From: a virus
Taxonomy: Duplodnaviria; Caudoviricetes
DNA: 64,000 bases
Reading direction: 5' to 3' (one strand)
Virus record (IMG/VR): IMGVR_UViG_3300014204_000114
Span: 64,001-128,000 of that record
Shown here: positions 1-64,000 of the stretch, piece after piece
Layout: each line of letters opens with the position of its first letter
How positions within the stretch are numbered: position 1 is the stretch's first letter
Program-made: the position numbers and the translations under genes
Notes under the pieces: generated by a model
Databases searched by the model: none
Seen by the model: the letters and a program-made list of their open reading frames with translations, nothing else
What the model was told of the DNA's origin: nothing

Positions 1-488
1 CTTTTTAAAAATGCTAAAAACCAAAATGAATTGCATTCAGCTATGAAAAAACATAAATCGAATTACAAAAAGTAATAAAAGCTCAAAATCACTAGCCTCT
101 AAAAAGAGCCTTAAAAAATGAATGAGCGTTCATTCAGTTTTAGGAGGTTAACGCTCAAGTGGCGCTGGCCTTTTTCGCGGGTGATGCCCCGCTAACCCCC
201 GTTAAAAGTACAAAACATTCGGATTCTTAAAAAAGAGTCCGAAGTATGTAGTAACAATACCCCTAATTTCGACCTTATTACCCTCTAGAATCGATTTTTA
301 AATCAATACTAAGGGTAAGGTGGCTTCGCGCTCTTAATCGTCGCTTAAAACCGTTATTAACTCGAAGGGATATTCCGCGAGTAAATAAATAATATTGACT
401 TAAAACTCATTTCTTAAATAAATTTAACTTAATTAATTTAAAAATTATAAAAATGAATCTTATTCATTTCTATTAAAAGGAGAACCTA
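1..488. promoter_or_regulatory. AT-rich non-coding region with palindromes upstream of the first + strand gene cluster
   Basis: No ORF; TGAAT-N3-ATTCA at 27-39 and 454-466, TGAATGA-N4-TCATTCA at 119-136, hairpin cggattctt/aagagtccg near 220-241; AAGGAG RBS before ATG 489. Confidence 0.4.
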
Positions 489-1624
489 ATGAAAAATCCC
501 CTGAATAGTATCTTCAAATTCAAGCCCAAAACAGAAATGGGCTGGATAATAGCAGGGACATTCGGATTGGTCATGCTGTTTATAATGGTTCTCAATCTAT
601 GGCAAGTAATTAAAGTATTTATACTTGGCCTTGTAATAGGCTATATAGTTAGAATATTTAACAAAGATGTTAGAGACGAAAAATAGGGGCTAAGTGATGA
701 AAAACGCTAAATTCAAAATTGACAAACATTATTATAATACGCCTTTCGCGTCGAAGCTACTACATGACTTCAAGTTGATAGAGCAGGCTGAAAAGCGCGC
801 AAATAAAATTATTAGAAATTCGGAAGTTAAATTATCTAAAAAAGAAAAAAGGATAATGAAAAAGAAATTAGTAGAAGGCTTCTTAAAAAAACTCCGAGAT
901 TAAATAGGAGGAATCATGACTACGAAATTTAATTCGAAAGAATTCAATAAATTAATCGCACAAACGGAACGAGAATACGACGACATGATGACTACGTTCC
1001 GGAGAACATTATTCAAGCCATTAATGAGAATCTATGGCTTAGGTAATACATTCATATGGGCGATAGATAATAAAGACAGAAACTGGAAAGTTATAAAAAA
1101 TGAGGACGGAGACCTTGTTCTAATGAGGATGATATCAATCGAACTTTGGCACGAAGTATTACCTCCCGAAATAGAACAAGTATTCTTAAGCGAAGTATCG
1201 CTTCAGTACTTGTATGAACAAGTCTACGGAGTGAACGAGTCGCTGAATAAAATTAATGAAGAACTTCGTTTGAAATTCTTCAAACCGGAAGGAGAATGAT
1301 ATGCTCCTTGTAAGTTTAATTATGGGCTTAGCCACGTTCCTGGCATTTATGCTGGCGTGGATTAAGTTACCGTACGGATTAAGAAAGTTCTTAGTGAGGC
1401 ATTCCACGCTTACGGATTTAACAGCTACAGTCCTGAGTTATTTACTTCACGGACAGACCGCAACTGCGATATTAGCAGCAGGCATAGTGGCTGTAAGCGT
1501 GAGCGTATGTCTTAAAATCTCTGAGAAATCAGAAGAATATGAGTGGGTTTATAGCCTGGTTAGATTAACCCCGCCTAAATATTTTATTAAGGAGATAGTA
1601 GATGAAAGTGAGAAGGGTTTATAG
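489..1624 (+). CDS. Four small hypothetical proteins (489-686 and 1301-1624 predicted membrane proteins; 694-903; 916-1299)
   Basis: Tightly packed ORFs with SD sites; hydrophobic segments in the first and last. Confidence 0.7.
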
Positions 1625-2885
1625 CTCTGTCGAACTGGAAAAAGCCGCGGCTTTAAGAGCCGCAATCGTATCACAAATAACCATTGACGAGAAAGATTCT
1701 CTGAAGATGTTTCGTCAGGGGGAGGACGAGACAAGTTATTATGAGGGAGTAACGAAGTATCTGGATGAGTATTACTACATAGTAGACGAGAAAGACGAGT
1801 TCGATACGGAAGAGTTCTTTGCGTTCGCGTGGAAGACATTTCCATGGCAGACTCGTAAAATAGTCGAGGCAAATCCAAATCCCAGAGCACAGTGCAGAGA
1901 GTTCATGAAATTCCTAACGTCAGTGGGACGAAAGGTTTCGGAGTGCAAGGGCACTAAAGACAATCCTGCAGTCAGAACTACTCCGTATTCCGAAATAATG
2001 TTCGGAAGACAATTGGATTTACTCTCTTACTTACATTCAATATTCCCCGAGTATATGGACAACTCGGATTACTACGTGGAATTCAATATGGAATTAGAAC
2101 CGATTCGGATAATCAAGAAAAGGCATCCGTATTTCCATACTCCGATTTTAGACAATTCTCAGCGAGAACCGGATGAAGTAGAACTGAATCCAATAGAGAA
2201 GGAGCTTAAGAAATTAGAGACTCCGGAAGAGGATGCTCTTAATTTCGTAGACGATTCTATAGATGTAGGATACGTCAAAAAACAATCCAAGGATATATTC
2301 ACAGACGGATTCGAAGAGCCGGATGATGACGATATTCTGGATGACTCCGAAGAAGTAGAGGATGGAGAATTCCAGCCTTACGAAAAAGGATTCGTCCACG
2401 ACCACTACGACCTGCAAATGGATATAACAGGCAGCATGATTACTGCCGTGGAGGAATTCGATGATAATGGCAATGGTATTGTGGAAGAAAAGGACGTTAT
2501 TGTCAGCGATTTACGCGAGGCTAAGTGGGCTCGTGCGAATGTTGGCAAGAAGTGGAATAAGAAATATTTCCTCAAAGATGACGTGCTGTACAAACACGTA
2601 ATCCAACCTAAAGTAAAGTACGAAGAAGTCCCGGGCTATGAAGCTGCAGTATGGCCTCAAGCTGTAGCTCAGGCGGGACATGGTCCCAAGTTCAGAGAGA
2701 TATATCAGATGATGAAAAAGAGAAATCGCGACGGCGAATACCGTCTCGATAAAAGATCCCTCTACGGGATCATAAAAGCAGAGGAAGGTAAAAGAACTCT
2801 GACCAAGTCCGACATAGGAAGGCTTTGGGACCTGATCAAGATTAGGGACTTTATAGTTGAAAGGAGAAAAGAATGCATGAGATAA
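1602..2885 (+). CDS. Hypothetical protein with acidic central region; 3' end possibly truncated near the IS insertion
   Basis: 427-aa ORF with AAGGAG SD; D/E-rich middle. Confidence 0.75.
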   Translation: MKVRRVYSSVELEKAAALRAAIVSQITIDEKDSLKMFRQGEDETSYYEGVTKYLDEYYYIVDEKDEFDTEEFFAFAWKTFPWQTRKIVEANPNPRAQCREFMKFLTSVGRKVSECKGTKDNPAVRTTPYSEIMFGRQLDLLSYLHSIFPEYMDNSDYYVEFNMELEPIRIIKKRHPYFHTPILDNSQREPDEVELNPIEKELKKLETPEEDALNFVDDSIDVGYVKKQSKDIFTDGFEEPDDDDILDDSEEVEDGEFQPYEKGFVHDHYDLQMDITGSMITAVEEFDDNGNGIVEEKDVIVSDLREAKWARANVGKKWNKKYFLKDDVLYKHVIQPKVKYEEVPGYEAAVWPQAVAQAGHGPKFREIYQMMKKRNRDGEYRLDKRSLYGIIKAEEGKRTLTKSDIGRLWDLIKIRDFIVERRKECMR

Positions 2886-2922
2886 AAGCTAAATATAATA
2901 AAGCCCTCATCGTGAACTACTG

Positions 2923-4074
2923 TCAGCTAAAGCAGACAGCTTCTGGCGCAACGCCCCGGATGGGCGTTAACGCACCTGGGCTCGTTCCGAACCCTAAAAG
3001 GAGAATATTTTGAGCAGCATTAACATCACGATCAATAGTATATCCGCAATGCGGACAACTATGAGTACGCTCGCTCAAAGATTTTTTAACCATATTATTG
3101 CACTTACTGCATATTTGGGATGTGTTTTTGGGGTTTACAAGAATAACTTTAGAACCAGCTTCTTCCGCTTTGTACTTCAGCATACTCCTGAACTCACCAA
3201 TAGCAACATCAGAAACATGTTTAGCAAGGTGTTTATTTTTAAGCATAAAATCGAGAGGCATATCTTCCATAAAGATATCGCCGTATTTATTAGAGATTTC
3301 TCTAGTGGTTTTATGAAGGAAATCCTTCCTTTGATTTTTAATATGCTCATGAAAGTTAATAAGTTTTTTAACAGTCTTTTTACGACTGTTACTGCCCTTA
3401 ACTTTTCGGGATACACTTCTCTGGATAACTCTAAGTTCTTTCAAAGAGTTGTTGAGATATTTAGGGCTGTCATAAACAGTACCATCAGAAAGGGTAGCCA
3501 AATGAGAGATACCTACATCGATACCTACTGGAGGTTTATCAGATACAGTTTCAATAGTATTATAAATCTCTATAGAAAAATTAGCGTACCATTTATCATT
3601 GACACGTTTTATAACTACGTGTTTTATCTTACTGTTTTGTGGAATATCCCTATGAAGTTTTACAGAAATTTCACCAACATGTTGAATTCTTACTTTCTTA
3701 TTATTAAGAAGTTTACATCCATCATTGTAAGTGAATTCTATACTATTGAATCTACTAGCATTTTTAAATCTAGGAAAACCTGGCTTATCACCAGCTTTAA
3801 CTCTTCTAAAGAAAGCTTTGAAGGCCTTATCGAGCCTTCTAAGCATTTGTTGCATAGAACTAGAATTAACATTGGGACACTTAAGTTTTCTAATCTTATT
3901 AAAGAGTGCAGCTTGTTGGACATAAGGGATATATTCTCCCCGTCTTTTATAGGCTTTAATACGTTGCTCAAGGGCTTTATTATAGATAAAACGCTGCTGA
4001 TTAAGGATCTTACAAAGAAGATCTTTTTGAGTCTTATTAGGGCGCAATCTATAGTTGTAAGTTTTTACGACCAC
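2923..4074 (-). CDS. tnpB: RNA-guided endonuclease TnpB
   Basis: N-terminal YRLRP HTH, PGFPRFK, RuvC motifs GIDVG / MED / DRDVNAA, CSKC..CPHC zinc ribbon. Confidence 0.95.
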   Translation of the reverse strand: MVVKTYNYRLRPNKTQKDLLCKILNQQRFIYNKALEQRIKAYKRRGEYIPYVQQAALFNKIRKLKCPNVNSSSMQQMLRRLDKAFKAFFRRVKAGDKPGFPRFKNASRFNSIEFTYNDGCKLLNNKKVRIQHVGEISVKLHRDIPQNSKIKHVVIKRVNDKWYANFSIEIYNTIETVSDKPPVGIDVGISHLATLSDGTVYDSPKYLNNSLKELRVIQRSVSRKVKGSNSRKKTVKKLINFHEHIKNQRKDFLHKTTREISNKYGDIFMEDMPLDFMLKNKHLAKHVSDVAIGEFRSMLKYKAEEAGSKVILVNPKNTSQICSKCNNMVKKSLSERTHSCPHCGYTIDRDVNAAQNILLLGFGTSPGALTPIRGVAPEAVCFS

Positions 4075-4473
4075 TTATCTGCCTTTTTGAGCCTCAATAT
4101 AATGCTCTATAGCTTTAGAGCTAACAGAACCGACAGTATTGATAAAATAACTTCTGCTCCACAAAGTTGGAAGCTTTTTTCTGATACTAGGGAACTCTTG
4201 CATAAGCCTTCTGGAGGTATAGCCTTTAAGCTGATTAGCAATGTATTGAGGCGCATCCATTGGAGTAGCGCTAATAAAGACGTGAACATGATCGGGCATA
4301 ACAGCAATGCTCTCTACAGCCCATTCATGCTGTTGAGCTTTGTCACATATAAGCTCAGAGCATCTTTGTGCTATTTCATCAAGAAGTATACTCTTTCTGT
4401 ATTTTGGGCACCAAACAATGTGATACTTCGTAGAGTATACACAACCGACATGTTTTGTATATCTTTTATCCAT
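4075..4473 (-). CDS. tnpA: IS200-type HUH (Y1) transposase
   Basis: YHIVWCPKYR, DHVH (HUH), LWSRSYF, YIEAQ catalytic Tyr. Confidence 0.95.
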   Translation of the reverse strand: MDKRYTKHVGCVYSTKYHIVWCPKYRKSILLDEIAQRCSELICDKAQQHEWAVESIAVMPDHVHVFISATPMDAPQYIANQLKGYTSRRLMQEFPSIRKKLPTLWSRSYFINTVGSVSSKAIEHYIEAQKGR

Positions 4474-4696
4474 GATTTAAGCATAGCATAAGTAATATGC
4501 TTGTCAATAGTATACAATGAATAATATGAAAAATAATATAAAAAAAAGAAAGGAGGAAGGCGCGATTCCTCAGTCGCCTAAAGACGACTGTCCCCTCGTG
4601 CCGTAACTTCATGGTATACGCCAAAGCAACGCAAACAAGCATTAAAACGGATTGAGAAAGTACTAAAAGAAATATCTCAAAAAAGAGGAGAGCGAA

Positions 4697-5140
4697 ATGC
4701 TAGATAAAATCAATAAATTGTCTAACGAATATTCAATAAAAGGTGACCTTTTGCATTTGTTTTTAGAGAACAAAAATCTCGACGATTCCGATGCGGATTT
4801 AGCAACTATTTTAAGTTACATAAAATGGAAGCAGAGCGAATATAATAACAAAAGTAAGATGCTCTCTGTATATGGGAATTGGAGTCTGGGTTCCGGAACC
4901 AGCTACTGCCCATTATGTAATGTGTTCTTTGATAACGAGTGTTACGGGTGCCCTTTAGTATTAAAAGGCGGCAATGGCTGCGCTGACGGTCAAAAGCATC
5001 CGTATGACGAGGCGCTAATAGGAAGCAAAGAAAGCCTGCTTAAGCTGCTCGAATCGAAAGTCAAAAAGATAGAATTCGATAAAGGACTTCTAAAGAGAGT
5101 CGAGACTTCTCTTAAGAAAATTTCAAAAAAGAAGAGGTAA
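4697..5140 (+). CDS. Cys-rich hypothetical protein
   Basis: CPLC..CYGCPL..GC cluster; SD present. Confidence 0.65.
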   Translation: MLDKINKLSNEYSIKGDLLHLFLENKNLDDSDADLATILSYIKWKQSEYNNKSKMLSVYGNWSLGSGTSYCPLCNVFFDNECYGCPLVLKGGNGCADGQKHPYDEALIGSKESLLKLLESKVKKIEFDKGLLKRVETSLKKISKKKR

Positions 5141-5142
5141 AT

Positions 5143-5814
5143 ATGATAAAGAAAGGCTCGGAAGAAAACTACCTCAAATTACAGCCTCACGATATCGATT
5201 GGGGCGCATGCAAATTACTTCTGACAAGATCTGAAACTATCCATCTTAAGCATATATTCACAAAGATATTCGTCAAACAAAACAATTGGGCGAAATATAA
5301 CGAGATCTTCGGACATTTAGACATGACTGCTTATGACTATATGCAGATAATGACCAATCACTTGAGGAGAATATATAAGATCCCGCGGGGATTTCAGGCA
5401 AGCATTAGTCTGCTTAGACCCGGAAGAAATGATTTCTTCCCGACATTACAAAATTTGGACGGACTTAAGACTTTAGTTGTCCTTGATTTCGACGGGGTAA
5501 TTACGGATAAGAGATTTACGGAGATGTATGATTTGTGCTATTCGAGAGCCAGAAAGCTATTTATAGTCTCGGCTAATCCCGAAGTTTCCAAAGAATTCAT
5601 GTACAAAAAAGGGTTATTCTCAAACCGCGTGGATAAGATATTCGCATGCAAGGGCAAGTGGCAGAAACTAAAGAAAATAATTGAATTGAAAAAAATATAC
5701 GATTTCGTATTCTATATCGACGATGAAGATATGTATCTTGACGTCGCGTGGATGTTTGGAATTAAAACTTATAAATGGAACGGCAAGGCGGTTAAGCCTT
5801 ATAGTCCGAAATAA
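5143..5814 (+). CDS. HAD-superfamily phosphatase domain protein
   Basis: VVLDFDGVIT (motif I), IVSA (motif II), FYIDD (motif IV). Confidence 0.75.
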   Translation: MIKKGSEENYLKLQPHDIDWGACKLLLTRSETIHLKHIFTKIFVKQNNWAKYNEIFGHLDMTAYDYMQIMTNHLRRIYKIPRGFQASISLLRPGRNDFFPTLQNLDGLKTLVVLDFDGVITDKRFTEMYDLCYSRARKLFIVSANPEVSKEFMYKKGLFSNRVDKIFACKGKWQKLKKIIELKKIYDFVFYIDDEDMYLDVAWMFGIKTYKWNGKAVKPYSPK

Positions 5815-5823
5815 GGAGCGGAT

Positions 5824-6261
5824 ATGAATAAAAAGTATTATCGCTATTTAATATATAAAAATGGCATATTGGCGTCTACTTCAGATGAAGATAGAGATAC
5901 ATTCCACGAAATTATATCCAATGCCATAAAGACGATATTTTGTTATTATAACGACACTCCGTCAGGAAGAACTTGCCATATCCAATTTCAAACTACAGAA
6001 AATAAAGACGGGGAGATAACATCAGAAATGATATCGCCCTTAATCCAAGCAGATGATTTTATAGAAAGAGTCACTAAGATTTTGGATCCTACTCCGAAAT
6101 ATCAAGTCCCTGACGATAAGAAAGATTATATATTAGGGACACTAAAAGGCACGCGCTTGTTTCTATTACAACTGTCGTCCGAAAAACCCACATTAACACT
6201 CTATAACAGGGATGCTGTAGATGAGGGTCTAAATAAAGTTATTGAAATTATAGAGGGATAA
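5824..6261 (+). CDS. Hypothetical protein
   Basis: ORF with AAGGAG SD. Confidence 0.65.
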   Translation: MNKKYYRYLIYKNGILASTSDEDRDTFHEIISNAIKTIFCYYNDTPSGRTCHIQFQTTENKDGEITSEMISPLIQADDFIERVTKILDPTPKYQVPDDKKDYILGTLKGTRLFLLQLSSEKPTLTLYNRDAVDEGLNKVIEIIEG

Positions 6262-6265
6262 GAAT

Positions 6266-6688
6266 ATGTTCGTAACAGTAATACCAAGATATCAAGTTCC
6301 AATGATGGAGAAAGTAAATTACGATACTGCGGTTATAGCCATACGCTCTTTAGGAGATGACGCAGAAATTGAATATCCAAAGACGAGTAAAATCAAGGGA
6401 ATACTCCAGCTTCAGTTTGACGATATTACAAGAGATATTCCATGCTATTGCGCTTTTGAAAAAGAGCAAGCAGAACAAGTAGTAGATTTCGTATTGGAAT
6501 ATCAGGACAAAGTGGAGATGTTCGTATGTCAATGCGATGCTGGGATTTCAAGAAGCGCCGGAGTAGCATTAGTATTGGATGAGATGTTTCAGGGAAACGG
6601 AGTCCCGATAAAAGACGATCCAAGATTTTCCCCGAATCCATTAGTAGTAAAACTTTTAAGAGAAGCCTTTAAGGCTAGGGAGAAATAG
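6266..6688 (+). CDS. Protein-tyrosine/dual-specificity phosphatase-like protein
   Basis: FDD loop, CX5R motif CDAGISRS, SPNPLV. Confidence 0.85.
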   Translation: MFVTVIPRYQVPMMEKVNYDTAVIAIRSLGDDAEIEYPKTSKIKGILQLQFDDITRDIPCYCAFEKEQAEQVVDFVLEYQDKVEMFVCQCDAGISRSAGVALVLDEMFQGNGVPIKDDPRFSPNPLVVKLLREAFKAREK

Positions 6689-7111
6689 ATGAGAGTTACA
6701 GTAACTTTTCCTGCTCAGAGTGGCGTCTTAGATACTTTTGGACGTAGTTTTGGTCTTATAGAAACAAAAGTAAACTGGGACGAATTCCAGCTTTACTATA
6801 TTTGCAAAGAATGTGGAGCGTTATATAGAGACACCCCTGATGATTTCTTTTGTAAAAGATGCGGATGCGAGATATTGGATTTCGATATCAATCTGCCTAC
6901 TGAAAAATTAGCAAGAGTACTAGGCAGAGTTATAGAAAGAAGGGTGACTCCGTTCAAATGGTACGACCCTTTTACCTGGGGGAAAATTAAAAATACTCAG
7001 CAAGTATTTCAAGTACGGGAAGGAGACGAGATAGTGGAAATAGTAAATCCATGGAATACTAAAATACTTATTAAGAATCTCATTGAATACGCTAATAAAA
7101 AGGAGAAATAA
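6689..7111 (+). CDS. Zinc-ribbon hypothetical protein
   Basis: CKECG...CKRCG. Confidence 0.65.
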   Translation: MRVTVTFPAQSGVLDTFGRSFGLIETKVNWDEFQLYYICKECGALYRDTPDDFFCKRCGCEILDFDINLPTEKLARVLGRVIERRVTPFKWYDPFTWGKIKNTQQVFQVREGDEIVEIVNPWNTKILIKNLIEYANKKEK

Positions 7112-7112
7112 A

Positions 7113-7982
7113 ATGTTAAATACAGCGTTACTTGTAATTATTCTTTTGATATTAATGGCTTTATTCCTCAGATCTATGGAAGAGCATGTCTTTTTAAAAG
7201 ATTTGCTTAAAATGCTTAGAACCATGCAAGCTAACCAAGGAGAAATATTAAGAGAATTAAGGGATCATAAAGCTACATATAAGAGAAACACGGAATCAAA
7301 TCACGAAGAAACTGCGACCAGAATAAGAAATATGGGCTATGAGCTTAAAGAGTATGCTAGTAAGTATATCTATGAAGAAATCAGGGATTTCAGAACGACA
7401 TCGAAAGTAAACTTACAGGGAATTGCAAATACGCTGAACGGAGCGAATCTGAATTTAATAGCGCTTAATAATCGTTTAGTTAAGCCTAAGTCTAAGTCTA
7501 AGCCTGCCTCTAATAAATCTTCTAAAAAATCCACTTCGAAACCTAATCAAACTATTCAAAAAAGGAAGAAATAAATGCAGATACTAATATTAATACTAGT
7601 TATAGCTATACTTGTGATTGTGGGTCTTGGAGTCTTCCCAAAAGTCGCGGGATGGCACGATGAAGCAGTTCGCCAAAATGAACTTATCATATTACTAAGA
7701 GATGACCTCAAAGAAGACTTTGCTCATTTAAAGCGAATAGAAAGTGAAGAAGCCACTATTCTACGAGACAGGATAAAAGAACTCCAAAGAAAAATAGATA
7801 GCAAAGATAACTATAATGAGATCCATTACTCGATGGCAGAAGCGAAAGAAGACATTCAAACTACAATTCGAGCCCTTTCTAATTTAACAAGGACTGAGTT
7901 TGACAAGCTTCCGAAGAAACAAATAAAGAAACCTGCGAAGAAGCCTACCGAAAAAACAAGAAAGACGACAAAAAAGAGATAG
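7113..7982 (+). CDS. Two tandem membrane-anchored coiled-coil proteins with Lys-rich tails (7113-7574, 7575-7982)
   Basis: Same architecture: N-terminal hydrophobic helix, helical middle, K/S/T/P-rich C-terminus. Confidence 0.65.
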
Positions 7983-7983
7983 T

Positions 7984-8754
7984 ATGAGGCGTGATATGAA
8001 AGAAAAGTTCAGAAATCATTGGGATTTTTATGGCAGTGGCGAGGAGGCTTGGATATCCAAGAAGTTTCTTCTTAAAATGTTAATTGCTGACAAGAAGCAA
8101 TGGAACAAGTTAAAGAAGGAAGGTAAGTGGGAGAATGTTGACCTGTCTTGGATAAGCATGTTCAGCTATATGAACACTCCGTTTTTATACTATGACAAAC
8201 TCTTCAAGATTGACTGTTGGGCAGATTTATCAGGGGCAGATTTAGAAAACGTTAGCTTTGAAGGATTAGACTTATATGGAGTTGACTTCAGAAAATGTAA
8301 AATCAGAAACACTAACTTTTCTGCCGCTAACTTAAGTGCTTGCAGGTTTTCCAATGAAAAGGGGCTTCTAACTAAAGAAGAATTTCTCAGCCAATTTGAA
8401 AAATTAAAGAACGGTTGGCTTGTTTACAAAGTCATAAAAGACGATGAGCGAGACGATAGAGACAGGGGCTGGAGAGAAGATCACAAGGAATATAAAAAAC
8501 ATTACAAGTGGGAAATTAAACAGAATTCAATTATTACTGGAAAGGTTGATCACAATAGATTTGCATATAAAGATAATGGTATTAATTTCGGCACGCTTAA
8601 ATATTGCAATGAATACTATAGACATTACTCTAAAGAAGATAAAGGAAACCTTTGGGCCTGCGAGCTTCCATTTGATGCCGATATATGTGTACCATATGCC
8701 TCCAGCGGAAACGCAAGAACAGACAAATTGAAGCTAATTACAGCCTTATCATAG
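7984..8754 (+). CDS. Pentapeptide-repeat-containing protein
   Basis: ADLSGADLENVSFEGLDLYGVDFRKCKIRNTNFSAANLSAC. Confidence 0.75.
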   Translation: MRRDMKEKFRNHWDFYGSGEEAWISKKFLLKMLIADKKQWNKLKKEGKWENVDLSWISMFSYMNTPFLYYDKLFKIDCWADLSGADLENVSFEGLDLYGVDFRKCKIRNTNFSAANLSACRFSNEKGLLTKEEFLSQFEKLKNGWLVYKVIKDDERDDRDRGWREDHKEYKKHYKWEIKQNSIITGKVDHNRFAYKDNGINFGTLKYCNEYYRHYSKEDKGNLWACELPFDADICVPYASSGNARTDKLKLITALS

Positions 8755-8772
8755 AAAGGACCAAAACGACTA

Positions 8773-9832
8773 ATGAGTAAAATCTCAAATTACGAATGGT
8801 CATACTTTGTGATAATGAAACAAATGGCTGATCGGGAGATGAAGAAGCCAGAGTGTTATTGCAATACCAGCCTGCTAAATTATCTATTTCCGCGGATCTC
8901 GCTTTGTACGTTTAGAGCGGAAAGACACGTATCTGGATCTCTATTCAGTACGATGAGAATGTACCTAGACCAACTAAGAGGTCATATAAGAAAAATAGAT
9001 GGAGAGCGAGAAAGAAGAATCGATTTATATTATGATTAAAAATCTAAAACATTAAATAAGAATCTTATAAACAGGAGAAAATATGAAAAGAATAATTAAA
9101 TCAGAAACAAATCCAGAAAAAATCGAAGACAATCTTGATGTACCTCTTACGAGAGAAGAGAAAGAGGCATTGATAAGGAAGCTTCAGAAGTCACTGGAAT
9201 TAAAGGAAACGACAGAAACAGAATCGGCTGACGTGAAAGAGCAGAGGCTTGTTCAATTCTGCGAGAAAGTAAAAGAGCTGTTAAAGAGCGAACAGTATAG
9301 CGGTAATGCGCGTACCGCATTTGATTTCCTCGGGGCCTTAAGTTCAAGAATTGATTTGATACTCTCTTCGATTTTAGGAGACAGTTCATTAAATAATGAG
9401 AATAAGCGGACATTTAGGCTCCATTTTTTACCTCGTATGAAACTATTTGGTATTGAATTCTCATACGAGGTTCGCGAATTTTTCGGATTGGATCCGGAAG
9501 ATAACGAAAATTTCGTCGAATTCTACTTCGAGAGCGATAATATCACATACGCGTACGCGGAATAAAGGAGAATAAAAATGAAAACGGAAAAGGAGTTAAG
9601 AAAAGAGATAAGAGAGTATAAGAAACAGCATAAAGCCGATATGGCAAACTACGAGGAAATAGCTTCGAAGGTAAGAGTTATCAAAGATTTCGTAGATGCT
9701 CATGTTAGTAACGACGAAATAGTCAGAAAGACTATGTTAGGTACTGGCGGAGACGTAGATAGGACGCTGAGCAATCTAAATCTGATCTATAAGAAGATTC
9801 AAAAACTAGCCGAAAAGGCAAAAGGAGAATAA
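8773..9832 (+). CDS. Three hypothetical proteins (8773-9039, 9083-9565, 9578-9832)
   Basis: SD-led ORFs with no recognisable motif. Confidence 0.6.
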
Positions 9833-9833
9833 A

Positions 9834-10475
9834 ATGAAGAAAATAATGTTTATACTTATAATTACTTTAATGACTGCGTGTATCGAAATCGAGGGAATCA
9901 CTCCTGAAGACGAAGATACAAAAAGAATTACTTCCGTTATCGATATCAGCGACGATGTAACTGATACTACAGACCCAGCTACAGATACAGTCTGGTTAGA
10001 CCCTGCGACGAATCTCATGTGGCAAAAATCGGGAAACAAATTTCCGGTATTATGGGAAGAAGCGATGACATATTGCGACGATGCAACTGACGGAGGTTTT
10101 AATAATTGGTACTTGCCTACAATAGACGAGTTAAGGACAACGATAATTGGACGCTCGGAAATAACGATAGGTGGCGAATGCCCTTATACAGATGGTCTTT
10201 CCGAATTCGATGTTTTCGATGATGATGGGATTTGTGATTTCAGACATGATGACCCGAATAGTTACCAGCCCAGTTATCTAAATTCTAAATTAGAGAAACC
10301 TGAACATGTTGCCGAAGATTATATTAGTTGGTCTTCGACAGTAATTATGAGGCATGGCGTAATAGCGGAACCGGATCCTGGGAAAATTGCTGTAGAATAT
10401 ATAACCGGTTCACTTCTTTTTATTCCGGCCATTGAGGATATGGCCTACGCACGATGCGTAAGGGAGGAAGAATGA
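9834..10475 (+). CDS. Lipoprotein with DUF1566 (Lcl-like) domain
   Basis: Lipobox LMTAC; D-x-x-T-NLMWQ, W.EA..YC, GGF..W.LPTIDEL, terminal ARCVR. Confidence 0.8.
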   Translation: MKKIMFILIITLMTACIEIEGITPEDEDTKRITSVIDISDDVTDTTDPATDTVWLDPATNLMWQKSGNKFPVLWEEAMTYCDDATDGGFNNWYLPTIDELRTTIIGRSEITIGGECPYTDGLSEFDVFDDDGICDFRHDDPNSYQPSYLNSKLEKPEHVAEDYISWSSTVIMRHGVIAEPDPGKIAVEYITGSLLFIPAIEDMAYARCVREEE

Positions 10476-10813
10476 AACTATTTATCCTGGAAGGTAATAG
10501 TTTCGACGTAATTGAAAATAGCACATGCCAGAACGAATGCTCCTTTTCGTGCCCTAAGCTTATAGTAACTGGCGAAGGAATGACTCAGAAAGCCAGATGC
10601 GAAAAGTTCAGCGGGGACTTTCTTACTGGGGACATTCTTGAAAGAAATCCAACTCTAGGATCAAACGCATTCTTCCGGCACGATGAATGTATGAGAAAAG
10701 CTCATACGGCAACTGAGACTGTCTATCTCTTAGGGAATTTGATAATGCAAATTACAAAACCAACGGAAGGCAATGAATTATTACATCTTCGACAAATAGT
10801 AGAAGGAGAATAA
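10472..10813 (+). CDS. Cys-containing hypothetical protein
   Basis: GGAGG SD before ATG 10472. Confidence 0.6.
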   Translation: MKLFILEGNSFDVIENSTCQNECSFSCPKLIVTGEGMTQKARCEKFSGDFLTGDILERNPTLGSNAFFRHDECMRKAHTATETVYLLGNLIMQITKPTEGNELLHLRQIVEGE

Positions 10814-10814
10814 T

Positions 10815-11195
10815 ATGTGCGGAAGTTTAAAACACGAAGGTACACTTCAGAAGATAGGCCAGGATATATTCTTTATCGATAAAAACACTGAGAAAAAAGG
10901 AATATGGGCCGGGCATGCAAGATCAGAGACTCTAAAAGAAAAATGGCTGGATAGGGGATGTATTCCAATAACTATAAAAGCCGATTCCTTTACAGAAAAG
11001 GATAAGGCTAAAAAGGATCACTTCTTTAAAGTCCCTGAAGGCTGGGCTATAGAAGGAGTATTAGTTACAAGACCTATAGACTTAGGTTCGTATATTCATG
11101 GCCCTGGCGAGGTATTAATCGTTACAAGGCCCGCGAAAGGAAAAGAGGCTAAAGTTCATGACAGATTTCCCAAATTTGTGAGGAGAGAAAAATGA
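10815..11195 (+). CDS. Minimal SRAP/YedK-like abasic-site-processing protein
   Basis: N-terminal MCG (Cys2), ARSET, C-terminal HDRFP. Confidence 0.6.
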   Translation: MCGSLKHEGTLQKIGQDIFFIDKNTEKKGIWAGHARSETLKEKWLDRGCIPITIKADSFTEKDKAKKDHFFKVPEGWAIEGVLVTRPIDLGSYIHGPGEVLIVTRPAKGKEAKVHDRFPKFVRREK

Positions 11196-12539
11196 CAAAA
11201 GAACAATTTGAAGCTATTTTTAAAGAACATTGCCCATATGATTCTTTTGAAAGTAAAAGTCAGATATTAAAAGGACTGAATATCATTGCCAAATATTTGC
11301 CTAATGTGGATATTGGAGCTGCGGAACATGACCAAGTATGGGCAAGTTGTGAGATAGACGAGCTTATAGCCGCGGGAATTATAGAGGAAGACGCTCAACG
11401 ATTATGGAAGTTAGGTTGGCTAATAAGCGAAGATGATGGCGGATTAACTCATTTCGCGTAAGGAGAATAAATTGAAAGAGCAGATCATTTGTGGGATTCT
11501 AATAGTAATCGCTTTTTTCATAGGAGCAGGAGTCTCTTCCAAGAAAGAAAAGATAGACGCAATAGAAGCTTCAGCCAAAAAAGTAGAATATTGCGCGAGC
11601 GTTAATCTCGATGCGTACAAATGCGCGGAATGGATCAGATCGGGTAAAAGCGCAGAAGAATTCTTCGGCAAGAATACCCTAAACCCCTGATTTAGAATAT
11701 ATAGAATCTATTTATAGAATTATTTATTTATCAACTTACTCATATTCCTATAGTCATAAGTTCGAGAATTAATTAATAAAAAATTCCATTTGATTATTTT
11801 CTTAATTACGTATACAATATTCGAAACAGAAAGGGCAAATAAAGGCGGGATTATGAAAAAGATAACTAAAACTGGCAGAACTATAATTATATATACTTTC
11901 CATCGGGATACCACAGAGACATTATGGGTAGGTGCTGAAAGTCTCGAAGAAGCCATAAGATTCAGAAAAGGCGACGCTCCCCATGGATATTGGGGGCATA
12001 CACTACGAGAAGTCCGATCCGAAAAAGAGGAAGTCAGGGCGTCTGATCCCTATTGGATTATTAAATGTCCAGATAAAAGCTGCTTCGGTAAAGGTAAGGA
12101 CTGTACTAAGTGCGATATAGCAGAAGTTAAGAAAGTAGAAATAACCGAAAAACAAAAACGATATGCTACTCGAGGATCGGTGATTCAAGAGGAAAGAGCT
12201 AAAGCCAGAGTCAAACATAATACTTTTATAAACTATCAGGAAAGACAGGATAAATTCAGAGAATATCTTGAAGAAAAATTAGCGAATCCCTTACACCATC
12301 GTCCGTATGAATATACGATGCCTAAGACAATGGCAGGTTGGCTGAGAGATATAATAAAGCAGACTTTAAGAGATTTTATCTCTGTCGAGGAAAGGTTTGA
12401 TGCTATTCCTGAGGATTTGCTGTTCGCCTATGAAATATTCTTTGATGATTGCATCGAAATACATTTCAACGAGGACGAATGGCTTCAGGAATGGTTCGGA
12501 ACCACGTTTCTACAGACAATAAAATTAGGATGCAAATAG
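11192..12539 (+). CDS. Hypothetical proteins 11192-11461, 11472-11690 (membrane) and 11853-12539
   Basis: ORF track; likely true start of the last gene at ATG 11853. Confidence 0.6.
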
Positions 12540-12561
12540 ATCCAAGGAGCAAAGCAAAATA

Positions 12562-13539
12562 ATGGAAAGGTTTAAGACATATATTGGATTAGATAAGCTG
12601 GGATACCCGTCTGGATATAAATCAATATTCGACAGGGAAACAGGCATTCATATAAGAGAAGTTGGAGAAGACGGGTTATGCCCCGCGCCTGAAATTGCGG
12701 ATATTGAAATTTCGACTATCTGCTCCAGAGGATGCAAATTCTGTTATAAGGACAATAAATCCAAAGGCGAGAATATGTCTCTCGAAACATTTAAAGATGT
12801 TTTGAGGAAATTCAATCTTGATATCCTAACTCAAATTGCATTTGGAATTGGAGATATAAACGCAAATCCGGATATATGGAAAATCCTGGCTTATACAAGG
12901 TCTAAAGGAATCATTCCGAATATAACGGTTAATCCGGATATAACTCAAAGTGACGCAAATAAATTAGCCAGCCTATGCGGGGCTGTAGCAGTATCTTATT
13001 ACGGCTTAGCAGAGACATTAGAAGCTGTATGTAAGTTGCACGACTCGGGATTGAAACAGGTAAATATCCACGCTTTAGTATCGGAAGAAACTAAAAGTGA
13101 CGTTGAGCTTTTATTCGAAAGGTCTAAATATGTACCGGAGTTAAACGCAATTGTATTACTTGCTTTAAAGCCTAAAGGTCGCGGCGTAGCATTCACCCCT
13201 CTAAAAGGATTCGGATGGTATAAAAGAAACTTCGAAGGAGCTAAAAAGTATAATATGGGTCTTGGGATGGATACATGCTCGGCATGCAGATTTAAAGCTG
13301 AAGTAGACGACCCTTCATTGGATAGCATAATCGAAACATGCGAAAGCACTTTAGCTTCTATTTATATAGATGTTAAAGGAGTAGCTTATCCATGCTCATT
13401 TAGCGTAGGAAAAATACAAGGGCAGAATCTTCTAAATGAACGGACTGATGTAAGCGATATCTGGAGATCCGATATCTTCAAAGCGTTCAGGAGAGAATTG
13501 AGACTAACAAGAGGCAAATGCCCTATTTACGATATATAA
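12562..13539 (+). CDS. Radical SAM protein with C-terminal SPASM/Twitch-like domain
   Basis: CSRGCKFC (CX3CX2C); C-terminal CES...IDVKG.AYPCSF...CPIY. Confidence 0.9.
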   Translation: MERFKTYIGLDKLGYPSGYKSIFDRETGIHIREVGEDGLCPAPEIADIEISTICSRGCKFCYKDNKSKGENMSLETFKDVLRKFNLDILTQIAFGIGDINANPDIWKILAYTRSKGIIPNITVNPDITQSDANKLASLCGAVAVSYYGLAETLEAVCKLHDSGLKQVNIHALVSEETKSDVELLFERSKYVPELNAIVLLALKPKGRGVAFTPLKGFGWYKRNFEGAKKYNMGLGMDTCSACRFKAEVDDPSLDSIIETCESTLASIYIDVKGVAYPCSFSVGKIQGQNLLNERTDVSDIWRSDIFKAFRRELRLTRGKCPIYDI

Positions 13540-13548
13540 GGAATTAAA

Positions 13549-15966
13549 GTGAAAAAGATAATCAAAAAGACAGAAGACACCGCAACGGGAGCTATTTATT
13601 TAGATCCTATTGATTTGAGTCATTTAGATAATGACGGAGATTTTGATAATTACGACGACGCATACGACAGAGGGTTAAGGGCAGGGGAGCATTACCATAA
13701 AAAATTCATAAAAGAAGAGGTCGTACCTTTACTTAAAGAGACTAGAGACAGGCTTGAATCCATCCAGAAAGACTCAGGATTGGCTTCTTTAGAAAACAGT
13801 TACTGCGGGGAGTATGAATCAGAAGAACTTATAAAGAAAATAACTGATTTTATTGATAAGCTCGAAGCTCAAACTAAGGGATAAGTATGAGAACATCTAT
13901 TCAATGCTTACATTATTGTGATTTAAAAGAAGGCGACAGATTTATCTGCGTAGCTGAAGCTGAGGATCCTGCCCAGATATATTATACTTGGAAAGACGAT
14001 AGGTGGAATTTGCATGCACGATCATTACTAACAGGCCAAAACCATGATTTTAAACCTGATAGAAAAGTAGTAAAGGTGAGGATATGAATAAGATTAAAAT
14101 ACTAGATCCATTGGCAATGTGGCTGGATATGGGATTTGCCACGAAAATGACAGAAAGCTCATTAAGGCATTATGTTTTAAAAGGGGTGATGCGGCCTAAC
14201 GATCTTGTCATATTAGAAATTCCCTATCTTCGATCTGACGAAAGAACAGGAACCGCAAAAGCATATAATAAAACCGATTTAGAAAACACGCGGTATTATT
14301 CCATAACGGAGCAAATAGAAAGAAGCAAAAAATACCCTTCGATATACTTGTGCGTAGTAATAAGAGAAAAGAAAGGTATTTGGGAATTCATGCTGGTAGA
14401 CAACCAAGGACGTGATTCTTGTGGGAAACTATGTATTATTACTGCAGACGAAGAATGTTTTGATTATGTATGTAATGTTGGGGCAAAAGAACACAAACTC
14501 GAAATGGAACCTGGTCAAATTGTGGACTTAGCCAACACATATTATGGCTGCATAGATACAGTTTGGCTGACAGGTTATGGTTATTCTAGTGAACATAACG
14601 AAAGAGGGTGGAAGGGAATTTTATTAAAGCGCGATGGAGAGTACAGAGATACTAGCATACAGATAGAATGGGAGAAATATAAACGCCTTGGCCGTTCGGG
14701 CGGCGAGTGCGATTACAGAGAAAATACTCAATTACTTAGGACAATATGCGAAAAAGATTTCTTAGGAAACTTAACTCAGGATATTATTAACAGACTTAAA
14801 AAGCACAATGACAAAATTGTTCAGCTTTATGTCGATACCGTCGTCAAGAAAGTGATAAAAAAGCCGGAAATCTATTGCCCGGGACCATACATAAGCGATG
14901 AAGAGAAACGATGGAATAGATTTATGGCAAATAATCCAGATGCATTTGCGTGGGATAATATTAAGGGATGCCAACCATGAAAAAGATAAACAATAACATA
15001 TCTACAAAAGAACCCTCTCCTGAAGTTTTAACTAAGGAAAGCAGGCAAGAAAGAGAAGCACGTTTTAATGCCAGAATGAAGAAATTCGACAAAGCTCTTA
15101 AAACAAGAATTGCTAAAGACTCGCATCAGAAGAAATATACCACATTTAGGAATAGATCATTATCTGAATTAACATATGAAATAAATTCAGAAATGATCTG
15201 GCGAATGAAACAAGATGGATATCAATGCGACGGTAGTCAATTCGTGACGGAAATTAATTTTTGTCCATATACGTCACATCTACTGTATATATTTTTTGAT
15301 ATAGACTCTTGTCGGTATCTCGGCATGAGTCAGACGTGCCGACAAGCATATGTGCTTGAAGAGGAAATTAATGAAAAAAATAATTAAAAAACGCATCTAT
15401 AAATTTATCACTACGCAGCCTATAGATAGAACTTATATAGCTTTGGCAGAAAGCGAAGATGATCTTAAGGGCAAGTATAATAACGGAGAGTTTGACGAGA
15501 CTGAAGAGACCGAAGGAGATCCTACGGAGATGCTTTTGGTTGATGTGGACGATTCTGAACCGGAAGAAATGATGCAAATCACTGCATATATAGATTGTCC
15601 TGTAGATCCTTTAAAATGCTCGCATCGTTTAGAAGGTGAAGGCTGCGGTAAATGTCCTAAAGGAGCAAAGTGGGTTGAAATATGATGAAGAAAGATAAAA
15701 AATTAAAAAAGAAATTTCTTGAAATAGTGCAAACATATGCCGAGTATGGTATAGACGGGCTTAGAATAAGAATAACGCAAAAGGATTTTGATTACATAGA
15801 CAAGCATATATCCAAGCTTATTAAAATTTTCAATCTAGACCATGACGAAATCCAATCATTCTTCACTGCCCATAATAACTATAAGCACGTTATGGAATTT
15901 ATTGAAGCTATGGAGGATTTATTAGCGACGACAGATCTTTCAGGAGAAGAAAATGATAAAAATTAG
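13549..15966 (+). CDS. Run of six hypothetical proteins (13549, 13887, 14084, 14968, 15350, 15682)
   Basis: Overlapping start/stop codons, SD sites. Confidence 0.6.
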
Positions 15967-16480
15967 AATGGGTTTTGTTAGTAATAGCTCAAGCTCATCA
16001 TTTTTAATCGCTCTACCAAAAGAGCCGAAGGATACAGCGGAGCTTAAAGAGATGCTGGGATACGGAACAGTCCCAGAGGAATGGCTTCAGTGCATTCTTC
16101 ATAAGATTAAAATGGGAGGGGATGGCTTTTACGAAGAACGTAGAAAGCTTACTAGGGAAGAACTTCTCGCGGAGTGGTTAGAAAACTCAAGTGACACAAA
16201 ATTTTACCATGAATTATTGGGTAAGTTACGGGGACCAAAGCAAAGAAAGATTTCTAAGACAAACTACGCTCTAGCGGCAGCAGTGGCAGACGCTATATAT
16301 GAAAGAATAATAAAAGATTTTGACGAGGATACAAAAGACATGTTCCTGTGTGCCTTAAGATTCGGCTATCAAGGGGATGGCTCCCCTGCTGTCGAGGGAG
16401 AGATAGAAAAAAGTGTCGTCCTCGGAGGAATAAAACGCTTAACGACTAAACTCAATCCTCCCGGAGGAAATCATGGTTAA
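15953..16480 (+). CDS. SNSSSSSF-motif family protein, copy 1
   Basis: MIKIRMGFVSNSSSSSFLIALPKEP. Confidence 0.8.
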   Translation: MIKIRMGFVSNSSSSSFLIALPKEPKDTAELKEMLGYGTVPEEWLQCILHKIKMGGDGFYEERRKLTREELLAEWLENSSDTKFYHELLGKLRGPKQRKISKTNYALAAAVADAIYERIIKDFDEDTKDMFLCALRFGYQGDGSPAVEGEIEKSVVLGGIKRLTTKLNPPGGNHG

Positions 16481-17039
16481 AATAAGAACAGGGTTTGTAT
16501 CAAATAGTTCGTCGAGTTCGTTCCTGGTATTTTTTCCAAGAAAGCCTAATAATGTAATCCAGCTTAGGGATATGTTGTTTTCCAGATATGATATAGACCA
16601 TGACTTCAGATTTAAAACAGGATTCGATGATGACCTTTCGATGTCTCTAATGGATGTCGCTGAGATAGTGTTTGATGATATGGAAAACCAAAAGCCGAAT
16701 TCTGCAAAAGTGAAGAAAGATTGGATCAAAAACAAGACATGGGATCTAGACAAGAAAGTACTCGGAGCGGCAGTCCATTGGAAGAGACTTCAAACAGAAG
16801 AGGATGGATCTGTATCCGCAAAAGAATTAGGAAGGCTTGAACGAGAATCAGAGAAAGAGGCCGAATATGATATGAAGCATACTATAGAATACTACCGCAA
16901 GGAGACAATAAAAGAAGAGGGACATTGTTTTATTTACGAATTTGAGTATGCGGATGATGATGGTACGTGGCAGGATGGCATATTAAGACATGGGAATATA
17001 TTCAGGAACTTAAGACATATTAAGGATTACAACCAATAA
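16473..17039 (+). CDS. SNSSSSSF-motif family protein, copy 2
   Basis: MVKIRTGFVSNSSSSSFLVFFPRKP ... HGNIFRNLRH. Confidence 0.8.
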   Translation: MVKIRTGFVSNSSSSSFLVFFPRKPNNVIQLRDMLFSRYDIDHDFRFKTGFDDDLSMSLMDVAEIVFDDMENQKPNSAKVKKDWIKNKTWDLDKKVLGAAVHWKRLQTEEDGSVSAKELGRLERESEKEAEYDMKHTIEYYRKETIKEEGHCFIYEFEYADDDGTWQDGILRHGNIFRNLRHIKDYNQ

Positions 17040-17061
17040 GAAAATCCTTCAGGAGGCAAAA

Positions 17062-17424
17062 ATGGTTAAGATAAGAATGGGACTTGTAAGTAATTCCTCA
17101 AGTTCAAGCTTTATAGTCACGTTCCCTCATGATCCTAAGAATGAGGAAGACGTATTCGATATGATGTTCCCCGGAAAAGATAGGGAGGATCATTACACTA
17201 TATATGATTACGTGACTCATCTTGGAGTAATTTCTCAGCAAGTATGGCAAGATATTCAGGAACATCGTATAAAAAATCGTAAGCCTAATTTTAAATATAA
17301 ACTTGCAGAAGGAGAGACCAAGTACTATTTCCATTATTCAGACAATGATGGAGAATTAGGAACAATTATGGAGCATGGAGATATATTCTCTAATCTAAAA
17401 CATGAACGAGAGAATCATCATTAG
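17062..17424 (+). CDS. SNSSSSSF-motif family protein, copy 3
   Basis: MVKIRMGLVSNSSSSSFIVTFPHDP ... HGDIFSNLKH. Confidence 0.8.
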   Translation: MVKIRMGLVSNSSSSSFIVTFPHDPKNEEDVFDMMFPGKDREDHYTIYDYVTHLGVISQQVWQDIQEHRIKNRKPNFKYKLAEGETKYYFHYSDNDGELGTIMEHGDIFSNLKHERENHH

Positions 17425-17900
17425 GAGAAAATATGAAAATTGGTAAATATATAATGTATTCGAAGGTGGACTTTGCAAGAGTCAAAGGCGAATACATCAA
17501 TAAATATCTAGGAATCGAGGAATTCACTTCAATGACGGATATGTTTGCTTTTATATCCGAATTGCTATCTGAATATACTAAACAAGCTCCATGTGATAGC
17601 GGGGCGGTTAAAAATATCGAAAAGCTAAAAAATAAATTAACGGACCTTACAAATATGGACGACGAATTCTATGTCACCAATAGTTCGTTATATGAAATAT
17701 TTATTAAGCGGATTAAAGTTGGAGAATAAGTATGGGAATAGATAAAGAAGAGTGGATTTATTATTTAAATGAGATTCGTCTTTCGGCAGAAACAGTCAGA
17801 GCAAATTGGAACCATATGAGCGCCGGAGACATTAACGACGAGATGGAAAATATAAAAACAAAAACTGAAATATTATTAGGCGATATTAAAGAGGACTAAA

Positions 17901-18470
17901 ATGGTTAAAATAAGATTAGGATTTGTATCAAATAGCTCATCGTCATCATTTTTAGTGGCTTTCCCGAAAAAGCCTAATAATGCAGACGAATTAAAAGCCA
18001 TGTTATTTACTAAATATCAATGTGATATCGAAAATAGCCAGAGAATGGATGATGTTTCCAGTTATTTATTCGATAAGATCTGTGAATTTCTAGATATAAA
18101 TAGAAAGAAAAAAGACTTAAGAAAATTTGTTATAAATGAATGGGAAAAACATCCGGATCCTGATATCTGGTGCGAGAAGAAAAAAGAAGTGGATCAGGAG
18201 TGGGAGCACGAACACGGTAAAAGATTCGTATGTGATTGTAATGATCCAGAATCGCGAAAAGAATTAGATAAAATACACAAAGAGACCGATAGGCGCGCTA
18301 AGATCTGGTCGGATTGCGATGTGGAAGAATTTGAAGAAAATACCAGAGGATGGTTCGTGTGTACATTTGAGTTAGGAAATGCCACTTTTGATACTGCTTC
18401 ATTGTGTGAAGAATTAGAACATAGCGGAGTGTTCAATCACTTGCCACATATAATCCATAATAATCATTAG
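17901..18470 (+). CDS. SNSSSSSF-motif family protein, copy 4
   Basis: MVKIRLGFVSNSSSSSFLVAFPKKP ... HSGVFNHLPH. Confidence 0.8.
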   Translation: MVKIRLGFVSNSSSSSFLVAFPKKPNNADELKAMLFTKYQCDIENSQRMDDVSSYLFDKICEFLDINRKKKDLRKFVINEWEKHPDPDIWCEKKKEVDQEWEHEHGKRFVCDCNDPESRKELDKIHKETDRRAKIWSDCDVEEFEENTRGWFVCTFELGNATFDTASLCEELEHSGVFNHLPHIIHNNH

Positions 18471-18479
18471 AGGTAAAAA

Positions 18480-21400
18480 ATGATCAAAGTAAAATGGGCA
18501 CGACATCATTATCTACACTTATTCTTTATATGGATTTATGTCTTAGTAATTCGTTCATTCTCTCATTTTGCCTTTTGGTGCCAGATAAAATTTGCAGCCT
18601 TTATAAGTACTAAAGGAATCTATTATGGCTATTTTAACCCTGGAGAATTACGTATTGAAGGTAAGAATGTCGATAAATGGAGACTTATAAAAGATGAAGT
18701 AATTTATACTGGTAAATGGGGGAGAGAATTGGGACGTCTGAATGTAAAAGAATTTGATCAAAAGAATAAGGTAGAATAAAATGAAAAAGATAACTGTTTC
18801 AAGATCTGACCGTTTTATAAAAGAGTTTAAGGATATCATTAATTGTCAGTATCCAAGTAGTCAAAGCCCTAGTATGCCTTTGACTTTTAAAGAACATATC
18901 CGACATATACAAAGTCTCATAACAGAAGCTTTCCTGAAAACTATCGACGAACCTATTCTGGACGACGATATGGACGATCTAATTTATTTCTCATTTAAGA
19001 TATTTGATGATAATTTGTGCATCACATTCGATAGCGACTATTTGCAGGGCTATTTTGATGTTGAAAATATAACTATAAGATTATAGGAGAAATTATGAAA
19101 ATTATAGAAGCATTGGAATACTTAGCTGAGAATTGCCATGACTATGAATCAGGTTCTAACTATTTAAAATCAATGTCCAAATACTGTTTAGCCAGTATTA
19201 TATACAAAAACTACAGTATAAACTGTTTTATCAAAAAATAGATAACAAGTTTTTTATTATAGGGCAGTATCATCCGGGACGAAGTATGGAAATAGATCCT
19301 CAGTTTGTATCTAATGTAGCTTGGATTAATAGCCACCATGAGTGTCATAACCTCTCAATTAGCACAGAAGTTACTAAAGCATATCCGCCTCCTTACAGTT
19401 ATAAAGTAATAGGCCAGTCAGGACATTTAGAAAACGTTATACTCTCAGAATATTATTACGTTTACGAGTTCGTAAAGAAGCTAGATCTCCCGCACGAACT
19501 TAACGATTTTAACTGGGATGGTAAGATATTAACCTTCTCTTCCGGAAGAGAACCTATCACTAGACAAACTCTGGAAAAGAAAGGGATCTTTAGCGAAAGA
19601 GACGGAGAGATTAAAGAGAATTACTGCGCTGAGGCATTATGAAAATTATGGAAATAATTGGACACGAAGAAATACCTGAATTAGGCGAAGAGCCTACTAT
19701 AAAACAAGTCGTTAAATACTTACTTGATATTCTTGAAAAATATCAAAAAAGAGGATACGAGGACATCACTTTAAGAGATGATAACGGTGCTGGATTTATA
19801 GTATCGGGGAAAGAAATTGAAAACAAAGATATTTAAATCGTTCGAAGAATTCTTAAAATCTTATTATCCCAAACATCACTGCGACGGATGCAGGTTTTAT
19901 AAAACCAATCCTAACGCGGAGCCATGTACAATCTTAAGCGACAGCCGGCATTATAGGATAATGGGAAACTCCAAAGAAGTAACTGACAAAATGATAGAAC
20001 GCTGCAAAGAGATGAGGTATAAAGAGAAAATATGACAATTACATTAAAATATGTCGTTAGCTGAGGTCCTTATGACAAATAAAATATTTGAAAAAGAAAT
20101 AACAGTAAAAATAAAAATGACCCGTTCTCAGACGAACGTACTTCGTTGCGACGAATGCCCTTTTTATAACGACTTCTTTAACGAGGGTACCTGGAGAACA
20201 GATGAAGAATGCAAATGTCCCGAGAACTACGATTTAGAATTAGAATTTCACGAAGCTCAAAAGAGATGCTTCGAAAGACATTTTAAAAATACCAATAAGT
20301 AAGGAGAGAATATGCCAATTGTACTAAAAGGGAAAACGGTTCTGTTAGGAGTTATTGGGGTAGATTCGGGCCAGGTATTAATTTGCGATCCGTGCTATAT
20401 TGATTCAAGTTGGAAAAAAACGGAATACAGAGACGAAGACCCGGACGCAGTTGGAGAATTTTCATATAACGGGTGCTGTAATACTAATGATCCTTTTATA
20501 CGAACTGCCGGCTCGCATCCAGTTGAAAATATAGGACAGCTCGGATTCGACAAGACTTTGGACGGCGCAGGAGTTACCTCTAAAACTATGGTCGGAGACG
20601 GAGTCTATAACGTATATGGAATACTGAATGAGAAGGGTGAAGTAAAAGGCATCTATATAGATTTTGAGGAGCCGGCAGATGTATCAGAGGAATAATCTGA
20701 TTACTAAAGAAGATATACTTTCGGCAAAGTGCAAATATAAGAAGTTAAAACTTATAGAACAAGCCGAATGCGTGAAGTACGGAGGGACTATTGACTGGAT
20801 ACATATATCCTGGAAAGACGAGATAACGTCAATGAAAATAAATAAACATCTTAAAGTTGTTGGGACTCTTCCTCTCGGAGATGTATATAAAGTATACATA
20901 TATCCTTCTATTGATTATAAAGATAGGGGTACTTATTTTTTCTTAGAAGAAAGACTAGATTCAAATAGAGAATCCTGTCAGGGGATTAGAAAAGAGCAGA
21001 TATCATTCGCGGCTTATTATAATATGGATTTTAGAATTATTAACTCTAGATCAAATGTATTAAATAATATCCCTGATATGCCATGGCTTGCCGCGGAGAA
21101 GTATCTTAAAGAGATGTATAACGACTAAGGAGGAGCAAATGTTACTAGTTATTTATACAATTATTTTTATAATAATAACCCTATGTGTAGTTTTCGCGGG
21201 ATTCTTATTTATTATGGGGATAATGTTTGGGATAACAAAGAGAGGGATCGTTTTAACTATTATTAAAGACAATACTTTGGATCCTAAATATTACTCCGAA
21301 TTACTGGCAATCCTAAACAGAGAACTCAAAAATAGTCAGATAATGGAATTTACTAAAAAGATCCCGAGAAAGAGTAAAAATAAACTAGAACAGATAGTTC

Positions 21401-21522
21401 CATTAGTTATGGAGCAATGCAAAGATTTAAGGGCGCATATCTATTATTATAAGATTCAGCCTTTGCTGAAATCAATTGAAGTAAAATACGAATCAATTGA
21501 AAAACCAAATAAGTTAAATTAA
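18480..21522 (+). CDS. Run of small hypothetical proteins, several Cys-rich; 20312-20695 carries a GVDSGQ..ICDPCY motif (DUF4241-like)
   Basis: ORF track, SD sites. Confidence 0.55.
19095..19642 (+). pseudogene. Probable frameshifted gene (or sequencing error)
   Basis: SD-led ORF 19095-19241 stops at TAG, while the frame of ORF 19286-19642 is open from about 19160 and has no SD of its own. Confidence 0.4.
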
Positions 21523-21534
21523 TCGGAGGCAAAA

Positions 21535-23562
21535 ATGTCGATGTATCCTTTTACGTTATTCTTTGAGAAAACATTAAGCGATGAAGATTTCGCAAGCATT
21601 AGTTCACATTTAGAAAGTCTTGACCTTCCTGTTATGCCGTTGATGCTAGAAGAGGGATTAAGCGGTTATGTCATTAATATAACTGACGCCGCGAAAGAAG
21701 AAAAATTAAAAAGAATACTTACTAGTATGGGAGGCTTTGCTAAGTTGTCAGGGATGGCTTACGATGGCCTAATGAGGCTACCTTATGCTTTTGACGCGTT
21801 GATTAAAAGTCAGCTTACGACTCCTGCAGTTCCTGCTATGGAAGACGCGTCCGAAACAAGAAGAAGTTCAGAAGGATGTAACGATGCTCCATGCAGAGGA
21901 TGCGACGCAGAAGAGTGCGAGAATAGAGACGAAGATTACGATGAATATTATGATAATGATAGAGAAAACGAAACCCATAATCACGACGATGATTGCATAT
22001 GTAGATTCTGTGACGAGCCGAATTGCGAAGATAGAGATGAAGAGTTTTTGTGTGGGGGGACTTTAGAAGAATGTGGAGAATGTGATAAAGATTGCCAGTA
22101 CAGGCAAAATGTATTGGCGACTCCTGCCCATCTAACTCCCGAAACCAGAGCTGAAGTAATAGAAGCATTACAAATAGAAATCCCAATAGACGATACTACG
22201 AGAACAGTAAGGGATGGATATTCCGATTTTGCGACAAAGAGCTATAAAAGATATTATAATCCATCCTTAGAATGCGTGAGCCCCACAGGTAATATAGGAT
22301 TATTGCCTTATAGGATGGCTTCCAGATCTCATACGAAAGACGGGCTTAATTTATATTCGAAAGCTATAGCTAAATTGTCCGACGGTGACGGGCCAATGCT
22401 CGTATTTCTTACGAAGTATAGCGATAACGGAGAGGCTCATTGGGAACAGTTGAAGATTATAACAGAAGCTGTCTTAGATGTTATAGAGCCTGCAAAATTA
22501 AACAGATTTAAAACAATATATATATCGGAAACTCATAATTCTGCTCCTATCACTCCGATGGCTATAGACGATAATCTGTATATATGGCTGTGGGCCGATA
22601 TAAAATCCTGTTCCAGCGCAGAGAGGCTAAAATCTCCCGTATATGGGATGACATTAAGAGATTGCGGGATGACAGACCACTTGTCGATATACGATCATAA
22701 TTTGTATGATTATGTGAATTATAGCGACCGATCCGAGGCAATTGCAGGCGTGTCCGGGAATAACATTTATACATTTTTTGACTTGATGCATCCGGACCCC
22801 GAAGGGATTAAAAAGCTTGAATGGAGAAAATCGTATTACGAATTATGGAAAAAGCTTATTCTTGATATGTCCAGCAATATGATGTTAACTCCGGAAGAGA
22901 TATCAAATAAAGCCCAAAAGCAGTTTATCTCTTCTTATAAGAAGTCTATGATCGATTCTATAAACAATTTGAAGAGTGAGATAAGCAGCATATCGCAAAT
23001 AGTCCAGTCTTATGAACGGGATTTTAAAGAGAAGTATTCCGAGATGAAGCAAAAAGAGGATATGCTTTATACTATCGAGGCTAATAAAGACGAAGACAAA
23101 CTGGATTTGAGAGCCCTTGAAATTATAGATATGATAAAAAAGTCTAAGCTTACCAAAAGTGTAGAGTTTGATAAAAGTCAATATCTAATAGTAAATACGA
23201 AAAACATTTTCTGCACCGATCCAAGACAAGGCAACGTCTATGAGCTTGGCGAATTTAAGATTAAGATTCCGTTCAACGGAAAAACTTCAAGCGATATAAG
23301 AATACTGAATCAAACAAGGACGGTGGATGGTTATTGGCACAATCATAATGCCCCGCATGTTGATAATAACGGGAAGCCTTGTTGGGGTTCCGTTGCTATA
23401 GATATGACTAAGGTTTTAACAGAAAAGAAATTCTACGAAGTTTATATGATGTGCCTGGCCTTTTTAGAGACTGTAAACCCGGCTGATTCGGCTGGAGCAT
23501 ACATAGAAAGATGGCCTAAAGTCGAAAGTAAAACTGAAGAAAAAACAGCTGAAGTCGCTTAA
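21535..23562 (+). CDS. Large protein with Cys-rich repeats, coiled coil and C-terminal prokaryotic E2 (ubiquitin-conjugating)-like domain, copy 1
   Basis: ELGEFKIKI...APHVDNNGKPCWGS (PH-x6-7-C E2 signature); adjacent to JAB, ThiF and Ubl genes. Confidence 0.7.
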   Translation: MSMYPFTLFFEKTLSDEDFASISSHLESLDLPVMPLMLEEGLSGYVINITDAAKEEKLKRILTSMGGFAKLSGMAYDGLMRLPYAFDALIKSQLTTPAVPAMEDASETRRSSEGCNDAPCRGCDAEECENRDEDYDEYYDNDRENETHNHDDDCICRFCDEPNCEDRDEEFLCGGTLEECGECDKDCQYRQNVLATPAHLTPETRAEVIEALQIEIPIDDTTRTVRDGYSDFATKSYKRYYNPSLECVSPTGNIGLLPYRMASRSHTKDGLNLYSKAIAKLSDGDGPMLVFLTKYSDNGEAHWEQLKIITEAVLDVIEPAKLNRFKTIYISETHNSAPITPMAIDDNLYIWLWADIKSCSSAERLKSPVYGMTLRDCGMTDHLSIYDHNLYDYVNYSDRSEAIAGVSGNNIYTFFDLMHPDPEGIKKLEWRKSYYELWKKLILDMSSNMMLTPEEISNKAQKQFISSYKKSMIDSINNLKSEISSISQIVQSYERDFKEKYSEMKQKEDMLYTIEANKDEDKLDLRALEIIDMIKKSKLTKSVEFDKSQYLIVNTKNIFCTDPRQGNVYELGEFKIKIPFNGKTSSDIRILNQTRTVDGYWHNHNAPHVDNNGKPCWGSVAIDMTKVLTEKKFYEVYMMCLAFLETVNPADSAGAYIERWPKVESKTEEKTAEVA

Positions 23563-23576
23563 GAAAGGAGTTTAAA

Positions 23577-24233
23577 TTGGACACAATCAGACCAGCAGAG
23601 TGCAGGAATAGGGTTATATTCAAAGGAGAGATCCCTAAAGTCACTATCTCTCCTGAAGTCATAGACGATTTGTCAATTCTGAAACACCAGGTTGACGGAG
23701 AATTTATGTTCGGAATAATGGCGGAATATGTCGATAACGAATTTAAGATCCAGGGGGTGTATATGTTCCCCCAGACGGTTAATTACGCCGGAGTCAAACC
23801 TAAGACCGAAACTACGATAGAGGAACTATTCTTAAGCATGCCTAATGTCCTTGGAATAGGAATCTGCGAAGAAAAAATGGAAGAATGCGAAAAGGATCTT
23901 AAGGATCATATTGAAAAATTAACCGAAAATATCCCGGTCCCATTCGTTTCAATTTATCTGAATTTTAAAGGCGAATGTCAGGTAAACGCTCATAACTTCG
24001 ACATGTGGGAATTTAAGGATCTTAAGTGGAAATTCCCGACAGTTGTAGATGCTGAAGAAAGAAGAGCTTACTGGGAAAATCAAATTAAAGAGCATGTAGG
24101 GTCCTTCGCTTATCACTATAGCTCGAATCCAATTGGAGGACCAGCATCATGCGGGGCGTCTGCGGAAGCGTATAAAAATGCATTCCCCGGAGCTGCAGAT
24201 GATGAATGTCCTACAGGATTTTATGGGATTTAA
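23577..24233 (+). CDS. JAB/MPN-like protein, predicted catalytically inactive
   Basis: Aligns with the N-terminus of 30382-31503 (I.P....D..I....  E ... F.I..V..P.Q) but lacks HxH...D. Confidence 0.55.
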   Translation: MDTIRPAECRNRVIFKGEIPKVTISPEVIDDLSILKHQVDGEFMFGIMAEYVDNEFKIQGVYMFPQTVNYAGVKPKTETTIEELFLSMPNVLGIGICEEKMEECEKDLKDHIEKLTENIPVPFVSIYLNFKGECQVNAHNFDMWEFKDLKWKFPTVVDAEERRAYWENQIKEHVGSFAYHYSSNPIGGPASCGASAEAYKNAFPGAADDECPTGFYGI

Positions 24234-24242
24234 GGAGAGAAA

Positions 24243-24926
24243 ATGATTGAGACTATGAGACATGTCGCCGTAATTGATCTTGAGCACTCTACAGCCAAAG
24301 ACACAGCTATACATGTGATAGGCTGCGGAGCTTTAGGGTCAAGAGTAGCTTTGGGATTAGCCAAATTAGGCGTTAGTAATATGCATTTATGGGACTTCGA
24401 CAAGATCGAGAGTCATAATATAGCGAATCAGGCATACGGGATTTTGGATGTAGGAAGATATAAAGTAGAAGCTCTCGCAGGGCTGATAGCGAGACAGACC
24501 GGCTTAAAGACCGTGCCTCACCCGGAAAAAGTCGTGAATCAACATTTGTTTGGTTTTATTTTTCTTTTACCTGACTCTATGGAGTCAAGAAGGGAGATTT
24601 GGGATGAGAGCATTAAGTGGAAAGCTGTCGCCTTATTTGAAGGCAGGATGGGCGTATCTGAAGGAAGGGTTTATTACGTTAATCCAAAGGATCCTGTTCA
24701 CATTAGTAAATGGGAGTCTACCCTTTGTCTTGACTCCGAAGCTGAAGATTCTGTTTGCGGTTCTCACATTGCTGTTGGACCTACAGCGGAATTTATCTCC
24801 GCGCTTATGCAATGGCAGTTCATTAAGTATATAAACTCTTTGGAGAAGCCTAGAAAAGTGGAAAATGAGATTATAGCGTATGTAGATCCGCCGCTATATC
24901 TGATGAATTGCTGGAATAATCAATAG
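24243..24926 (+). CDS. ThiF/E1-like adenylyltransferase, copy 1
   Basis: VIGCGALGS, DFDKIESHNIANQ, G..KVEA, candidate catalytic Cys in SVCG. Confidence 0.9.
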   Translation: MIETMRHVAVIDLEHSTAKDTAIHVIGCGALGSRVALGLAKLGVSNMHLWDFDKIESHNIANQAYGILDVGRYKVEALAGLIARQTGLKTVPHPEKVVNQHLFGFIFLLPDSMESRREIWDESIKWKAVALFEGRMGVSEGRVYYVNPKDPVHISKWESTLCLDSEAEDSVCGSHIAVGPTAEFISALMQWQFIKYINSLEKPRKVENEIIAYVDPPLYLMNCWNNQ

Positions 24927-24958
24927 TAAACTAATAACCAATATAAAGGAGAATTAGA

Positions 24959-25384
24959 ATGGTAACAGTAAAAATGGCAAAGCTTCCTGGTGAGTCGAAG
25001 GAATATCTTTTCGAAGACGGTACCACGTTAGCTAAGGCGCTTGCTACGGCAGGTCTTGATTCCACTGGATATCAGGTCCGCGTATCCGGCACGCTCGTTG
25101 AAGGCGCTTTCGATGAGTTGGAAGTTGAGGATGGCGACAGCGTAATGCTTGTCAAGCCGATCAAGGGCGCTCAGGACTACATCGAAGTCAAGATTGCCAA
25201 GCTTCCTGGCGAACTTAAAGCGTTTTGCCTCAACGGTGACCGCAAGGTTCGGACTCTTATCGCTACCGCAGGATTGACCCTCGGTACCTGCAAAATCCGC
25301 ATCAACGGATTGGAAGGTGATATTGACGATGAGCTGGAAGACGGGGATACGGTAGTCCTCGTAAGTAATATCAAGGGTGCGTAA
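24959..25384 (+). CDS. Tandem two-domain ubiquitin-like (ThiS/MoaD beta-grasp) protein
   Basis: Two ~70-aa repeats VK.AKLPGE.K...L.DGD.V.LV..IKGA; codon usage distinct from neighbours. Confidence 0.85.
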   Translation: MVTVKMAKLPGESKEYLFEDGTTLAKALATAGLDSTGYQVRVSGTLVEGAFDELEVEDGDSVMLVKPIKGAQDYIEVKIAKLPGELKAFCLNGDRKVRTLIATAGLTLGTCKIRINGLEGDIDDELEDGDTVVLVSNIKGA

Positions 25385-25392
25385 TTCCCGAC

Positions 25393-25415
25393 TGTTTTGT
25401 TTTGTTTTGTTTTTT
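25393..25415 (+). repeat. (GTTTT)n short tandem repeat
   Basis: tgttttgttttgttttgtttttt directly after the Ubl stop codon. Confidence 0.6.
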
Positions 25416-25433
25416 ACTGAATTAAAATATAAG

Positions 25434-25459
25434 TACAGGGGAAGTTCGCTTCCCCTGTA
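25434..25459 (+). terminator. UUCG-capped stem-loop (terminator or mRNA stabiliser) after the Ubl gene
   Basis: tacaggggaag-TTCG-cttcccctgta, perfect 11-bp stem; only a weak U tract follows. Confidence 0.65.
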
Positions 25460-25482
25460 TCTTAAATATAAAAGGAGGATCC

Positions 25483-25755
25483 GTGGAGGCAAACGAGACA
25501 GTCTTGGAAGAATGTAAGGACTTAAAGATAGTAGAGGAGCTCAAGGCGCGTGTGGAAGCTAATGAGAAGACATTAAAGATAATAAATGAGGGGATGAAAA
25601 ACCTCATGGTTATTTGCATGAAAGTATCAGCTTCTACAGGAGCCTTGGTGAGTGTACTGAGCGAGGAAGAGTTGGAAATTTTCAAAAAGACATACGACAA
25701 AATAATAGAATCTTCCGCGAGCAGTTTAAGTTCGGAAAAGCGCGATAACGCGTGA
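25483..25755 (+). CDS. Hypothetical protein whose stop codon is supplied by the IS right end
   Basis: AGGAGG SD; TGA lies within the GTGA element end. Confidence 0.6.
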   Translation: MEANETVLEECKDLKIVEELKARVEANEKTLKIINEGMKNLMVICMKVSASTGALVSVLSEEELEIFKKTYDKIIESSASSLSSEKRDNA

Positions 25756-26912
25756 TTATTCTATTACGAAAAGTAATAGTTTTTAGGCTGAAGCCAAAGA
25801 CTGTAACCCCAGTCTTAAAATATTTATCGCTGCGTTGTGGTCTCTATCAAGAGATAATCCGCAGCAAGGACAATTATGAGTTCGATCAGAAAGTTTTTTA
25901 AGGACTTTATGACCACAAGAAGAACAAATTTGGGATGTATAAGCGGGGTTGACCAGGATCAATCGTTTATCGGCGCATTCTGCCTTATAAGCAATGAGTC
26001 TGGTAAATTGTCCCCAAGCTACATCAGAAATACTTTTGTTAATGCAAGTATGAGTATGGACCATTTCGTTAATAGACAAATCCTCCATACAGATCGTGTC
26101 GAAAGACTTTACTATACTATTACTCTGTTGATGGGCAAAGTTATTGCGTTTATTAGAGATTCTTTCATGGATCTTAGCTACAACTTTCCTGGCTTTAGCT
26201 CTCTCAGGAGTGCCTTTATTAAGCTTAGAAAATTTTCTTTGAGCTTTAGCCAAAGATTTTTCTTCGTGTTTAAAGAATCTGGGGTTATCAATCTTGACAC
26301 CGTCAGAGAGCGTAGCGAAAGATTCAAGACCCACATCTATACCGACAGATCTGCCGGTTTTAAGAAGTGGATTTTTCTCGACAATACAAGAAAAAGTGAC
26401 ATACCACTTACCAGTAGTAGACTTTTTTATACAGCAAGTCTTAATTTGACCTGTGATATTCCTATGGAGTTTGATTTTGATAGTGCCGATTTTAGAGAGT
26501 TTGAGCCCCTGTTCAGTAATCTTAAAACCGAACTGAGGGAAAGAGAAAGAGTGGTACCTGTTAAACCCTTTAAATCTTGGATAACCCGGTTTATCTCCAG
26601 CCTTAATCCTTCTAAAGAATGCTTTGAAAGAAAGATCGAGCCTAACAAGAACATCCTGAAGGACTTGAGAATGAATATTTTTAAGACTACTTCTCAGCTC
26701 TTTAGTCTCTACAAGAAAAGAGTTTTGGGCATAATAACTCAAACTTTTATTTTCGATTTCCCAACATTTTTTACGCTGTTCAAGAAAGTAATTATACAGC
26801 CAGCGGCATTCTTCAAGCCACATATTCATAATGTGAGTTTGTTTGCTCGTTGGATATATACGGAATTTATATGCTTTAAGCATAGTTATAGTATGCGCTT
26901 AAAAAACAAGAT
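25752..26912 (-). mobile_element. tnpB-only IS200/IS605 (IS1341-like) element
   Basis: Right end hairpin ctattac-ttttc-gtaatag followed by aataaTCAC (- strand); left boundary inferred at TTGAC 26913-26917; no tnpA. Confidence 0.75.
25783..26883 (-). CDS. tnpB: RNA-guided endonuclease TnpB
   Basis: AYKFRIYP, PGYPRFK, GIDVG / MEDL / DRDHNAA RuvC residues intact, zinc ribbon. Confidence 0.95.
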   Translation of the reverse strand: MLKAYKFRIYPTSKQTHIMNMWLEECRWLYNYFLEQRKKCWEIENKSLSYYAQNSFLVETKELRSSLKNIHSQVLQDVLVRLDLSFKAFFRRIKAGDKPGYPRFKGFNRYHSFSFPQFGFKITEQGLKLSKIGTIKIKLHRNITGQIKTCCIKKSTTGKWYVTFSCIVEKNPLLKTGRSVGIDVGLESFATLSDGVKIDNPRFFKHEEKSLAKAQRKFSKLNKGTPERAKARKVVAKIHERISNKRNNFAHQQSNSIVKSFDTICMEDLSINEMVHTHTCINKSISDVAWGQFTRLIAYKAECADKRLILVNPAYTSQICSSCGHKVLKKLSDRTHNCPCCGLSLDRDHNAAINILRLGLQSLASA

Positions 26913-27012
26913 GTCAATAGTTAGTACGATACAGAAATACAAAAATAGTACCAGAGCTGACATATGATCTATAAAGGTTTTATCACGCCTAAAAGCCTAT
27001 TTAAGTTAGTAA

Positions 27013-27159
27013 ACTCGTCTGTATGAGAGTCTCTAACGGGATGCAAGTTGTCCATTTGCCTATGGCAGTATGTACACATTCCCGGCGTTTATAATGTAAG
27101 TAACGAGTCTCCTCCACAAAAAGCCGAGGTCTGGATTCGCTCCTCCGCCGGACCTCGGC
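27013..27159. ncRNA. Candidate structured non-coding RNA followed by a GC-rich hairpin
   Basis: Nested pairings actcgt/acgagt, cgggatg/cattcccg, tgcc/ggca; 12-bp hairpin 27123-27159. Confidence 0.35.
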
Positions 27160-27178
27160 CCACCTTTATCATTAATTA

Positions 27179-28751
27179 TTGGAAGAAATAACTATGTTAA
27201 AATATATACCTGATGAAATTTTTGATTTAGAACATATCCCTGCTAATATGAATATTAGTATTGAAGACAAAGGAGAATCTCTTTTAGCTGTAAATGATAA
27301 TCCTAATCAAGGCTTTCCGTCCAGAGTTCTTATTTACACATGTGTACCTTATGATTTTTCTCATAAGTATATAAGTGCGGCGGGAATAAGTTATTCTAAG
27401 AAAGGGAAGTTTCATAGAGAAAACGGTCCGTCTTGTATATTAATGAAAAGGGTTTTATTCCTTACTCCTGATATGGTACCTGCTGAAATTCATAATAAAA
27501 TATCAATTAAAGTCCCTAGAATAGGAGCGTTTATCGAATGCTCAAAATCGTTATACGCTAGTAATAATTGTGTTTACGTTAATTATAATAATTATTCGCA
27601 GAAAGTTCAAGACTGGTGGCTGGATCCAAAATATGGGCTTTTGGGAAAATCAAAATTAGTTGTAACGGAAATGGGATGGTATTCAAACGGAAGACTGAAT
27701 AATGCGAATGGCCCTGCGAAAATAACTATGAATTTCAACCCTGACGATACTTTCAGCCCATACTATCTTTCGGCTAATCCTCCATCCCCGCCAAGAGCCG
27801 ACAAGGTTTATTATTTAAACAACAGATATTTAGGTTCGGGAGAATCAGGAGAAATAAATTGGAAAAGCAAAATATAGTTATTAAAATAGATACCGACGAA
27901 TTAAAGAACATAATATTCAATAGAATTACCGCGAATCCAAAATTCATGGCGGCAATATTAGGTATTAAAGAAGAAGAAATAATACTGCACGACGAGATCT
28001 ATCTCAAAATATCTCCTGAAAAACTAACTGACATTTTTAATTCTGAAGAAATCGACCCATTATTAGAATGGGCGGCTATAGCATTTCTGGAAGAAGATGA
28101 GAACGGATTAAAAATTGACGAATCGAATATAACAGTAGAAGAGTATTTGTTTGGGAATCTATGAAAACAGTAAAATTACCATATTCGTTTTTAAATAGCT
28201 GTATTGATATACAGAATTATCCCGGCAGACCTACTAAAGGACTTCTAATTCCATGCCCAGAATGCGGCAGACTAGTAGTCATAGAAATGCATTTTTCGGA
28301 TTATAGTTTCACCGATTTTGCTAACGATATATCTTTGGATGGCAGTCGCGTATCTGACATAATGTGGGAACATAATATAGGAATACCGTCCGATGTCGCA
28401 AAATTATTGGATATTGACGAGGATTCTTTTAACGATCTCGCGCTTAAAAAACCTTATTATGAAATAGTAGACGGAACAATATATTTCAAAATCAGATGTC
28501 ATAATGCTCTATTTAACGGTTCCGGGAAAAGACTTATAACTTTGGATCGCGAAGATGACAATTATAGGGATAGAGGCACGTTAGAAGAATTATGGAGAGA
28601 CCACGATTTAGGAAGATATTATTCGTGTAATCAAATGTTTAAAGTGGAATTTGCTTTAGGCCCAGACGAAATGATATTCCCGGATTTGATTAAACAACTA
28701 AATAATCTAAATGATGAATTAGACAATTTTATAAATTTGACGGAATTATAA
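27179..28751 (+). CDS. Three hypothetical proteins: 27179-27877 (HRENGP/NNANGPA repeat motif), 27859-28164, 28161-28751 (CPEC zinc-binding)
   Basis: ORF track; motifs as stated. Confidence 0.6.
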
Positions 28752-28760
28752 GGAGGAGAA

Positions 28761-30359
28761 ATGTATCTTAATCTTGAAACTCTCGTAAACGAACTAGGAA
28801 GAACGTGGGGATTTTACGTAAAAATATCAAGTGAAAGTTTCGGCACTACTATCAAAACTAGAAATAAACTTCATGACAAAGGTATCATATCAACTGATTT
28901 CTATCATAGCGAAGGAGATTACGGGCTTTTGATGGACGCCGAGAATTTGATTAAGCTTGAGACTCTTTATGGAAGAGCGGAAGTGACAGGACTCGTATGT
29001 CCTCATTATGAGAATATGATAGAAGTCACTTTAAGCTCTCCTGTCCTTGATGCTATATTGCCCGAACAAACAGAATTAATAGTAGATTTACTAACGGCAG
29101 ATATCCTACCTAAAAAGAAAAAGCCTAAGAAGAAAACCGAAGATGATATAACAGGAACTGCCTCTTCAGAGTTAGAGTTTTTACTAAAAGATGAAGAAGT
29201 TGTGTCTCTCCTAAAGAATATAACGAAATCGCTAAAGCTTAATGAGTTTTTAGTAAGCAGAACTATCATAGACTGTTCTATCGAAGACAGATTTACAGTC
29301 CTCATAGGATCTTATCAGGATGATTCCCCAATGGGTTATAATAAATTCTCGTGCGGATCTTTTGATAAGATAAAAAGCCCTTCCAGTATGTATCTGTATC
29401 TTGATACGGGATACGATAGAATTTACGATGTTGTATTCAAGGACTACGCGGGAGTTCCATTCGCAGGTTCTCATAGAGAAATCCACGCGTTATACCTGTT
29501 TTGGAACATATTTGATCAGGTAGAGCGTATTGATAGTAGAAACGAAGCTAAGCTGAATGATTTTAGAAAGAAATACATCACTGAAATACTTAAAAGATTC
29601 GATTTATACTTGACTGACCAAAAAGAGTATGCTAAGAAATATGAGAATAATGGTAAGTCTCTGAAGATGTCAGAATCGGCAGTAAAAGATATTTATAATA
29701 AGGCGGGGAAGACCGAACTTAAGAAAGCTGAATTAATAGTTAAATATGGAACTCAGATTATAGATAAAATTTATTTACAGTTACACAAATACGAACAAAT
29801 GGTGATAGCCGCAGGCGAAAAGGTAAAAATGTTCAGAGAAAATGATAGTGAAGAAAAATTTACACAGAGATATAGGAAAGAATTAGAATTAGTTAATAAG
29901 AATTCAAAAGTACTCAATGCTGCTATTTCTGAAAATCAATTAATAATTCATACGGATATGTTATATTGTGAAAATCCGCAGACTCATAAAGTTCACGAAA
30001 TAGGCAAATTTATCATAATGTTCGAGTTATCGTTAATGACCGGAGGAGATAACGAAGGTCTAGTAAAGTGGATTAATGTAACTCATAAAATAAAGGGATT
30101 TAGCAATCAGTTTATGAACGCTCCTCATATATTTAATGATGGACATGCATGTCTCGGATCAATAGCGGGAACATTTTCTAAATTATTAAATAATCATGAG
30201 ATAGCATCTGCTGTTGATTTAGCAATCCAATTTGTGGAAAGCGTAAATCCGGTGGATGCGGCAGGATCATTTATAGGGAATTGGCCGATAGTAGAAACGG
30301 AGAAGAAGAATGAAGAAACTAGGGAAGAGACGGAAGCAGAACTCGCAGAAACAGCGTAA
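28761..30359 (+). CDS. Coiled-coil protein with C-terminal prokaryotic E2-like domain, copy 2
   Basis: EIGKFII...APHIFNDGHACLGS...VNPVDAAG..I.NWP, clearly paralogous to the C-terminus of 21535-23562. Confidence 0.7.
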   Translation: MYLNLETLVNELGRTWGFYVKISSESFGTTIKTRNKLHDKGIISTDFYHSEGDYGLLMDAENLIKLETLYGRAEVTGLVCPHYENMIEVTLSSPVLDAILPEQTELIVDLLTADILPKKKKPKKKTEDDITGTASSELEFLLKDEEVVSLLKNITKSLKLNEFLVSRTIIDCSIEDRFTVLIGSYQDDSPMGYNKFSCGSFDKIKSPSSMYLYLDTGYDRIYDVVFKDYAGVPFAGSHREIHALYLFWNIFDQVERIDSRNEAKLNDFRKKYITEILKRFDLYLTDQKEYAKKYENNGKSLKMSESAVKDIYNKAGKTELKKAELIVKYGTQIIDKIYLQLHKYEQMVIAAGEKVKMFRENDSEEKFTQRYRKELELVNKNSKVLNAAISENQLIIHTDMLYCENPQTHKVHEIGKFIIMFELSLMTGGDNEGLVKWINVTHKIKGFSNQFMNAPHIFNDGHACLGSIAGTFSKLLNNHEIASAVDLAIQFVESVNPVDAAGSFIGNWPIVETEKKNEETREETEAELAETA

Positions 30360-30381
30360 GCCAAGAAAAAGGAGGACAAAA

Positions 30382-31503
30382 ATGGTAGATCATGCGCCGC
30401 ACAATTTCGAACCCAAGTTTAAATACGATCAGGTATTTAAAATTTTTATAACTCCGCAGGCTATGGCGGACATGTCTTTAATAGTCGATATATGTACTGA
30501 AGAAGTAGGATGGATGGGATATGTAGAAAGAAGAGGAAACGATTTTATAGTATATGATGTTTTCGTCCCTAAACAGAAAGCTTCATCCGTATTATGCGAA
30601 TTAGACTTTACTGCACTGGCTGAAGTAGGAGAAGCTTTAATACAAACTCCGGACGGAATAGCGAAATATAACCAAATGAGATTCTGGGGCCATTCCCATC
30701 ATACGATGGGGACAAGTCCTTCAGGTCAGGACGATATCCAATTAAGAGAATTCGACGCGTGCGAATGGTTTATCAGAGGAATCCTGAATAAGCATGGAAG
30801 AATGGAGTTGACTTTATACTTCTTTAAGTTAGGGTTAGAGATAAGAGACGTCCCGTGGCAAATATATTATGAGCCCAATCCGTCCAAAGTCGAATATTGG
30901 GAAAGCGAAATAGAGAAGAATGTCGAAGTGACTAAGTACGTGGCTGAGACAAGATGGAACGGGACCGAATGGCATAAGGAATGGAATCAGAACTGGAGAA
31001 CAAATTACAAAAAAGACAAAATCGACCAAAGAGATATAGGATTCAGAGCGCCTAATAAGACCGCACGAAACATTCACGAATACTTCAAAGAGAAAGTTCG
31101 GGAAGATAATAAGGATGTACTTAGCGATATAGAAAAGAATACGGAAGAGGCTTTAAGAGCAGCCGCGGATATAGCCATGGGCAGAAAGGCAAAAAGCAGT
31201 AGTATATCCTGTAAAGTCGAAGTTATGGATGCGTCCGTAGGTAAAATTTTGCACAAAACCGATTGTAGTGTCCCGGATGATGGATGGGACATAGAGATGC
31301 TGGTTGACACTTTCTATAGTCATTTGTCTCAAGCGATGTACAATGACGGATTATCTTTTATAAGAAAGATACAAGGTATAGGATGGGAACCGGTTAAGGG
31401 CGGATATAAGATTGAAGATAAGGACGTGCTTGTAATAATCATAGAGGATTTATTAATGAATGCAAAATTAATCGAGGATATTAAAACCGAGGCTGCCTTA
31501 TGA
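30382..31503 (+). CDS. JAB/MPN+ metalloprotease (Ubl-processing/deconjugating type)
   Basis: EVGW ... WGHSHHTMGTSPSGQD (E, HxH, S..D); AGGAGG SD before ATG 30382. Confidence 0.85.
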   Translation: MVDHAPHNFEPKFKYDQVFKIFITPQAMADMSLIVDICTEEVGWMGYVERRGNDFIVYDVFVPKQKASSVLCELDFTALAEVGEALIQTPDGIAKYNQMRFWGHSHHTMGTSPSGQDDIQLREFDACEWFIRGILNKHGRMELTLYFFKLGLEIRDVPWQIYYEPNPSKVEYWESEIEKNVEVTKYVAETRWNGTEWHKEWNQNWRTNYKKDKIDQRDIGFRAPNKTARNIHEYFKEKVREDNKDVLSDIEKNTEEALRAAADIAMGRKAKSSSISCKVEVMDASVGKILHKTDCSVPDDGWDIEMLVDTFYSHLSQAMYNDGLSFIRKIQGIGWEPVKGGYKIEDKDVLVIIIEDLLMNAKLIEDIKTEAAL

Positions 31504-32159
31504 TAGAAATCCTGAGACATATGGAAGTATTCAATCCTGATAATTTTACGGACAACGTACATATTATCGGCTGCGGATCCATAGGCTCTAATATAGCTTT
31601 GAGTATGGCTAAATTAGGTATCCCGGGGGATCAGATAACAGCATATGATTTCGATAAGGTAGAGGAGCATAATATTGCGAATCAGGCATACGCCCTAAAA
31701 CACATAGGCTGGTCTAAAGTAGATGCTTTATTCGATCAAATCAAATATTATACAGGAGAGGAAATAGACATTCGGGAAGAGAGAGTAGAAGATAAAGTAA
31801 GGCTAAATGGAATAGTCTTTCTGGTTACAGATACGATGAAATCCCGGCGGGAAATATTTAATTCCTGTATCAAGATGAAAATGGCTGTTAAATTGATGAT
31901 CGAAGTCAGAATGGATGCGGCTGAAGGGAGAGTCTACACTATTAACCCGATGTCTTATTCCGAAACGAAGTTCTGGGAAGACGTCTCGCAGTACACTGAC
32001 GAACAGGCCGTAACCTCAGCGTGCGGACATACCACTACTGTGGGTTCTACAGTCGGAGTCCTATCCAACTTAGCAGTTTGGCAGTTTATAAACTGGTTTA
32101 ACAAAAAACCTTTGAAAAATGAATTGTTCATAGGCCTTGAAAATATGGCCTTAAATTAA
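31500..32159 (+). CDS. ThiF/E1-like adenylyltransferase, copy 2
   Basis: IIGCGSIGS, DFDKVEEHNIANQ, SACG. Confidence 0.9.
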   Translation: MIEILRHMEVFNPDNFTDNVHIIGCGSIGSNIALSMAKLGIPGDQITAYDFDKVEEHNIANQAYALKHIGWSKVDALFDQIKYYTGEEIDIREERVEDKVRLNGIVFLVTDTMKSRREIFNSCIKMKMAVKLMIEVRMDAAEGRVYTINPMSYSETKFWEDVSQYTDEQAVTSACGHTTTVGSTVGVLSNLAVWQFINWFNKKPLKNELFIGLENMALN

Positions 32160-32186
32160 ATCTGAATCAAATAAAGGAGAATCAGA

Positions 32187-32528
32187 ATGGCAGACAAACA
32201 GTGGAGCTTTAGTAAAGCGCAAGTGTGGCTGAATAAGGCTAGCGACAGCAAGAAGCTCGGTAATGGTACTATGGTTATGAACGACACAATCGTTTTGACC
32301 TTCAACATCTTTGTGGGAAAAGATGACAGTATATTCGCCGCGCCGCCGAGTTTCAGCTATGAGCCTAAAGAAGGCGGAGAGAAGAAATACAAGGACCACT
32401 TCTATTTCCTCGTTCCTGAAGCTAGAGTAGACTTTAATGCGGCTGCATGCGAAGCATACGAAACCGCAAAGAAGACTCCCGCTGCGCCTCCCAGCCGTCC
32501 CGGAACAGCAAGAACCTTTAAGAGGTAA
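32187..32528 (+). CDS. SpoVG-like nucleic-acid-binding protein
   Basis: Pattern of beta strands, G....FAAPPS, Y.D, terminal helix ending EAY matches SpoVG. Confidence 0.65.
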   Translation: MADKQWSFSKAQVWLNKASDSKKLGNGTMVMNDTIVLTFNIFVGKDDSIFAAPPSFSYEPKEGGEKKYKDHFYFLVPEARVDFNAAACEAYETAKKTPAAPPSRPGTARTFKR

Positions 32529-32530
32529 CA

Positions 32531-34252
32531 GTGAAACAAGCAATAATCAATACGATTAAAGCTAAAGTCGACTCCGCGCTTGAGGGGTATTACAACTCCT
32601 CAGCGCGGTGGCCGTTACTGGTGTCGTGTAACGAGCCTGATATAAAAGCTTTGTCTTTTCTAAAAGAGCCGGCGATAACAGAGTGTACTAACTTTCTATC
32701 AGTTCATATAGCCGATCCCGCTGAAATTATAGAAGACTACTTTCTAACCAGAAGTACCAACGAATTTGATTCTAACTCTTTAAGAGAAGATATGGCTCCT
32801 ATAAAAGTTACGGATAATGCTTCTGTAGGATCCGCAGACCTGGTAGATACTCTTTATCATATGTCGAAAGTATTTGAGAATGAATATACTTCCCCATATC
32901 CATACCTGTTATCATATTGTATGGTCATCCATCCTTATTTAATCCCGGATTTTAACGATATTGAATTGGATGAAGAGATTCAGGAAATTATTAATACTGT
33001 AGTTGACGATTGCGTATTACCTTTAGGAAGATACTTATTCAGAGAAATGATAATGACTGAACTGGATAAGGGATTTAGGAGTTTGTATGACTCAATATCT
33101 CCGAATGAGAGAATGTGGCTTATGAACTCTTTAGTCGATCTTGCTCATATATCTAAATTTAACGAGTTGTCGTTCTTCGTAGAAGATGAATTCGTTAGGC
33201 TAAAACTAGGCACAGCTGAAGATTACGCTTTAATTACATCAACTTGCCCTCATAATGATATGTTCGAAGAGGGACCCGTCAAGTATTATTACAAAGCTCT
33301 GAAAGAATTTTATATGAGATTGCTAGAAATAGATCTGAACGCTGATGTGCCTTTGGATGTAAATACTATAGATGCATCTATTTCTAAGAATATAGATACT
33401 ATAAACAAATATCGTTTAAAATTTACATGAGGAGAAAGAATGACGGACAAACAAGAAATACAGAAATTAAAAGACGGAGAAGAATATACCGTCCCTGAAA
33501 GCGACTACGGAAAAGCCGAAATATGGAGAAAAAACTCACTGTATTTTTTGTTCGAAATACCCACGTTTGGAGGCGAACCAAGATTCGTGCAAGCTTATAG
33601 ATTTGATCAAATAGATGAAATAATTAAAACAATAGATAGTTGGACTTGAGGAGATTATGACGGAATACGTTAATTATATATTTAAATGCCCTGCATGCGG
33701 GAGAAAACATAATAAAGTTACTCTGAAAATGCCTAAAGGAGTTACTATAAGTTATCTTGAATTGACATGTCCAAAATGCGAAGCTAAATCAGCATGGTCA
33801 GCTATGTTTTTTGAAGATTCATTAGAATTATTGAATAGACTGGAAGTTAAAAAGTCCAGGGATATTACGACTTTAGGTCCTGTCAACTTTGTAAGATACG
33901 GCAAATATAAAAATATGCATCATGAAGAACAAAGCGATATAGAAGAATTAGATAAACTAGTAGGTAATCCTGATTTCCACGAGCCTGAAAAGGGGATTAA
34001 ACCTGATTACCACTCTACAATACCGGAGAATGTATGAAAACTCTTTATAACACTGAATCAAATGAGGCAGATACAAGCCTTACACAGACAGGACTTAATC
34101 TAGACAGAGAAATGTGCGATTTCGCAAGAGCTCTTATTCAAAGATACATGAATATGGGATATTCTCCGCGAGAAATACCTCACGTTCTTACTACGGCTGT
34201 ATGGGACAGTGAATTATATTGTATAATGAATCGTCAGGCTAAAGCAAAATAA
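32531..34252 (+). CDS. Four hypothetical proteins (33657-34037 has a CPAC/CPKC zinc ribbon)
   Basis: ORF track. Confidence 0.6.
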
Positions 34253-34255
34253 CGC

Positions 34256-34284
34256 TTGCGGTAAGCCTTAAATTAGGCTATACT
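34256..34284 (+). promoter_or_regulatory. sigma70-type promoter driving a leaderless gene (34291-34617)
   Basis: TTGCGG-N17-TATACT; ATG at the 7th base after the -10 box; agcct/aggct inverted repeat in the spacer. Confidence 0.55.
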
Positions 34285-34632
34285 ATATGCATGCGAAAGA
34301 AGAAACGAAAAGATCGCATAGCTTTTGAGGAATACACAGAATTGTTAATTAATGAGAAAACTGTGCATCCCAAGGAAATATATCTTTTTGTCAAAGGTAA
34401 ATCCAGACCGATAGATTCTATATCGGTTGAAAATCTCCAAAACTGGTGCAACGGGTTCAAATCAAACGAGCCCGGACTATCCAATATTGCGTTATGGTTC
34501 GCCAGGAACCAAGACGATCCTTTCCTTAAAATACTAGTCGTTGAAAAGGTGGCGGATCTTCTCTACAGAGATGCGATCCAAAATCTTGAAAAAGACGGCT
34601 GTATGTTGATCAACTAAAATTAGGAGGACATT

Positions 34633-35250
34633 TTGGAAACAAAAGAAGAATATAAATGGTATACTGTTGTCTCTATTCTAACGATGATTTTAATGACCTA
34701 TTTCCTATATATCGTTTCGTCTCAGCAAAACTCAATGGTTCAGGCGGTAGAGGAAATAAGGGATTTGAAAATAGAGGTTCAGAAACTTAATAATTTTATC
34801 AAGGAGCATTCCGCACTACCAAAGAAGATGTCTTATGTTTCCCCAGAGGATCTGGAATCAATAGCTACCGCTTCGCTAATTTATGGATATAAATTCGGAC
34901 ATGACCCAAACGAGCTAATGTCCATAGTATTCTGTGAATCTTCATTCAAAAAAGACAGTTTAAGCAATAAATCCGCGAAAGGCGTAATGCAGATAAACCC
35001 TATTACTGCAAAACACTTAAATTTTTCAGTTGAAAAGTCCGATTCCATCTGGTACAATATGTACCATGGAAGTAAATACTTGAGAGAACTCAAAGAGAAA
35101 TTCAGAAATAAAGACAAGGCATTACTGGCATATTACAGAGGTCCCGGAGCTGTTATGAAAGATATGAAAAATCAAATACAACTTGATATGACATATCCTA
35201 ACAAGATTAACAAATGGAAAAACATCTTTAAGAGGTCCAGTGGAAGCTGA
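34633..35250 (+). CDS. Lytic transglycosylase (SLT domain) with N-terminal membrane anchor
   Basis: ESSF, AKGVMQI, GSKYL, ALLAYY.GP. Confidence 0.9.
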   Translation: METKEEYKWYTVVSILTMILMTYFLYIVSSQQNSMVQAVEEIRDLKIEVQKLNNFIKEHSALPKKMSYVSPEDLESIATASLIYGYKFGHDPNELMSIVFCESSFKKDSLSNKSAKGVMQINPITAKHLNFSVEKSDSIWYNMYHGSKYLRELKEKFRNKDKALLAYYRGPGAVMKDMKNQIQLDMTYPNKINKWKNIFKRSSGS

Positions 35251-38200
35251 CGAATTAAAAGTATTTGAAAATCTGGTATCGAAACTGTTCGAATCTTTAC
35301 CTTCTGATGTAAGAGATTTAATAGAGGGAGGAGCCGAATACAAAGACATCGTTAAATACTGGCTTGAGTCACAGGACGGGACTAATATAATGTGGACTGT
35401 ATATTCAGATTCAGTATTATGGCGCATCCAGGAATTTTATAATACTCGTGAGAAATATCTTGAAATAAAAAATAGATTTATTACTTTTAACGAGGGTTAA
35501 ATGCATACAAGATTTCAGGCATGCGTAAAAACAGAAATAGTTTGGGGAAACGCTCTCTCGTATATGCCAAATGCGAAACCTCGTTATTTCTGTTCAGTCG
35601 AATGCACTTTCCACGAAGTAGGCGGCGATAATTACGACAGGTGTAGACATCCGAAGTTTAAAGAGTATACAATTTATGAAGATAACGGGACTTTTGCAAG
35701 TACTGAAGAGTCTTTTAAGCATTGCTACGAATATTATAAGAATAAGGTAGAAGGAAGAAATGGCTAACGACAAATTCAAGACTGGCGATATTGTTTATTC
35801 TCCTAATGCACGTAGGAGGGATCGCTCTCATAGAGATCCTGTGATGTGCAGCGTTTTACAATTAAAAGTATTAGGCTCGACCGAAGAGGGGTATCATACT
35901 GTTACCACCGAATTTATGTGCGGAGAAGTATGGATTCACGTTAAGGAAAATACTTTATTCGCGTCGCGCAAAGAGGCTTTTGAGCTTTTCGAGAAGGAAA
36001 TATTAGAAGGCGAGCAAAAAGAAATAGATGAAGCAAAAGCTTTTACGTCAAAAGTCCTTGACGAAGAGAGAAAGAGAATAGAAAGTGGCCGATAAAGAAA
36101 AAAGAAAAATCGAATGCAATATTTCTCCTGTTAAGGGATATTGTAGAAACTGCAGGCATTCCAATCAGATACTTTCTCCAATGCAACAGCTTAATGGATT
36201 TATAAAATGCCGCATCGATCAAAAGAATAAGTTCTTTATGGATTCCTGCGATAAGAAAGCCAATGGTCCGGACGGGAAGATTTATTTCATGTATGAAGCT
36301 TTCGATGCGCTTAAGCAGAACTGCACTTATTTCGTGGAAGAAAAAATTAAATTTGTTTTGAAAATATAGGAGTTTGAACATGTTTTGGTTTAAGAAGGGA
36401 GAGAAAATGGTAATAGAAAATGAACAGCAGTACGAGAGCGCGTTAAAACAATTAGCAGACCCATCGACATCTCTAAAGCCCAAAAAGATTAAGACTATTC
36501 ACGAAGCTATAGCGGAATATGAAAAAAGTCCTAAAAGAGCTGCCAGGATAATCTTACAATTAAATAGAATAGACCCAAATTTAATTGAAAAAATATGCGA
36601 TAAAATCACCCATGCGTTCGACGGAGAGGACATCTCAGGAGTTGAAGCTGTGGGTATCTGCGGACATATGCTTTATTCTGTAGGCGCGGCAATGGCAGGA
36701 CAGGAAAGGAATCTGACTATAAGTCAATTGAATGAAAGATATGGAGAAAATGGCCATAAAGATTCCATAGGCGTGGCTTTAATGAAGCAAGGAAGATTAA
36801 TGATAGATACCTGGATCCCTCAGTTACAGGGTCTGGTCGAAAAAGAAAAAGAAACGATAATGAATTAAAGAGGATTTATGGTAGAAAATTACATAGAGCA
36901 AGACCCGGTTAAGGTAGTAGCTATACAGTGGAACGGGAATAACGACGAGTTTATAGATAGTATTACTTCTCGTTTTTTAGGTGCTTTTATTCAGTTCGGC
37001 GGCTTTGAAAGTTTAGGGGCGATATGTCTAATGCAAATGTATATTAGAAATGGCAATTCGAGAGCGCCTAGCGAAATCTTCTATATGCAGAGGGGAGACT
37101 GGATTATTTTTAAGAGTGGTAAAATCGATCAAATATTGGACGATGAAAATTTTCATAAAAAATATGCAAAAATAAAGGAAGAGAATAATGTTTAAAACAT
37201 ATAGAGAAAAGCATGTATCTGACGTAACGGCATTTAGGTGGATGGGTAATATAGATAGTGTCGTTAAAGAACTGGAAGCTAATGTTTTTGAAATATGGGT
37301 CAGAGTCAATGAGGCTGAGGGCAAAAAAGGCGATTACGACCTTTGGCTAAAAAATGATACTGACGGTTGCGAAGTTATAGCGCATGAAGGAGACTGGGTT
37401 CTTATCAGAGACAATAGAGTATACACTATTTGCCCGGACGACGAATTTAAAGCTATGTACGAGGAGGTATAATGAAAGGAATAGATTTCAATCTTAAGTT
37501 AGATAAGAAACGTAAGAAAATGTTCGTTACTGCAGTATTGTATGCGGAAAATGATACTACGGAAAGTTATGATACCGATTTTTCGTTCCCGGGAATCGAT
37601 GATTATTGCGAAGGCAAAAAGCCTGACATCTTCCTGAAAGATACAGTTCTTAATATAGTCTATGACAACCTCAAAGCAATAATAGAGAATTTCATTAATA
37701 CTGAGATGGATAAGGATAATACGTCCGTAAAAGTCCCGAGATTAAGGCTAATAACGAATATAGGGACGTTTAGGGATATATTCTTCAAGACTGCCCAGGG
37801 AGAATACGCCAAGAAAGACAAATTCATGGAATTTATAAAAAACAACTTTGATAACTTCTCTGTAAAAATTAAAAAGCCGGGGATACTAAAAGGCATCGAA
37901 AAATTTTTGGAGGTAAAATGATAAGTTTTGATAATTTCATGGCTATTATGGAAGCAGGGATAAATTACAGAAAAGGATACCTTGCCGCGAGAAAAGAAGT
38001 ACAAGAGAAATGTATGGATTCTCTACTTGCTCTAAGGAAGCTAATAAGAGATCCCAGAAATAAGAAGTCTGTCTACGAAACACTAGATAAAATTGACGCA
38101 ATAATGGAAATAATAAATGAAGATGTCTCTAGCGTAAAATTACCGAGAGAATACGAAATCCCACATTTGAAAAATCTCCATTCGTTATCGGGTAGGAAGA

Positions 38201-41200
38201 AAAGATGATAGCTATCTTAGGGACATCTATATCAGGCAAGGATTATAACTCCATAAAGAAAGTTATGGATAAAACGGGATATCCTGCCGAGATTATAGAT
38301 ATCAGTTCATTTAAGCTCAGTAAGGACTATGATTATTACATAATTATAGGGGCTAAAGCAAAACAGTTATTTTCTGTCTATACGGTTCCCGCGGAAAAGA
38401 AACTTGAGATAGAATCCATAGGTTCCGAATCTGAATTCACTAATCAGGTCAAAGGATTCTTAGAGGACCATGTAGCTGAGATCAATCTCAATTCCAAGAT
38501 TGAGTCTTTGGGTAAGTTGGAGATAAATGCTGACTTTTTTAAGAAAGCATTGATTGCAGGAGATATCTCCGGGGAATTCACCATAAAGACTCCCAAATTC
38601 GGCAAACTAAGAATAATCACAGAAAATAGAGCCTCTAAGATAGACTCAAGAATATCCAACTTTGTGGATGGACAGGTATTAAATCTTACGAAAAATGAAC
38701 TAATCGCTCTTGCCGTTGTTAAGGATTTATTCGGCGCGGCGGATATTTCAATCAAAATTGAAGATAAGATAGAAGAAAAAGAAGAAGTAAAACCAGTAGA
38801 GGCAGAGAAGAATGATATTTGATTTCGATTTTGACGAATTTAGCTATTTGCCAAAAGTAACTAAATTCGAAGTTAGAGAATATAAACATAAAATCAGATA
38901 CACTACGTTTAAGTGGGGGTATTTGATTTTAGTATTTAAGAGGACAATATGAAGGAGAAAAGGTTAACGCAAAGATATTGTGTAATGTCTATAGATTTAT
39001 ATGACGAAGATGACAAAACGCTCCGTCAATTTATAGAGCATTTAGAAAGCGTAAGAAATAAGTTTATTGGCGACTATGACGAAATATACATAGGGTACGA
39101 TCCGATTTATTCTCCTGATTGCGAATCAGGGAGCTGTATGCTTGAGATAATTGGAGAAAGAAAAGAAAACGATAAAGAATACAAAAAGCGCATGAAGAAA
39201 GAAAGAAAAGAAGCCGAAAGACAACTAAAACGTAAAGAAGCTAGTAACGATAAGGATTTTAAATTGTATCAGAAGCTAAAAAAGAAATTTGAGCAGGAAG
39301 ACGATACGGAATTTTAGCAGCCTAATTCTGGGCTGTCTAAGAGTGAACCGTTCGGTTCGCATAGCAGAAAAAGGGCAGGGAGGCATAGCAGGCTCGCTAC
39401 CTAGCTTCCTTGCCCGAACTTTTGGGAGAAGAGATGTTTACAATTGAAGAAATAGAGCAGACGAAAAAAGAACTTGAAGAAGTTTTTGGCAAGCCTAAAA
39501 AGATTGTCATGAACGAACTCACGTACTCTGTAACAAAGAAATATCTAGTGAATTTTATTCCCGCTGGTTTATTAGGGATTCCGATTGAAATAGACGATAC
39601 TGCACCGTCTGGTAATATTTATTTGATGGACAGTACTAAAGAGAAGGACGAATTGAAATTCGAAGCCCCATTAGAAATGAGGGATCCTCCACCAAAACCT
39701 ATTCTTTCTCCGGTTCGCAAATTTAAAGAAAGTGACGAATCGGGAGGACGTGATAAGCGGTCATTCTTCGAGAAAATAAAAGGGATATTTGGAGGATCTG
39801 GTTCTGGCAATCCTATAAAACCATCAAGAATTATAAATCATAAAGGTTCGACTGATGCTAAATGACGTATTATTAATTGGAGCGATGATATTAGCTTTCT
39901 GCGTAATTGTTTCAGCTGTATCATTTTTAGACAAGGATTAATATGACAGAATGCACTCAAAAATATAAATGTAAAAACTTCGGTTATTCTCCCGCATGTA
40001 CAGACGGGGTAGATAGGCCTAACGGCTGTTATGCTTATACTGAGAGAGATGTCGCTAATGATATTTATACACCTGAGTACCAAAGAGGCTACGAAGACGG
40101 ATATGCAGCTTGCTTAAGAGAGATAGAAGAGAAAAAAGATTCCGAATATAAGACTTTGATGAAGGGGCTTATTAGAAAAACGCAAAAGTGAGGTTCGTAT
40201 GAGCGAATGCCAATATAAGTTTGACTGTAAAAATGCTGGTAAGTTTGATGCATGTCTGTTCCGAACGACAGGATTGACTTGCGTTGAATATAAAAGTATT
40301 CAATATGAATTAGGCCGCGCCGCCGAGAGGAAAGAGCTTGAGGACGGCTTTGTCGATAGCTGGTCTGATAAGGTTAAAAAGATAATTAAAAAGATACGAG
40401 AAACAAACTTCAAGAACGGCGAAAAGATAGGTTTCGACAAAGGCTATTCAGCCGCCGTTATGAAAAATGCTGAAAGAGATAAGCAATGCCTTGAGACGAT
40501 GAAAGCGGCTGTTAAACGAATTAGAAATGATTATGAAACGACAGGTGATTGCGGCGTTATGTATAACGAGCGAATGAAATATGATGGTGCATTAAAACTA
40601 CTTATCGCCGCAATCGCGGCTCTTGAAAAGAAGGTGGAGAAATGAGCCTGAAAGTTTATGGAGCTTCGGACGACCTAATAGAAATCGAGGGTGATGTTAA
40701 AGAGGAATTTTTGACATACTACGATGACACCGAAGAGGATAATCCAAGACGCAACTTGGCGTTCTCGGACGGTTCAATCTTTAGAGTGACGTATGGTATA
40801 GACGGAGGCTTTTGGAGATTCACTCCGATTAAAAAAGGCACACTCTACGACCACAAAGATGAAGCGACCAACGATGATGGAGATGATTACTCGGACATCC
40901 TGTATTTTAAGGACGGCATCAAGTGGGTTTTAATGGGATGCGATTTAGCTATGGAGGAGAAATGAGTTGGGATTACACGTATAGCGATAGTAATAAACGT
41001 CATTTATGCCTCGAAATTGCAGGTGTTGTATATTTTATAAGTAATATGAAAGGTATAGACGATAGAAAAATAGAAGTCAGTACGCAATATACTATCGCTA
41101 ATGTTGGGTCCCCAATACAAAGTCATTTATTAGCTAAAGTGGATACTCTTAAAGAAGCTGAGAAAGTCGTACATGAACATATCAGAATAAGTATTACCGA

Positions 41201-41463
41201 GATGCAAAAAATTATTTCAAATGGTTATGTTTTAGAATAATGTAATGACGCCAGCGCAGCTTAAATATATTCGGGAATGGGAGCAAGAAGATAAAAATAT
41301 CTACGGAAAGATTATGTGGGAGCGCGATGCTCAGTTTGTACCATACGAAACCCTAGTTATTCTACAGCGATCCTTTCCAGAGATACTTGAAGACAGTCAG
41401 AGAAAATACATTGATATGTGGATAAGGTTGATTCCTACAATCTACATACCGGAGAGTAACTAA
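35240..41463 (+). CDS. Run of about 20 small hypothetical proteins, including tandem paralogues 36878-37195 and 37188-37472 (V.A..W.GN ... GDW ... F...Y)
   Basis: ORF track, SD sites, overlapping start/stop codons. Confidence 0.55.
39317..39415. ncRNA. Intergenic cluster of three hairpins, candidate cis-regulatory or small RNA
   Basis: Stems at 39317-39336, 39343-39360 and 39373-39415 (12-bp outer stem with G-U pairs). Confidence 0.35.
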
Positions 41464-41528
41464 ATAAAAAATATTTAGTTCTTATACAGGGCAAATTAGG
41501 AAAAATTTTTTGAGAGGGTTCTACAGAA

Positions 41529-42059
41529 ATGATAAAAGGGAAAAATTTACCACAATTTCATAAATATTGCATCAGACATCTTTTTTGTCGCGGTGATGTC
41601 TATAGAACGAACCGCGAATTAGAAAAAGTTCGGATAGTTACAGGAATCCCTAGATTTTCCTTACCTCTTATAAAAAACATATATGGTTTCACTATCGGAA
41701 ATTATATATTTCTAGTAGGTGATGATTATTACAATTATTCGTACGGATCGTTAATGGTCATATTACATGAAATGGTTCATGTATGCCAATATAAAAAAGA
41801 GGGAGTTTTTAAATTCCTATTAAAATATCTGTATCATTATTTAAAAGCTATTATCAATAAAGAGCCTACATATGCCAGGGCTATACCGTATGAGGTAGAA
41901 GCATATGATTTACAAAGAGATTTTACAAGACTGCTCGACGATAATTTAAGCGCACCAATTGATAGACGTTTTGAAAAATGGTTATATCTTCATTACGAAC
42001 TATTGGAAAAGATTGCTTATAATAAGGAGGAGGCGATCCTATGGAAGACTTATGCTTAG
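41529..42059 (+). CDS. HExxH metallopeptidase-like protein (DUF4157-like)
   Basis: GFTIGNYI, HEMVHVCQY, PYEVEAY. Confidence 0.7.
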   Translation: MIKGKNLPQFHKYCIRHLFCRGDVYRTNRELEKVRIVTGIPRFSLPLIKNIYGFTIGNYIFLVGDDYYNYSYGSLMVILHEMVHVCQYKKEGVFKFLLKYLYHYLKAIINKEPTYARAIPYEVEAYDLQRDFTRLLDDNLSAPIDRRFEKWLYLHYELLEKIAYNKEEAILWKTYA

Positions 42060-42248
42060 AATCAAATTATAACAGCAAACTTATAGTTTACGAGAATGGA
42101 GATGCTTTTAAGATAAAGAGTATGCATGTCAGCTTAGGTTCAGCCTATAAATATACAGGCTCTATAGAGGACGCTAAGAGGCTTAGAGATTGGCTTACGG
42201 GATGGATAGAACAAGAGGAAAATAATATTTGATCAATGCATTTTTTCG

Positions 42249-42277
42249 TTGACACGCACCTTAAAAATCAGTATAAT
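42249..42277 (+). promoter_or_regulatory. Consensus sigma70 promoter for the DNA-metabolism operon
   Basis: TTGACA-N17-TATAAT. Confidence 0.85.
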
Positions 42278-42307
42278 AAGATCCATTGAAACAAAATAGG
42301 AGATACG

Positions 42308-42853
42308 ATGACAGAAGAAACAAAAGCAGAAACTAAAGTAGAAAGCAAAAACCCCAGTCTGGACTTCTTTAACAAGCACACAAAGAACTTCTCTAAAAGA
42401 CTGATTATAGATGGAGAAAGCGCAGAGTATTGGCTTAAGTACTTTACTATAAATATAGGCGACATAAACTCCATGGGGCAGGTTAGGAATCTCTTTATAA
42501 AACTCGATGAATTACTTAGTCAATCCGCAATTCATAGCACAATGGCAGGAGTTAAAAATTCCTATCTGCAGTCAAGCGCAAATATGGAATACAGAAAGAA
42601 CGTAAATAGCATTTACTCTGTAAGTATGGAAAAGAAAGAAAAACTTCCATCCCAAGACATCAGAGATACGATTTCCTCAGATAATGAAATACAGGACGCG
42701 TTCGAACAAAGCAAGATTATAAAAGGATTCTGGAATGATATTACGGAATCCTTAAATACTAAAAGAAAAATACTCGAAACTATATCGATGACGATAGCTG
42801 TAGAAACTAAAACTTATGGGAGCGTTGCTCCGTATCAAAATGAAGGGAGATAA
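42308..42853 (+). CDS. Helical protein, possibly UvsY-like recombination mediator
   Basis: All-helical character and position upstream of RNR/RecA; weak call. Confidence 0.35.
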   Translation: MTEETKAETKVESKNPSLDFFNKHTKNFSKRLIIDGESAEYWLKYFTINIGDINSMGQVRNLFIKLDELLSQSAIHSTMAGVKNSYLQSSANMEYRKNVNSIYSVSMEKKEKLPSQDIRDTISSDNEIQDAFEQSKIIKGFWNDITESLNTKRKILETISMTIAVETKTYGSVAPYQNEGR

Positions 42854-43213
42854 TATGGAAGAAGTGAAAGCCGAAACAAAAACAGAATCAGAAGACAAAT
42901 TAAAAGACGCGGTAAAAGTTTTTAACGACAATTTCGTATGCGGGTTATTTGTCGGAGTGACAAAAGAAAACAGGCTCATGGTGGAGCGTATAGGTAATTC
43001 CTATAATGAATTATTAGCCGTAGGCCTTGTAGAATTGCTTAAAAAACAAGTTAATGATGCCGTCAAGGTCCAGCTTGGTAATCCCGAGCTCGAAGCTATA
43101 GTATCGTTGGACCGTTCCGTTAATAATCTTATGAAACTCGTTATAGATAAAACGGCGGAAAAGAATTAACTTTTAAAAATTTTATTTTTTATTAATGGGA
43201 GATACAAAAGCCT

Positions 43214-45583
43214 ATGAGTCTGTCTGATATCATCGTTAAAGAACGTTATGCTCACCCCGGAGAAGAACACTGGGAAGATGTTGCCAAAAGAGTCTCAAAA
43301 TATGTCGCGCAGGCAGAAAAAGAAGAGATGTACGAAAAAGTATGGAGAGACTTCCTTTCTATAATTTCAACTAAACAGTTTATTCCCGGAGGTAGAATCC
43401 TAGCTAATGCGGGTAGACCCAGGGGACAGTTAATGAATTGCATAGTCATTCCGTTAGATGATTCCAGAGAATCTATAGGGCAGATGATCAAAGAGTACCT
43501 TATGATATCCGGAACCGGAGGAGGAGTAGGAGTTTCATTTTCGAATCTACGCCCTAAAGGAGCTAAGATTAGGACTAATGGAGGAGTAAGTTCGGGCGCT
43601 ATAAGTTTTATGGACCTTCTAAATGCTGCAGGAGAGACAATAAAAACAGGCGGCGGAAGGCGTGCAGCAACAATGATATCCATGTCTATATATCATCCTG
43701 ATATTATAGACTTCATAGAACATAAAACGAATCTGGACAGATTAAACAACGCTAATATATCAGTTGAGATAGACAATAATTTTATACAAGCTGTCAGAAA
43801 AGACAAAACTATAGTATTAGGCTGGCCGCCGGACAGAGAATACAAAGGCAAAGAAATAAAAGCCAGGGAACTATGGAATAAAATAGTTGATAATGCATTA
43901 AGATGCGGCGAACCTGGAGTATTAAACTTAGGATTAGCAAATGATTTAAGTAATGGATATTACTTCGAGAAATACACGAGTACAAATCCTTGTCACTCGG
44001 GGTCAACATTAGTAGCTGTAGCGGACGGAAGAAATGCTGTAAGCTTTGAGCAACTAGCTTTAGAAGATAAAGATGTTCCGGTATATACTTACGAGAATGG
44101 CAAGATAGTAATTAAAACAATGCGTCATCCTAGAGTAACAGGCGAGAGTGAAGATGTTTATAAGGTTACTTTTGATAATGGTACATCCACTAAGGTAACC
44201 GGCAATCATAAGTTTATATTAAGAAATGGAGATAAGAAAGAGACGTTGCAGCTTAAGCCCGGTGATTCAATGTGCGCTACGCTTGCCGATGAACTTCTCA
44301 ACGTGTCTCCTAGAAAAGCTAGAGATTGGAAAGCTCCTCGTCGCGGTCTTATAAGAAGAGAATGTGAATGCTGCGGGAAAGAATTCAATATCCCTAATAG
44401 CAAAAGAGAAATAAGTTTTTGTTCTGATGAATGTAGTGCTAAATATATTTTATCAGAAAAAAGAAGCCATGTCCCTGAGAATATAGATTATAACTGCAAA
44501 GTGGTATCTGTTAAATACGTAGGCAAAGAGAAAGTTTATAATGGGACTGTCGATGATGTTCATACTTTAATGACTTATCACCCTCTTGATGATGGATCTT
44601 CAATGTTATTAAATAGTTGTCAATGTGGGGAGCTCCCTTTGCCAAATTATGGTGCGTGCGACTTAGGAGCTATTAATGTAGCCGAGTTTACGTCTGCTAG
44701 AGGATTCGAATGGGAGAAGTTTAAGACTGTCATCCCTGTCGCGGTTAGGTTCCTTGATAATGTCACTGACGTAAATGAATACCCATTAGAAGCCATCAAA
44801 ACTAAATGTATGGATACCAGAAGGATAGGGCTTGGTTTAATGGGCTTACACACGGCAATGCTCAAGATGGGAATCAAATACTCTTCTGATGATGGTATTG
44901 CTTTCGTAGAGAAATTATACGAGACTTTAAGAGACGTATCATATATGTCTTCGGCATTCCTCGCGAAAGAAAAGGGTTCATTCCAAAAATTTGATCGGGA
45001 CCTATATCTAAAAGGCAAGTTCGTTAAGAACCTCCCGACTCTAGTTAAAAATACGATTAGAAACTATGGGATCAGGAACTTAGCTTTAAATACAAACGCT
45101 CCAACAGGGACTACCGCATTAGTATGCGGAGTGTCCTCAGGGATAGAACCAATATTTGCCCCGGTATACGAGAGAACATTTAAATCTACAGAAGCCAAAG
45201 AAGGGTTTAAAACTGAAGTCGTGATGGACCCTATAGTAGAATCTCTACTTAAAACGTCCGGGAATCTTACGAATGTAGAGTATTTCGAAGGTGCATACGA
45301 CATAACTCCCGAAAAACATTTTGAAATTCAGGCTGCGGCACAACAGTACATAGATCAGGCTATAAGTAAAACAATAAACTTACCCGAGGACTATAAGACT
45401 GAAAATCTTAGCGAGATATGGCTTAAGTACCTCGATCAGGTAAAAGGAGTAACAATATATAGAGCTGGTTCCAGAGGAAGTGAACCCCTTAAACCCTTAC
45501 CTCTTAATACCAAGAATATTAAGAGAGTAACGAAATCTGAATCCGTGGAAGTAAAGTGTGCATCGGGGGTGTGTAATGTGTGA
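43214..45583 (+). CDS. nrdJ: Ribonucleotide reductase, probably class II (AdoCbl-dependent), with intein
   Basis: PGGRIL, NC, GGGVG, GG.RRAA, TNP|CGE, CDLG.IN, R.IGLG, APTGT; no beta subunit in the window. Confidence 0.85.
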   Translation: MSLSDIIVKERYAHPGEEHWEDVAKRVSKYVAQAEKEEMYEKVWRDFLSIISTKQFIPGGRILANAGRPRGQLMNCIVIPLDDSRESIGQMIKEYLMISGTGGGVGVSFSNLRPKGAKIRTNGGVSSGAISFMDLLNAAGETIKTGGGRRAATMISMSIYHPDIIDFIEHKTNLDRLNNANISVEIDNNFIQAVRKDKTIVLGWPPDREYKGKEIKARELWNKIVDNALRCGEPGVLNLGLANDLSNGYYFEKYTSTNPCHSGSTLVAVADGRNAVSFEQLALEDKDVPVYTYENGKIVIKTMRHPRVTGESEDVYKVTFDNGTSTKVTGNHKFILRNGDKKETLQLKPGDSMCATLADELLNVSPRKARDWKAPRRGLIRRECECCGKEFNIPNSKREISFCSDECSAKYILSEKRSHVPENIDYNCKVVSVKYVGKEKVYNGTVDDVHTLMTYHPLDDGSSMLLNSCQCGELPLPNYGACDLGAINVAEFTSARGFEWEKFKTVIPVAVRFLDNVTDVNEYPLEAIKTKCMDTRRIGLGLMGLHTAMLKMGIKYSSDDGIAFVEKLYETLRDVSYMSSAFLAKEKGSFQKFDRDLYLKGKFVKNLPTLVKNTIRNYGIRNLALNTNAPTGTTALVCGVSSGIEPIFAPVYERTFKSTEAKEGFKTEVVMDPIVESLLKTSGNLTNVEYFEGAYDITPEKHFEIQAAAQQYIDQAISKTINLPEDYKTENLSEIWLKYLDQVKGVTIYRAGSRGSEPLKPLPLNTKNIKRVTKSESVEVKCASGVCNV
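43991..44623 (+). mobile_element. Intein (211 aa) in the RNR active site, ending in Gln, with a zinc-finger remnant
   Basis: STNP|CHSGSTLV...VTGNHKF...VYNGTVDDVH...SCQ|CGE. Confidence 0.85.
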
Positions 45584-45978
45584 TCACGAACTTGATATAG
45601 ATATTGAGCTTTTGCTGCAGAAACTTATTGACAGAGCCAGGAGGGATCTGGTAAACTATTCTCTCAAGTTGGTGAGACATAGAGAGTTGAAGAATATGGA
45701 TATATATAATTTTAGCACATGCTTATGCTTCCTGTTTGATGATAATTATGAAATTCAATGGGGAGATATGAGAGTTAAGATGTATGATATTCTTCAGACT
45801 TTAAGGCTTGATATGGACTATATGAGAAAGATGTGGAAAGAAGATTTGAAGATCGCATTAGAATTAGAGTATGAGAGGACATATAATAAGAAAGCTGTAG
45901 CTAATGTTGATTCGTTTCTGAAAACGCTCGAAGAAGAAAATATAACTTTTTACTGTTTGAAAGGGGATTGTAAGAAGC

Positions 45979-47079
45979 ATGTCTAAGAAAAAAGAAAAAG
46001 CACAAGAAGCGCCTAAGGTATTAGACAATAGGTCTGATGCGGAGAGAGCGTTCGATATAATTACTCAGAAGCACGGCGCTGGATCCATATTCAGAATGGG
46101 CGTATGCGAATCCCTGAATATAGAAGTTGTTTCTACTGGAGATCCATTGCTTGATTGTTTATTAGGCATATGGGGTTTGCCATACGGAAGAATAGTAGAA
46201 TTTTATGGGAAAGAACAGTCCGGGAAAACAACATTGTTATTACAAACAATAGCTAACGCCCAGAAACAAAAGAAATTGTGTGCAGTAGTCGACGCTGAGC
46301 ATGCGCTAGATATAGGTTATGCCAAGTCTTTAGGCGTAGACGTAAATAATCTTTTATTATCCCAGCCTGATAATGGCGAACAGGCTCTCACTATAGTAGA
46401 AGATTTGATCAGAGCTGGGGCTAAAGTAGTAGCTGTTGATTCTGTAGCAGCTCTAACTCCAAAAGCAGAAATCGAAGGTGAAATAGGGGACAGTCATGTT
46501 GGGCTTCAGGCGAGAATGATGTCTCAGGCTATGAGGAAGCTTACTGCTTTAGTAGATAATAGTAAAACGCTATTAATTTTTACCAATCAATTAAGATCTA
46601 CCATCATGAGTTATAGTGGACCGACTACTACCGGAGGAAACGCCCTCAAATATTATGCTTCTATAAGATTAGATATGAGAGCTTTAGGAGACGCTAGTTC
46701 TATAAAGGTAGAAGAGAAAAGAATAGGCGGAAAGTTTGCAGTAAAAGTAGTTAAGAATAAATTGTCCACTCCATTTAAAGAGGGCGAATTAACTATCATA
46801 TACGGTAAAGGCTTTTCTAAAGGTTACGATCTTATAGAATTAGGATTAATATCCAACGTTGTGGGGAAAAGCGGGAGCTGGTTTTCGTATAAAGGAGAGA
46901 GACTGGGACAAGGACAATATAACGCCTCATTATTTATAGAAAGCAACCCTGAATTATACGAAAAAATATACGCAGAAGCTAAACAAACTTTTAAATCCGA
47001 AATAATACCTAACGTGGAATTGAAAGAGGAAGAGGAAGAAATTGGAGATAGCACTAAAGAGCCTGAATCAGTCGATTAA
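45979..47079 (+). CDS. recA: Recombinase RecA
   Basis: GKEQSGKTT, DAEHALD, SQPDNGEQAL, DSVAAL, GLQARMMSQAMRK, GGNALKYYAS. Confidence 0.97.
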   Translation: MSKKKEKAQEAPKVLDNRSDAERAFDIITQKHGAGSIFRMGVCESLNIEVVSTGDPLLDCLLGIWGLPYGRIVEFYGKEQSGKTTLLLQTIANAQKQKKLCAVVDAEHALDIGYAKSLGVDVNNLLLSQPDNGEQALTIVEDLIRAGAKVVAVDSVAALTPKAEIEGEIGDSHVGLQARMMSQAMRKLTALVDNSKTLLIFTNQLRSTIMSYSGPTTTGGNALKYYASIRLDMRALGDASSIKVEEKRIGGKFAVKVVKNKLSTPFKEGELTIIYGKGFSKGYDLIELGLISNVVGKSGSWFSYKGERLGQGQYNASLFIESNPELYEKIYAEAKQTFKSEIIPNVELKEEEEEIGDSTKEPESVD

Positions 47080-47662
47080 ATCCTGTGAAGAATGTAAGGA
47101 CATAAGAAAATATACATTCAACTGTGTACTCTCTAAAGGAGATCCTCAAGCTCCTACAATGATTATAGGAGAAGCCCCGGGCAGAGAAGAGACTGAACAG
47201 GGGATTCCTTTTGTAGGTATGGCAGGGAAGATATTAAATGAGGCTCTGGATTTATGCGCCGAGGCCAATATACATTATAATCTCTACATTACGAATGCTG
47301 TGAAGTGTCGTCCGACAATAGAAGGAAAGAAGAACAGGCCTCCTACATGTGACGAGATAGTAAACTGTAATGTGTTTCTTATGAGAGAGATAAACATCTT
47401 AAGGCCCAGACATATAATCCTTTTAGGAGCGACGGCATATAAAGCCATTACGGATAATCCTGAGAGCTATACTCCTATAACTAAGTTGGTTAATGAGGGA
47501 TGCAGAGTGCCTCAAGAAAATATTTCAGAAAGAATCAGATGTTCATCCAAAGTATATGTAACGTATCATCCCGCCGCGACTATATATAATACAGGGACAA
47601 AAAAAGCTTTTCTAAATAGCATAGTTAGAATTTTGAGGAAGTGTGATGGAACTGTTGTTTGA
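47042..47662 (+). CDS. Uracil-DNA glycosylase, family 4
   Basis: CEEC, GEAPG..E..QGIPFVG, NAVKCRP, TYHPA. Confidence 0.92.
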   Translation: MEIALKSLNQSIKSCEECKDIRKYTFNCVLSKGDPQAPTMIIGEAPGREETEQGIPFVGMAGKILNEALDLCAEANIHYNLYITNAVKCRPTIEGKKNRPPTCDEIVNCNVFLMREINILRPRHIILLGATAYKAITDNPESYTPITKLVNEGCRVPQENISERIRCSSKVYVTYHPAATIYNTGTKKAFLNSIVRILRKCDGTVV

Positions 47663-48507
47663 TAGTAGTAACGATAGAGCTAAACTTGATTTTGAAAATA
47701 TGAAAAATGAAATGGCTCAATATATAAACTCTATCGATTTAGAACAAGGGAAGTGTCATGGATGGAATATCTTTGGGAGCGATGTATCTACACGATTTAT
47801 CGTGTATACTTATATTTTCGAGCGTGATTACATCGACAATACAGATTACAATGATCTATACGATATAGAAGACGATTTCATGGAAACTTGGTTCGAGATT
47901 TGCGAAGCTGAATCTTTAGCCGAGTACGGATGGGAAAGGAATAGAATGTTTTATGCGATCTTTGCGCTGCCCGAAAACTGGCAAGACATTATTAAGAAAA
48001 AATACTTCTAACGATAACTAGCTTACGAGGATGATATGACTATACCTTTAAGAGATTTATACGAAGTTAGTTTCATAGATCGTGATTATAAAGAATTATA
48101 TCTTCTTGACGTGTGGGCTCTTGACGCATACGAAGCTGCCATGAAAGCTTTGTACTGGAATGATGACGATAATAGTCTGAATATAGATGGGCACAAGAAA
48201 AAACTCGATGAGATTCATGTTGTTTTAAAAACTAAAGGTTGCGAAGAATGGACATTTTTTAAAGTTGTCCGCCATAAAAGAAAGAATCTGAATTATACTC
48301 CGATGAATAACTACTATACGATAAGAGAGATCGAACGATGAAAAACTGCCCAAAAAGAATAAGAAAGCAGAAGGAAAGAGAAGAGGGGTATTACAAATTG
48401 CCTATGGGTCCATGTATGTGGTTCTTATATCGATTCTCATATCCAGGGACATGCGTCAAAGCGGACGGATCATTGCAGTGTCCTACAAACGGTCATGTAT
48501 GTAAGGA

Positions 48508-49425
48508 TTGCCCTTGTTTATAAATTTACATCTGCATAGTCAGTACTCCGTATTCGATGGCACTATCGAAATAGATAAGCTCGCGGAGTATCTTAAAGAT
48601 AAAGCCCCGGGGTGTGCCATTACAGACCATGGGGTAATGCATGGATGCGTTAAGTTTTATAAGATATTTAAGAAAGCAGGACTGAAACCTATCCTGGGTT
48701 CAGAAATGTACATTACTTCCGTGGATAAAGGAACGCCGTATGATAAGATCCCTAATAAACAATCAGCTAAAGAAGAAAGAGGTATAGCAAAAGAGAGATA
48801 TCATATAATTCTATTAGCAAAGAACAACGAAGGCTATTCAAACTTATGTAGGATAGTTTCGGAGGGACATCTCCGCGGGTATTATTACAAACCAAGAATA
48901 GATCTGGAAGTCCTTAAGAAATATAAAGAAGGGATAGTAGTAACCTCAGCATGTATATTCGGAGAAGTCTCTAACTTACTTATTAAATCAGTAACCGAAC
49001 AAGAGGGAGAGTATTATTTAAAAGCTAAGGAAGTAACCAAGAAGTTCCTGGATATATTCGGGGACGATTATTACTTAGAAGTACAGGATAACGGAGCTAA
49101 GGAGCAATATATAGCCAATCCATTGATCTCTCAATTGGGTGAAGAATTAAGCATACCTATTGTGGCTACTTCGGATTCTCATTATCTTAAAAAAGAAGAT
49201 ATTAAGACGTTCGCATTAGGAATGAAGATGCAAACTTATGATTCCGCGAAGAAGAAATCCTCATACGAAGTAGATATGAATATGAAATTATGGGTCAAGA
49301 CAGAAGAAGATTTTATATCTGAACTGAGTATAAAAAAAGAGTACTGCGATAATACAGAGCTGGTTTTTAATAAATGTAATGTGTCTCTACCGCTAGGGAC
49401 GTTGAAGTTTCCGGAGGTTGCATGA
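48508..49425 (+). CDS. dnaE: DNA polymerase III alpha fragment 1 (PHP domain)
   Basis: LHLHSQYS..DG, TDHG, KPILGSE, H.ILLAKN..GY.NL, YYKPRID, SAC, YYLEVQ, TSDSHY; ends at LKFP. Confidence 0.9.
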   Translation: MPLFINLHLHSQYSVFDGTIEIDKLAEYLKDKAPGCAITDHGVMHGCVKFYKIFKKAGLKPILGSEMYITSVDKGTPYDKIPNKQSAKEERGIAKERYHIILLAKNNEGYSNLCRIVSEGHLRGYYYKPRIDLEVLKKYKEGIVVTSACIFGEVSNLLIKSVTEQEGEYYLKAKEVTKKFLDIFGDDYYLEVQDNGAKEQYIANPLISQLGEELSIPIVATSDSHYLKKEDIKTFALGMKMQTYDSAKKKSSYEVDMNMKLWVKTEEDFISELSIKKEYCDNTELVFNKCNVSLPLGTLKFPEVA

Positions 49426-49910
49426 ATAAAACAATATGGACTCAGCCTGGGAATAAAACTCATATAGGCAAAATCCTTATAAAAGAGCATGAAGAAAATA
49501 ATCGTAAAGCTTATACTATGATAGTTAGAGGAAAATTACTTAAGAAGTGCTGGAGATTTCCATTTACTTATATTCATACAGGTAACTTAGTAGAACCAAT
49601 ACGTTTATACTTTCAAGTTATAGCTAAGGCTCCTAACTCTACTATGATACTAACTCAAAGTATATGTATGCCGGGAGCAGAGGATCTTAGAGAAGAGCAT
49701 AGCTTTAATGATATTATAGATGCTATTAATAAAGGTCTTATACATAAGGTATTTTTAAAAGCTACACTAAATGATCTAGCTACTAGTGCCCTTGAGGTTT
49801 CAGACCCTAATCTGCAGCAGAATAAGAACTATTATCTTCTAGAGGAACTAAAGAAGACAAGCGCTAGTCAATCCGTACTTACTTCTATCGAGGAGAGTGG
49901 GAGAATATGA
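49422..49910 (+). CDS. Hypothetical protein between dnaE fragments
   Basis: ATGA overlaps at both ends. Confidence 0.6.
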   Translation: MNKTIWTQPGNKTHIGKILIKEHEENNRKAYTMIVRGKLLKKCWRFPFTYIHTGNLVEPIRLYFQVIAKAPNSTMILTQSICMPGAEDLREEHSFNDIIDAINKGLIHKVFLKATLNDLATSALEVSDPNLQQNKNYYLLEELKKTSASQSVLTSIEESGRI

Positions 49911-50095
49911 GTTTTAGAGTAACAGACGAATGTATTAATTGCGGTATGTGCGAGGCTGATTGCCCCGTAGAGGCTATAACTTCTGACGGAGGGAAGTGTA
50001 GTATAGACCCAACCAAATGCGTTGAGTGTAAATATTTCTACGAAGAACCTCAGTGTGTGTCTAATTGTCCTGTAGGAGCCCACGAAAAGGTATGA
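49907..50095 (+). CDS. 2x[4Fe-4S] ferredoxin
   Basis: [12 protein letters not shown] and [12 protein letters not shown]. Confidence 0.92.
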
Positions 50096-50871
50096 GCGTA
50101 GAGACATTCAAAAAGAAAGTTGAAGAAGGATTTGCCAAAAAGATCTTAACCAAAGGATTCTCCCGGGAGATTAAAGATAAGTACCGTAAACAGCTTGATT
50201 ATGAGATAGAGATCATAACTAGGATGGGGTTTGCGGATTACTTTTTAATACTTCAAGACATGATCGGCTGGGCTAAAGGTGAGAATATACTTATAGGTCC
50301 TGGAAGAGGATGTTTACATCCAAGCGTATTTATCAGGACTCTCAAAGGGTTAATAAAAATCAAGAATATAAGAGTAGGAGACGAAGTATTATCTGATGAT
50401 AACAAGTATCATAAAGTATTAAAAGTATTCAGTTATGAAGTCGAAGAAGACTTAGTACAGATCAATACTTATAAGAAGATGACCGACCAGTTATTTACTA
50501 AAGATCACAAGATATTATGTATCAAAGACAAGAAAGCCAGAACTTGGATTAAAGCTAAAGATATATCCGCGGGGGACTTCCTGATAAGACCGCCAAGTAC
50601 GCTTCTAAAAGTTCGCTCTACAAGTATACTAGAGGGATATAGAGGTTTAGTCCATGATCTACAAGTAGAAAAGACTGCTAATTTCTGTACCGAAGGATTT
50701 ATAGTACATAACTCTGCTAGCGGAAGTTTAATTACATACGTATTAGGGATAACGACGATTGATCCTTTGAAATACAATTTGATTTTTGAACGTTTTCTTA
50801 ATCCAGGAAGACATTGGAGATATAAGATGGACTTCCCGGAGTTAACTTATCAGCAGTTCAAGGAGATATGA
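50092..50871 (+). CDS. dnaE: DNA polymerase III alpha fragment 2 (start of palm domain) with mini-intein
   Basis: [22 protein letters not shown]|S.SGSL..YVLGIT.IDP....[10 protein letters not shown]. Confidence 0.9.
50311..50712 (+). mobile_element. Mini-intein (134 aa) in the DnaE GRG|S motif
   Basis: CLHPS...TKDHK...VHDLQVE..ANF...IVHN|S. Confidence 0.9.
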
Positions 50872-51102
50872 TGGAGACTGTTGTATACATAGGCCGCGAC
50901 GGAGAATTCGATAAGAATATAAAAAGAATAGCCGATGCTTTAGAAGAACAGAATAGAATAAATATAATGAATTTATTCTTGCGTATGCTAGAACGTACCG
51001 GATGTAATACGTATGACGTTCTTGAAGGTAGAGATAAGACTATAACTGGTCTTCTTAAAAATTTGAGTAAAATATCTGAAAAACTAAAAGAAGAATTAGA
51101 AC

Positions 51103-51131
51103 TTGACATGAGACAAGAATAAGAATATTAT
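51103..51131 (+). promoter_or_regulatory. sigma70 promoter for the tRNA cluster
   Basis: TTGACA-N17-TATTAT. Confidence 0.7.
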
Positions 51132-51169
51132 AAGACATAAGGAGAAATCCTTAATTAAATATTTTTAAT

Positions 51170-51258
51170 GCCGAGATATCCAAGCTGGCTAAAGGAATCA
51201 GACTGTAGATCTGACAGGCTTTGTCCTTTCGGGGATTCAAATTCTCCTCTCGGCACCA
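51170..51258 (+). tRNA. tRNA-Tyr(GTA)
   Basis: gccgaga/tctcggc acceptor stem, tcaga-ctGTAga-tctga anticodon arm, long variable arm, encoded CCA. Confidence 0.88.
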
Positions 51259-51269
51259 GAAATTATTGA

Positions 51270-51345
51270 GCCTACGTATCTCAACTGATAGAGAGCCGCA
51301 CCTGTACTGCGGATGTTAGGGGTTTGAGACCTCTCGTAGGCTCCA
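51270..51345 (+). tRNA. tRNA-Thr(TGT)
   Basis: gcctacg/cgtaggc acceptor stem, ccgca-ccTGTac-tgcgg, encoded CCA; atypical C33. Confidence 0.75.
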
Positions 51346-51349
51346 GTAT

Positions 51350-51422
51350 TCCCGGGTCGCTCAATTGGTAGGGCACGCGGTTACTCATCGCGAGGTTGTA
51401 GGTTCAAATCCTGCCCCGGGAG
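51350..51422 (+). tRNA. tRNA of uncertain identity (nominal anticodon ACT)
   Basis: tcccggg/cccggga acceptor, D arm gctc/gggc, T arm gtagg-ttcaaat-cctgc, loop ttACTca; no encoded CCA. Confidence 0.65.
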
Positions 51423-51453
51423 CACTGCCAATTTTATCTGTAAAGGAAAAGAA

Positions 51454-52076
51454 GATGCACACTACGATAGTAAAAATGAAAGATGGAAGAGAATTTAGAG
51501 GAGCCTTATGGACCTTTAGGCCTCTTGAAGGATGGTTCAATGTCACAGAAGAGGGTTCTCCCGAAAAAATATACTTCAAAGATTGCGAAAGCGTTATTAC
51601 TTTAGGGCAAAGGATTCATCCCGGAGTTACAGAAAATCAGGACGAAATAGAACGAGCAAAAGAAAACTTGCCTCAATTGGTACGCGACGAGCAATACGAT
51701 AAAGGGATTACAGATCCTAAGAAATTAGAAGAGAGGGCCAAAGAAATAATCAAGGAGCTGTACTAAAATGCAAAACATATATTTAATAGGCAAGAGTTTT
51801 CAAGGAGTTAAGTCTATAGACGAATTTGACTATAAGATAATCAATAAGTCCGGGAGACATGCTATTAAAGGTAAGGCTAAGATAACGAAATATACCGGAG
51901 AATACGAAGAGCCCATAGAAGAAGGAATGGAATCCAACATATCTATATGGACGAAGAATAATAAGGAAGTCACAGTCACGACTTTTTACGGCGCAGAAAT
52001 AACAAAAGTTAAGGGGAATGTATTATGGTTCGACATAAGAGCTATGATACCAATACAAGAAAGATTGACTTGTTAA
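51454..52076 (+). CDS. Two hypothetical proteins (about 51455-51766, 51768-52076)
   Basis: First likely starts at MHTTIV after AAGGA SD. Confidence 0.55.
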
Positions 52077-52093
52077 AGTAAAGAAGTTATACT
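52065..52093 (+). promoter_or_regulatory. sigma70 promoter; predicted +1 coincides with ATG 52100
   Basis: TTGACT-N17-TATACT. Confidence 0.8.
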
Positions 52094-52099
52094 ACAGAT

Positions 52100-52141
52100 A
52101 TGAAGATAGAATTCAGCTAGATTCAACGTGCCCCGCCTTGA
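52100..52141 (+). promoter_or_regulatory. Leaderless uORF MKIEFS-(TAG)-IQRAPP-(TGA), candidate arrest-peptide attenuator
   Basis: atg aag ata gaa ttc agc TAG att caa cgt gcc ccg cct TGA; followed by ttctccttg (52142-52150), complementary to taaggagaa SD (52190-52198). Confidence 0.65.
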
Positions 52142-52203
52142 TTCTCCTTGGCATGGAATTGGTTTATAGTAATGATTTGAACAATAAAATAAGGAGAAAA
52201 CAT

Positions 52204-52590
52204 ATGCATCCATATACAGAAAAGAAATTAGAACTTAAAGAAATAGCCAAGAAAATAGTAGTCCTAAAATTCCAACGTAAACCTAACAATAATACTTCAG
52301 GCAAAACACAAAGCGAAATTATTGACACTCTCTTCGACTCTAAACTCGAATACAGGATGAAGCATATTATTTACTGTTTGGCCAGAGGTCGTACGATGGA
52401 ACAGATAGAGAATAAAGTTAGCAAATCTAATAAGTTAGATAAGTATAAGTTATCACATATTGATGGGGCCTTCAAAGTTCTAAAGAAAGAAGCAGCCGAA
52501 TACGAAACTAAGTTGTTAGCAGAACGAAAAGATAAGAAAGAGAAAAGGAATGAAACTGTACGTAGTAACGAGGCGAGACTTACTGCCTAG
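52204..52590 (+). CDS. Basic hypothetical protein with R..H..Y.L.RGR..EQIE motif
   Basis: AAGGAG SD, ATG 52204; overlaps the Pth2-like gene. Confidence 0.75.
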   Translation: MHPYTEKKLELKEIAKKIVVLKFQRKPNNNTSGKTQSEIIDTLFDSKLEYRMKHIIYCLARGRTMEQIENKVSKSNKLDKYKLSHIDGAFKVLKKEAAEYETKLLAERKDKKEKRNETVRSNEARLTA

Positions 52591-52834
52591 TCAACAGGTG
52601 GTTCAAGTCGCTCACGTAGTAGCTAAATATATGCTAGAGAATCCAGGAGAGTGGAATAACGAGACTCTCGTGATTTATGGTGTAAGTAATGAGGTTGAAT
52701 TAGAATCTATATTAAATTCTCTTAAGAAGAGATATGTAAATCATTCCGAATCCAGAGAGCCTGACATGGGCTTGTCTCTAACGGGGATAGCAAGTACGAG
52801 CAGAAATGTTTTTAATAAGTTAAAACTGCTCTAG
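52550..52834 (+). CDS. Peptidyl-tRNA hydrolase 2 (Pth2)-like protein
   Basis: KLYVVTRRDL...Q..VQVAH, W...TLVI, EPD....LT.IA. Confidence 0.8.
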   Translation: MKLYVVTRRDLLPSQQVVQVAHVVAKYMLENPGEWNNETLVIYGVSNEVELESILNSLKKRYVNHSESREPDMGLSLTGIASTSRNVFNKLKLL

Positions 52835-52903
52835 TCGCTCAAATAGATAGGGCAAACGTCTCTAAAACGTAGTATGTTGGTTAGAGTCCAACCTATGGCA
52901 CCA
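52828..52903 (+). tRNA. Amber suppressor-type tRNA (anticodon CTA)
   Basis: 76 nt; acceptor gctctag/ctatggc (one G-U, one mismatch), D arm gctc/gggc, acgt-ctCTAaa-acgt, T arm gttgg-ttagagt-ccaac, A73, encoded CCA. Confidence 0.75.
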
Positions 52904-53130
52904 AATTTTATAAGGAGAAATAAATTGGAAGAACAAAAGAAAGAAACAACTGAAGAATCAAAAGGGTTTAAATCTCTTATCGGGTTACTACTGACCGTAG
53001 CTGTATTTATATCTCTGATATACTTGCCTACAGCAGTAGTAAAGATTGTAGATTTTCAGAAACATAATTCGCCGACTGAAGTTACGATGACTATCGGAGT
53101 AACAGAAACGACAAAGTAAAAGGAGTTAAT

Positions 53131-53751
53131 ATGCCCAGAGGAAAAGTAAAAGAAAAAGTATTAAAGCTGTCAGATTTTACAGAATTTGGTATGCCCGATC
53201 CTATTTATAGAGCTAAGTTTATCGAGGGGGGCATAGAGATAGACTGGGGTATGCTCGGCGATTTACATGAACAGTACCGGGTATTCTTCTATACTAATAA
53301 TAAGGATACGAATCTACTTTTATTCTCCTTAAAAGGGAATAAAAAGGGTCAAGTGCAGGGATTTGAGATAGAAGCAGCTTCAGGTAAGGCTCCATATTAT
53401 ATCCATTGCGATTCATTTTTTAGAGTTGCAAAGTTCCCAATAGAAAAATATAAAAACAAATACTACAGAGTTTCAAATATTAAGCTTGACGGCGTTAGCT
53501 TATTTAAGATCGATTTGTCTATCGAAGTGACCGAAGCAGGATGGGAAGCATCCATAGTAAAAGGTCCTATTCGTAAATCACGTAAAGGAATAAAGCTTGG
53601 ACCCAGAAAGAAACCCGAGATTGAAGCTGTTCAGGAAAAGCCTCAAGAAAAGCCTGCTTATAGGAAATTAGATCTTGGAGATCAAAGACCTGCGGTGCCG
53701 CAATTCTCTAAAGCAATGGGCGAAAAAGTATTAAAATCATTCACAGAGTGA
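53131..53751 (+). CDS. Hypothetical protein
   Basis: AAGGAG SD. Confidence 0.65.
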   Translation: MPRGKVKEKVLKLSDFTEFGMPDPIYRAKFIEGGIEIDWGMLGDLHEQYRVFFYTNNKDTNLLLFSLKGNKKGQVQGFEIEAASGKAPYYIHCDSFFRVAKFPIEKYKNKYYRVSNIKLDGVSLFKIDLSIEVTEAGWEASIVKGPIRKSRKGIKLGPRKKPEIEAVQEKPQEKPAYRKLDLGDQRPAVPQFSKAMGEKVLKSFTE

Positions 53752-54485
53752 GGGATAATATGCCAGTAGAAAAAGTAAAATTAGAAGACATAAGAGAAAA
53801 GTATATCTCAGGCATGAATATGCGAGAAATAGGGAGTTACTACGGCGTGACATATCAGGCCGTTGCGGACAGATTAAAAAGGGCAGGAGTCCCACGAAGA
53901 GGAAGAGGAGCTCCTGTGTCCAAAGAAAGGATTAAAGCTGAGAGTCTGCTGAATGATGACCTTTTAAGGTACTTAAAGCATGACCTTAAGCTTACAAATA
54001 AACAAATCGCCGAAAGAATAAAAGTACCCGCTCAAACAGTTGGAAGTATAGCAGTAAAAAGAGGCATCCTTTATGAGCCTTCTAAAGAAGATAAGTACCA
54101 CATAGCCAGACCTAATGGGGTTAAACAAATATTTAATACTCCCGCTAAACAGGAAAAGCTTAAAGCGGACATTAAGAAGTACTATTACGAATTAGGTTTG
54201 TCTGTAAACGATACTGCAGAGAAAGTAGGCGTAAGCTGGCGGACAGTACTTCGCTGGATGAATTACTGGAACATGGAAAGAAGAAGCCGGAATATGATCT
54301 TCCCTTATCTAGATAAGGCTCAGAAGCAAGAGCTTAAAGCCAATATTAAAAGGATGTATCTGAAAGAAAGAATGACTACTTTTGAAGTGGCTGAAAAATT
54401 AAATACTACTGCTAGTACTATCGGCAGATGGATGGATATATTCGGAATTAAAAAGAGAGGTAACAGAAAGAGAGCTATCAAGTGA
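53748..54485 (+). CDS. Multi-HTH DNA-binding protein
   Basis: Four repeats of Y.....S..EIA..G.S..TV..W....GI.RR type. Confidence 0.7.
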   Translation: MRDNMPVEKVKLEDIREKYISGMNMREIGSYYGVTYQAVADRLKRAGVPRRGRGAPVSKERIKAESLLNDDLLRYLKHDLKLTNKQIAERIKVPAQTVGSIAVKRGILYEPSKEDKYHIARPNGVKQIFNTPAKQEKLKADIKKYYYELGLSVNDTAEKVGVSWRTVLRWMNYWNMERRSRNMIFPYLDKAQKQELKANIKRMYLKERMTTFEVAEKLNTTASTIGRWMDIFGIKKRGNRKRAIK

Positions 54486-55828
54486 GTACTAAAATTAACT
54501 GGCGACAAGTTAAGGATATCGAAGAGCTTAAGAAGCTAGCTACTGATGCCGAAGGGTATGATGTAGACTATGCTATTATGCTTGTCCATGGAGCGTATTC
54601 CAGAAAAGGAGTTCAGTACGAGCCGGAAGAAAATCTATTTTGGGTCTACAACCATATAGACGATTCAGAACAACTTCTGACTGAAGAGCAACTCTTCGAT
54701 ACGGACTATACAAACGTAGGAGACGCTATAAAGAAAGGTCATTTCTTCGTAGACTCCGACCAGATAAACTGGGAGATAGGATGAAAGTTAAAAAGCTTAT
54801 TGAATTAATAAAAGACTATCCAGATCATGTAATTGTTATAGGAGCTTGCGACTGGAATTCCAAAGTCTCTAATTTCTCAACAGGCTATATAGTTAAAGGA
54901 GACGATGGCATTTCCGAATTCTGCGATGCTTGGGATTACCAAGAAAATAAGCTAATGCAAGCTTCTAAAATAAAAAAAGCTTTAGTGCTTTGGCCGGAGG
55001 ATTAATGAAACCCAATCTAGAACATCACGGAGATATGACTTTAAATCTTGATTATTGGGATTGTGAATGTGAGTTCGGCTATATCCATGCTATAGATGTG
55101 GATTATTGCCCTATATGCGGAGCTCATAGAGAAGATCAACCCAATTCAAGAGCTGAAGAAGTTGAACATTTAATAAAGTGTGGTTAAAATGGCTGATAAT
55201 TATTTACAATTCTCAGAAGCTTTCGATATCGAACACCCTGAAATTCTTAAAGATATTATAGAAAAATACGAAAAAGAATTAGAAGAAGATGATGACGGAT
55301 ATGATAATGTCATACAATTCGAATACGAGTTCGACGAGAAGAGAAAAACCTTTTGGGCTCATGCTGATGAATGTGGCGAGCCTAGTCATTTAGCAGAAGT
55401 ATTACATAGGTATTTAAAAGAGACGAACTCAGATACGGTATTTTCTTTTGAATATGCATACACCTGTTCTAAGATGCGATGTGGAGAGTTTGGTGGTGCG
55501 GCCATAGCCATAAGCAGAAAGAAAATACTATGGTCTGAATCTTCTCTCCAATTAGTCGAGAAATTAAAAAAGCAATTAAAATGTAAGAGGACCAAGAATG
55601 CCTAGATATTTGGTAGAAGTACCTGAGATATGGATAAAGCATTACTTTGTAGACGATGCCAAGGACGAAGACGATGCTATAGATAAGGTCGACATAGGAG
55701 ATTGTCACGAATTGAATGGCGATGACGACTTTTATATGCAGCGTGTCGAAGATAAAGAAGAGTGGATAGCCACCAAAATTACGTTAAAACCAATCGGAAA
55801 ACCAAAAAGAGATGGTGAAACTCTCTAA
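54482..55828 (+). CDS. Five small acidic hypothetical proteins
   Basis: ORF track, overlapping start/stop codons. Confidence 0.55.
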
Positions 55829-58663
55829 ATGCACAGCTACTTCTCAGAAAAAGCTAGTAAGATTATAGGATGGATAGACTTTGATAGATTAATTGAGCTG
55901 GAGAATCAAGATGAGTTCTATATAGAACTGGATAACTATGATTTCCACGATAAGTTCTCCGGAGAAAGATTTCTAGATTATTTAATCTATCTTAAAGTCA
56001 AGGATATTAAAGTCTCCAATCCTAATAATTCTTGTGTAGCATGGGTTACAGGCGTTACTGACGATAAGCCTGTAGCTTTGCCTGAAAGGGAGATTGGGTC
56101 CTTGCCTGACGTAGATATAGACGTATCGAAGGATCACAGGCAGGATGTTATAGATTATCTTGTATCCAAATATGGCAAGGATAATGTAGCGCCTATAGCC
56201 ACCTTCAATTCATTTGCCCTCAAATCAGCTATAAGGGCCGTAGCGAGGACTTTGGAATACCCCTATGAGATAGGCGATAAGCTATCAAAGATGTCTCCTG
56301 ACCCCGTGCAGGGCAAAAATCTGACATTTTTAGAAGCTCTTGAGGAAGTTCCTGAGCTTAAACGGATATACGAAGAAGGTGGAGAGGGGTTTAATGGCGA
56401 CGCCCAAAAAATATTAAAGGAAGTAAAGCTAATAGAAGGTATTATATCTTCTGTTGGTACGCATGCTTCCGGAGTAGTTATTTCTCCGTTTACATTAACC
56501 GATCTATTACCTCTACAGCTTAATAATAAAGATATGACTGTCGTCCAGTACGATATGGAGGATGTAGAGGCTTTAGGATTAGTAAAGTTTGATATATTGG
56601 GGATTAAAACTTTAACTACGTTAAAGATGTGCGCGGATTTTATAAAAGAAAGATTCAATATCACTATAGATTTTGAGAATATACCTTTGGATGATCCTAA
56701 TGTTTACAAGATGATATGCGAGGGATTCCTCTTAGGAATATTCCAGCTTGAAACTTCTTCCGGCATGAGACAAATAGTAAAACAGATACAGCCTAAATGC
56801 ATAGAAGATCTATCAGATATATTAGCTATATATAGACCTGGTCCTCTGGGTAGTTCCGAGCTTAAGAATTATTTAGAATGTAAGACTACAGGCAAGGAAC
56901 CAAAGTATGCCCACCCTGCATTAGAACCTATCCTTAAACCGACTTCCGGATTGATGCTTTATCAAGAGCAAATTATGAGAATAGCCAGGGATATATGTGG
57001 GTACACAATGGTCGAGGGCGATTCTCTGAGAAAATGTGTGTCTGGAGATACTTTATTCTGGACTCAAGATGGCTATAAACACATAAAAGATATGGTGCGT
57101 AATAGAAAAAGAAATACTGCTCGTACTTTAACGAATTATGAAATCGTGGATAATAAAATTGATAATGCTTTTAAGTCGGGGATAAAGGACACTATAAAAA
57201 TAATTACAGAAAGCAGATCTGAGATAATATGTACTCCGGATCATGAGATATTTACTAATGAAGGATATATTCAAGCCAAAGACTTAACTAGAGCTCATTA
57301 TTTATTACACGATATTACTGAAAAGTATGGCACGTACGACATAGACGAAGATTTATTGTTTTTAATAGCGGCTCTCGTTACAGAAGGACATACTGGTAAA
57401 AACGCTTGGTATTTTTGTAATAAAGATAAAATTTACATAGATAAATTCATAGATGCATTTTACAATATTTTCAAATACATTCCTAAGACACATATAGGCG
57501 GAAATGATGTTATTTATGTTCAAATAAAAGCTGACGCCAGTAAATATTTAACAGATAATTTCCCATCAATAGTCGGCACTAGCGCTTTTAAGTCTTTACC
57601 GTTTGATTTTCTTAATTTAGTACAAGAGAAACATCTCAAATTGCTAAGCTGGATGATAGATTTTGATGGATGGGCAGATGATAGACACATAGCTTACTGT
57701 ACTAAATCAATTAAACTAGCAGCACAAGTTAAATTACTATTTGAAAATATAGGTTGCGGGGCTTATATACTTAATAAAAAAGTTAAAGGATACGGTATAT
57801 TTTATAATGTGCATATTGGAGATAGACAAGATATCTTAAGAGCTAAAAATAAATTAATATATTCAGAGAAAATATCCTCTAAAAACTTTTCTACTACCAG
57901 AGACGCTAAAAGAAATTATGTATCTAAGTATACTATACCTTCTAATATATACAAACCTATTATTGATTCTATAATAAAACAGTCTGGATATAGCAGAAAT
58001 GAATTAGTAGGAAAAAATATATCTGGTTCTTATTTTTCCGGGCCATTAGGTATAGATAGACTGTCTGATATTTTGTCGGTTTGCGGGCGCTCGAAAGAAT
58101 TAGAATTTTATTTAAATAGAGAGGTTTATTGGGATAAAATTCGATCGATAACTCCAAATGGGGAGATCGATGTGTATGACTTTAGTATGACAGAAAGATC
58201 TAGTCCTCGTGCATTTGCTAATAACATACTTATACATAATTGCGTAGGAAAGAAAAAAGCAGAGGAGTTATTAAAACACGAGGAAAAGTTCGTATCTGGC
58301 GGAATTAGATTGGGTTTTCCAGAGAAAATGCTCAGAGATTTATTTAACAATATCAAGAGCTTTGGGGCGTATGGATTCAATAAATGTCTAACTGGGGACA
58401 CTAAAGTAAAAACTCCAGACGGTATAAAGGCTATCGAAAGCTTAAAAGTCCCATGTACTTTGTTATCGATGGACGCTAATAACAATATTATCGAAAATGA
58501 GTGTGTCGAAAAAATAGATTGCGGAGAACAAGACGTATATGAAATTGAATTTAGCGATAGCTGTATCATAAAATGTACCCTAGATCATAAGTTCATGTGT
58601 GGTGATAATAAAATGCATAGCGTGAGGGATATTATAAAAGATGACTTGACAGTTCTAGCTTAG
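55829..58663 (+). CDS. dnaE: DNA polymerase III alpha fragment 3 (catalytic palm/thumb/fingers) with LAGLIDADG intein and N-half of a split intein
   Basis: SLPDVDID, HASGVVI, GLVKFDILG, GIFQLE, YRPGP, YQEQIM, LRK|..|CVGKKK, AYGFNK|CLTGDT. Confidence 0.93.
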   Translation: MHSYFSEKASKIIGWIDFDRLIELENQDEFYIELDNYDFHDKFSGERFLDYLIYLKVKDIKVSNPNNSCVAWVTGVTDDKPVALPEREIGSLPDVDIDVSKDHRQDVIDYLVSKYGKDNVAPIATFNSFALKSAIRAVARTLEYPYEIGDKLSKMSPDPVQGKNLTFLEALEEVPELKRIYEEGGEGFNGDAQKILKEVKLIEGIISSVGTHASGVVISPFTLTDLLPLQLNNKDMTVVQYDMEDVEALGLVKFDILGIKTLTTLKMCADFIKERFNITIDFENIPLDDPNVYKMICEGFLLGIFQLETSSGMRQIVKQIQPKCIEDLSDILAIYRPGPLGSSELKNYLECKTTGKEPKYAHPALEPILKPTSGLMLYQEQIMRIARDICGYTMVEGDSLRKCVSGDTLFWTQDGYKHIKDMVRNRKRNTARTLTNYEIVDNKIDNAFKSGIKDTIKIITESRSEIICTPDHEIFTNEGYIQAKDLTRAHYLLHDITEKYGTYDIDEDLLFLIAALVTEGHTGKNAWYFCNKDKIYIDKFIDAFYNIFKYIPKTHIGGNDVIYVQIKADASKYLTDNFPSIVGTSAFKSLPFDFLNLVQEKHLKLLSWMIDFDGWADDRHIAYCTKSIKLAAQVKLLFENIGCGAYILNKKVKGYGIFYNVHIGDRQDILRAKNKLIYSEKISSKNFSTTRDAKRNYVSKYTIPSNIYKPIIDSIIKQSGYSRNELVGKNISGSYFSGPLGIDRLSDILSVCGRSKELEFYLNREVYWDKIRSITPNGEIDVYDFSMTERSSPRAFANNILIHNCVGKKKAEELLKHEEKFVSGGIRLGFPEKMLRDLFNNIKSFGAYGFNKCLTGDTKVKTPDGIKAIESLKVPCTLLSMDANNNIIENECVEKIDCGEQDVYEIEFSDSCIIKCTLDHKFMCGDNKMHSVRDIIKDDLTVLA
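57035..58240 (+). mobile_element. Intein (402 aa) with LAGLIDADG endonuclease domain
   Basis: CVSGDT...CTPDHEI...LIAALVTEG...WMIDFDG...VYDFSM...LIHN|C. Confidence 0.92.
58385..58660 (+). other. Split intein N-part (92 aa)
   Basis: CLTGDTKV...VYEIEF...IKCTLDHKFM then stop; acidic. Confidence 0.9.
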
Positions 58664-58700
58664 GAGTCTATAATCATATAAGAGGCATAGGAGGCCTTTT
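58646..58700 (+). promoter_or_regulatory. Consensus promoter plus RBS hairpin for the homing endonuclease gene
   Basis: TTGACA-N17-TATAAT (58646-58674); aagaggc-ataggag-gcctttt hairpin enclosing the SD (58680-58700). Confidence 0.75.
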
Positions 58701-58702
58701 AT

Positions 58703-59596
58703 ATGGAACAAACGAACACAATGAGACGTAGGCGTAATTTTTCTCCACCTAACAAAACAATTACAGACGACGATAAAAGATTTATGGTAGAACAGTACGT
58801 AACACATAAAAAATCAGCTAACGAAATATTAAAGATGTTTAACGGAAAGTTTAAAACTACTAAAACTGTTTATGACGTTCTAAAACAATTCGATATTAAA
58901 GGAAGAGAATTACAAGACTATATTAATATAGACCACCTATTCTTTTCAGAAATAAACACTTCAGCCAAAGCCTACATATTAGGCTTATTTATAACAGATG
59001 GTTGGGTAATATCTGATAAAGGGGCGTTCGGGATCCAATTAACAATGGAAGACGAGAATATAATCAAAATGATTAGAAAAGAACTTAAATCAGATACGAG
59101 TTTAGTAACATGTTATAAAAAACCATTCGAAGGTGCTAACGGAAATATATATCAACCTAAAGATATGATAAGATTCTTCGCCCATTCTAAGCAAATTGTT
59201 AACGATCTGTCTAGGTACGGCGTAATCAACAATAAGAGCGACAAGACGTTACTGCCTCTGATTGGCCCAAATTTTATGCCACATATGTTAAGAGGTATTT
59301 TAGACGGAGACGGCAGCGTGTATATACATGCTCAATCGAATAATCTATGTATTAGATTTATAGGAACGAGAGTCCTAGTAGCCCAAATCTCAATGTTTTT
59401 AGCCTTAGCATTAGGCGTAAAATATAACTATCCTAATATACGAACTAAACAAAAAGAGACATATATGGATATTTGTTATGTAGATTGGGAGAGTAAAGAA
59501 GAGGTCGAAAAAATAATAAGATATATATATAAGGACTCGGACGAAGACCATAGGATAAGAAGAAAATATGAGAAAGCTAAAGATTATATCATATAA
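58703..59596 (+). CDS. Free-standing LAGLIDADG homing endonuclease between the split-intein halves
   Basis: AYILGLFITDG and LRGILDGDG motifs. Confidence 0.9.
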   Translation: MEQTNTMRRRRNFSPPNKTITDDDKRFMVEQYVTHKKSANEILKMFNGKFKTTKTVYDVLKQFDIKGRELQDYINIDHLFFSEINTSAKAYILGLFITDGWVISDKGAFGIQLTMEDENIIKMIRKELKSDTSLVTCYKKPFEGANGNIYQPKDMIRFFAHSKQIVNDLSRYGVINNKSDKTLLPLIGPNFMPHMLRGILDGDGSVYIHAQSNNLCIRFIGTRVLVAQISMFLALALGVKYNYPNIRTKQKETYMDICYVDWESKEEVEKIIRYIYKDSDEDHRIRRKYEKAKDYII

Positions 59597-60932
59597 AAAG
59601 GTAGGTACAAAAAAGACTTACAATCTTCGTATGATTAAGAAGCCACATAACTATATATTGGCTAATGGATTAGTTTCTGCTAACTCGCATAGCATTTCAT
59701 ATAGTTATATAACATACTTCACGTCTTACATGAAGTGTTATTACCCTACTGATTTTATGGCATCGTTATTATCTAATGAAGATAATCCTGATATGTTTAA
59801 GCAGTATCTTAGAGAATGTTCTGATTTAGGGTTAAAGATAATGCCGCCGGATATAAATGAATCCGATAGAGGGTTTAGACCTGCAGGGGATGATTCGAAT
59901 CCGGTTATCTATTTTGGTTTAAATGGTATTACAGGTATAGGATCTAAAGTCGTAGATGAGATATTGTTAGCCAGAGAATCCGGTCCTTTTATGAATATTA
60001 AAGATTTTGTTTCAAGAGTTAATACCAGAGTAGTTAATAAAGGCAAGAGAGAACTACTAGCCAAAATAGGCTGCTTTGATAAGTTTAATGTTAATAGAAG
60101 GGCTGTTGCTGAACAGCTAGAGGACTTAGTTGATTATGCGGCAAGAACAAGAACTTATAATGCCGCGCTGGATAAGTATCATGCTTATGTAGACAAGAGA
60201 AGAGAAGAAGGGAAAGATATAACAAAGGTCCCGCCTGCTAAACCTGTGTTCGAAAAGACTTATTCTCATGTGGAAAATTATATAGAGAAAGAGCTATGTG
60301 ATTTTGAAAGAGATTTCTTGGGGGCATACGTAACCAATCACCCGTTGATTAAGATAAGACAATTCAAGGGAGACTCTCAATATGTCATTTCGGACTTAAA
60401 GGATGACTATTATGTGGACCAGCCGATTCATCTCTACTGTATGGTAGAAGACGCCCGAAAGATAAAGACTAAGAATGGAACCAACATGGCGTTCCTGAAA
60501 ATCATAGACGAGTTTGATAGTATAGAATGCGTAGTGTTCCCTAAAGTGTATGAAGTATCTAAAAGTGTATTGGTAGATCCATATCTATCCGGCGCGTATT
60601 TTATCGAGGGAATGCTTCGACCTAACTATCAAGACAGATCTGTAATGAATGTTATAGCTAATAAGATAATGCCTATAGAAAGCAGTGAAGGATTAAGGCA
60701 TAACTATAAATTAATTCTTAAGCCTAATAAGACATTCCATAAGCTTCTTAAGATGAAACCTCTTCTAAAACGCCACAGAGCTTATGAGAATAACCTTAAT
60801 ATGATATCTCTTAAGATAGGCGACATCGAATTTGAATTCCGTAACTCAAGACAGTTCGAAGAAACAGGAAAGATCAGAGCTCTATTAAGAGAGAACGGCA
60901 TTGATGGAAATCTAGTATTGGAAAAACGTTAG
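59568..60932 (+). CDS. dnaE: DNA polymerase III alpha fragment 4 (C-half of split intein + HhH/OB-fold C-terminus)
   Basis: MRKLKIISYKKVG..TYNL...HNYILANGLVSAN|SHS.SYS...Y.K.YYP.DF, PPDINES, FGL..I.GIG, ER..LG.Y...HPL, MAF. Confidence 0.92.
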   Translation: MRKLKIISYKKVGTKKTYNLRMIKKPHNYILANGLVSANSHSISYSYITYFTSYMKCYYPTDFMASLLSNEDNPDMFKQYLRECSDLGLKIMPPDINESDRGFRPAGDDSNPVIYFGLNGITGIGSKVVDEILLARESGPFMNIKDFVSRVNTRVVNKGKRELLAKIGCFDKFNVNRRAVAEQLEDLVDYAARTRTYNAALDKYHAYVDKRREEGKDITKVPPAKPVFEKTYSHVENYIEKELCDFERDFLGAYVTNHPLIKIRQFKGDSQYVISDLKDDYYVDQPIHLYCMVEDARKIKTKNGTNMAFLKIIDEFDSIECVVFPKVYEVSKSVLVDPYLSGAYFIEGMLRPNYQDRSVMNVIANKIMPIESSEGLRHNYKLILKPNKTFHKLLKMKPLLKRHRAYENNLNMISLKIGDIEFEFRNSRQFEETGKIRALLRENGIDGNLVLEKR

Positions 60933-61144
60933 AATAATCAACTAGATTTTATTTATTTTATTTTTCGGAGATAAGATGGAGATCCAGACAAAGGTCCTAT
61001 ACCTGATAGGATTCATTTTATTATTATCTTTACTAATAGGAATGGCAGTTCTTTGCGTTCTGGTTAAGATAATAATCTATTTGGTAAGCAATTTTGGAAT
61101 TTTTTTGTTGATTTTGTTTTTACTGTATTGTATAATACGGGATA

Positions 61145-61966
61145 ATGGAAAGGGAGATAGCAATGGAGATATACAAGACGAATAAGATTTCTCTGTCGGG
61201 CAATCGCAAAGTAGATCCGAACACGCTAGATATTTCTAAGGGATGTATAGGCGCTCAAAAGAGAGAGAATGGATGTTATAACGCCTGTTACGCCTGTAAG
61301 ATGTCCAAGTTAGCCAACAAAGATTTCTCCGTTCCCGTCCCGCAGATATTAGACGAAAGTCTATTACGTAAACAGCTTAAAACTCTAAAGCAAAACTGGG
61401 TTAGGATAGGAGTCTCCGGAGACCCATCTTCGGATTGGGATACTACAGTTAAAGTGTGTCAGATAGTCAGAGAGTCAGGGAGAACCCCGGTAGTCAAAAC
61501 TAAATGCTGGACAGAACCAGAACAGATACATCTTAAGCAAATGGCTGTTTCTAATACCATCTTCCAAGTCTCTATGTCAGCACTAGATGATGAGGACGAA
61601 AGCAAACGAAGATCCAAAGCCTTGGCTTCTTACAGAGACCTCCTGCCAGGCTATTCTGTTCCTATGGTAAACTCGCTTGCGTTTAAGCCCGGAGAATTAC
61701 ACACCAGACAAGCTACTGATTCTGAATTACTTTTAAAGTTCTGCGGGAGTATCTTAGAAGTTCCAATAAGACTGTTTAAGACTAACCCTATATGGAAAGA
61801 GCTTGACGAGTCAAAATATCATCATCACGAATCAGTCATAAGTGGTAAGGAAGATTCCCAGTATACAGCCGGACTGGTAATAAATCTTACCGGCGTCTAT
61901 CCATGTAATACTAAATGTAGTGAATGCGAGAACCAATGTATGGTCAATGTGTTGGAGAAAAAGTAA
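61145..61966 (+). CDS. Radical-SAM-like Fe-S protein
   Basis: KGC...GCYNACYAC cluster, VRIG.SGDP, C-terminal C...C..C...C. Confidence 0.55.
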   Translation: MEREIAMEIYKTNKISLSGNRKVDPNTLDISKGCIGAQKRENGCYNACYACKMSKLANKDFSVPVPQILDESLLRKQLKTLKQNWVRIGVSGDPSSDWDTTVKVCQIVRESGRTPVVKTKCWTEPEQIHLKQMAVSNTIFQVSMSALDDEDESKRRSKALASYRDLLPGYSVPMVNSLAFKPGELHTRQATDSELLLKFCGSILEVPIRLFKTNPIWKELDESKYHHHESVISGKEDSQYTAGLVINLTGVYPCNTKCSECENQCMVNVLEKK

Positions 61967-62209
61967 CATGGTCCCTTACGGCTCTACTAAAAAAGACCCT
62001 TTGAAATTAGATAAAGTGGATCTTGAAACTTTATATAATAATTTTAAAGAGGGTTTGTTTGATACGCAGATTAAGGATTACGAATATATAATTGCTTCAA
62101 GACAATTAGTTGATACTACAGATGCTATCGGAAGATACGCTAATCACTTCGGTAATGACAACCAGATAATGGTTTGTACTGGATTGCAGTTTTCTAAGAA
62201 GGAGGACTA

Positions 62210-63475
62210 ATGCAAACATTAAAGAAACCGGGATGGAACACAGAAGAAAGAGAATTGATCAAGGCTTTATACCCATACTTTGGGCCTGGAGTAGTAGCAT
62301 ATGTATTTCAAAGACTAGGGATTAGAAGAAACTATGGAGCTATAGAATCTCATGCCAGAAGAAATGGGATTAAGTTTACGAACTATCCTGATGACTTTGA
62401 TTCTTCTACAGTATCCGAAGATGTTCTCGCTATTATACAGGAGATGATTAATGACTCTAATGTAGATGATGAAATAGAGAATGATATAGACGCGGAATTA
62501 GATACGGAGACAGACGAGCCTTCTTATGTTCAGAAGTTTACTTCTAGAAAAGTGTCTACAACGATGGATGATCTAAAGTTGTCACTGGATAACTTGAGAA
62601 AAGAAATAGTTCCGCTGGAGATACCTGAACCAACAGATATGAATACCGGAGAGTCTTATTGCATATTACTTTCCGACCTTCATATAGGCTCTCTAATAGA
62701 GGATGAGAATAATGAAGTTATATACGACACTCAGATAGCTCTCGAAATGATTCGTGCTATGGCACAAAAGTTCTACGAGATTATACATCTGGTCAAGAAA
62801 GGGACTTTAATAGACGAGATAGTTTTAATCCTCGCCGGGGATTTAATAGAGAACGACGTCATATATGATAATCAGACATTCGAAATAGATTCTCATGCAG
62901 GTATACAGCTTAGGAATACAACCAGAGCTATATGGGAACTGATAGTAAATTTGAGAGCTACATTTAAAGTCCCTGTAAGAGTCATCACGGTTAAAGGGAA
63001 TCACGGCAGAACAGGGGCTATAACAAAAGCTAACTTCGATTCGATACTCTATGACTTCTTAGTCCTTCTAAGAGATGTACATGAAGACAATGGTATCTCT
63101 ATTAAGACTACTGATAGGGAGTACATTAAGTTTGAAGTTAAAGGATGGAAAGGGTTAGTGAGACATAAGTTACCCGCGGAAGATAAATCATCTGCGTCTC
63201 TCAAGAAGTTTGGAGGCTGGTACGCCCAGCATGGATTTGATTTTTGTGTAGGCGGACACTGGCATATGTGGGGAATAGGCAACTATGGCAATCGTCCAAT
63301 TTTCAGGAACGGTGCATTATCTCCGGGGAATGAATACGCTGAGAGTTTGTCTCTGGGAGATGGAGAACCTACAATGTTAGTATGGGGAGCCACAAGAAAA
63401 AGAATCCCTACGTCTGTTTACCCTGTAAACTTTGGCATTGAGGAAAAAGAAGATGATGATCAAGAAAACGATTGA
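62210..63475 (+). CDS. Metallophosphoesterase (calcineurin-like) with N-terminal helical domain
   Basis: SDLHIG, GDLIE, GNHG, GHWH. Confidence 0.85.
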   Translation: MQTLKKPGWNTEERELIKALYPYFGPGVVAYVFQRLGIRRNYGAIESHARRNGIKFTNYPDDFDSSTVSEDVLAIIQEMINDSNVDDEIENDIDAELDTETDEPSYVQKFTSRKVSTTMDDLKLSLDNLRKEIVPLEIPEPTDMNTGESYCILLSDLHIGSLIEDENNEVIYDTQIALEMIRAMAQKFYEIIHLVKKGTLIDEIVLILAGDLIENDVIYDNQTFEIDSHAGIQLRNTTRAIWELIVNLRATFKVPVRVITVKGNHGRTGAITKANFDSILYDFLVLLRDVHEDNGISIKTTDREYIKFEVKGWKGLVRHKLPAEDKSSASLKKFGGWYAQHGFDFCVGGHWHMWGIGNYGNRPIFRNGALSPGNEYAESLSLGDGEPTMLVWGATRKRIPTSVYPVNFGIEEKEDDDQEND

Positions 63476-63954
63476 AAAATTATCTGGGTTTCAGGTTGCT
63501 GATTTTTGGCACATAACTTTGGATGGCAAGTACCCATTATGTGTTCAAACGGAAGCTGATAAGAGATTTTGGGATGGATACGAAGTTAAGTTAAGTGACA
63601 GCGAAATTCCGGAAGATGGTTTCGTCTGCGGAATATGTTTTGTTTTACAAGGAAAGGAGAAAAGGAAAAATGAAGTTAGTATTGAATGAGGGAGATGTAC
63701 AGCTTGAACTTAAGAAAGAATTTTGCGAAGAGTTCGGGATAGATAAAGATAATTGCGAAGCTCCAAGTCCCCAAGAAAGAGCTAATATGGACTTTATTGT
63801 AGGAGTTGAAAAGTGGATAAAAGAAAATAAGAATCCCGGAGTTGATGGAGTCAAACTTGTGATAGTAGAGGCAGACGACTCTAAAGATTTCTATCTTAAT
63901 ACTCATAGCGAATGGACAGCTAACGAGTTTATAGAGTACACGGAGTTTGAATGA
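63432..63954 (+). CDS. Two small hypothetical proteins
   Basis: ORF track. Confidence 0.5.
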
Positions 63955-64000
63955 AACTAATTGACGTATTAGTATTCTGCGATCTATGTAAAAGCAAATC

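What the first reader, a model, noticed from the sequence alone, without database searches (positions are those of the whole stretch)
21535..32159. Phage-encoded, duplicated ubiquitin-like conjugation pathway (E2-JAB-E1-Ubl and E2-JAB-E1)
Seen in sequence: two cassettes with identical gene order. Cassette 1 is 21535 (E2-like, APHVDNNGKPCWG), 23577 (JAB-like without HxH), 24243 (ThiF), 24959 (di-Ubl). Cassette 2 is 28761 (APHIFNDGHACLG), 30382 (intact JAB, HSH..SPS..D), 31500 (ThiF). No thiamine, molybdopterin or tRNA-thiolation genes are nearby. Established knowledge: E1+E2+JAB+Ubl operons define bacterial protein-conjugation systems, including the anti-phage Bil systems. Inference: here the phage owns the pathway. 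The two cassettes share one Ubl and one active protease, while the unrelated large N-terminal regions of the two E2 proteins may select different substrates, as built-in E3s. Possible roles are tagging host defence proteins, protecting phage proteins, or decoying host Ubl systems.
Basis: partly seen in the sequence, partly recalled or inferred. Interest (0 to 1): 0.88.

Follow-up and report, generated by a model that had tools for sequence, protein, structure and literature searches.

The report
Doubled ubiquitin-like tagging kit in phage
A 188-kb phage from landfill metagenomes carries two parallel sets of ubiquitin-type enzymes, one trimming protease plus a dead copy, and a two-unit polyubiquitin-style tag gene; the kit belongs to a large family that no database annotates and nobody has tested.

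Summary

- **E1:** both small genes pass Pfam ThiF.
- **Tag:** the 141-aa protein passes Pfam ThiS and is two beta-grasp units.
- **JAB:** gene 30382 has the JAMM fold (Foldseek E 1.5e-8 to CSN5/Rpn11) and the full E..HxHx7SxxD motif.
- **Pseudo-JAB:** the 218-aa protein is its homolog without the metal ligands.
- **E2:** the C-terminal ~150 aa of both large proteins fold like UBC/E2, with invariant His and Cys, yet match no Pfam model.

The four parts co-occur in about 30 other loci, in large phage contigs and in Melainabacteria and Saccharibacteria genomes. The E2-like domain has 3,123 representative clusters.

Corrections:
- It is not Bil, Bub, CBASS or PRTRC by their defining features.
- It is not phage-only.
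- The single Ubl gene is a polyubiquitin-like precursor. Relatives have 2-3 units, each ending G|N. So each module may have its own tag.
- The two modules are old paralogs.

Conjugation itself and the targets are untested. The scan has noted other, PRTRC-like phage Ubl cassettes on other DNA.

The parts
21535..23562 (+). E2-1, 675 aa. It has a unique N-terminal region (aa 1-357, with a Cys-rich acidic stretch at about aa 113-190), a loosely conserved middle domain plus coiled coil, and a C-terminal UBC-like domain.
   Evidence: Homologous to E2-2 over aa 358-666. Family HMM E 4e-50. No Pfam, PHROG, PADLOC or NCBIfam hit.
23125..23559 (+). UBC/E2-like domain of E2-1 (aa 531-675), with motif NAPH608..G.PC616.G.
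   Evidence: Aligned in A2 with invariant Cys and His. The fold evidence comes from the paralog's model.
23577..24233 (+). Pseudo-JAB (MPN-minus-like), 218 aa, TTG start with an AAAGGAG Shine-Dalgarno.
   Evidence: hhalign to the family JAB profile: probability 94.8%, E 5e-8, with the HxH..S..D segment missing. It is the only one of 30 JAB-family members without the ligands. Shine-Dalgarno.
24243..24926 (+). E1-1, 227 aa. A single ThiF-type adenylation domain with GxGxxGS and Cys172 in the family's SaCG motif.
   Evidence: Pfam ThiF 3.8e-18. Family alignment.
24959..25384 (+). Di-Ubl precursor, 141 aa. Unit 1 is 24959-25168 (ends IKG70, then AQD). Unit 2 is 25172-25378 (ends IKG140, then an A cap).
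   Evidence: Pfam ThiS 8.5e-6, over the cut-off. The two halves match at E 9e-17. Both units span the full family Ubl profile.
25434..25459 (.). 11-bp-stem hairpin just after the Ubl gene; likely the end of the module-1 transcription unit.
   Evidence: Consensus scan only.
28761..30359 (+). E2-2, 532 aa. It has a unique N-terminal region (aa 1-196), a middle domain plus coiled coil, and a UBC-like domain.
29883..30320 (+). UBC/E2-like domain of E2-2 (aa 375-520), with NAPH456..G.AC464.G and the E493..N496..D499..G502..W508-P509 tail.
   Evidence: AF2 model pLDDT 89. Nearly all top Foldseek rows and most top VIA rows are UBC/E2-superfamily chains. Atlas TM 0.51-0.52 to UQ_con and Prok-E2_D clusters, against 0.34 or less for unrelated folds. 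The UBE2W active site is the best PDB sequence match.
30382..31503 (+). Active JAMM/MPN+ peptidase, 373 aa, with E41, H104-S-H106, S114 and D117. About 170 aa at the C-terminus are unique to this phage.
   Evidence: Motif. AF2 model pLDDT 88. Foldseek E 1.5e-8 to CSN5, Rpn11, the Caldiarchaeum Rpn11 homolog with ubiquitin, PfJAMM1-SAMP2 and BubCD. Shine-Dalgarno.
31500..32159 (+). E1-2, 219 aa, ThiF-type, with Cys175. Its start overlaps the JAB stop (ATGA).
   Evidence: Pfam ThiF 1.3e-18. 43% identical to E1-1. Alignment A4.

Best explanation
The region encodes a self-contained ubiquitin-like protein-conjugation system of a large family that has not been annotated.

Inferred sequence of events:
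1. The di-Ubl precursor is cut by the JAMM peptidase after each IKG. This removes the Ala cap and separates the two units.
2. A small, probably homodimeric ThiF-type E1 adenylates the exposed Gly, and may hold it on its conserved Cys.
3. The Ubl passes to the invariant Cys of the UBC-like domain of a large E2.
4. The E2's own N-terminal and middle regions select the target. No E3 is present.
5. The same JAMM can also reverse the mark.

This phage has two such E1-E2 modules and two diverged Ubl units. I think they form two partly separate tagging routes fed by one precursor. The metal-less JAB paralog would act as a non-catalytic partner or Ubl binder.

Shown here: the identity and fold of the four part types, their conserved residues, and their fixed co-occurrence.

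Inferred: every chemical step, and the pairing of tags with modules.

On the role, my low-confidence guess (about 40%) is that host proteins are tagged during infection. Tagging of the phage's own proteins, or of competing phages, comes next.
For: - E1: Pfam ThiF over the cut-off, twice. There is an invariant GxGxxGS, ETRMG and one invariant Cys across 26-30 family members.
- Ubl: Pfam ThiS over the cut-off. In 29 of 31 family Ubls the last Gly is followed by Asn (Ala and Gln in the other two). In 29 this is a 1-3-residue C-terminal cap, and in two a longer C-terminal extension follows the Asn.
- Poly-Ubl: ten loci have 2-3 head-to-tail units, 75-100% identical. Every unit keeps the G|N site. 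That is what a cleavable precursor should look like.
- JAMM: fold match E 1.5e-8 with 196 PDB hits at E 1e-3 or better, including JAMMs solved with ubiquitin or SAMP2. The full motif is present in 29 of 30 members. Fifteen of 26 members hit Prok-JAB weakly.
- E2 fold: model pLDDT 89. Nearly all of the top 50 Foldseek rows and most of the top 50 VIA rows are UBC, UEV or RWD chains, including the bacterial CdnG-E2, Cap2 and BubCD. In the Atlas search, E2 clusters sit at TM 0.51-0.52 and unrelated folds at 0.34 or less.
- E2 residues: His and Cys are invariant in the long E2s. They are lost in the short E2' paralogs beside them, as in UEV proteins. The two best PDB sequence hits are UBE2W's active site with the same His-Cys spacing.
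- Synteny: E2, JAB, E1 and Ubl sit together in about 30 loci from at least six phyla and from phage contigs.
- Real and intact: contigs from runs of other studies bridge the layout. Strain differences keep the frames open: 5 synonymous and 3 non-synonymous codon changes plus an in-frame 6-nt insertion in E2-1, and 10 synonymous and 8 non-synonymous in E2-2.
Against: - No biochemical evidence exists for any member of this family.
- Each E2 structural score is modest on its own (best Z 6.6, best Foldseek E 0.015). No sequence model of any E2 family matches.
- The UBE2W alignment is not significant alone (E about 0.9).
- I could not show that the E1's Cys corresponds to the ThiF or Uba catalytic Cys.
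- A capped ThiS-like protein, a JAMM and an E1 also make up known sulfur-carrier pathways.
- The near-invariant Asn after the Gly could point to a different C-terminal chemistry.
- The pairing of Ubl units with modules, the role of the pseudo-JAB, and the targets are guesses.
Confidence: 0.72

Rival explanations
1. Sulfur-carrier pathway. The Ubl is uncapped by the JAMM, adenylated by the E1 and converted to a thiocarboxylate that donates sulfur to a small molecule or a tRNA. From my own knowledge, not checked here, this is how CysO-Mec-MoeZ and QbsE-QbsD work. The large proteins would be scaffolds.
For: The best family names are ThiS and ThiF. A capped Gly plus a JAMM plus an E1 is exactly the known sulfur-carrier trio. 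One related locus (L003) has a PP-loop ATPase about 4 kb downstream.
Against: The whole phage genome has no ThiG, MoaE, rhodanese or PP-loop ATPase. The E1 has no rhodanese domain. The large protein with a UBC-like fold and invariant Cys and His is always present. Repeated poly-Ubl genes and E2/UEV-like pairs have no place in a sulfur relay.
Confidence: 0.07
2. MccB-like C-terminal Asn chemistry. The unit keeps its terminal Asn, and the E1 converts it through a succinimide into a nucleotide-linked or otherwise activated end, instead of making a Gly thioester.
For: Asn follows the Gly in 29 of 31 family Ubls. MccB is the best PDB match of the E1 profile (E 1e-10).
Against: The MccB match covers only the generic nucleotide-binding half. 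The E1 lacks MccB's N-terminal peptide-clamp region, being only about 220 aa long. The residues after the Gly vary (N, NA, NC, NK, NHS, Q). In this phage the residue is Ala in both units. An active JAMM is always present.
Confidence: 0.04
3. The same conjugation machinery, but serving as a phage-borne defence against competing phages (superinfection exclusion) rather than as a tool against the host. It would work like Bil, which tags a rival's virion protein.
For: The distribution in cells is patchy, as for accessory or defence systems: 6 of 121 and 5 of 121 sampled genomes. The known bacterial relatives of this kind act in antiphage immunity (PMC11601596; 10.1101/2023.09.26.559546). Strain differences cluster in the E2 N-terminal regions.
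Against: There is no defence-island context in the window, and no PADLOC hit except the generic E1 region. In Melainabacteria the cassette is tied to a ClpB/ClpC-like unfoldase rather than to known defence regulators. None of this excludes the idea.
Confidence: 0.15
4. Module 1 is a decaying duplicate. Only module 2, with the active JAB, works. The dead JAB marks the beginning of gene loss.
For: The module-1 JAB has lost all metal ligands. Both window E1s sit on long branches.
Against: E2-1 and E1-1 keep every invariant residue. The only Ubl gene lies in module 1. The module-1 frames are intact in three other samples, with 5 synonymous against 3 non-synonymous changes and an in-frame insertion. 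The pseudo-JAB keeps a strong Shine-Dalgarno and an open frame.
Confidence: 0.06

Closest known systems
BilABCD (Bacterial ISG15-like) antiphage systems, types I and II
   Same: The four-part set is the same: Ubl, E2, JAB/JAMM peptidase and E1. There is no E3, so the E2 is thought to pick the target. Type I Ubls have two beta-grasp domains. (PMC11601596; 10.1101/2024.11.21.623966)
   Different: [quoted passage not shown] Here the E1 is one ~220-aa domain. The E2 here is a C-terminal domain of a 400-900-aa protein. No PADLOC model matches the E2, JAB or Ubl. The Ubl here is a cleavable multi-unit precursor rather than one two-domain protein. The system is carried by a phage.
Operon type 6d of Iyer, Burroughs and Aravind 2006. 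Earlier notes of this scan equate it with the PRTRC cassette, which I did not check.
   Same: Separate genes for Ubl, JAB, E1 and an E2-like protein, with sporadic and mobile distribution (PMC1779556). The E1 gives a weak PRTRC_ThiF hit. A Prok-E2_D Atlas cluster is a structural neighbour (TM 0.52).
   Different: PRTRC_ThiF scores 27-43 bits against a cut-off of 144.75. None of 21 E2 domains hits Prok-E2_D or any Pfam E2 model. The 6d E2 lacks the classical His and has a His after the Cys. This family has an invariant His 8 residues before the Cys and none after.
Eukaryotic ubiquitin system
   Same: UBC-fold E2 with a His/Asn-flap-Cys active site. Polyubiquitin-style head-to-tail precursor with a one-residue cap. 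Inactive E2 paralogs beside active ones, as with UEV/Mms2-Ubc13. An MPN+ with an MPN- paralog, as with Rpn11-Rpn8 and CSN5-CSN6. JAMM fold match.
   Different: The E1 is a minimal ThiF-like domain without UFD or Cys domains. The Ubl is ThiS-like by sequence. There is no RING or HECT E3. The unit spacer is 3-12 residues rather than none.
Bub (6E) and type II CBASS Cap2/Cap3
   Same: Bacterial E1/E2/JAB machinery. Structural hits to BubCD and Cap2. The E1 region matches PADLOC Cap2 models.
   Different: Bub uses Ubl-E2 or E2-E1 fusions, oxyester (Ser) intermediates and a DUF6527 protease (PMC11601596). CBASS fuses E1 and E2 and conjugates a CD-NTase rather than a Ubl. Here the genes are separate, the Cys is invariant and a Ubl is present.
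Sulfur-carrier trios with a capped carrier (CysO-Mec-MoeZ; QbsE-QbsD). From my own knowledge.
   Same: A ThiS-like protein whose Gly is capped, a JAMM that uncaps it, and a ThiF-like E1.
   Different: No sulfur-acceptor enzymes are present. The E2-like protein is obligatory and the carrier genes are repeated.

Membership tests
E1 / ThiF-MoeB adenylation superfamily | Rossmann-type ATP-binding domain that scores over Pfam ThiF's gathering cut-off | tested here: met
   65.9 and 67.4 bits against 28.1. GxGxxGS is invariant.
E1 / ThiF-MoeB adenylation superfamily | Catalytic Cys in the crossover loop (needed for a thioester-forming E1) | tested here: inconclusive
   One Cys is invariant in 26-30 members (E1-1 C172, E1-2 C175). 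PDB profile alignments stop before it, so equivalence to the ThiF or Uba Cys could not be shown.
UBC / E2 superfamily | UBC fold (beta-meander followed by helices) | tested here: met
   Model pLDDT 89. The top rows are overwhelmingly UBC, UEV or RWD chains, best Z 6.6 and Foldseek probability 0.93. Atlas TM 0.51-0.52 to E2 clusters against 0.34 or less for others. Each score is modest; the consistency is the evidence.
UBC / E2 superfamily | Catalytic Cys downstream of an HPN-type flap | tested here: inconclusive
   Invariant H-x7-C. It aligns to UBE2W PHVYSNGHIC, with the Cys on the catalytic Cys, but at E about 0.9. It is lost in the E2' paralogs.
UBC / E2 superfamily | Match to a sequence model of an E2 family (UQ_con, Prok-E2_A to E) | tested here: not met
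   None of 21 members hits at E up to 1.
JAMM / MPN+ metallopeptidases | MPN fold and the E..HxHx7SxxD metal site | tested here: met
   Gene 30382: fold E 1.5e-8 and a complete motif. Gene 23577: homologous but the motif is absent, so it is MPN-minus-like.
ThiS/MoaD-type beta-grasp Ubl | Pfam ThiS over the cut-off and a C-terminal Gly | tested here: met
   26.7 against 22.5 bits. The Gly ends each unit and is capped by Ala.
BilABCD | [quoted passage not shown] | tested here: not met
   The E1s are 219-240 aa with a single domain.
BilABCD | BilB/CEHH-type E2, BilC and BilA sequence families | tested here: inconclusive
   No PADLOC or NCBIfam hit for the E2, JAB or Ubl. I did not confirm that those libraries hold Bil models.
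Bub (6E) | Ubl-E2 or E2-E1 fusion, Ser instead of Cys, DUF6527 protease | tested here: not met
   The genes are separate, the Cys is invariant, and no cassette protein has such a Pfam hit.
Type II CBASS (Cap2/Cap3) | E1-E2 fusion next to a CD-NTase | tested here: not met
   Only the ~70-100-residue nucleotide-binding part of the E1 matches Cap2 models. There is no fusion and no CD-NTase hit among the proteins scanned.
PRTRC / operon type 6d | PRTRC_ThiF over the NCBIfam cut-off; Prok-E2_D-type E2 with a His after the Cys | tested here: not met
   27 and 43 bits against 144.75. No Prok-E2_D hit. The His lies before the Cys.
Sulfur-carrier pathways (thiamine, Moco, tRNA thiolation) | Acceptor or sulfur-transfer enzymes alongside | tested here: not met
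   No ThiG, MoaE, rhodanese or ATP_bind_3 in the 99%-complete phage genome.

The most novel reading that the evidence does not exclude
The phage runs two separate ubiquitin-like tagging routes from one polyubiquitin-style precursor. Each diverged Ubl unit is matched to its own E1-E2 pair. An MPN+/MPN- JAB pair processes and reads the tags. The tags are placed on host proteins to hand them to host AAA+ unfoldases or proteases. That would be a phage-encoded, eukaryote-like 'ubiquitin-unfoldase' takeover system. Its cellular cousins in Melainabacteria, which carry E2/UEV-like pairs, poly-Ubl genes and an adjacent ClpC-like gene, would be a bacterial analogue of ubiquitin-dependent proteolysis.
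Probability: 0.12. Interest if true: 0.92.

Novelty: new variant of a known kind. Interest (0 to 1): 0.74.

Why it matters
Bacterial ubiquitin-like conjugation has so far been characterised as a host weapon against phages (Bil, CBASS, probably Bub). Here the virus carries the complete machinery, in two modules.

The family behind it is large: 3,123 representative clusters for the E2 domain alone. It cannot be found by annotation, because its E2 domain matches no Pfam model, and in the cultured-phage records I checked the related E1s are labelled 'thiamine biosynthesis protein'.

It shows several features usually taken as eukaryotic:
- polyubiquitin-type precursor genes with a one-residue cap;
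- active and inactive E2 pairs;
- in this phage, an active and inactive JAMM pair.

If conjugation is confirmed, it opens a testable question: what does a phage tag, and why does it need two routes? It would also widen the known prokaryotic roots of the ubiquitin system.

Distant relatives in cultured Xanthomonas and Flavobacterium phages may make experiments possible.

Tried and rejected
- **Complex prediction** (E1 dimer + Ubl unit 2 + E2 domain): no verdict. Score 0.35 against a control at 0.20. This is evidence neither way.
- **Sequencing runs:** no RNA holder listed, so nothing can be said on expression.
- **Deposited phage genomes:** megablast of the region and tblastn of the E2 domain found no match.
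- **Pattern scan of viral contigs:** only one locus. The method used one peptide pattern, so this says little about prevalence.
- **N-terminal region of E2-1:** no Pfam, PHROG, NCBIfam or Atlas look-alike.
- **Neighbouring genes:** 20312-21522, 25483-25755, 27179-28751 and 32187-34037, the two E2 N-terminal regions and the JAB's C-terminal extension have no homolog near the cassette in any other fetched locus. I do not count them as parts.
- **E1 tree:** the two window E1s sit on long, unresolved branches. In-lineage duplication and double acquisition cannot be told apart.
- **E1 Cys:** profile alignments to ThiF, MoeB and Uba5 end before the invariant Cys.
- **Cultured-phage neighbours:** profile comparisons were weak. 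The Xanthomonas phage 892-aa protein against the E2 profile gave E 0.011, probability 4%. The FpV4 423-aa protein against the JAB profile gave E 0.002. The FpV4 420-aa protein and the Xanthomonas phage 140-aa '..SGG' protein gave nothing.
- **Literature:** five full-text searches found no paper describing a phage-encoded E1/E2/JAB/Ubl set or this family. The Aravind-group jumbo-phage survey does not mention one. The library is partial, so absence of a paper is not proven.

Full report
**Setting.** The window is bases 64001-128000 of a 187,794-bp IMG/VR virus record rated 99% complete. It also carries RecA, a ribonucleotide reductase and a split DnaE with inteins, and a radical-SAM gene. All genes of the finding lie on the + strand and are tightly packed.

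**The observation.**
- E1: both small E1 genes pass Pfam ThiF and are 43% identical.
- Ubl: the 141-aa protein passes Pfam ThiS. It consists of two units, 44-45% identical, each ending IKG followed by Ala.
- Large proteins: they are homologous over about 310 C-terminal residues (25% identity, E 3e-24), and their N-terminal regions are unrelated.
- Starts: strong Shine-Dalgarno sequences support 23577 (TTG), 24959 and 30382.
- Inventory: the phage genome holds exactly two E2-like domains, two JAB-family genes, two E1s and one two-unit Ubl gene.

**The E2-like domain.** No Pfam, PHROG, PADLOC or NCBIfam model matches either large protein. A word-index search found 20 homologs. Their alignment shows a conserved C-terminal domain of about 145 residues with invariant Cys403, Cys464, Gly, Asn, Glu, Asp and Trp-Pro, and near-invariant His456, in the motif NAPH-x3-G-x-A-C-x-G.

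An AlphaFold2 model of this domain is confident (pLDDT 89).
- Foldseek against the PDB gives no hit at E 0.001 or better, but nearly all of the top 50 rows are ubiquitin-conjugating enzymes (best E 0.015, probability 0.93).
- The independent all-against-all aligner gives Z 6.6 to 4.4, mostly to UBC, UEV and RWD chains. These include the bacterial CdnG-E2, Cap2 and BubCD.
- Against ESM Atlas models, the family's own, mostly viral, clusters come first (TM 0.77-0.80). UQ_con (0.51) and Prok-E2_D (0.52) clusters follow. Unrelated folds score 0.34 or less.
- A profile search of all PDB sequences returns UBE2W's active-site segment as its two best hits. There PHVYSNGHIC aligns to the family's PHV-x3-G-x-x-C with identical spacing. 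At E about 0.9 this is not significant alone, but it agrees with the folds. It places the family's His at the Asn position of the HPN motif and its Cys on the catalytic Cys.

I conclude that the fold is UBC-like. The catalytic reading is likely but unproven.

**The peptidases.** The protein from 30382 and its relatives carry E-V-G-W ... W-G-H-S-H-x7-S-x2-D/E. Fifteen of 26 members hit Pfam Prok-JAB, all below the cut-off. The model (pLDDT 88) matches CSN5, Rpn11, the Caldiarchaeum Rpn11 homolog bound to ubiquitin, PfJAMM1 bound to SAMP2, and BubCD, at E down to 1.5e-8.

The 218-aa protein from 23577 aligns to the family profile (hhalign probability 94.8%, E 5e-8), with the metal-binding segment missing. 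Among 30 family members it is the only one without the ligands. The MPN-minus-like copy is therefore peculiar to this phage.

**A conserved cassette.** In contigs that carry homologs of the large protein, the order E2-like, sometimes a second E2-like, JAB, ~230-aa ThiF, small Ubl recurs. I built HMMs for the four parts and scanned 36 fetched loci. Every locus with enough flank has all four.

The loci come from:
- large phage-like contigs (97-226 kb, and one IMG/VR contig of 207 kb);
- MAGs of Melainabacteria/Obscuribacterales, Saccharibacteria, Flavobacteriaceae, Parcubacteria, Thermoanaerobaculia and a gammaproteobacterium.

One Saccharibacteria copy lies on a 1.2-Mb contig about 5 kb from rpoB, with an ABC-transporter gene on the other side, so it is cellular. 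One 7.6-Mb Melainabacteria genome has eight E2-domain genes at three loci. Sampling gives 6 of 121 and 5 of 121 genomes in the two classes, which is a patchy distribution. An exhaustive HMM search finds 3,123 representative clusters at E 0.001 or better and 464 at 1e-30 or better. The nearest Atlas clusters are 53-100% viral.

**Residue patterns.**
- Long E2 proteins keep the His and Cys without exception. The ~290-aa E2' genes that follow them in most Melainabacteria loci have lost the His and usually the Cys. This is the pattern of UEV proteins beside active E2s. Both window copies are of the active type.
- All E1s keep GxGxxGS, ETRMG and a single invariant Cys in an SaCG motif.
- Family Ubls end in Gly followed by Asn in 29 of 31 cases, sometimes with one or two more residues. 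The window has Ala and one locus has Gln.

**Polyubiquitin-like genes.** Ten loci encode two or three head-to-tail Ubl units that are 75-100% identical. Every unit, internal ones included, ends RG|N or QG|N followed by a 3-12-residue spacer. Keeping the cap site at every junction is what one expects if the JAB cuts there. The window's gene has the same layout (IKG|AQD... and IKG|A), but its units have diverged to 45% identity.

The four loci with a three-unit gene of two unit types and enough upstream sequence (L017, L019, L026, L029) each carry two E2+E2' pairs. This is why I think the window's two units may serve its two modules, rather than one Ubl being shared. That is inference.

**Known systems.**
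- Bil E1s are multidomain, and Bil is defined with its own E2 family (PMC11601596; 10.1101/2023.09.26.559546). Here the E1 is a minimal domain.
- Bub uses fusions, oxyesters and a DUF6527 protease (PMC11601596).
- CBASS fuses E1 and E2.
- Iyer and colleagues' type 6d has the same gene set, but its E2 has the conserved His after the Cys (PMC1779556).
- PRTRC_ThiF is hit far below its cut-off, and no Prok-E2 model is hit.

So the system works like these pathways but is a member of none that I could test.

**Rivals.** A sulfur-carrier reading fits the ThiS, ThiF and JAMM trio. It does not fit the obligatory E2-like protein, the repeated tag genes, or the absence of any sulfur-transfer partner in the phage. 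An MccB-type Asn chemistry is suggested by the conserved Asn and by MccB being the E1's top PDB match. However, that match is generic, the cap varies, and this phage uses Ala. Decay of module 1 is unlikely, because all its catalytic residues and frames are kept, also in other samples.

**Reality of the layout.** Contigs of runs from other studies (landfill 2019 and 2022; groundwater 2022) hold the stretch. One contig covers 23559-29525 with no difference, and another covers 22437-28498. Both bridge module 1, the TnpB element and the start of module 2.

The differences listed in the three runs that differ from the window all lie in two patches: E2-1 aa 262-468, which also holds an in-frame two-residue insertion, and E2-2 aa 24-59. 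There they are 5 synonymous against 3 non-synonymous, and 10 against 8. The E1, JAB, pseudo-JAB and Ubl genes show none.

**Age of the two modules.** The E1 tree leaves both window copies on long, unresolved branches outside the clade of 23 other E1s. Each is about 50% identical to Melainabacteria E1s but only 40-43% to the other window copy. The modules are old paralogs or separate acquisitions.

**Function.** Nothing here shows what is tagged. Three hints:
- the E2s' unique, strain-variable N-terminal regions;
- a ClpB/ClpC-like double AAA+ gene directly after the E1 in eight Melainabacteria loci;
- the absence of any such gene in the phage.

I commit, with low confidence, to tagging of host proteins during infection.

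**Earlier notes of this scan.** These report other phage-borne Ubl cassettes with polyubiquitin-like tags on other DNA and name PRTRC/6d as closest. I tested that membership here and it is not met. The kinship of those cassettes to this family remains open.

Noticed in passing
window 25783-26883 (- strand): A TnpB/Cas12f-like gene (OrfB_IS605, Cas12f1-like_TNB and HTH_OrfB_IS605 domains) sits between the two modules. It is present in the contigs of all the independent runs that cover it. A 39-nt piece at 25798-25836 also occurs in much deeper, unrelated contigs (depth 49-146 against about 7), so it is a repeat shared with other genomes.
   Followed up: partly
L015, L016, L017, L028, L029, L033, L037, L038 (directly downstream of the E1 gene): A ClpB/ClpC-type double-AAA+ gene, 48-73% identical across loci, lies immediately after the E1 in eight Melainabacteria/Obscuribacterales cassettes. 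This suggests a link between Ubl tagging and an unfoldase. L006/L007 have an AAA gene upstream and ClpP nearby.
   Followed up: partly
L011, L017, L019, L021, L025, L026, L029, L032, L034, L035 (Ubl genes): Bacterial polyubiquitin-like genes. They hold 2-3 head-to-tail Ubl units, 75-100% identical, each ending ...G|N with a short spacer.
   Followed up: yes
L010:10293-11105 and L018:9784-10398: In Saccharibacteria the Ubl unit (ending KIKG|N) is at the N-terminus of a 204-270-aa protein. About 130-190 further residues follow, which is reminiscent of ubiquitin fusion proteins.
   Followed up: no
Most Melainabacteria loci, e.g. L004:10320-11183 and L017:8367-9227: A second, short (~290 aa) E2-like gene follows the long one. 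It has lost the His and usually the Cys, making it a UEV-like inactive paralog.
   Followed up: yes
L039 (Xanthomonas phage PhiXhv-12, 143445-144128) and L040 (Flavobacterium phage FpV4, gp50): Cultured phages encode short E1s that match this family's E1 profile (E 6e-40 and 3e-32). They are annotated as 'thiamine biosynthesis protein'. Neighbours show a PH..G.lCLG motif (892-aa protein) and a complete HSHx7SxxD (423-aa protein), but with weak statistics.
   Followed up: partly
window 22320-22938 and 28830-28937: The differences listed between the window and three other metagenome runs all lie in the N-terminal or middle parts of the two E2 genes. One is an in-frame GACGGT insertion after 22380. 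The rest of both modules shows none.
   Followed up: partly
window about 21870-22105 (E2-1 aa ~113-190): An acidic stretch with three four-Cys clusters (C-x4-C-x2-C-x4-C, C-x-C-x2-C-x4-C, C-x6-C-x2-C-x3-C). It may bind metal and has no homolog that I could find.
   Followed up: no
window 43214-45583 and 55829-58663: The ribonucleotide reductase large subunit and a DnaE fragment both contain intein-splicing domains. A radical SAM/SPASM gene lies at 12562-13539.
   Followed up: no

Follow-up and report, generated by a model that had tools for sequence, protein, structure and literature searches.

The locus described here raises the question of whether a phage gene encoding two ubiquitin-like (Ubl) units in tandem is a precursor from which two separate modifiers are released, and which genes around it would process, activate and transfer them. 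The gene is carried by a virus record of 187,794 bp, judged 99% complete. The stretch analyzed, bases 64001–128000 of that record (64,000 nucleotides), is called the window, and its features are listed in Table 1. The answer we hold to be fairly probable is that the gene, di-Ubl, specifies a polyubiquitin-like precursor of two different ThiS-type modifiers, A and then B, within a phage conjugation set in which a JAMM peptidase would split the precursor, an E1 would activate the products and an E2-like protein would accept them.

Table 1. Features of the two cassettes and of the di-Ubl gene, in window coordinates.
Feature	Coordinates	Strand	Details
E2a-like large protein (675 aa)	21535..23562	+	C-terminal APHVDNNGKPCWG; paralogue of E2b, E 3e-24
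Degenerate JAB/MPN homologue (218 aa), without metal ligands	23577..24233	+	hhalign against JAB family
E1a, small ThiF-type adenylating enzyme (227 aa)	24243..24926	+	Pfam ThiF 65.9 bits, E 3.8e-18
Shine-Dalgarno box AAGGAG	24946..24951	+	7 nt before ATG, read from sequence
di-Ubl gene	24959..25384	+	ATG start, 141 aa, TAA stop
Unit 1, type A ('FEDGTT')	24959..25171	+	aa 1-71, profile match E 9.6e-30
Internal tail motif I-K-G-A	25160..25171	+	aa 68-71; candidate processing/activation site
Unit 2, type B ('LNGDRK')	25172..25381	+	aa 72-141, profile match E 6.2e-28
Terminal tail motif I-K-G-A	25370..25381	+	aa 138-141; stop codon directly after
Hairpin, 11-bp stem, UUCG loop	25434..25459	+	terminator-like or 3' stabiliser
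E2b-like large protein (532 aa)	28761..30359	+	C-terminal APHIFNDGHACLG
Intact JAMM/JAB peptidase (373 aa from ATG 30382)	30382..31503	+	upstream ATG at 30310 also open
E1b, second small ThiF-type enzyme (219 aa)	31500..32159	+	Pfam ThiF 67.4 bits

The reading frame was established against a competing one. An antisense ORF of 154 aa (25028–25492), longer than the di-Ubl ORF, overlaps the di-Ubl gene. It was rejected as the real gene, since only the + strand ORF matches ThiS in Pfam, has homologues and is preceded by a ribosome-binding site. The two halves of its product, residues 1–71 and 72–141, are homologous to each other (44% identity, E 9e-17). The unit junction reads ...VKPIKGA|QDY... 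and the C-terminal end ...VSNIKGA-stop. The proposal of the initial annotation that two beta-grasp units both end in IKGA and not in GG was thus confirmed by the ORF, the self-comparison and the sequence itself. The codons of the motif are ATC AAG GGC GCT in one copy and ATC AAG GGT GCG in the other. These synonymous differences indicate that the repeat is maintained at the protein level and is no fresh DNA copy.

The fold was assigned from profiles and models. Pfam ThiS (PF02597) matched unit 1 at 26.7 bits against a cut-off of 22.5. AF2 reached a pLDDT of 46 from the single sequence, and a model based on an alignment of 54 two-unit homologues was used instead. This model (pLDDT 93.1) showed two beta-grasp units with a joint of about eight residues, the beta-beta-alpha-beta-beta pattern occurring twice. 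The best PDB matches in Foldseek were linear di-ubiquitin, ISG15 and FAT10 (E about 1e-7), and the structural alignments to ubiquitin-family structures had 9–16% identity. Among viral and ESM Atlas structures, the matches, most of them of tailed-phage origin, were to clusters of ubiquitin, polyubiquitin and ThiS/SAMP2. The beta-grasp fold and the PF02597 match point to ThiS/MoaD membership, whereas the C-terminal Gly-Gly of ThiS/MoaD is absent; both units end in K-G-A, and G-G occurs in 21 of 280 family units. Overall, these data support di-Ubl as a ubiquitin-like protein of two units, set among genes of a conjugation type.

Homologues were collected by an exhaustive HMMER search over 1.84 billion representatives, which returned 294 proteins at E<=1e-3, 76 of them at E<=1e-10. 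A word-indexed search with di-Ubl found the self match alone. Among GenBank phages, there were no matches to di-Ubl or to the E2-like protein by tblastn, nor to the cassette by blastn. A single-protein scan of IMG/VR likewise gave no matches; the first alignment was too variable for scanning that collection, and a narrower alignment identified two loci. The sequencing runs found to carry the sequence were DNA metagenomes from landfill and groundwater, three of which may be the source sample, and no RNA run was among them.

Family statistics were drawn from the best 150 of the 294 matches. In this set, 31, 84, 26 and 6 proteins carried one, two, three and four units, respectively, and many members had near-identical repeats. 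The tail consensus at columns 65–68 is [IV]-K-G-[N/A/G], the last residue in the order of frequency N>A>G. Across 294 units, the Gly column (column 67) was G in all 280 filled positions, preceded by I/V and then K, and column 68 held N in 236 units, A in 22 and G in 21. The four tail columns rank among the most conserved of the whole family. The rare terminal Ala (22/280 units) is present in both anciently diverged units of di-Ubl. The position of the tail relative to the protein end was followed in the 90 family proteins that have the tail of their last unit close to the C-terminus. The protein ended exactly at the N/A/G column in 38 of the 90 (42%) and at K-G in none, while one residue lay beyond that column in 31 and 2–4 residues in 18.

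The two units belong to different types. The type A marker is roughly 'EEGTT' and the type B marker 'LNGDRxV', both located after the first hairpin. Among the nearest 12 units in other proteins, 11 were type A for unit 1 and 11 were type B for unit 2. Outside the tail, identity to the same type in other proteins was 41–49%, compared to 38% between the partner units. Since each unit is nearer to its own type elsewhere than to its partner, the A/B split predates this phage, and the earlier suggestion that the gene encodes two different modifiers was borne out. The A+B architecture was found in 11 representatives.

The genes that could act on the precursor form two cassettes, and a TnpB-type element sits between them. 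Cassette 1 (21535–25384) contains a divergent E2-like protein, a degenerate JAB, E1a and di-Ubl, and cassette 2 (28761–32159) contains an E2-like protein, an intact JAMM peptidase and E1b, without a Ubl. In the degenerate JAB (hhalign probability 95.8%, E 7e-9, 178 columns), the HxH...S..D region aligns to GICEE...CEKD. In the JAMM protein of cassette 2, the E...HxH x7 S xx D motif is present as HSHHTMGTSPSGQD, and residues E41, H104, S105, H106, S114 and D117 were invariant in 46 homologues; the match to Pfam Prok-JAB was weak and below the cut-off (E 0.027). The single intact JAMM of the genome is therefore located in cassette 2, where the initial annotation had placed the protease, and the homologue in cassette 1 has no metal ligands. 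A 113-aa ORF after E1b was considered as a hidden Ubl and rejected (hhalign probability 0.6%). A profile search of the 187.8-kb genome detected no Ubl units beyond the two of di-Ubl.

In both E1a and E1b, one ThiF domain spans nearly the whole protein. The two enzymes are 43–44% identical to each other, and either is 40–52% identical to E1s of other phages. Because they are no closer mutually than to the E1s of other phages, the second set is not a recent duplication. The E1 tree is star-like and pairs neither E1 with a Ubl type. The large proteins of both cassettes carry an A-P-H-x(4)-G-x(2)-C-x-G motif whose columns were invariant in four homologues. Residues 370–516 of E2b, taken as an ESM Atlas model, had TM scores of 0.50 to a Prok-E2_D cluster and 0.49 to a UQ_con cluster. 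Pfam and PDB profile searches with this domain gave chance-level matches alone, and a further homologue search with the E2-like protein added four more proteins, all unannotated. We regard it as only moderately supported, by the motif and the resemblance of the Atlas model, that these large proteins with APH-x4-G-x2-C-[LW]-G are E2-like.

A similar gene order was found in relatives. The usual arrangement of a large E2-like protein, a JAMM peptidase, a small ThiF-type E1 and a (poly)Ubl gene recurs in five loci, mostly on phage contigs of about 150–190 kb and once among cellular genes. The locus L009 belongs to a complete 185-kb phage with terminal repeats and has an A+A di-Ubl, and L002, on a 7.5-kb contig, has an A+B di-Ubl. 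Single-unit genes were present in L014 (188.9-kb contig, type A, ending in IQGN-stop), L020 (152.7-kb contig, type B) and L019 (type B, ending in IRGN-stop). The last of these lies on a 742-kb contig, with genes for RecG, malic enzyme and pili around it.

Based on these genes, the following pathway is proposed. The JAMM peptidase (30382–31503) would cut the conserved I-K-G-A tail of each unit and release two separate modifiers. A small ThiF-type E1 (24243 and/or 31500) would then adenylate the exposed C-terminus. The large E2-like proteins would accept the modifier on the conserved Cys of their APH...G..C[LW]G motif, and their long N-terminal parts would probably select the targets. From the gene content and from characterized systems, we infer that the precursor is cleaved, at G|A or after A, and that its products are activated, transferred as thioesters and conjugated. 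The JAB peptidase BilC cuts BilA at G97|A98, one residue from the end (PMC10557695). In BubCD, the JAB domain cuts the Ubl-E2 pre-protein after the conserved G229, and the E1, a minimal homodimer, has no catalytic Cys domain (PMC11601596). Splitting at both unit ends by the single intact JAMM peptidase is the best reading of the locus, and by analogy with these systems the cut would fall after the invariant Gly of each unit, at the K-G|A of the initial annotation. A complex prediction of JAMM residues 1–200 with di-Ubl and Zn scored 0.33, and one control likewise scored 0.33.

The bond that would be cut bears on which residue is activated. Given cleavage, we lean toward G|A, a cut after the invariant Gly as in BilC and BubCD, and give a cut after the Ala a lower but still considerable probability. 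In the latter register, the Ala (N/A/G in the family) would be the mature, activated C-terminal residue, JAMM would cut after A71, and unit 2 would need no trimming. We rate this register as a whole as a sizeable minority possibility. Several observations fit it. The Pfam ThiS alignment stops at residue G70 (model position 75/76) and that of TIGR01683 at position 63/64, and both pair G70 with the next-to-last Gly of ThiS. The family proteins that stop at N/A/G, compared to none at K-G, agree with it as well, as do the 21 units (7%) with a canonical G-G at this place, several of which continue with extra residues (e.g., GGVA, GGLL and GGRG). In CBASS CD-NTases, activation takes place at a terminal residue that is Gly or Ala, and the E1 relative MccB works on a terminal Asn. 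From its conserved D-G-D to its end, di-Ubl presumably has the same spacing as ThiS and MoaD sequences, which we take only as a lead. However, the Gly is invariant while the next residue varies, an Asn-terminal acyl-adenylate or thioester would, on chemical grounds, tend to cyclize, and in every characterized case of bacterial JAB pre-processing, the cut immediately follows the conserved Gly (PMC10557695, PMC11601596). The register also decides the fate of a related proposal, namely that the Ala cap would keep the precursor inactive until cassette 2 is expressed. This proposal agrees with the sole intact JAMM lying in cassette 2, and it would depend on the timing of expression as well. If the Ala is the mature terminal residue, unit 2 is born mature and the cap idea fails. 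A bolder version, which we consider improbable, is that the family is a prokaryotic and viral polyubiquitin counterpart with an activated Asn (Ala here) after the invariant Gly. The small E1 would then act on an Asn- or Ala-ended tag, possibly through a succinimide-type intermediate as in MccB, and the two tags would modify host or phage proteins during infection.

Whichever bond is cut, release of the units has to be weighed against a tag that stays joined, in the manner of ISG15 or FAT10. Here the product would be one 15-kDa tag attached solely through its C-terminal tail, and the internal IKGA would be kept for folding or binding. ISG15 and FAT10 are among the best structural matches, Bil and Bub include Ubls in which up to three beta-grasp domains stay uncleaved (PMC10557695, PMC11601603), and the tail is missing from the N-terminal units of a few family members. 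Against this stands the behavior of the internal tails. Among the 43 internal units of 34 proteins with units less than 50% identical, 38 retain G+[N/A/G] and five have no tail, so that undivided ISG15-like forms occur in the family as well. In several members, the tail is present solely on an internal unit and is followed by a tail-less beta-grasp-like or unrelated domain of 130–200 aa, which is sensible only if the internal site is used. Of 5 heterotypic proteins whose last residue is not Asn, 4 repeat that rare residue in all their units, as would follow from a single enzyme acting at all sites. Both types are also found as single-unit genes adjoining full cassettes, and the copy number of 1 to 4 with many near-identical repeats speaks against a joined tag too. 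We therefore favor, from these sequence comparisons, that the units would be released separately, and consider the joined tag unlikely. The initial annotation had proposed a cut at both unit ends, and an internal end under the same selection as the terminal one fits the release of both. Members with an internal-only tail recall ubiquitin-fusion genes.

If two modifiers are released, unit A could serve one E1/E2 pair and unit B the other, as was suggested before. In its 187.8 kb, this genome encodes two E1s and two E2-like proteins along with exactly two Ubl units, the ORF after E1b is not a Ubl, and the units belong to two old types; in this particular genome, with exactly two of everything, such a division is possible. 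As a general rule, the claim did not hold. The complete relative L009 carries a di-Ubl with one E1, the A+B di-Ubl of L002 adjoins one cassette (on a contig of merely 7.5 kb), and the unit number varies from 1 to 4, with three- and four-unit genes present. Furthermore, the E1 tree does not pair either enzyme with a Ubl type, and the rare Ala common to both units points to shared enzymes. We thus regard this division of labor as doubtful. Far less probable still, in our estimation, is a sulfur-carrier pair, in which the ThiS-like and ThiF-like proteins would make a thiocarboxylate for a cofactor or thionucleoside without protein tagging. The sole curated family matches are indeed ThiS and ThiF, and GenBank phage relatives of the E1 are annotated as 'thiamine biosynthesis protein'. 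However, the 187.8-kb genome gave no matches for rhodanese, ThiG, MoaE or PP-loop ATPase (thiolase), whereas 11–14 of 14 control genomes did, although the host could supply these enzymes. The role is therefore unlikely, and it is further opposed by a tail that is not G-G and by the tandem units, the JAMM peptidase and the Cys-bearing E2-like partner conserved around di-Ubl.

The composition of the gene was compared to that of the genome. The di-Ubl ORF has a GC content of 0.507 and a GC3 of 0.535, compared to a genome GC of 0.39 and mean GC3 of 0.364 (sd 0.061). ATA and AGA, the commonest Ile and Arg codons of the genome, are absent from it, and AAG accounts for 9 of its 12 Lys codons. The codon adaptation index was referenced to two major-head-protein genes, one unannotated neighboring gene and the SSB gene, 3 of these 4 being confirmed by PHROG matches, and di-Ubl ranked 10th among 227 ORFs. 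The codon usage had been described as unlike that of the AT-rich neighbors, and the high GC3 and the capsid/SSB-like codons agree with that description. From this usage, high expression of di-Ubl is plausible. The UUCG hairpin noted 3' of the gene was also recovered; its region (101 nt) folds at -27.5 kcal/mol with a z of -3.75, and none of 200 shuffles folded as well. The T-run is better on the - strand and weak on the + strand, so the hairpin may act in both directions. No Rfam family reached the threshold in the hairpin region.

The set was compared to known conjugation systems. Like BilABCD, it encodes a Ubl, an E2, a JAB/JAMM peptidase and an E1 together; the Bil JAB cuts Gly97|Ala98 near the end, di-Ubl has the same G-A arrangement, and Bil Ubls too can carry several beta-grasp domains (PMC10557695). 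The E1s here, however, are single ThiF domains of 219–227 aa, whereas the Bil E1 has an IAD-AAD-CYS organization (PMC11601596). Multi-domain Bil Ubls are not described with an activation tail on each domain, and Bil is a host defense system while the present set is phage-borne. Bub (6E/DUF6527) shares a JAB cut after the conserved Gly of the Ubl pre-protein, which is predicted here, and a minimal homodimer-type E1 without a catalytic Cys domain (PMC11601596); its Ubls have 1–3 beta-grasp domains (PMC11601603). Bub consists of Ubl-E2 and JAB-E1 fusions with a Ser-based E2 and a DUF6527 protease, whereas separate genes and a Cys in the E2-like motif are found here, and no splitting is described for the three-domain Bub Ubls, which assemble as units. 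Prokaryotic E1/E2/JAB operons with tandem Ubl repeats were already reported in 2006 (Iyer, Burroughs and Aravind, PMC1779556). Their example, of the mlr6139 type, belongs to another Ubl family, encoded in bacterial operons, and the K-G-N/A/G family, its phage setting and a tail on each unit are not described there (PMC1779556).

PRTRC (TIGR03735–03738) resembles the present set as a mobile-element set with ThiF-family, JAB-like and small Ubl-like proteins. E1a and E1b scored 27.3 and 43.2 bits against a TIGR03736 cut-off of 144.75, and the Ubl and JAB gave no matches to PRTRC models. Similarly, PADLOC defense models gave no matches for the Ubl, JAB, pseudo-JAB and E2-like proteins, and E1a and E1b matched only about 70 residues of CBASS E1-E2 models. 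In a full-text literature search, no paper was found on a phage E2-like/JAB/E1 set with a K-G-N/A/G poly-Ubl.

Eukaryotic polyubiquitin genes (yeast UBI4, human UBB and UBC) encode head-to-tail units with R-G-G tails. The phage family resembles them in its head-to-tail units with an activation tail on each, its variable copy number, an expected dedicated peptidase, and the one or few extra residues after the last unit in many members. It differs in that the phage units are ThiS-like, with low identity to ubiquitin-family structures, and that release is a prediction here. The tail is K-G-[N/A/G] compared to R-G-G, short linkers of 2–4 residues separate the units, and the two units of this phage are different (types A and B), not copies of one modifier.

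CBASS Cap2/Cap3, Bil and Bub conjugation has been studied so far as host defense against phages. The present locus and its roughly 300 representative relatives indicate that a compact conjugation-type set is also borne by large uncultured phages themselves and by one or more genomes that look cellular. In its design, the tag gene resembles the polyubiquitin genes of eukaryotes, with 1 to 4 units and a conserved activation tail on each. If cleavage is confirmed, polyprotein-style Ubl production would not be a eukaryotic invention, and the A+B precursor would be a simple model in which to study the sorting of two tags by a single peptidase and two E1/E2 sets. The K-G-N/A/G tail also raises the question of which residue an E1 can activate. 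Possible modification targets of the phage tags are host defenses, the host proteome and the phage's own proteins.

The two small ThiF-type enzymes of the window, E1a and E1b, carry the motif HNI(A/P)NQ, as do the E1 proteins of L002 and L009, two loci elsewhere with the E2-like/JAB/E1/Ubl gene order. The motif expected in ThiF/MoeB/E1 sequences is SNLxRQ, with a conserved Arg, and we take HNI(A/P)NQ to occupy the same position. Provided that this alignment is right, Asn would stand in place of the conserved Arg throughout the E1 family of E1a and E1b. The E2a-like protein contains an acidic, Cys-rich insert at residues ~110-190, with CxxC-type spacing and many D/E residues, which is absent from E2b. 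The ends of its Xanthomonas phage homologue are similarly rich in Cys, and these parts of both proteins may be metal-binding.

A TGTTT-repeat run (tgttttgttttgttttgttttt) spans the gap between the stop codon of the di-Ubl gene and the UUCG hairpin. A short way downstream of this gene and its hairpin, between both conjugation cassettes, lies a TnpB-type transposase gene. On the opposite strand, an overlapping ORF of 154 aa is longer than the di-Ubl gene itself; this spurious frame is the one chosen by a naive longest-ORF gene call. A 113-aa ORF after E1b stands where the Ubl gene is found in other cassettes, and its GC3 of 0.535 is high, the same as that of di-Ubl. As a Ubl it was ruled out by an hhalign probability of 0.6%, and comparison with Pfam, NCBIfam and PHROG gave zero matches.

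Coordinates of the features in the window and in related loci
Feature	Location	Strand	Remark
E2a-like gene	window 21535-23562
E1a gene	window 24243-24926
Antisense ORF	window 25028-25492	-	154 aa
TGTTT-repeat run	window 25393-25418
TnpB-type transposase gene	window 25783-26883	-	phrog_506, E 3.6e-113
E1b gene	window 31500-32159
ORF after E1b	window 32187-32528	+	113 aa
Group I intron	L009:8417-8671		IMGVR_UViG_3300005936_000001
Related gene pair	L006:3310-6684		PhiXhv-12, PV764601.1
Full cassette	L019:8583-11813		metagenome contig

Two sets of Ubl family members (P0110, P0085, P0119, P0127, P0132, P0144 and P0145; P0059, P0070, P0079, P0083, P0096, P0117 and P0131) contain one or two KGN-ended units followed by a C-terminal domain of 130-200 residues without a tail. 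In this arrangement they resemble ubiquitin-fusion precursor genes.

In L009, a related 185-kb phage, a group I intron splits the JAMM peptidase gene. It matches Rfam RF00028 with 58.9 bits (cut-off 50, E 2e-14) and lies within the HxH metal motif, so that ...WGH closes the upstream ORF and MSH...SGQD opens the downstream ORF.

A related gene pair adjoins DNA topoisomerase genes in cultured 227-kb phages, including Xanthomonas phage PhiXhv-12, and is also present in Erwinia phage Ep032 and others. One gene of the PhiXhv-12 pair encodes a Cys-rich protein of 892 aa with IHPH...SLCLGS, and the other a small E1 with 31.5% identity to E1a, annotated as 'thiamine biosynthesis protein'. Next to this pair, neither a Ubl nor a JAMM gene can be recognised.

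The 742-kb contig of L019 contains a full E2-like/JAB/E1/single-Ubl cassette, and the origin of its JAB protein is given by one source as a Candidatus Paceibacterota MAG. The genes around this cassette are ordinary cellular ones, for RecG, malic enzyme, endonuclease V and pilus ATPases, so the conjugation set extends beyond phages.

Follow-up and report, generated by a model that had tools for sequence, protein, structure and literature searches.

We identified, in an uncultured phage from landfill, a DNA polymerase III alpha (DnaE) that is encoded not as one continuous polypeptide but as four ORFs (F1 to F4), from which three mature chains of 305, 125, and 865 aa are predicted. It is probably the phage's own replicative C-family polymerase, formed by two cis-splicing events, one trans-splicing event and the non-covalent docking of three chains, which we consider the best reading because the pieces are collinear, the inteins are intact, and the other breaks are recurrent and free of Hint domains and introns. 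The layout is real and old, yet built from already known kinds of gene splitting. The phage genome has 188 kb (99% complete), and the ORFs are located in a 64,000-nucleotide stretch of it, here called the window. DnaE is the sole recognisable DNA polymerase of this genome, across which neither a polymerase of family A or B nor a further DnaE was found, and its pieces are surrounded by a complete module of replication and nucleotide-metabolism genes, including RNR, RecA, UDG, and a Metallophos nuclease. A megablast search of positions 48000–61000 against cultured phages returned zero matches.

Four collinear ORFs cover a complete DnaE

The four ORFs are all on the + strand, to which the coordinates of ORFs, exteins, inteins, and the break 2 block given below also refer, and they lie in collinear order where a first-pass annotation of the sequence had placed them: F1 at 48508–49425, F2 at 50092–50871, F3 at 55829–58663, and F4 at 59568–60932 (matching phrog_405 positions 794–1059). 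Compared with unsplit relatives (P0215, P0243, P0253, and P0260), the pieces are collinear, with nothing lost, no overlap, and gapless extein junctions; on P0243, to which the pieces were aligned, F1 corresponds to residues 5–312, the F2 exteins to 344–453, and the F3 plus F4 exteins to 492–1046. Coordinates, Pfam domains, and this alignment agree with the earlier proposal that the four pieces make up a complete DnaE with intact catalytic motifs, the PHP ligands, GPGRGS, DVDIDV, and the third Asp all being found.

The PHP domain of DnaE is present with its metal ligands, but carried on the separate chain F1 (Pfam PHP, E 1.8e-46). F1 aligns with the PHP domain of Taq Pol III alpha (2hpi_A, E 2.9e-43) with nine metal-ligand positions kept, in the motifs HxH, D, TDHG, E, H, C, and DxH, and its sequence is identical in two independent contigs (L057 and L058). 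It is likely the proofreader, a stand-alone PHP subunit of 305 aa, the conserved ligands being what points to an exonuclease activity. The palm start is in F2, which has both FERFLNPGR and the GPGRGS loop, and the profile pieces of F2 (Pfam DNA_pol3_alpha 3–70 and 66–99) flank a Hint domain. The F2 N-extein (50092–50310) and C-extein (50713–50868) share 73% identity with residues 411–443 of a Moorella phage DnaE; the start at ATG 50092 was also chosen by an independent gene call, and TTG 50065 is open too.

F3, the polymerase core gene, has exteins at 55829–57034 and 58241–58384 and matches DNA_pol3_alpha 69–260 and the finger domain (PF17657, E 1.9e-48), so that F2 and F3 together cover DNA_pol3_alpha 3–260 and the palm elements are divided between them, with GPGRG|S in F2, and DVDIDV and KFD in F3. 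The DVDIDV and KFD motifs are invariant in alignment A3, and Asp255 is conserved. The F4 C-extein (59685–60932) contains the end of the fingers, the HhH domain (HHH_6, PF14579, E 4.6e-25), and an OB-like C-terminal region, for which the OB-fold match is weak and does not reach the cut-off (E 0.0019).

In the strain comparison, nine residue changes result from the 34 nucleotide differences listed for F3, and 4/4 listed differences in the F2 C-extein are synonymous, from which F2 and F3 appear to be under purifying selection; the first-pass annotation had named a failure of such selection as evidence against its model, and the strain comparison points the other way. A gene in four pieces, interrupted by 5 kb of unrelated genes, might be taken for a defunct polymerase, its fragments being pseudogene remnants in a phage that uses the host replisome. 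We consider this very unlikely, since each piece has an open frame and intact catalytic motifs, the same pieces are kept in distant phages at ~30–45% identity, the strain differences are mostly synonymous, and the neighbourhood is that of a complete replication module.

Inteins and the third break

All three inteins retain Cys1, the TxxH block, the terminal Asn, and the +1 nucleophile. The F2 mini-intein (134 aa, F2 residues 74–207, 50311–50712; Pfam Intein_splicing and PT-HINT) interrupts GPGRG|S and has the boundaries C...HN|S, and an intein of 132 aa occupies the same site in contig L073. The F3 cis intein (402 aa, residues 403–804, 57035–58240; Pfam Intein_splicing, E 1.3e-20) is placed at LRK|C and has a LAGLIDADG-type insert; its boundaries are backed by a gapless extein alignment to P0243.

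Split-intein halves are found at break 3 only, as had been noted, and Pfam gave no Hint match at the end of F1, at either end of F2 or at the start of F3. The N half forms the C-terminus of F3 (92 aa, residues 853–944, 58385–58660; phmmer match to the Npu DnaE N half, 4lx3_A, E 1.3e-10) and presents CLTGD... and TLDH, and the C half opens F4 (39 aa, residues 1–39, 59568–59684), ends in ...SAN|S, and gives an alignment with 4lx3_B, the Npu DnaE C half, that runs from end to end (residues 4–39 to 2–36; the E of 0.11 is weak, for a short query). Between F3 and F4 lies a free-standing LAGLIDADG homing endonuclease gene (58703–59596; LAGLIDADG_3, E 1.4e-10; phrog_4645 endonuclease, E 2.6e-41), preceded by a sigma-70-like promoter with a 12/12 match (58646–58674) and by AGGAGG. 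The break-3 split intein is a homologue of the cyanobacterial DnaE intein, and protein trans-splicing between F3 and F4 is predicted. No intein-free or endonuclease-free allele was seen among the compared contigs, which drop rare variants, so that the absence of such alleles is not implied.

The two breaks without inteins

Break 1 is filled, as first described, by a hypothetical gene and a ferredoxin: an ORF of 162 aa (49422–49910) with zero Pfam or PHROG matches and no homology to the break-1 genes of relatives, and a 4Fe-4S ferredoxin-like ORF of 62 aa (49907–50095; Pfam Fer4, E 1.4e-8). All three junctions are ATGA overlaps, two at the ends of the 162-aa ORF and one between the end of the ferredoxin ORF and the start of F2. 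Many phage cores of ~870–890 aa lack PHP, begin where break 1 lies, and have PHP encoded by its own gene upstream. Break 1 is the rule across a large clade of phages, old and no recent accident.

Break 2 (50872–55828) measures 4957 nt and contains four tRNAs (51170–51258, 51270–51345, 51350–51423, and 52828–52903) and ~13 small ORFs, close to the earlier estimate of about 5 kb with four tRNAs and more than ten genes; it is strain-variable, with indels between near-identical strains. On one side of the break stands FERFLNPGR and on the other the DxD strand, and the cut itself runs through the linker of an insert that is specific to the lineage. The same position is broken in at least seven further phage contigs, and homing-endonuclease genes sit there repeatedly, three of the contigs (L060, L064, and L072) having an orthologous LAGLIDADG gene exactly in the gap. 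In the window no recognisable endonuclease was found in break 1 or 2, where the search gave only a multi-HTH protein in break 2 (53748–54485). This protein resembles the DNA-binding parts of HNH endonucleases.

Orthologous F2-type fragments occur in several arrangements. In L060 the order is PHP, six genes, a fragment of 131 aa, the LAGLIDADG gene, and a core of 842 aa; in L072 it is PHP, two genes, a fragment of 136 aa, the LAGLIDADG gene, and the core; in L073 the fragment with the same-site intein is separated from the core by two genes; and in L064, L067, G027, and G028 a fusion of PHP and fragment is followed by the core. An F2-like fragment stands beside the core in 8/9 contexts with enough upstream sequence, its GPGRGS and FERFLNP motifs being invariant. 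The fragment ends at both intein-less breaks align with unsplit relatives and leave no space for intein halves. As judged from these comparisons, both breaks are old, widespread, and not peculiar to the phage of the window, an age and spread that the first-pass annotation had missed.

It seems highly improbable that the breaks are closed at the RNA level, by group I/II introns or trans-splicing, or that they are assembly artefacts. Group I introns are known from phage polymerase genes; against RNA-level joining, a permissive Rfam scan of 47000–62000 found no intron family and only the four tRNAs, the gaps are full of ATGA-overlapping ORFs, and the fragment ends match those of unsplit relatives, with starts and stops that recur in other phages. 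Contigs from other studies, 98.7–100% identical, span break 1 and the region from the start of F3 to F4, so that an assembly artefact, raised at the outset as a possible refutation, is not the source of the split layout, independent landfill contigs running across the junctions. One further contig (L059) was discarded as a bacterial long-read contig with a frameshifted dnaE. Stop-codon recoding was also tested, because a tRNA with a CTA anticodon is present, and rejected: reading TAG or TGA as sense gives no extra long ORFs, and TAG terminates 20/109 ORFs.

A second, palm-start-like module in the core

Between the GS loop and the DxD strand there is an insert with the motif N..NS..AY..GITDE.P, corresponding to F3 residues 1–90 and carried also by unsplit full-length relatives. 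N64 and S68 of this N..NS module are invariant in 28–39 sequences, and 107 cluster representatives match it at E ≤ 1e-10. The module alone has no significant match in Pfam (best E 0.16), and it took a profile–profile comparison to reveal its homology to the canonical palm start (hhalign probability 92.9%, E 3.6e-7). It is a second, loop-less copy of the palm start, devoid of the GPGRGS loop and the FERFLNP helix. Break 2 lies inside a duplicated palm-start module that unsplit relatives also have, another point missed in the first pass. That the fracture itself made overlapping degenerate copies was rejected, as unsplit relatives share both the module and the tail motif.

A word-indexed search with F3 residues 1–95 returned the query only, and a search for related loci with a three-sequence alignment of the module gave seven loci, mostly canonical DnaE. 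The DNA pattern NPNNS...G[IV]TD had 0 matches in IMG/VR, and the looser NS..AY..GITD gave 68 loci, most of which are one-piece DnaE of ~915 aa, so that this pattern is not module-specific. With tblastn, the module N-terminus gave weak canonical-DnaE matches in cultured phages and nothing else. The AlphaFold2 model of F3 has a mean pLDDT of 87.6, with ~80–96 at residues 10–80, and superposes on 3e0d_A with Z 15.0 and rmsd 6.9 over 313 aligned residues; most VIA-align alignments of this model to Pol III alpha begin at residue 88.

These results bear on whether the trans-spliced F3 plus F4 core is self-sufficient, with the N..NS module replacing the canonical palm start, and F1 and F2 being either independent accessory proteins or what remains, in slow decay, of an ancestral gene that was displaced. 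The module is indeed palm-start-homologous, conserved, and confidently folded, many cores, seen apart from their partner genes, have ~780–850 aa, and in the 5 kb upstream of one core (L063), whose contig is just 8.7 kb long, neither a fragment nor a PHP gene is present. We nevertheless find a self-sufficient core unlikely, as the module is without the GPGRGS loop and the FERFLNP helix, and in unsplit relatives a single chain contains the module as well as the canonical palm start. Moreover, the F2-like fragment accompanies the core in nearly all informative contexts, an intact intein sits at the most conserved loop of F2 and also in L073, and F1 and F2 are stop-free, with only synonymous changes listed in the F2 C-extein.

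Assembly of the enzyme from three chains

In the three-chain reading, which we prefer, excision of the F2 mini-intein would give a 125-aa chain with the triphosphate-binding GS loop, the LAGLIDADG intein would be excised from F3, and the split intein would join F3 and F4 into an 865-aa core with the DxD metal site, the fingers, and the HhH domain. F1 would remain a separate PHP subunit, and the three chains would dock without covalent bonds, in which case the catalytic centre would come from two polypeptides, F2 providing the GS loop and the core the aspartates. We infer splicing, docking, and activity in this scheme, which had been outlined in the first-pass annotation and has support from conservation, from co-occurrence, and from a single complex prediction.

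For the latter, an orthologous intein-free pair was used, namely the L060 fragment and the core P0054, which scored 0.78, and the best of three controls 0.00; a mark of 0.78 was reached by 51/78 solved complexes and 2/108 mismatched pairs. Agreement between runs is at least 78% of contacts, partner pLDDT is at least 74, and the predicted interface places fragment residues 41–102 against the DxD strand of the core. The joint modelling of chains suggested earlier came out in favour of docking for this pair, which stands in for the phage's own chains, and the pass may reflect likeness to, or memory of, single-chain DnaE, as intact DnaE structures have been solved.

On a broader scale, the evidence seems to us evenly balanced on the proposal that the window belongs to a large, so far undescribed subfamily of full-sized phage DnaE with an internal palm-start duplicate, whose members are in many lineages obligate heteromers with a catalytic centre shared by two to three chains, and in which the duplicated module, as a docking surface, allowed the gene to tolerate cutting by endonuclease genes.

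Relation to known split genes

In the fractured genes of environmental phages, which include three DnaE loci, a homing endonuclease gene stands free between the two halves of a split intein (Dassa et al. 2009, PMC2677866). Break 3 has the same organisation, F3 ending in the N half and F4 starting with the C half on one strand, with a LAGLIDADG gene between them that has a promoter-like site and an RBS; the gene in the window differs in adding two cis inteins and two intein-less breaks. This match of a cyanobacterial-type split intein and an intervening endonuclease to a published layout had gone unremarked in the first-pass annotation. The cyanobacterial split DnaE itself, with the Ssp/Npu split intein, has its halves at separate loci, no endonuclease between them, Cys at +1, and a single break, as far as it is summarized in PMC2677866 (Wu et al. 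1998; Caspi et al. 2003). The host protein and region are the same and the intein is homologous, its C half being without the penultimate His and ending in ASN or SAN, but in the window it is inserted four residues further downstream, at GFNK|S where the cyanobacterial site is Y|CFNK, and the +1 residue is Ser.

Intein-less genes in pieces are represented by Aeh1 nrdA, split by mobE, and by the split gp43 of Aeromonas phages (work of the Edgell and Karam groups, as summarized in PMC2677866). Breaks 1 and 2 similarly give collinear, Hint-free fragments that require non-covalent association. In contrast to the Aeh1 nrdA type, they contain no recognisable endonuclease gene in the window, and break 2, by now 5 kb long and tRNA-bearing, separates two motifs of the active site in a C-family polymerase. 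In group 2.2 jumbo phages a minimal Pol III alpha catalytic module is divided over two proteins, of which the N-terminal one binds NTP and the C-terminal one binds Mg and template; it lacks PHP and the other DnaE domains and accompanies a family B polymerase (Iyer et al. 2021, PMC7824862). By the description in that paper, the boundary is the same as that of break 2, whereas the enzyme of the window is full-sized (PHP, fingers, HhH), is the sole polymerase, and has the duplicated palm-start insert.

If the three chains assemble, this would be a natural replicative C-family polymerase with the nucleotide-binding loop and the metal-binding aspartates on different polypeptides and a detachable PHP proofreader, in which one could study what contacts keep the DnaE palm together and by what link proofreading and synthesis are coupled. 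The locus also shows one essential gene being kept despite five selfish-element events: besides its three inteins, these include a growing hotspot of insertions and at least one fracture associated with an endonuclease. The Npu-like natural split intein, with Ser at +1 and a shifted site, and the GS-loop mini-intein may serve protein ligation. For annotation, PHROG-style families labelled 'DNA polymerase' may hide fragments that are functional only together.

Four collinear pieces of one DnaE

The four ORFs that the first-pass annotation had read as a dissected DNA polymerase III alpha are present with the domains assigned to them, and they align in order to unsplit full-length DnaE proteins. 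The first, F1 (48508-49425, + strand), encodes the PHP domain, for which the best solved match is the PHP of Taq Pol III alpha (E 2.9e-43), with all metal-ligand motifs aligned. F2 (+ strand, ATG at 50092) covers the palm start to GPGRG, followed by a 134-aa Hint domain that begins with C and ends with HN, and then by S-ASGSL...FERFLNPGR and a 19-residue tail; its 259-aa product was also obtained from an independent gene call. F3 (55829-58663, + strand) comprises a 90-residue N-terminal region, the DVDIDV strand, the remaining palm, the fingers and inteins, namely a 402-aa cis intein with LAGLIDADG blocks located at LRK|C and, after 48 extein residues up to GFNK, a 92-aa Hint N half. It is followed on the + strand by a LAGLIDADG gene (58703-59596, 297 aa) and by F4 (59568-60932), which has 39 residues to SAN, then SHS..., the HhH domain and the C-terminal region. 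The exact intein boundaries predict mature chains of 305, 125 and 865 aa.

Split-intein halves are found only at the F3/F4 gap (break 3), and no Hint signal was detected at the broken ends of the F1/F2 and F2/F3 gaps (breaks 1 and 2), in agreement with the earlier reading. A permissive Rfam scan found no intron that would point to RNA splicing, and an assembly artefact is excluded because the arrangement is found again in contigs from other samples and studies. Two of these (L057 and L058) are 99.6-99.8% identical to the window from RecA through the end of F2, a contig of run X2 covers 47738-50490 with zero differences, and a 4581 bp contig of run X3 (98.7% identical) covers 55727-60307, a stretch that runs from the beginning of F3 through both inteins and the endonuclease gene into the start of F4.

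The source IMG/VR record is a 187,794 bp virus, estimated to be 99% complete, of which the window represents bases 64001-128000, and near-identical DNA occurs in sequencing runs from landfill and groundwater metagenomes. The window genes lie nearly all on the + strand, and the DnaE pieces sit in a replication and nucleotide-metabolism module with an intein-bearing class II ribonucleotide reductase, RecA, UDG and a downstream Metallophos nuclease. No family A or B polymerase was found in this 99% complete genome, nor any DnaE or PHP match beyond F1-F4. The class II-type reductase (43214-45583, 789 aa) carries its intein at about residues 270-450, the fourth of the replication module.

Break 1 is shared by a large clade, break 3 is a fractured gene

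Break 1 contains the two genes previously noted, a hypothetical ORF (162 aa, no family) and a ferredoxin (62 aa), and the four genes of this region are linked by ATGA overlaps. Nearest to the F3 core, at ~45% identity, are 870-890 aa proteins that lack PHP and start where F2 starts. In those of their contigs that could be read, a separate PHP gene of ~290 aa precedes the core, with one to three small genes in between, and the RecA...PHP...core...Metallophos synteny is that of the window. Across a large clade, then, a PHP encoded apart from the core is the usual condition. Since the gap genes show no homology from phage to phage, the gap is an insertion hotspot rather than a conserved subunit.

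Break 3 is a classic example of the fractured genes described by Dassa et al. 2009 (PMC2677866), with the same layout of an endonuclease gene between split-intein halves; three DnaE loci were already among the cases listed there. The N half in F3 matches the Npu DnaE N half (E 1.3e-10) and the C half in F4 aligns end to end with the Npu C half, so the split intein is related to the classical cyanobacterial DnaE intein. However, the cyanobacterial site is Y|CFNK, whereas that of the window lies four residues further on, at GFNK|S, with Ser at +1. A perfect sigma-70-like match (TTGACA-17-TATAAT, 12/12) at 58646-58674 overlaps the last F3 codons and is followed by AGGAGG and the start of the LAGLIDADG gene; because of these signals, this free-standing gene may own a promoter inside the polymerase operon.

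Break 2 lies between two palm-start copies

The N-terminal region of the F3 core, here called the N..NS module, belongs to a large conserved family: a profile of 3 sequences recovers 107 cluster representatives at E<=1e-10, most of them 750-850 aa cores, with the consensus K..N..NS..AY..GITDE.P...GG..PDIDxDF, in which Asn64 and Ser68 are invariant. Profile-profile comparison shows that it is homologous to the canonical palm start (probability 92.9%, E 3.6e-7), and it has neither the GPGRG loop nor the FERFLNP helix. In an AlphaFold2 model of F3 1-413 (28 sequences, mean pLDDT 87.6) the module is confidently helical; the model aligns with Pol III alpha 3e0d_A (Z 15.0, rmsd 6.9, 313 aligned), and most Pol III alpha alignments start at residue 88.

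All these elements are found in one chain in unsplit relatives of about 1100-1170 aa (P0215, P0243, P0253, P0260 and others), in the order PHP, canonical palm start (GPGRGS, FERFLNPGR), F2-like tail motif, linker, N..NS module and DxD core. As the pieces are collinear with these proteins and the F2/F3 junction maps to their linker, the alignments define a subfamily with an internal palm-start duplication, in which the gene is cut between the copies; break 2 lies inside a lineage-specific insert.

Taken alone, F3 residues 50-90 resemble a degenerate second copy of the F2 region, and the F2 tail a decayed DxD strand; this reading is changed by the conservation of the module family, its palm-start homology and the presence of all elements in the unsplit relatives.

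Two further loci, G003:C1:1253-2383 and G021:C1:51688-52932, are single ORFs (1114 and 1280 aa) with a tandem palm start in one chain, each giving two successive DNA_pol3_alpha profile-start matches (positions 2-103, then 3/10-260).

The same cut recurs in other phages

Related contigs carry the same cut with different gap contents. In L060 a partial PHP and then six genes precede a 131-aa fragment of the F2 type, after which come a LAGLIDADG gene and an 842-aa core; L072 carries a 136-aa fragment that is preceded by PHP and two genes and followed by a LAGLIDADG gene and an intein-containing core; and L073 has a fragment with a 132-aa intein, two genes and the core, its intein occupying the same site (GPGRG|S) as that of F2. 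In L064 and L067 a PHP-fragment fusion is followed by an endonuclease gene and the core, the L067 core being in turn split in two, and loci G027 and G028 show this two-gene form. The LAGLIDADG genes in L060, L064 and L072 are orthologous to one another (42-44% identity) and distantly related to the break 3 endonuclease of the window. GPGRGS and FERFLNP are kept in all six fragments, which share the tail motif I-x-[TF]-[SP]-[KE]-[ILF]-[ST]-[FY]-x-x-F.

Purifying selection is seen between strains: among the best-supported 40 of 245 differences, all four run X3 differences listed in the F2 C-extein are synonymous. In F3, 9 of the 34 listed change a residue, five of them in the N-terminal module, away from its invariant positions.

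Another large and separate set of DnaE genes from IMG/VR phages (L030-L056; e.g. L032:8696-12955) has its split at a different place, within the palm/thumb region near F3 residues 175-190, and its two ORFs lie 0.7-0.9 kb apart. In the cultured Rossellomorea phage phiT1 (PV767480.1; L003:3002-6284) DnaE is annotated as two genes with a 50-aa ORF between them; therefore, intein-less split DnaE also occurs in isolates.

A proposed three-chain polymerase

We propose, as did the first-pass annotation, that the window encodes a three-chain enzyme. F2 and F3 would each lose an intein by cis splicing, F3 and F4 would be joined by trans splicing into the 865-aa core, and this core would dock non-covalently with the PHP subunit and a 125-aa GS-loop subunit, splicing and docking both being predicted. 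In support of the proposal, the pieces are conserved and occur together, unsplit relatives retain both palm-start copies, the genome has a single polymerase and a complex was predicted. For this prediction an intein-free orthologous pair was used, the L060 fragment and core P0054, which scored 0.78 against 0.00 for the best of three controls, a mark reached by 51/78 solved complexes and 2/108 mismatched pairs. Contacts common to runs were at least 78% and partner pLDDT was at least 74. The confident interface joins fragment residues 41-102 (pre-GS-loop helix, GS loop, FERFLNP helix) to the core DxD strand and the next helix, with further core residues at 228-259, 347-377 and 425-435, and the core's own module (1-72) and the fragment tail were placed without confidence. 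Solved structures of intact DnaE exist, and the pair may have passed because it resembles them.

The chief competing explanation is a self-sufficient F3+F4 core, with F1 and F2 accessory or decaying. The core does have a palm-start-like module of its own, and in one context, L063, the only core found without a fragment, none lies in the 5 kb available upstream; but the module has no GS loop and the fragment is conserved long-term, and we consider this explanation improbable. Split genes of related kinds are known. Aeh1 nrdA and Aeromonas phage gp43 are cited in PMC2677866 as intein-less genes in pieces through endonuclease genes, and a 'minimal' phage Pol III alpha described by Iyer et al. 2021 (PMC7824862) consists of separate NTP-binding and Mg/template-binding proteins, divided at the same boundary as break 2; it has no PHP and occurs together with a family B polymerase. 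Our literature search found no paper describing a full-sized insert-bearing DnaE subfamily or a three-chain form. Since the fractured gene, the intein-less gene in pieces and the split Pol III alpha are already known, the locus is a combination of known kinds of gene splitting, extreme in events per gene, and introduces no new principle.

Content and strain variation of break 2

Break 2 spans 4957 nt; besides the four tRNAs first described it holds about 13 small ORFs, nearly all of which lack a family assignment. At 53748-54485 it encodes a 245-aa protein built of several HTH modules, which is similar to DNA-binding regions of HNH endonucleases from phages (phrog_8446, E 7e-28); no nuclease domain was seen in it, and it may be the relic of an endonuclease gene. 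The window does not differ from L057 at any position over 7.2 kb, and L058 is likewise identical to it for more than 7 kb. Both then differ from it at 17 positions in the final 250 nt of F2 (50620-50876), in the intein C-terminus and the C-extein, and indels follow in break 2. These differences mark a sharp recombination boundary at the end of F2.

An 836-bp segment (52076-52911), replaced by 5 letters in L057 and in contigs of three other runs, contains two small ORFs and a tRNA with a CTA anticodon (52828-52903; ARAGORN label Pyl), which reads TAG; despite this tRNA, no sign of TAG recoding was found in the window. The three-tRNA cluster, which includes a tRNA-Ser with an unusual ACT anticodon (51350-51423), is preceded by a near-consensus (11/12) sigma-70-like promoter at 51103-51131.

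What the first reader, a model, noticed from the sequence alone, without database searches (positions are those of the whole stretch)
52065..52903. Amber-readthrough-sensing switch: leaderless uORF (internal UAG, RAPP-stop) controlling an unknown protein, a Pth2 and a suppressor tRNA(CUA)
Seen in sequence: a TTGACT-17-TATACT promoter places +1 on ATG 52100. The micro-ORF reads MKIEFS-UAG-IQRAPP-UGA. Immediately after it, UUCUCCUUG (52142-52150) can pair with UAAGGAGAA, the SD of gene 52204. That gene overlaps a Pth2-like gene, whose own UAG stop overlaps a 76-nt tRNA with anticodon CUA. Established knowledge: RAPP is the arrest motif of ApdA/ApdP (related to SecM RAGP), Pro-Pro before a stop codon slows termination, and stalled ribosomes open anti-SD structures. 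Inference: a ribosome ending at UAG 52118 does not reach the anti-SD, so the downstream genes stay off. Only on UAG readthrough does it stall at RAPP, cover the anti-SD and switch on the unknown protein plus peptidyl-tRNA hydrolase. The module would sense RF1 failure or suppressor activity, possibly as counter-defence against host translation sabotage, or as a switch for UAG-containing genes elsewhere in the genome. I do not know of a description of such a module.
Basis: partly seen in the sequence, partly recalled or inferred. Interest (0 to 1): 0.92.

Follow-up and report, generated by a model that had tools for sequence, protein, structure and literature searches.

The report
Stop-codon-readthrough sensor before suppressor tRNA
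A 188-kb phage puts a tiny leader gene containing a UAG stop codon and a ribosome-stalling Pro-Pro motif in front of two small genes and its own UAG-reading tRNA; the same design in over 100 other phage loci suggests the two genes are translated only when that stop codon is being read through.

Summary
In this window alone they cannot be told from chance. The case rests on comparison.

Of 118 non-redundant homologous loci, 107 have an in-frame TAG followed within 1-16 codons by Pro-Pro, upstream of the same small gene (A). Shuffles give about 2%. TAG lies in frame with the Pro-Pro codons (124 against 18 and 21). TAA and TGA are depleted in that frame, and the Pro codons vary synonymously.

The bases at or just after Pro-Pro pair with the ribosome-binding site of gene A. 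In folding models a ribosome at Pro-Pro frees that site; one stopping at TAG does not.

Gene A is followed by a Pth2-fold gene (B), fused to A in some phages. A tRNA(CUA) follows, often 0-7 nt after B. Two cassettes with tRNA(UUA) have TAA in the leader instead.

My reading is a readthrough-sensing arrest leader that licenses A and B (confidence 0.6; nothing is experimental). The role of A and B is unknown. This phage is not TAG-recoded, and the leaderless start is unproven.

I found no published description. This scan has noted the same module before in at least six other genomes.

The parts
52065..52093 (+). Sigma-70-like promoter candidate: TTGACT, 17 nt, TATACT. It would place +1 at about A52100.
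   Evidence: 10 of 12 matches. Such hits are as common in shuffles of the region, so it is unverified. It overlaps the stop of the upstream ORF at 52074-52076.
52100..52141 (+). Leader micro-ORF MKIEFS-TAG(52118-52120)-IQRAPP-TGA(52139-52141). The RAPP codons are 52127-52138.
   Evidence: Sequence. The same architecture occurs in 107 of 118 non-redundant relatives. There is no SD before ATG 52100.
52142..52150 (+). Anti-SD TTCTCCTTG, directly after the leader's stop codon and inside the footprint of a ribosome held at Pro-Pro-stop.
   Evidence: It pairs with 52190-52198 in the MFE and centroid folds. Across the family, stall-site to SD complementarity averages 8.0 nt against 5.0 and 5.5 in controls. 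For the window, the probability that SD and AUG are unpaired rises from 0.24 to 0.58-0.68 with a ribosome at Pro-Pro.
52190..52198 (+). Shine-Dalgarno TAAGGAGAA of gene A.
   Evidence: Sequence; it lies 5 nt before ATG 52204.
52204..52590 (+). Gene A: 128 aa, helical, with the conserved core E[YF]RxKHIxYCLxRGRTxEQIE. It has no Pfam family and ends in TAG.
   Evidence: A profile of the family matches 1,795 clusters at 50% identity with E <= 0.001. A is fused to B in L006 and L062.
52550..52834 (+). Gene B: 94 aa, divergent Pth2-fold protein. It overlaps A by 41 nt and ends in TAG.
   Evidence: Model pLDDT 96. Foldseek gives Pth2 structures 2zv3, 3erj, 1q7s and 1xty at probability 1.00, TM up to 0.82. 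The family profile hits 2zv3 at E 8e-4. PF01981 is below its cut-off.
52828..52903 (+). tRNA with anticodon CUA (amber suppressor type), 76 nt, CCA encoded, C4:U69 mismatch. It overlaps B's stop codon.
   Evidence: ARAGORN; Rfam RF00005 at 42.5 bits. A tRNA(CUA) starts 0-7 nt after B in about 20 relatives.

Best explanation
The unit is one operon: leader, gene A, gene B, tRNA(CUA). The leader acts as a translational sensor of UAG suppression.

Without suppression, ribosomes that start at AUG 52100 are released at UAG 52118. The anti-SD 52142-52150 then stays paired with the SD of gene A, and A and the overlapping B are not translated.

When the operon's own tRNA(CUA), or any other amber suppressor, outcompetes RF1, the ribosome reads on for six codons. 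It is then held at RAPP-UGA. RAPP/RGPP is a strong arrest motif, and a C-terminal Pro-Pro slows termination.

The arrested ribosome covers the anti-SD, so the SD and AUG of gene A become free. A and B are then made.

A and B probably act together as a two-part Pth2-type tRNA-ester hydrolase. Its job would be tied to the suppressing state: either recycling tRNAs from products of readthrough and stalling, or feeding back on the suppressor.

Status of each step:
- Shown here by comparison: the conserved anatomy, the reading frame, the pairing and the synteny.
- Inferred: that readthrough, arrest and unmasking actually occur.
- Unknown: what A and B do.
For: 1. In-frame TAG followed by Pro-Pro within 200 nt upstream of gene A occurs in 74 of 80 non-redundant loci. 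TAA and TGA give 4 each, shuffles average 1.5 (maximum 5), and random windows give 2.2%. A further 33 of 38 loci anchored on gene B show it too.

2. The frame is kept. TAG within 60 nt upstream of Pro-Pro is in frame 124 times, against 18 and 21 out of frame. TAA is in frame 21 times against 58 and 58, and TGA 3 times against 45 and 22. Fifteen different Pro-Pro hexamers occur, so selection acts on the peptide. Spacing varies from 2 to 14 codons.

3. The residues before Pro-Pro are RG in 27 leaders, RA in 2, RS in 6, and x-K or x-R in 34. Pro-Pro is directly followed by a stop in 49 of 74. The base after TAG is a purine in 71 of 74. Thirty-four leaders carry two TAGs.

4. RAPP and RGPP cause robust arrest that EF-P does not relieve (PMC12992588, PMC10951233, PMC7897499). 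A C-terminal Pro-Pro impairs termination in every context tested (PMC3834316).

5. Complementarity between the stall window and the SD window averages 8.0 nt, against 5.0 and 5.5 in controls. It reaches 8 nt or more in 38 of 74 loci, against 2 of 74. The paired sequences differ between loci.

6. In folding models the probability that SD and AUG are unpaired is 0.28 for free RNA and 0.29 with a ribosome at TAG. With a ribosome at Pro-Pro it is 0.57-0.58. It rises by more than 0.2 in 50 of 74 loci, against 2 of 74 for the TAG position. The window gives 0.24, 0.20 and 0.58-0.68.

7. Synteny: B follows A in nearly all loci. The tRNA(CUA) lies downstream, 0-7 nt after B in about 20 loci.

8. Covariation: both cassettes with tRNA(UUA) have TAA in the leader. 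These are L021 (MMF-TAA-LPRGPP) and L161 (..LGYS-TAA-IRARSPP). Their closest leader relatives with tRNA(CUA) have TAG-LPRGPP (L204, L207).

9. A and B are fused in L006 and L062. They overlap by about 30-40 nt in most loci.

10. Six relatives carry an in-frame TAG inside B itself.
Against: - There is no experimental datum of any kind. It is unknown whether the tRNA is expressed, whether it is charged and with which amino acid, and where the transcript starts.
- The window's tRNA has a C4:U69 mismatch.
- The window's leader AUG has no SD, so its translation depends on a leaderless start or on reinitiation after the ORF that ends at 52076.
- The leader as a whole does not fold better than shuffles.
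- About 9 of 118 loci lack the motif. Examples are L003, L005, L007, L076, L104, L105 and L121.
- In 12 of 74 loci the stall-to-SD complementarity is below 6 nt.
- This phage and two relatives that I read almost whole (G001 complete, G005 160,000 of 161,221 bases) are not TAG-recoded. They use TAG as an ordinary stop: 43 of 239 ORFs of 100 aa or more in the own genome. A strong suppressor would therefore be costly, and its clients are not identified.
- In this phage both A and B end in TAG, so suppression would also extend them.
- A later check recorded in this scan on the same module in another genome priced the self-contained-switch reading at 20 in 100, for lack of experiment.
Confidence: 0.6

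Rival explanations
1. The leader is translated and contains a meaningful UAG, but the output is the opposite or of another kind. Arrest at Pro-Pro-stop after readthrough could trigger A-site mRNA cleavage, tmRNA action or decay of the operon message. It could also alter processing of the embedded tRNA. Either would give negative feedback on the cassette instead of switching A and B on.
For: Pro-Pro-stop arrest in E. coli leads to stop-codon cleavage and ssrA tagging (PMC3834316). tmRNA genes lie near the cassette in L010, L012, L014 and L015. The tRNA is embedded in the same transcript, 0-7 nt after B. A suppressor is costly in a genome that stops at TAG.
Against: The conserved partner of the stall site is the SD of gene A. 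Occupying the stall site frees SD and AUG in 50 of 74 models, which is the anatomy of an ON switch. Cleavage and unmasking are not exclusive.
Confidence: 0.12
2. The conserved bases are an untranslated RNA or DNA signal, such as a promoter, a processing site or a protein-binding hairpin. The micro-ORF is then a by-product.
For: TAG is followed by a purine and usually T (TAGRT), which resembles part of a -10 element. The Pro codons are often CCTCC, the anti-SD sequence itself. There is a weak, sub-threshold match to a leader RNA family (PyrD_leader, 23.9 bits against 47).
Against: TAG keeps the frame with Pro-Pro (124 against 18 and 21) over spacings of 2-14 codons. The other two stops are excluded from that frame. 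Fifteen synonymous Pro-Pro hexamers occur, many of which cannot pair with GGAGG (CCACCA, CCGCCA). Most leaders have their own SD and ATG. The stop switches to TAA where the tRNA is UUA.
Confidence: 0.05
3. The family switch is real, but in this particular phage it is a decayed or idle copy. With no SD before AUG 52100 and an imperfect tRNA, A and B would be expressed constitutively at a low level or not at all.
For: The window is one of only 7 of 74 loci with an ATG and no SD. The acceptor stem has a C4:U69 mismatch. A and B both end in TAG, and B ending in TAG is unique among 37 scored.
Against: Every other element is intact: TAG, RAPP-stop, a 9-nt anti-SD, a strong SD, the A/B overlap, and the tRNA with its CCA. 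A consensus-like promoter sits exactly where a leaderless start would need it.
Confidence: 0.13
4. The resemblance in this window is chance.
For: Window-only statistics are unremarkable.
Against: The signature recurs in 107 of 118 homologous loci, against about 2% expected.
Confidence: 0.02

Closest known systems
RAPP/RGPP-type regulatory arrest peptides (ApdA, ApdP, ApcA; SecM with RAGP), which unmask a downstream SD (PMC7897499, PMC10951233, PMC12992588)
   Same: An R-[AG]-P-P core at the end of a short upstream ORF. The stalled ribosome sits on the sequence that sequesters the next gene's SD.
   Different: Those peptides are longer secretory or membrane 'monitoring substrates'. Their arrest is relieved by Sec or YidC activity. 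Here the leader has 13 codons, has no export signal, and reaches the arrest motif only after decoding an in-frame stop codon. The input is nonsense suppression, not protein export. About half of the relatives use K/R-Pro-Pro-stop instead of R[AG]PP.
prfB (RF2) autoregulation through an in-frame UGA
   Same: An in-frame stop codon early in a message reports how efficiently that stop is recognised, and this sets the output of the downstream coding sequence.
   Different: prfB uses a +1 frameshift within one gene and senses a release factor. Here there is no frameshift, the read-out is arrest plus SD unmasking of a separate gene, and the effector sensed is a suppressor tRNA competing with RF1.
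Classical leader-peptide attenuation (trpL, hisL, pheL) and ermCL/TnaC-type translational attenuation
   Same: A short leader whose decoding of particular codons reports the supply of a particular charged tRNA or ligand. Ribosome position chooses between RNA structures.
   Different: The reporting codon is a stop codon. No terminator or antiterminator is seen in the leader. Control is at translation initiation.
Phage 'code change modules' and suppressor tRNAs of stop-codon-recoded phages (bioRxiv 10.1101/2021.08.26.457843; PMC9523058)
   Same: A phage-encoded tRNA(CUA) grouped with translation-related genes.
   Different: [quoted passage not shown] No leader sensor, gene A or Pth2-like gene is mentioned. 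This phage and two relatives are not recoded genome-wide. They resemble the 'orphan' suppressor tRNAs of phages such as XacN1, for which no targets were found (PMC5852040).
Archaeal/eukaryotic peptidyl-tRNA hydrolase Pth2 (PF01981; 2zv3, 1xty, Bit1 1q7s)
   Same: Gene B has the same fold (TM 0.72-0.82) and shares the AQxxHA-like helix and an acidic EPD segment.
   Different: B is shorter (94 aa) and below Pfam's cut-off. It is always paired or fused with gene A, and its activity is untested.
Synthetic amber-codon-controlled leaders in genetic-code-expansion work (reviewed in PMC6412442)
   Same: UAG decoding in a leader is used to gate downstream expression.
   Different: Those are engineered. 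This would be a natural counterpart. I did not read the review in detail.

Membership tests
RAPP/RGPP arrest peptides | R-[A/G]-P-P core at the arrest point of a small upstream ORF | tested here: met
   RAPP is encoded at 52127-52138. Among 74 relatives, RG-PP occurs in 27 and RA-PP in 2.
RAPP/RGPP arrest peptides | The stalled ribosome disrupts a structure that sequesters the downstream SD | tested here: met
   In silico only: a 9-nt anti-SD/SD helix, enrichment across the family, and footprint-constrained folding.
RAPP/RGPP arrest peptides | Translation arrest demonstrated (toeprint, peptidyl-tRNA accumulation) | not testable with these tools
   This needs in vitro translation.
RAPP/RGPP arrest peptides | Secretory or membrane N-terminal part, with arrest released by the protein localisation machinery (monitoring substrate) | tested here: not met
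   The leader has 13 codons and no hydrophobic segment. The downstream genes are not Sec or YidC components. It works like these peptides but is not a monitoring substrate.
Pth2 (PF01981) | Pth2 alpha/beta fold | tested here: met
   Model pLDDT 96. Foldseek against 2zv3: E 2.4e-6, probability 1.00, TMq 0.82. Also 3erj, 1q7s, 1wn2 and 1xty.
Pth2 (PF01981) | Sequence score over Pfam's gathering cut-off | tested here: not met
   The window's protein scores 14.6 bits against a cut-off of 23. Eighteen of 22 family members match PF01981 at E up to 1 (best E 3.7e-6); their scores against the cut-off were not listed.
Pth2 (PF01981) | Catalytic residues and peptidyl-tRNA hydrolase activity | tested here: inconclusive
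   Q19, H22 and E70 are invariant, P71 and D72 nearly so. They align with the AQxxHA helix and the acidic segment of Pth2. I made no residue-by-residue check against mutational data. Activity is not testable here.
Amber suppressor tRNA | tRNA cloverleaf with anticodon CUA | tested here: met
   ARAGORN; Rfam tRNA 42.5 bits against a gathering score of 29. There is one C4:U69 mismatch.
Amber suppressor tRNA | Expressed, aminoacylated, and decoding UAG | not testable with these tools
Stop-codon-recoded phage (code 15) | In-frame TAG across many genes; coding density restored when TAG is read as sense | tested here: not met
   The gain from reading TAG as sense equals the TGA control. TAG ends 43 of 239 ORFs of 100 aa or more. 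The terminase gene has no internal stop.
prfB-type autoregulation | Programmed +1 frameshift at the in-frame stop | tested here: not met
   Pro-Pro and the second stop lie in the zero frame of the leader in the window and in relatives.
Transcription attenuation leaders | Alternative terminator and antiterminator hairpins after the leader | tested here: not met
   No terminator-like site lies between 52100 and 52204.

The most novel reading that the evidence does not exclude
The cassette is a self-contained circuit that reports the state of the genetic code. The phage's suppressor tRNA licenses translation of a two-part Pth2-type hydrolase (A plus B) through a leader that counts one or two stop-codon readthrough events. 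A and B then act back on suppression or on its consequences, for example on the charged suppressor, on peptidyl-tRNA from readthrough and non-stop stalls, or on RF1 competition. This would explain why standard-code phages keep 'orphan' suppressor tRNAs and how they keep suppression within tolerable limits.
Probability: 0.25. Interest if true: 0.93.

Novelty: new variant of a known kind. Interest (0 to 1): 0.85.

Why it matters
If it works as read, this is a natural sensor whose input is the decoding of a stop codon. It would be a leader peptide that measures nonsense suppression directly.

It would give the many unexplained suppressor tRNAs of large standard-code phages a first conserved target and a control logic. 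For XacN1, for example, the authors could not identify targets (PMC5852040).

It would extend RAPP/RGPP arrest peptides beyond protein-export monitoring and into phages.

It would define two large unannotated protein families. Gene A has 1,795 clusters at 50% identity. Gene B is a short Pth2 branch tied to suppressor tRNAs.

It would offer ready-made parts for genetic-code-expansion circuits. One-TAG and two-TAG versions could give different thresholds.

The claim can be tested directly with reporters in existing amber-suppressor or RF1-deficient laboratory strains.

Tried and rejected
- Genome-wide TAG recoding of this phage and of two relatives (G001, G005): rejected.
- TAG-interrupted client genes in the own genome: only weak candidates. 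ORFs 6266-6688 and 6689-7111 lie in one frame separated by a TAG. They are unrelated to each other, and the second has its own ATG.
- Near-identical phage records: none.
- A word-index protein search with gene A found only the window's own protein. The profile search was needed.
- Fold of gene A: Foldseek gave nothing at E <= 0.001. VIA-align gave only generic helical hairpins at Z about 7-8. These include the coiled-coil arms of SerRS, ValRS and FemA, which are in the noise range for helical models. The ESM Atlas gave no usable hit.
- Complex prediction for A with B: weak support. Score 0.39 against a best control of 0.01. That mark was reached by 58 of 80 solved complexes and 2 of 110 mismatched pairs, but scores of 0.60 or less are weak passes. 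The runs agree in 100% of contacts and the partner's pLDDT is 89. I do not count it as evidence. The fusions carry the claim that A and B act together.
- More ochre or opal cassettes: a further scan gave none beyond L021 and L161.
- Genome-contig scan: one hit only, on a Saccharibacteria MAG contig with a tRNA(CUA).
- Amino-acid identity of the tRNA: not resolved. The 100 unique suppressor tRNAs (anticodon CUA, plus the ochre UUA) are very diverse, and my parse of the ARAGORN output kept only the first 50 nt.
- Rfam: only tRNAs pass. PyrD_leader is far below threshold.
Full report
**What is in the window.**

The window is bases 64001-128000 of a single 187,794-bp virus record that CheckV rates 99% complete. 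Almost all genes lie on the + strand.

- TTGACT (52065-52070), 17 nt, TATACT (52088-52093).
- ATG at 52100, then AAG ATA GAA TTC AGC, TAG (52118), ATT CAA CGT GCC CCG CCT, TGA (52139). This is MKIEFS-stop-IQRAPP-stop.
- TTCTCCTTG (52142-52150), which is complementary to the Shine-Dalgarno TAAGGAGAA (52190-52198) of an ORF starting at 52204.

That ORF (gene A, 128 aa) overlaps a 94-aa ORF (gene B, 52550-52834) by 41 nt. B's TAG stop lies inside a 76-nt tRNA with anticodon CUA (52828-52903).

Taken alone, none of this is statistically remarkable. The anti-SD/SD helix is in the minimum-energy and centroid folds, but the 116-nt leader folds no better than shuffles (z = +0.89). Promoter-like hexamers are as frequent in shuffled sequence.

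**The phage is not recoded.**

Reading TAG as sense restores no more coding density than reading TGA as sense. No long gene is split by TAG. TAG ends 43 of 239 ORFs of 100 aa or more, and the terminase gene is uninterrupted. The genome has five tRNAs.

Two cassette-bearing relatives that I fetched almost whole, G001 (175 kb, complete) and G005 (160,000 of 161,221 bases), behave the same way.

So this is an 'orphan' suppressor tRNA in a standard-code phage. That situation has been noted without explanation for cultured jumbo phages such as XacN1 (PMC5852040).

**Relatives.**

Gene A has no Pfam or PHROG family. A first viral hit (L001) already showed the key pattern. Its gene A homologue is preceded by SD-ATG ACT TAT CAC TAG GTA TCA CTT GAT AAA CCA CCC TAA. 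That is followed at once by TTCTTCTTGG, which pairs with CCAAGGAGAA before the start codon.

Profile-guided scans then gave 19 viral and 80 metagenomic loci anchored on A. A further 69 viral loci were anchored on B. A profile of A matches 1,795 clusters at 50% identity in the 1.84-billion-protein library.

**The leader is conserved as a translated frame.**

Among 80 non-redundant loci with enough upstream sequence, 74 have an in-frame TAG followed within 1-16 codons by Pro-Pro in the 200 nt before gene A. TAA and TGA give 4 each. Two hundred shuffles average 1.5 (maximum 5), and random windows of the same loci give 2.2%. Of 38 further non-redundant loci, 33 show it.

Typical leaders are ML-TAG-VSKPP-stop, MT-TAG-TGFT-TAG-IRGPP-stop and MHEI-TAG-VRLIKPP-stop. 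Some leaders are the tail of a longer upstream ORF that ends in TAG.

The frame statistics argue for translation and against a bare nucleotide motif:
- TAG within 60 nt upstream of Pro-Pro is in frame 124 times, and out of frame 18 and 21 times.
- TAA (21 in frame against 58 and 58) and TGA (3 against 45 and 22) are excluded from that frame.
- The spacing varies from 2 to 14 codons.
- Fifteen different Pro-Pro hexamers occur.

Most leaders have their own SD and ATG, and the commonest form has only two codons before the TAG.

Other regularities:
- The residues before Pro-Pro are RG (27), RA (2), RS (6), or a basic residue K or R (34).
- Pro-Pro is directly followed by a stop in 49 of 74.
- The base after TAG is a purine in 71 of 74.
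- Thirty-four leaders have two TAGs.

From the literature, RAPP and RGPP are the strongest arrest cores and are refractory to EF-P (PMC12992588; also PMC10951233, PMC7897499). A C-terminal Pro-Pro impairs termination in every context tested (PMC3834316).

**The stall site pairs with the SD of gene A.**

I compared a 22-nt window at Pro-Pro with the 16 nt before gene A's start. The longest complementarity averages 8.0 nt. It averages 5.0 for the window just upstream and 5.5 for shuffles. It reaches 8 nt or more in 38 of 74 loci, against 2 of 74.

The paired sequences differ from locus to locus. One example is ggttctcctata with tataggaggac, and another is ttatttttctttaa with ttaaaggagaataa. The distance from Pro-Pro to the start codon is narrow, mostly 53-90 nt.

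In partition-function folds, the mean probability that the SD core and AUG are unpaired is:
- 0.28 for the free RNA;
- 0.29 with a ribosome footprint placed for termination at the TAG;
- 0.57-0.58 with the footprint on the Pro codons.

The rise exceeds 0.2 in 50 of 74 loci, against 2 of 74 for the TAG position. The window itself gives 0.24, 0.20 and 0.58-0.68.

**The operon.**

A Pth2-like ORF follows gene A in nearly all loci. It usually overlaps A by 30-40 nt. In L006 and L062 the two are one fused protein.

A tRNA(CUA) lies downstream in 17 of the first 19 viral loci and in 47 of 69 B-anchored loci. In about 20 loci it starts 0-7 nt after B's stop. In the window it starts 7 nt before the end of B.

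Six relatives have an in-frame TAG inside B.

Gene B's model (pLDDT 96) matches Pth2 structures with TM up to 0.82, and the family profile hits 2zv3 at E 8e-4. The window's protein is below Pfam's cut-off.

Gene A is a helical protein with a conserved E[YF]RHKHIAYCLLRGRTxEQIE core. It has no informative fold match.

**Covariation with the anticodon.**

Two cassettes carry tRNA(UUA) instead, and their B proteins are only 27% identical to each other. In both, the leader's internal stop is TAA:
- L021: MMF-TAA-LPRGPP.
- L161..LGYS-TAA-IRARSPP.

The nearest leader relatives of L021 that carry tRNA(CUA) read TAG-LPRGPP (L204, L207). With a background of 3-5% for TAA followed by Pro-Pro, two out of two is unlikely by chance. 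It is still only two cases.

**Mechanism.**

The anatomy fits a simple two-state translational attenuator. Release at UAG leaves the anti-SD/SD helix closed. Readthrough carries the ribosome onto an arrest site that coincides with the anti-SD, which opens the start region of gene A. B would follow by coupling.

Two TAGs in series would make the output depend roughly on the square of suppression efficiency. That is my inference.

The conserved anatomy is shown by comparison. Readthrough, arrest and unmasking are inferred, and I put the reading at 0.6. A note from a later check in this scan, on the same module elsewhere, priced the self-contained-switch reading at 20 in 100 for lack of experiment. 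I weigh the frame, pairing and anticodon evidence gathered here more heavily, but the caveat stands.

For the window itself, the start of leader translation is the weak point. There is no SD before AUG 52100. Neither is shown.

**What A and B do is open.**

The fusions and the conserved overlap say they act together. The complex prediction gave only weak support and is listed under what was tried.

A Pth2-fold hydrolase made only while a stop codon is being suppressed could recycle tRNA from readthrough or non-stop products. Several cassettes sit near phage tmRNA genes. Alternatively it could deacylate the suppressor as negative feedback, which would suit genomes that still stop at TAG. I cannot choose between these.

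**Known or new.**

Full-text searches found no description of such a leader or of the A/B/tRNA cassette. The recoding survey describes a module of tRNA, synthetase and release factor only.

The mechanism class is known: arrest peptide plus SD unmasking. The idea of an in-frame stop as a sensor has a precedent in prfB. The input, nonsense suppression by a phage tRNA, and the cassette appear to be new. I therefore file it as a new variant of a known kind.

This scan has reported the same module before in at least six other genomes. My conclusions rest on the tests run here.

Noticed in passing
window 50065-50871: This ORF carries the DNA polymerase III alpha NTPase-domain start (PF07733), interrupted by an intein/Hint domain. 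It ends after ...FERFLNPGR plus a short tail. The phage's DnaE therefore looks fragmented, as other notes of this scan also say.
   Followed up: no
window 51170-51423: A cluster of three tRNAs (Tyr GTA, Thr TGT and one with anticodon ACT) lies 700 nt upstream of the leader. The ACT tRNA has a short variable arm although it is nominally Ser.
   Followed up: no
window 52588-52590, 52832-52846, up to 53119: Genes A and B both end in TAG here. B ending in TAG occurs once among 37 relatives scored. B's frame stays open through the tRNA into the next small membrane-like ORF (to 53119), apart from TAGs at 52832 and 52844. Strong suppression would therefore extend both proteins.
   Followed up: partly
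window 52827/52828: The tRNA's 5' end lies upstream of B's stop codon. If RNase P cuts the tRNA out of the operon transcript, the remaining B message has no stop codon. In one sub-family (L011, L075, L088, L097) the tRNA overlaps the end of gene A by 36-38 nt instead.
   Followed up: partly
window 6266-7111: Two 140-aa ORFs lie in the same frame, separated only by a TAG (6686-6688). The second begins with ATG right after it. The two are not similar to each other, and the first matches phrog_5614. This could be a readthrough fusion or simply neighbouring genes.
   Followed up: partly
L007, L017, L022, L023, L031, L059: The Pth2-like gene B contains one in-frame TAG at varying positions. Full-length B in those phages needs suppression as well.
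   Followed up: partly
L010 1114-1445, L012 813-1139, L014 5337-5687, L015 481-856: Phage-encoded tmRNA genes lie within a few kb of the cassette.
   Followed up: no
L191 (Stenotrophomonas phage RAS14, OP752703.1) 1940-2800: A cultured 320-kb phage has an HD-domain/Pth2 fusion annotated from a GTG. The frame continues upstream to SD-ATG-AAG-TAG. This may be an amber codon at codon 3 of the gene itself. No tRNA(CUA) lies within 2.5 kb.
   Followed up: partly
L190 (Saccharibacteria MAG contig CAZNER010000073.1): This is the only hit among 185,579 species genomes. It is a 9.3-kb contig with a gene A relative and a tRNA(CUA), probably phage DNA binned with the MAG.
   Followed up: no
gene A relatives, C-termini: Many gene A proteins end in ...C-x-S-A, ...R-A-C-A or similar, just before the stop. 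This conserved C-terminal Cys/Ala pattern has no known meaning.
   Followed up: no
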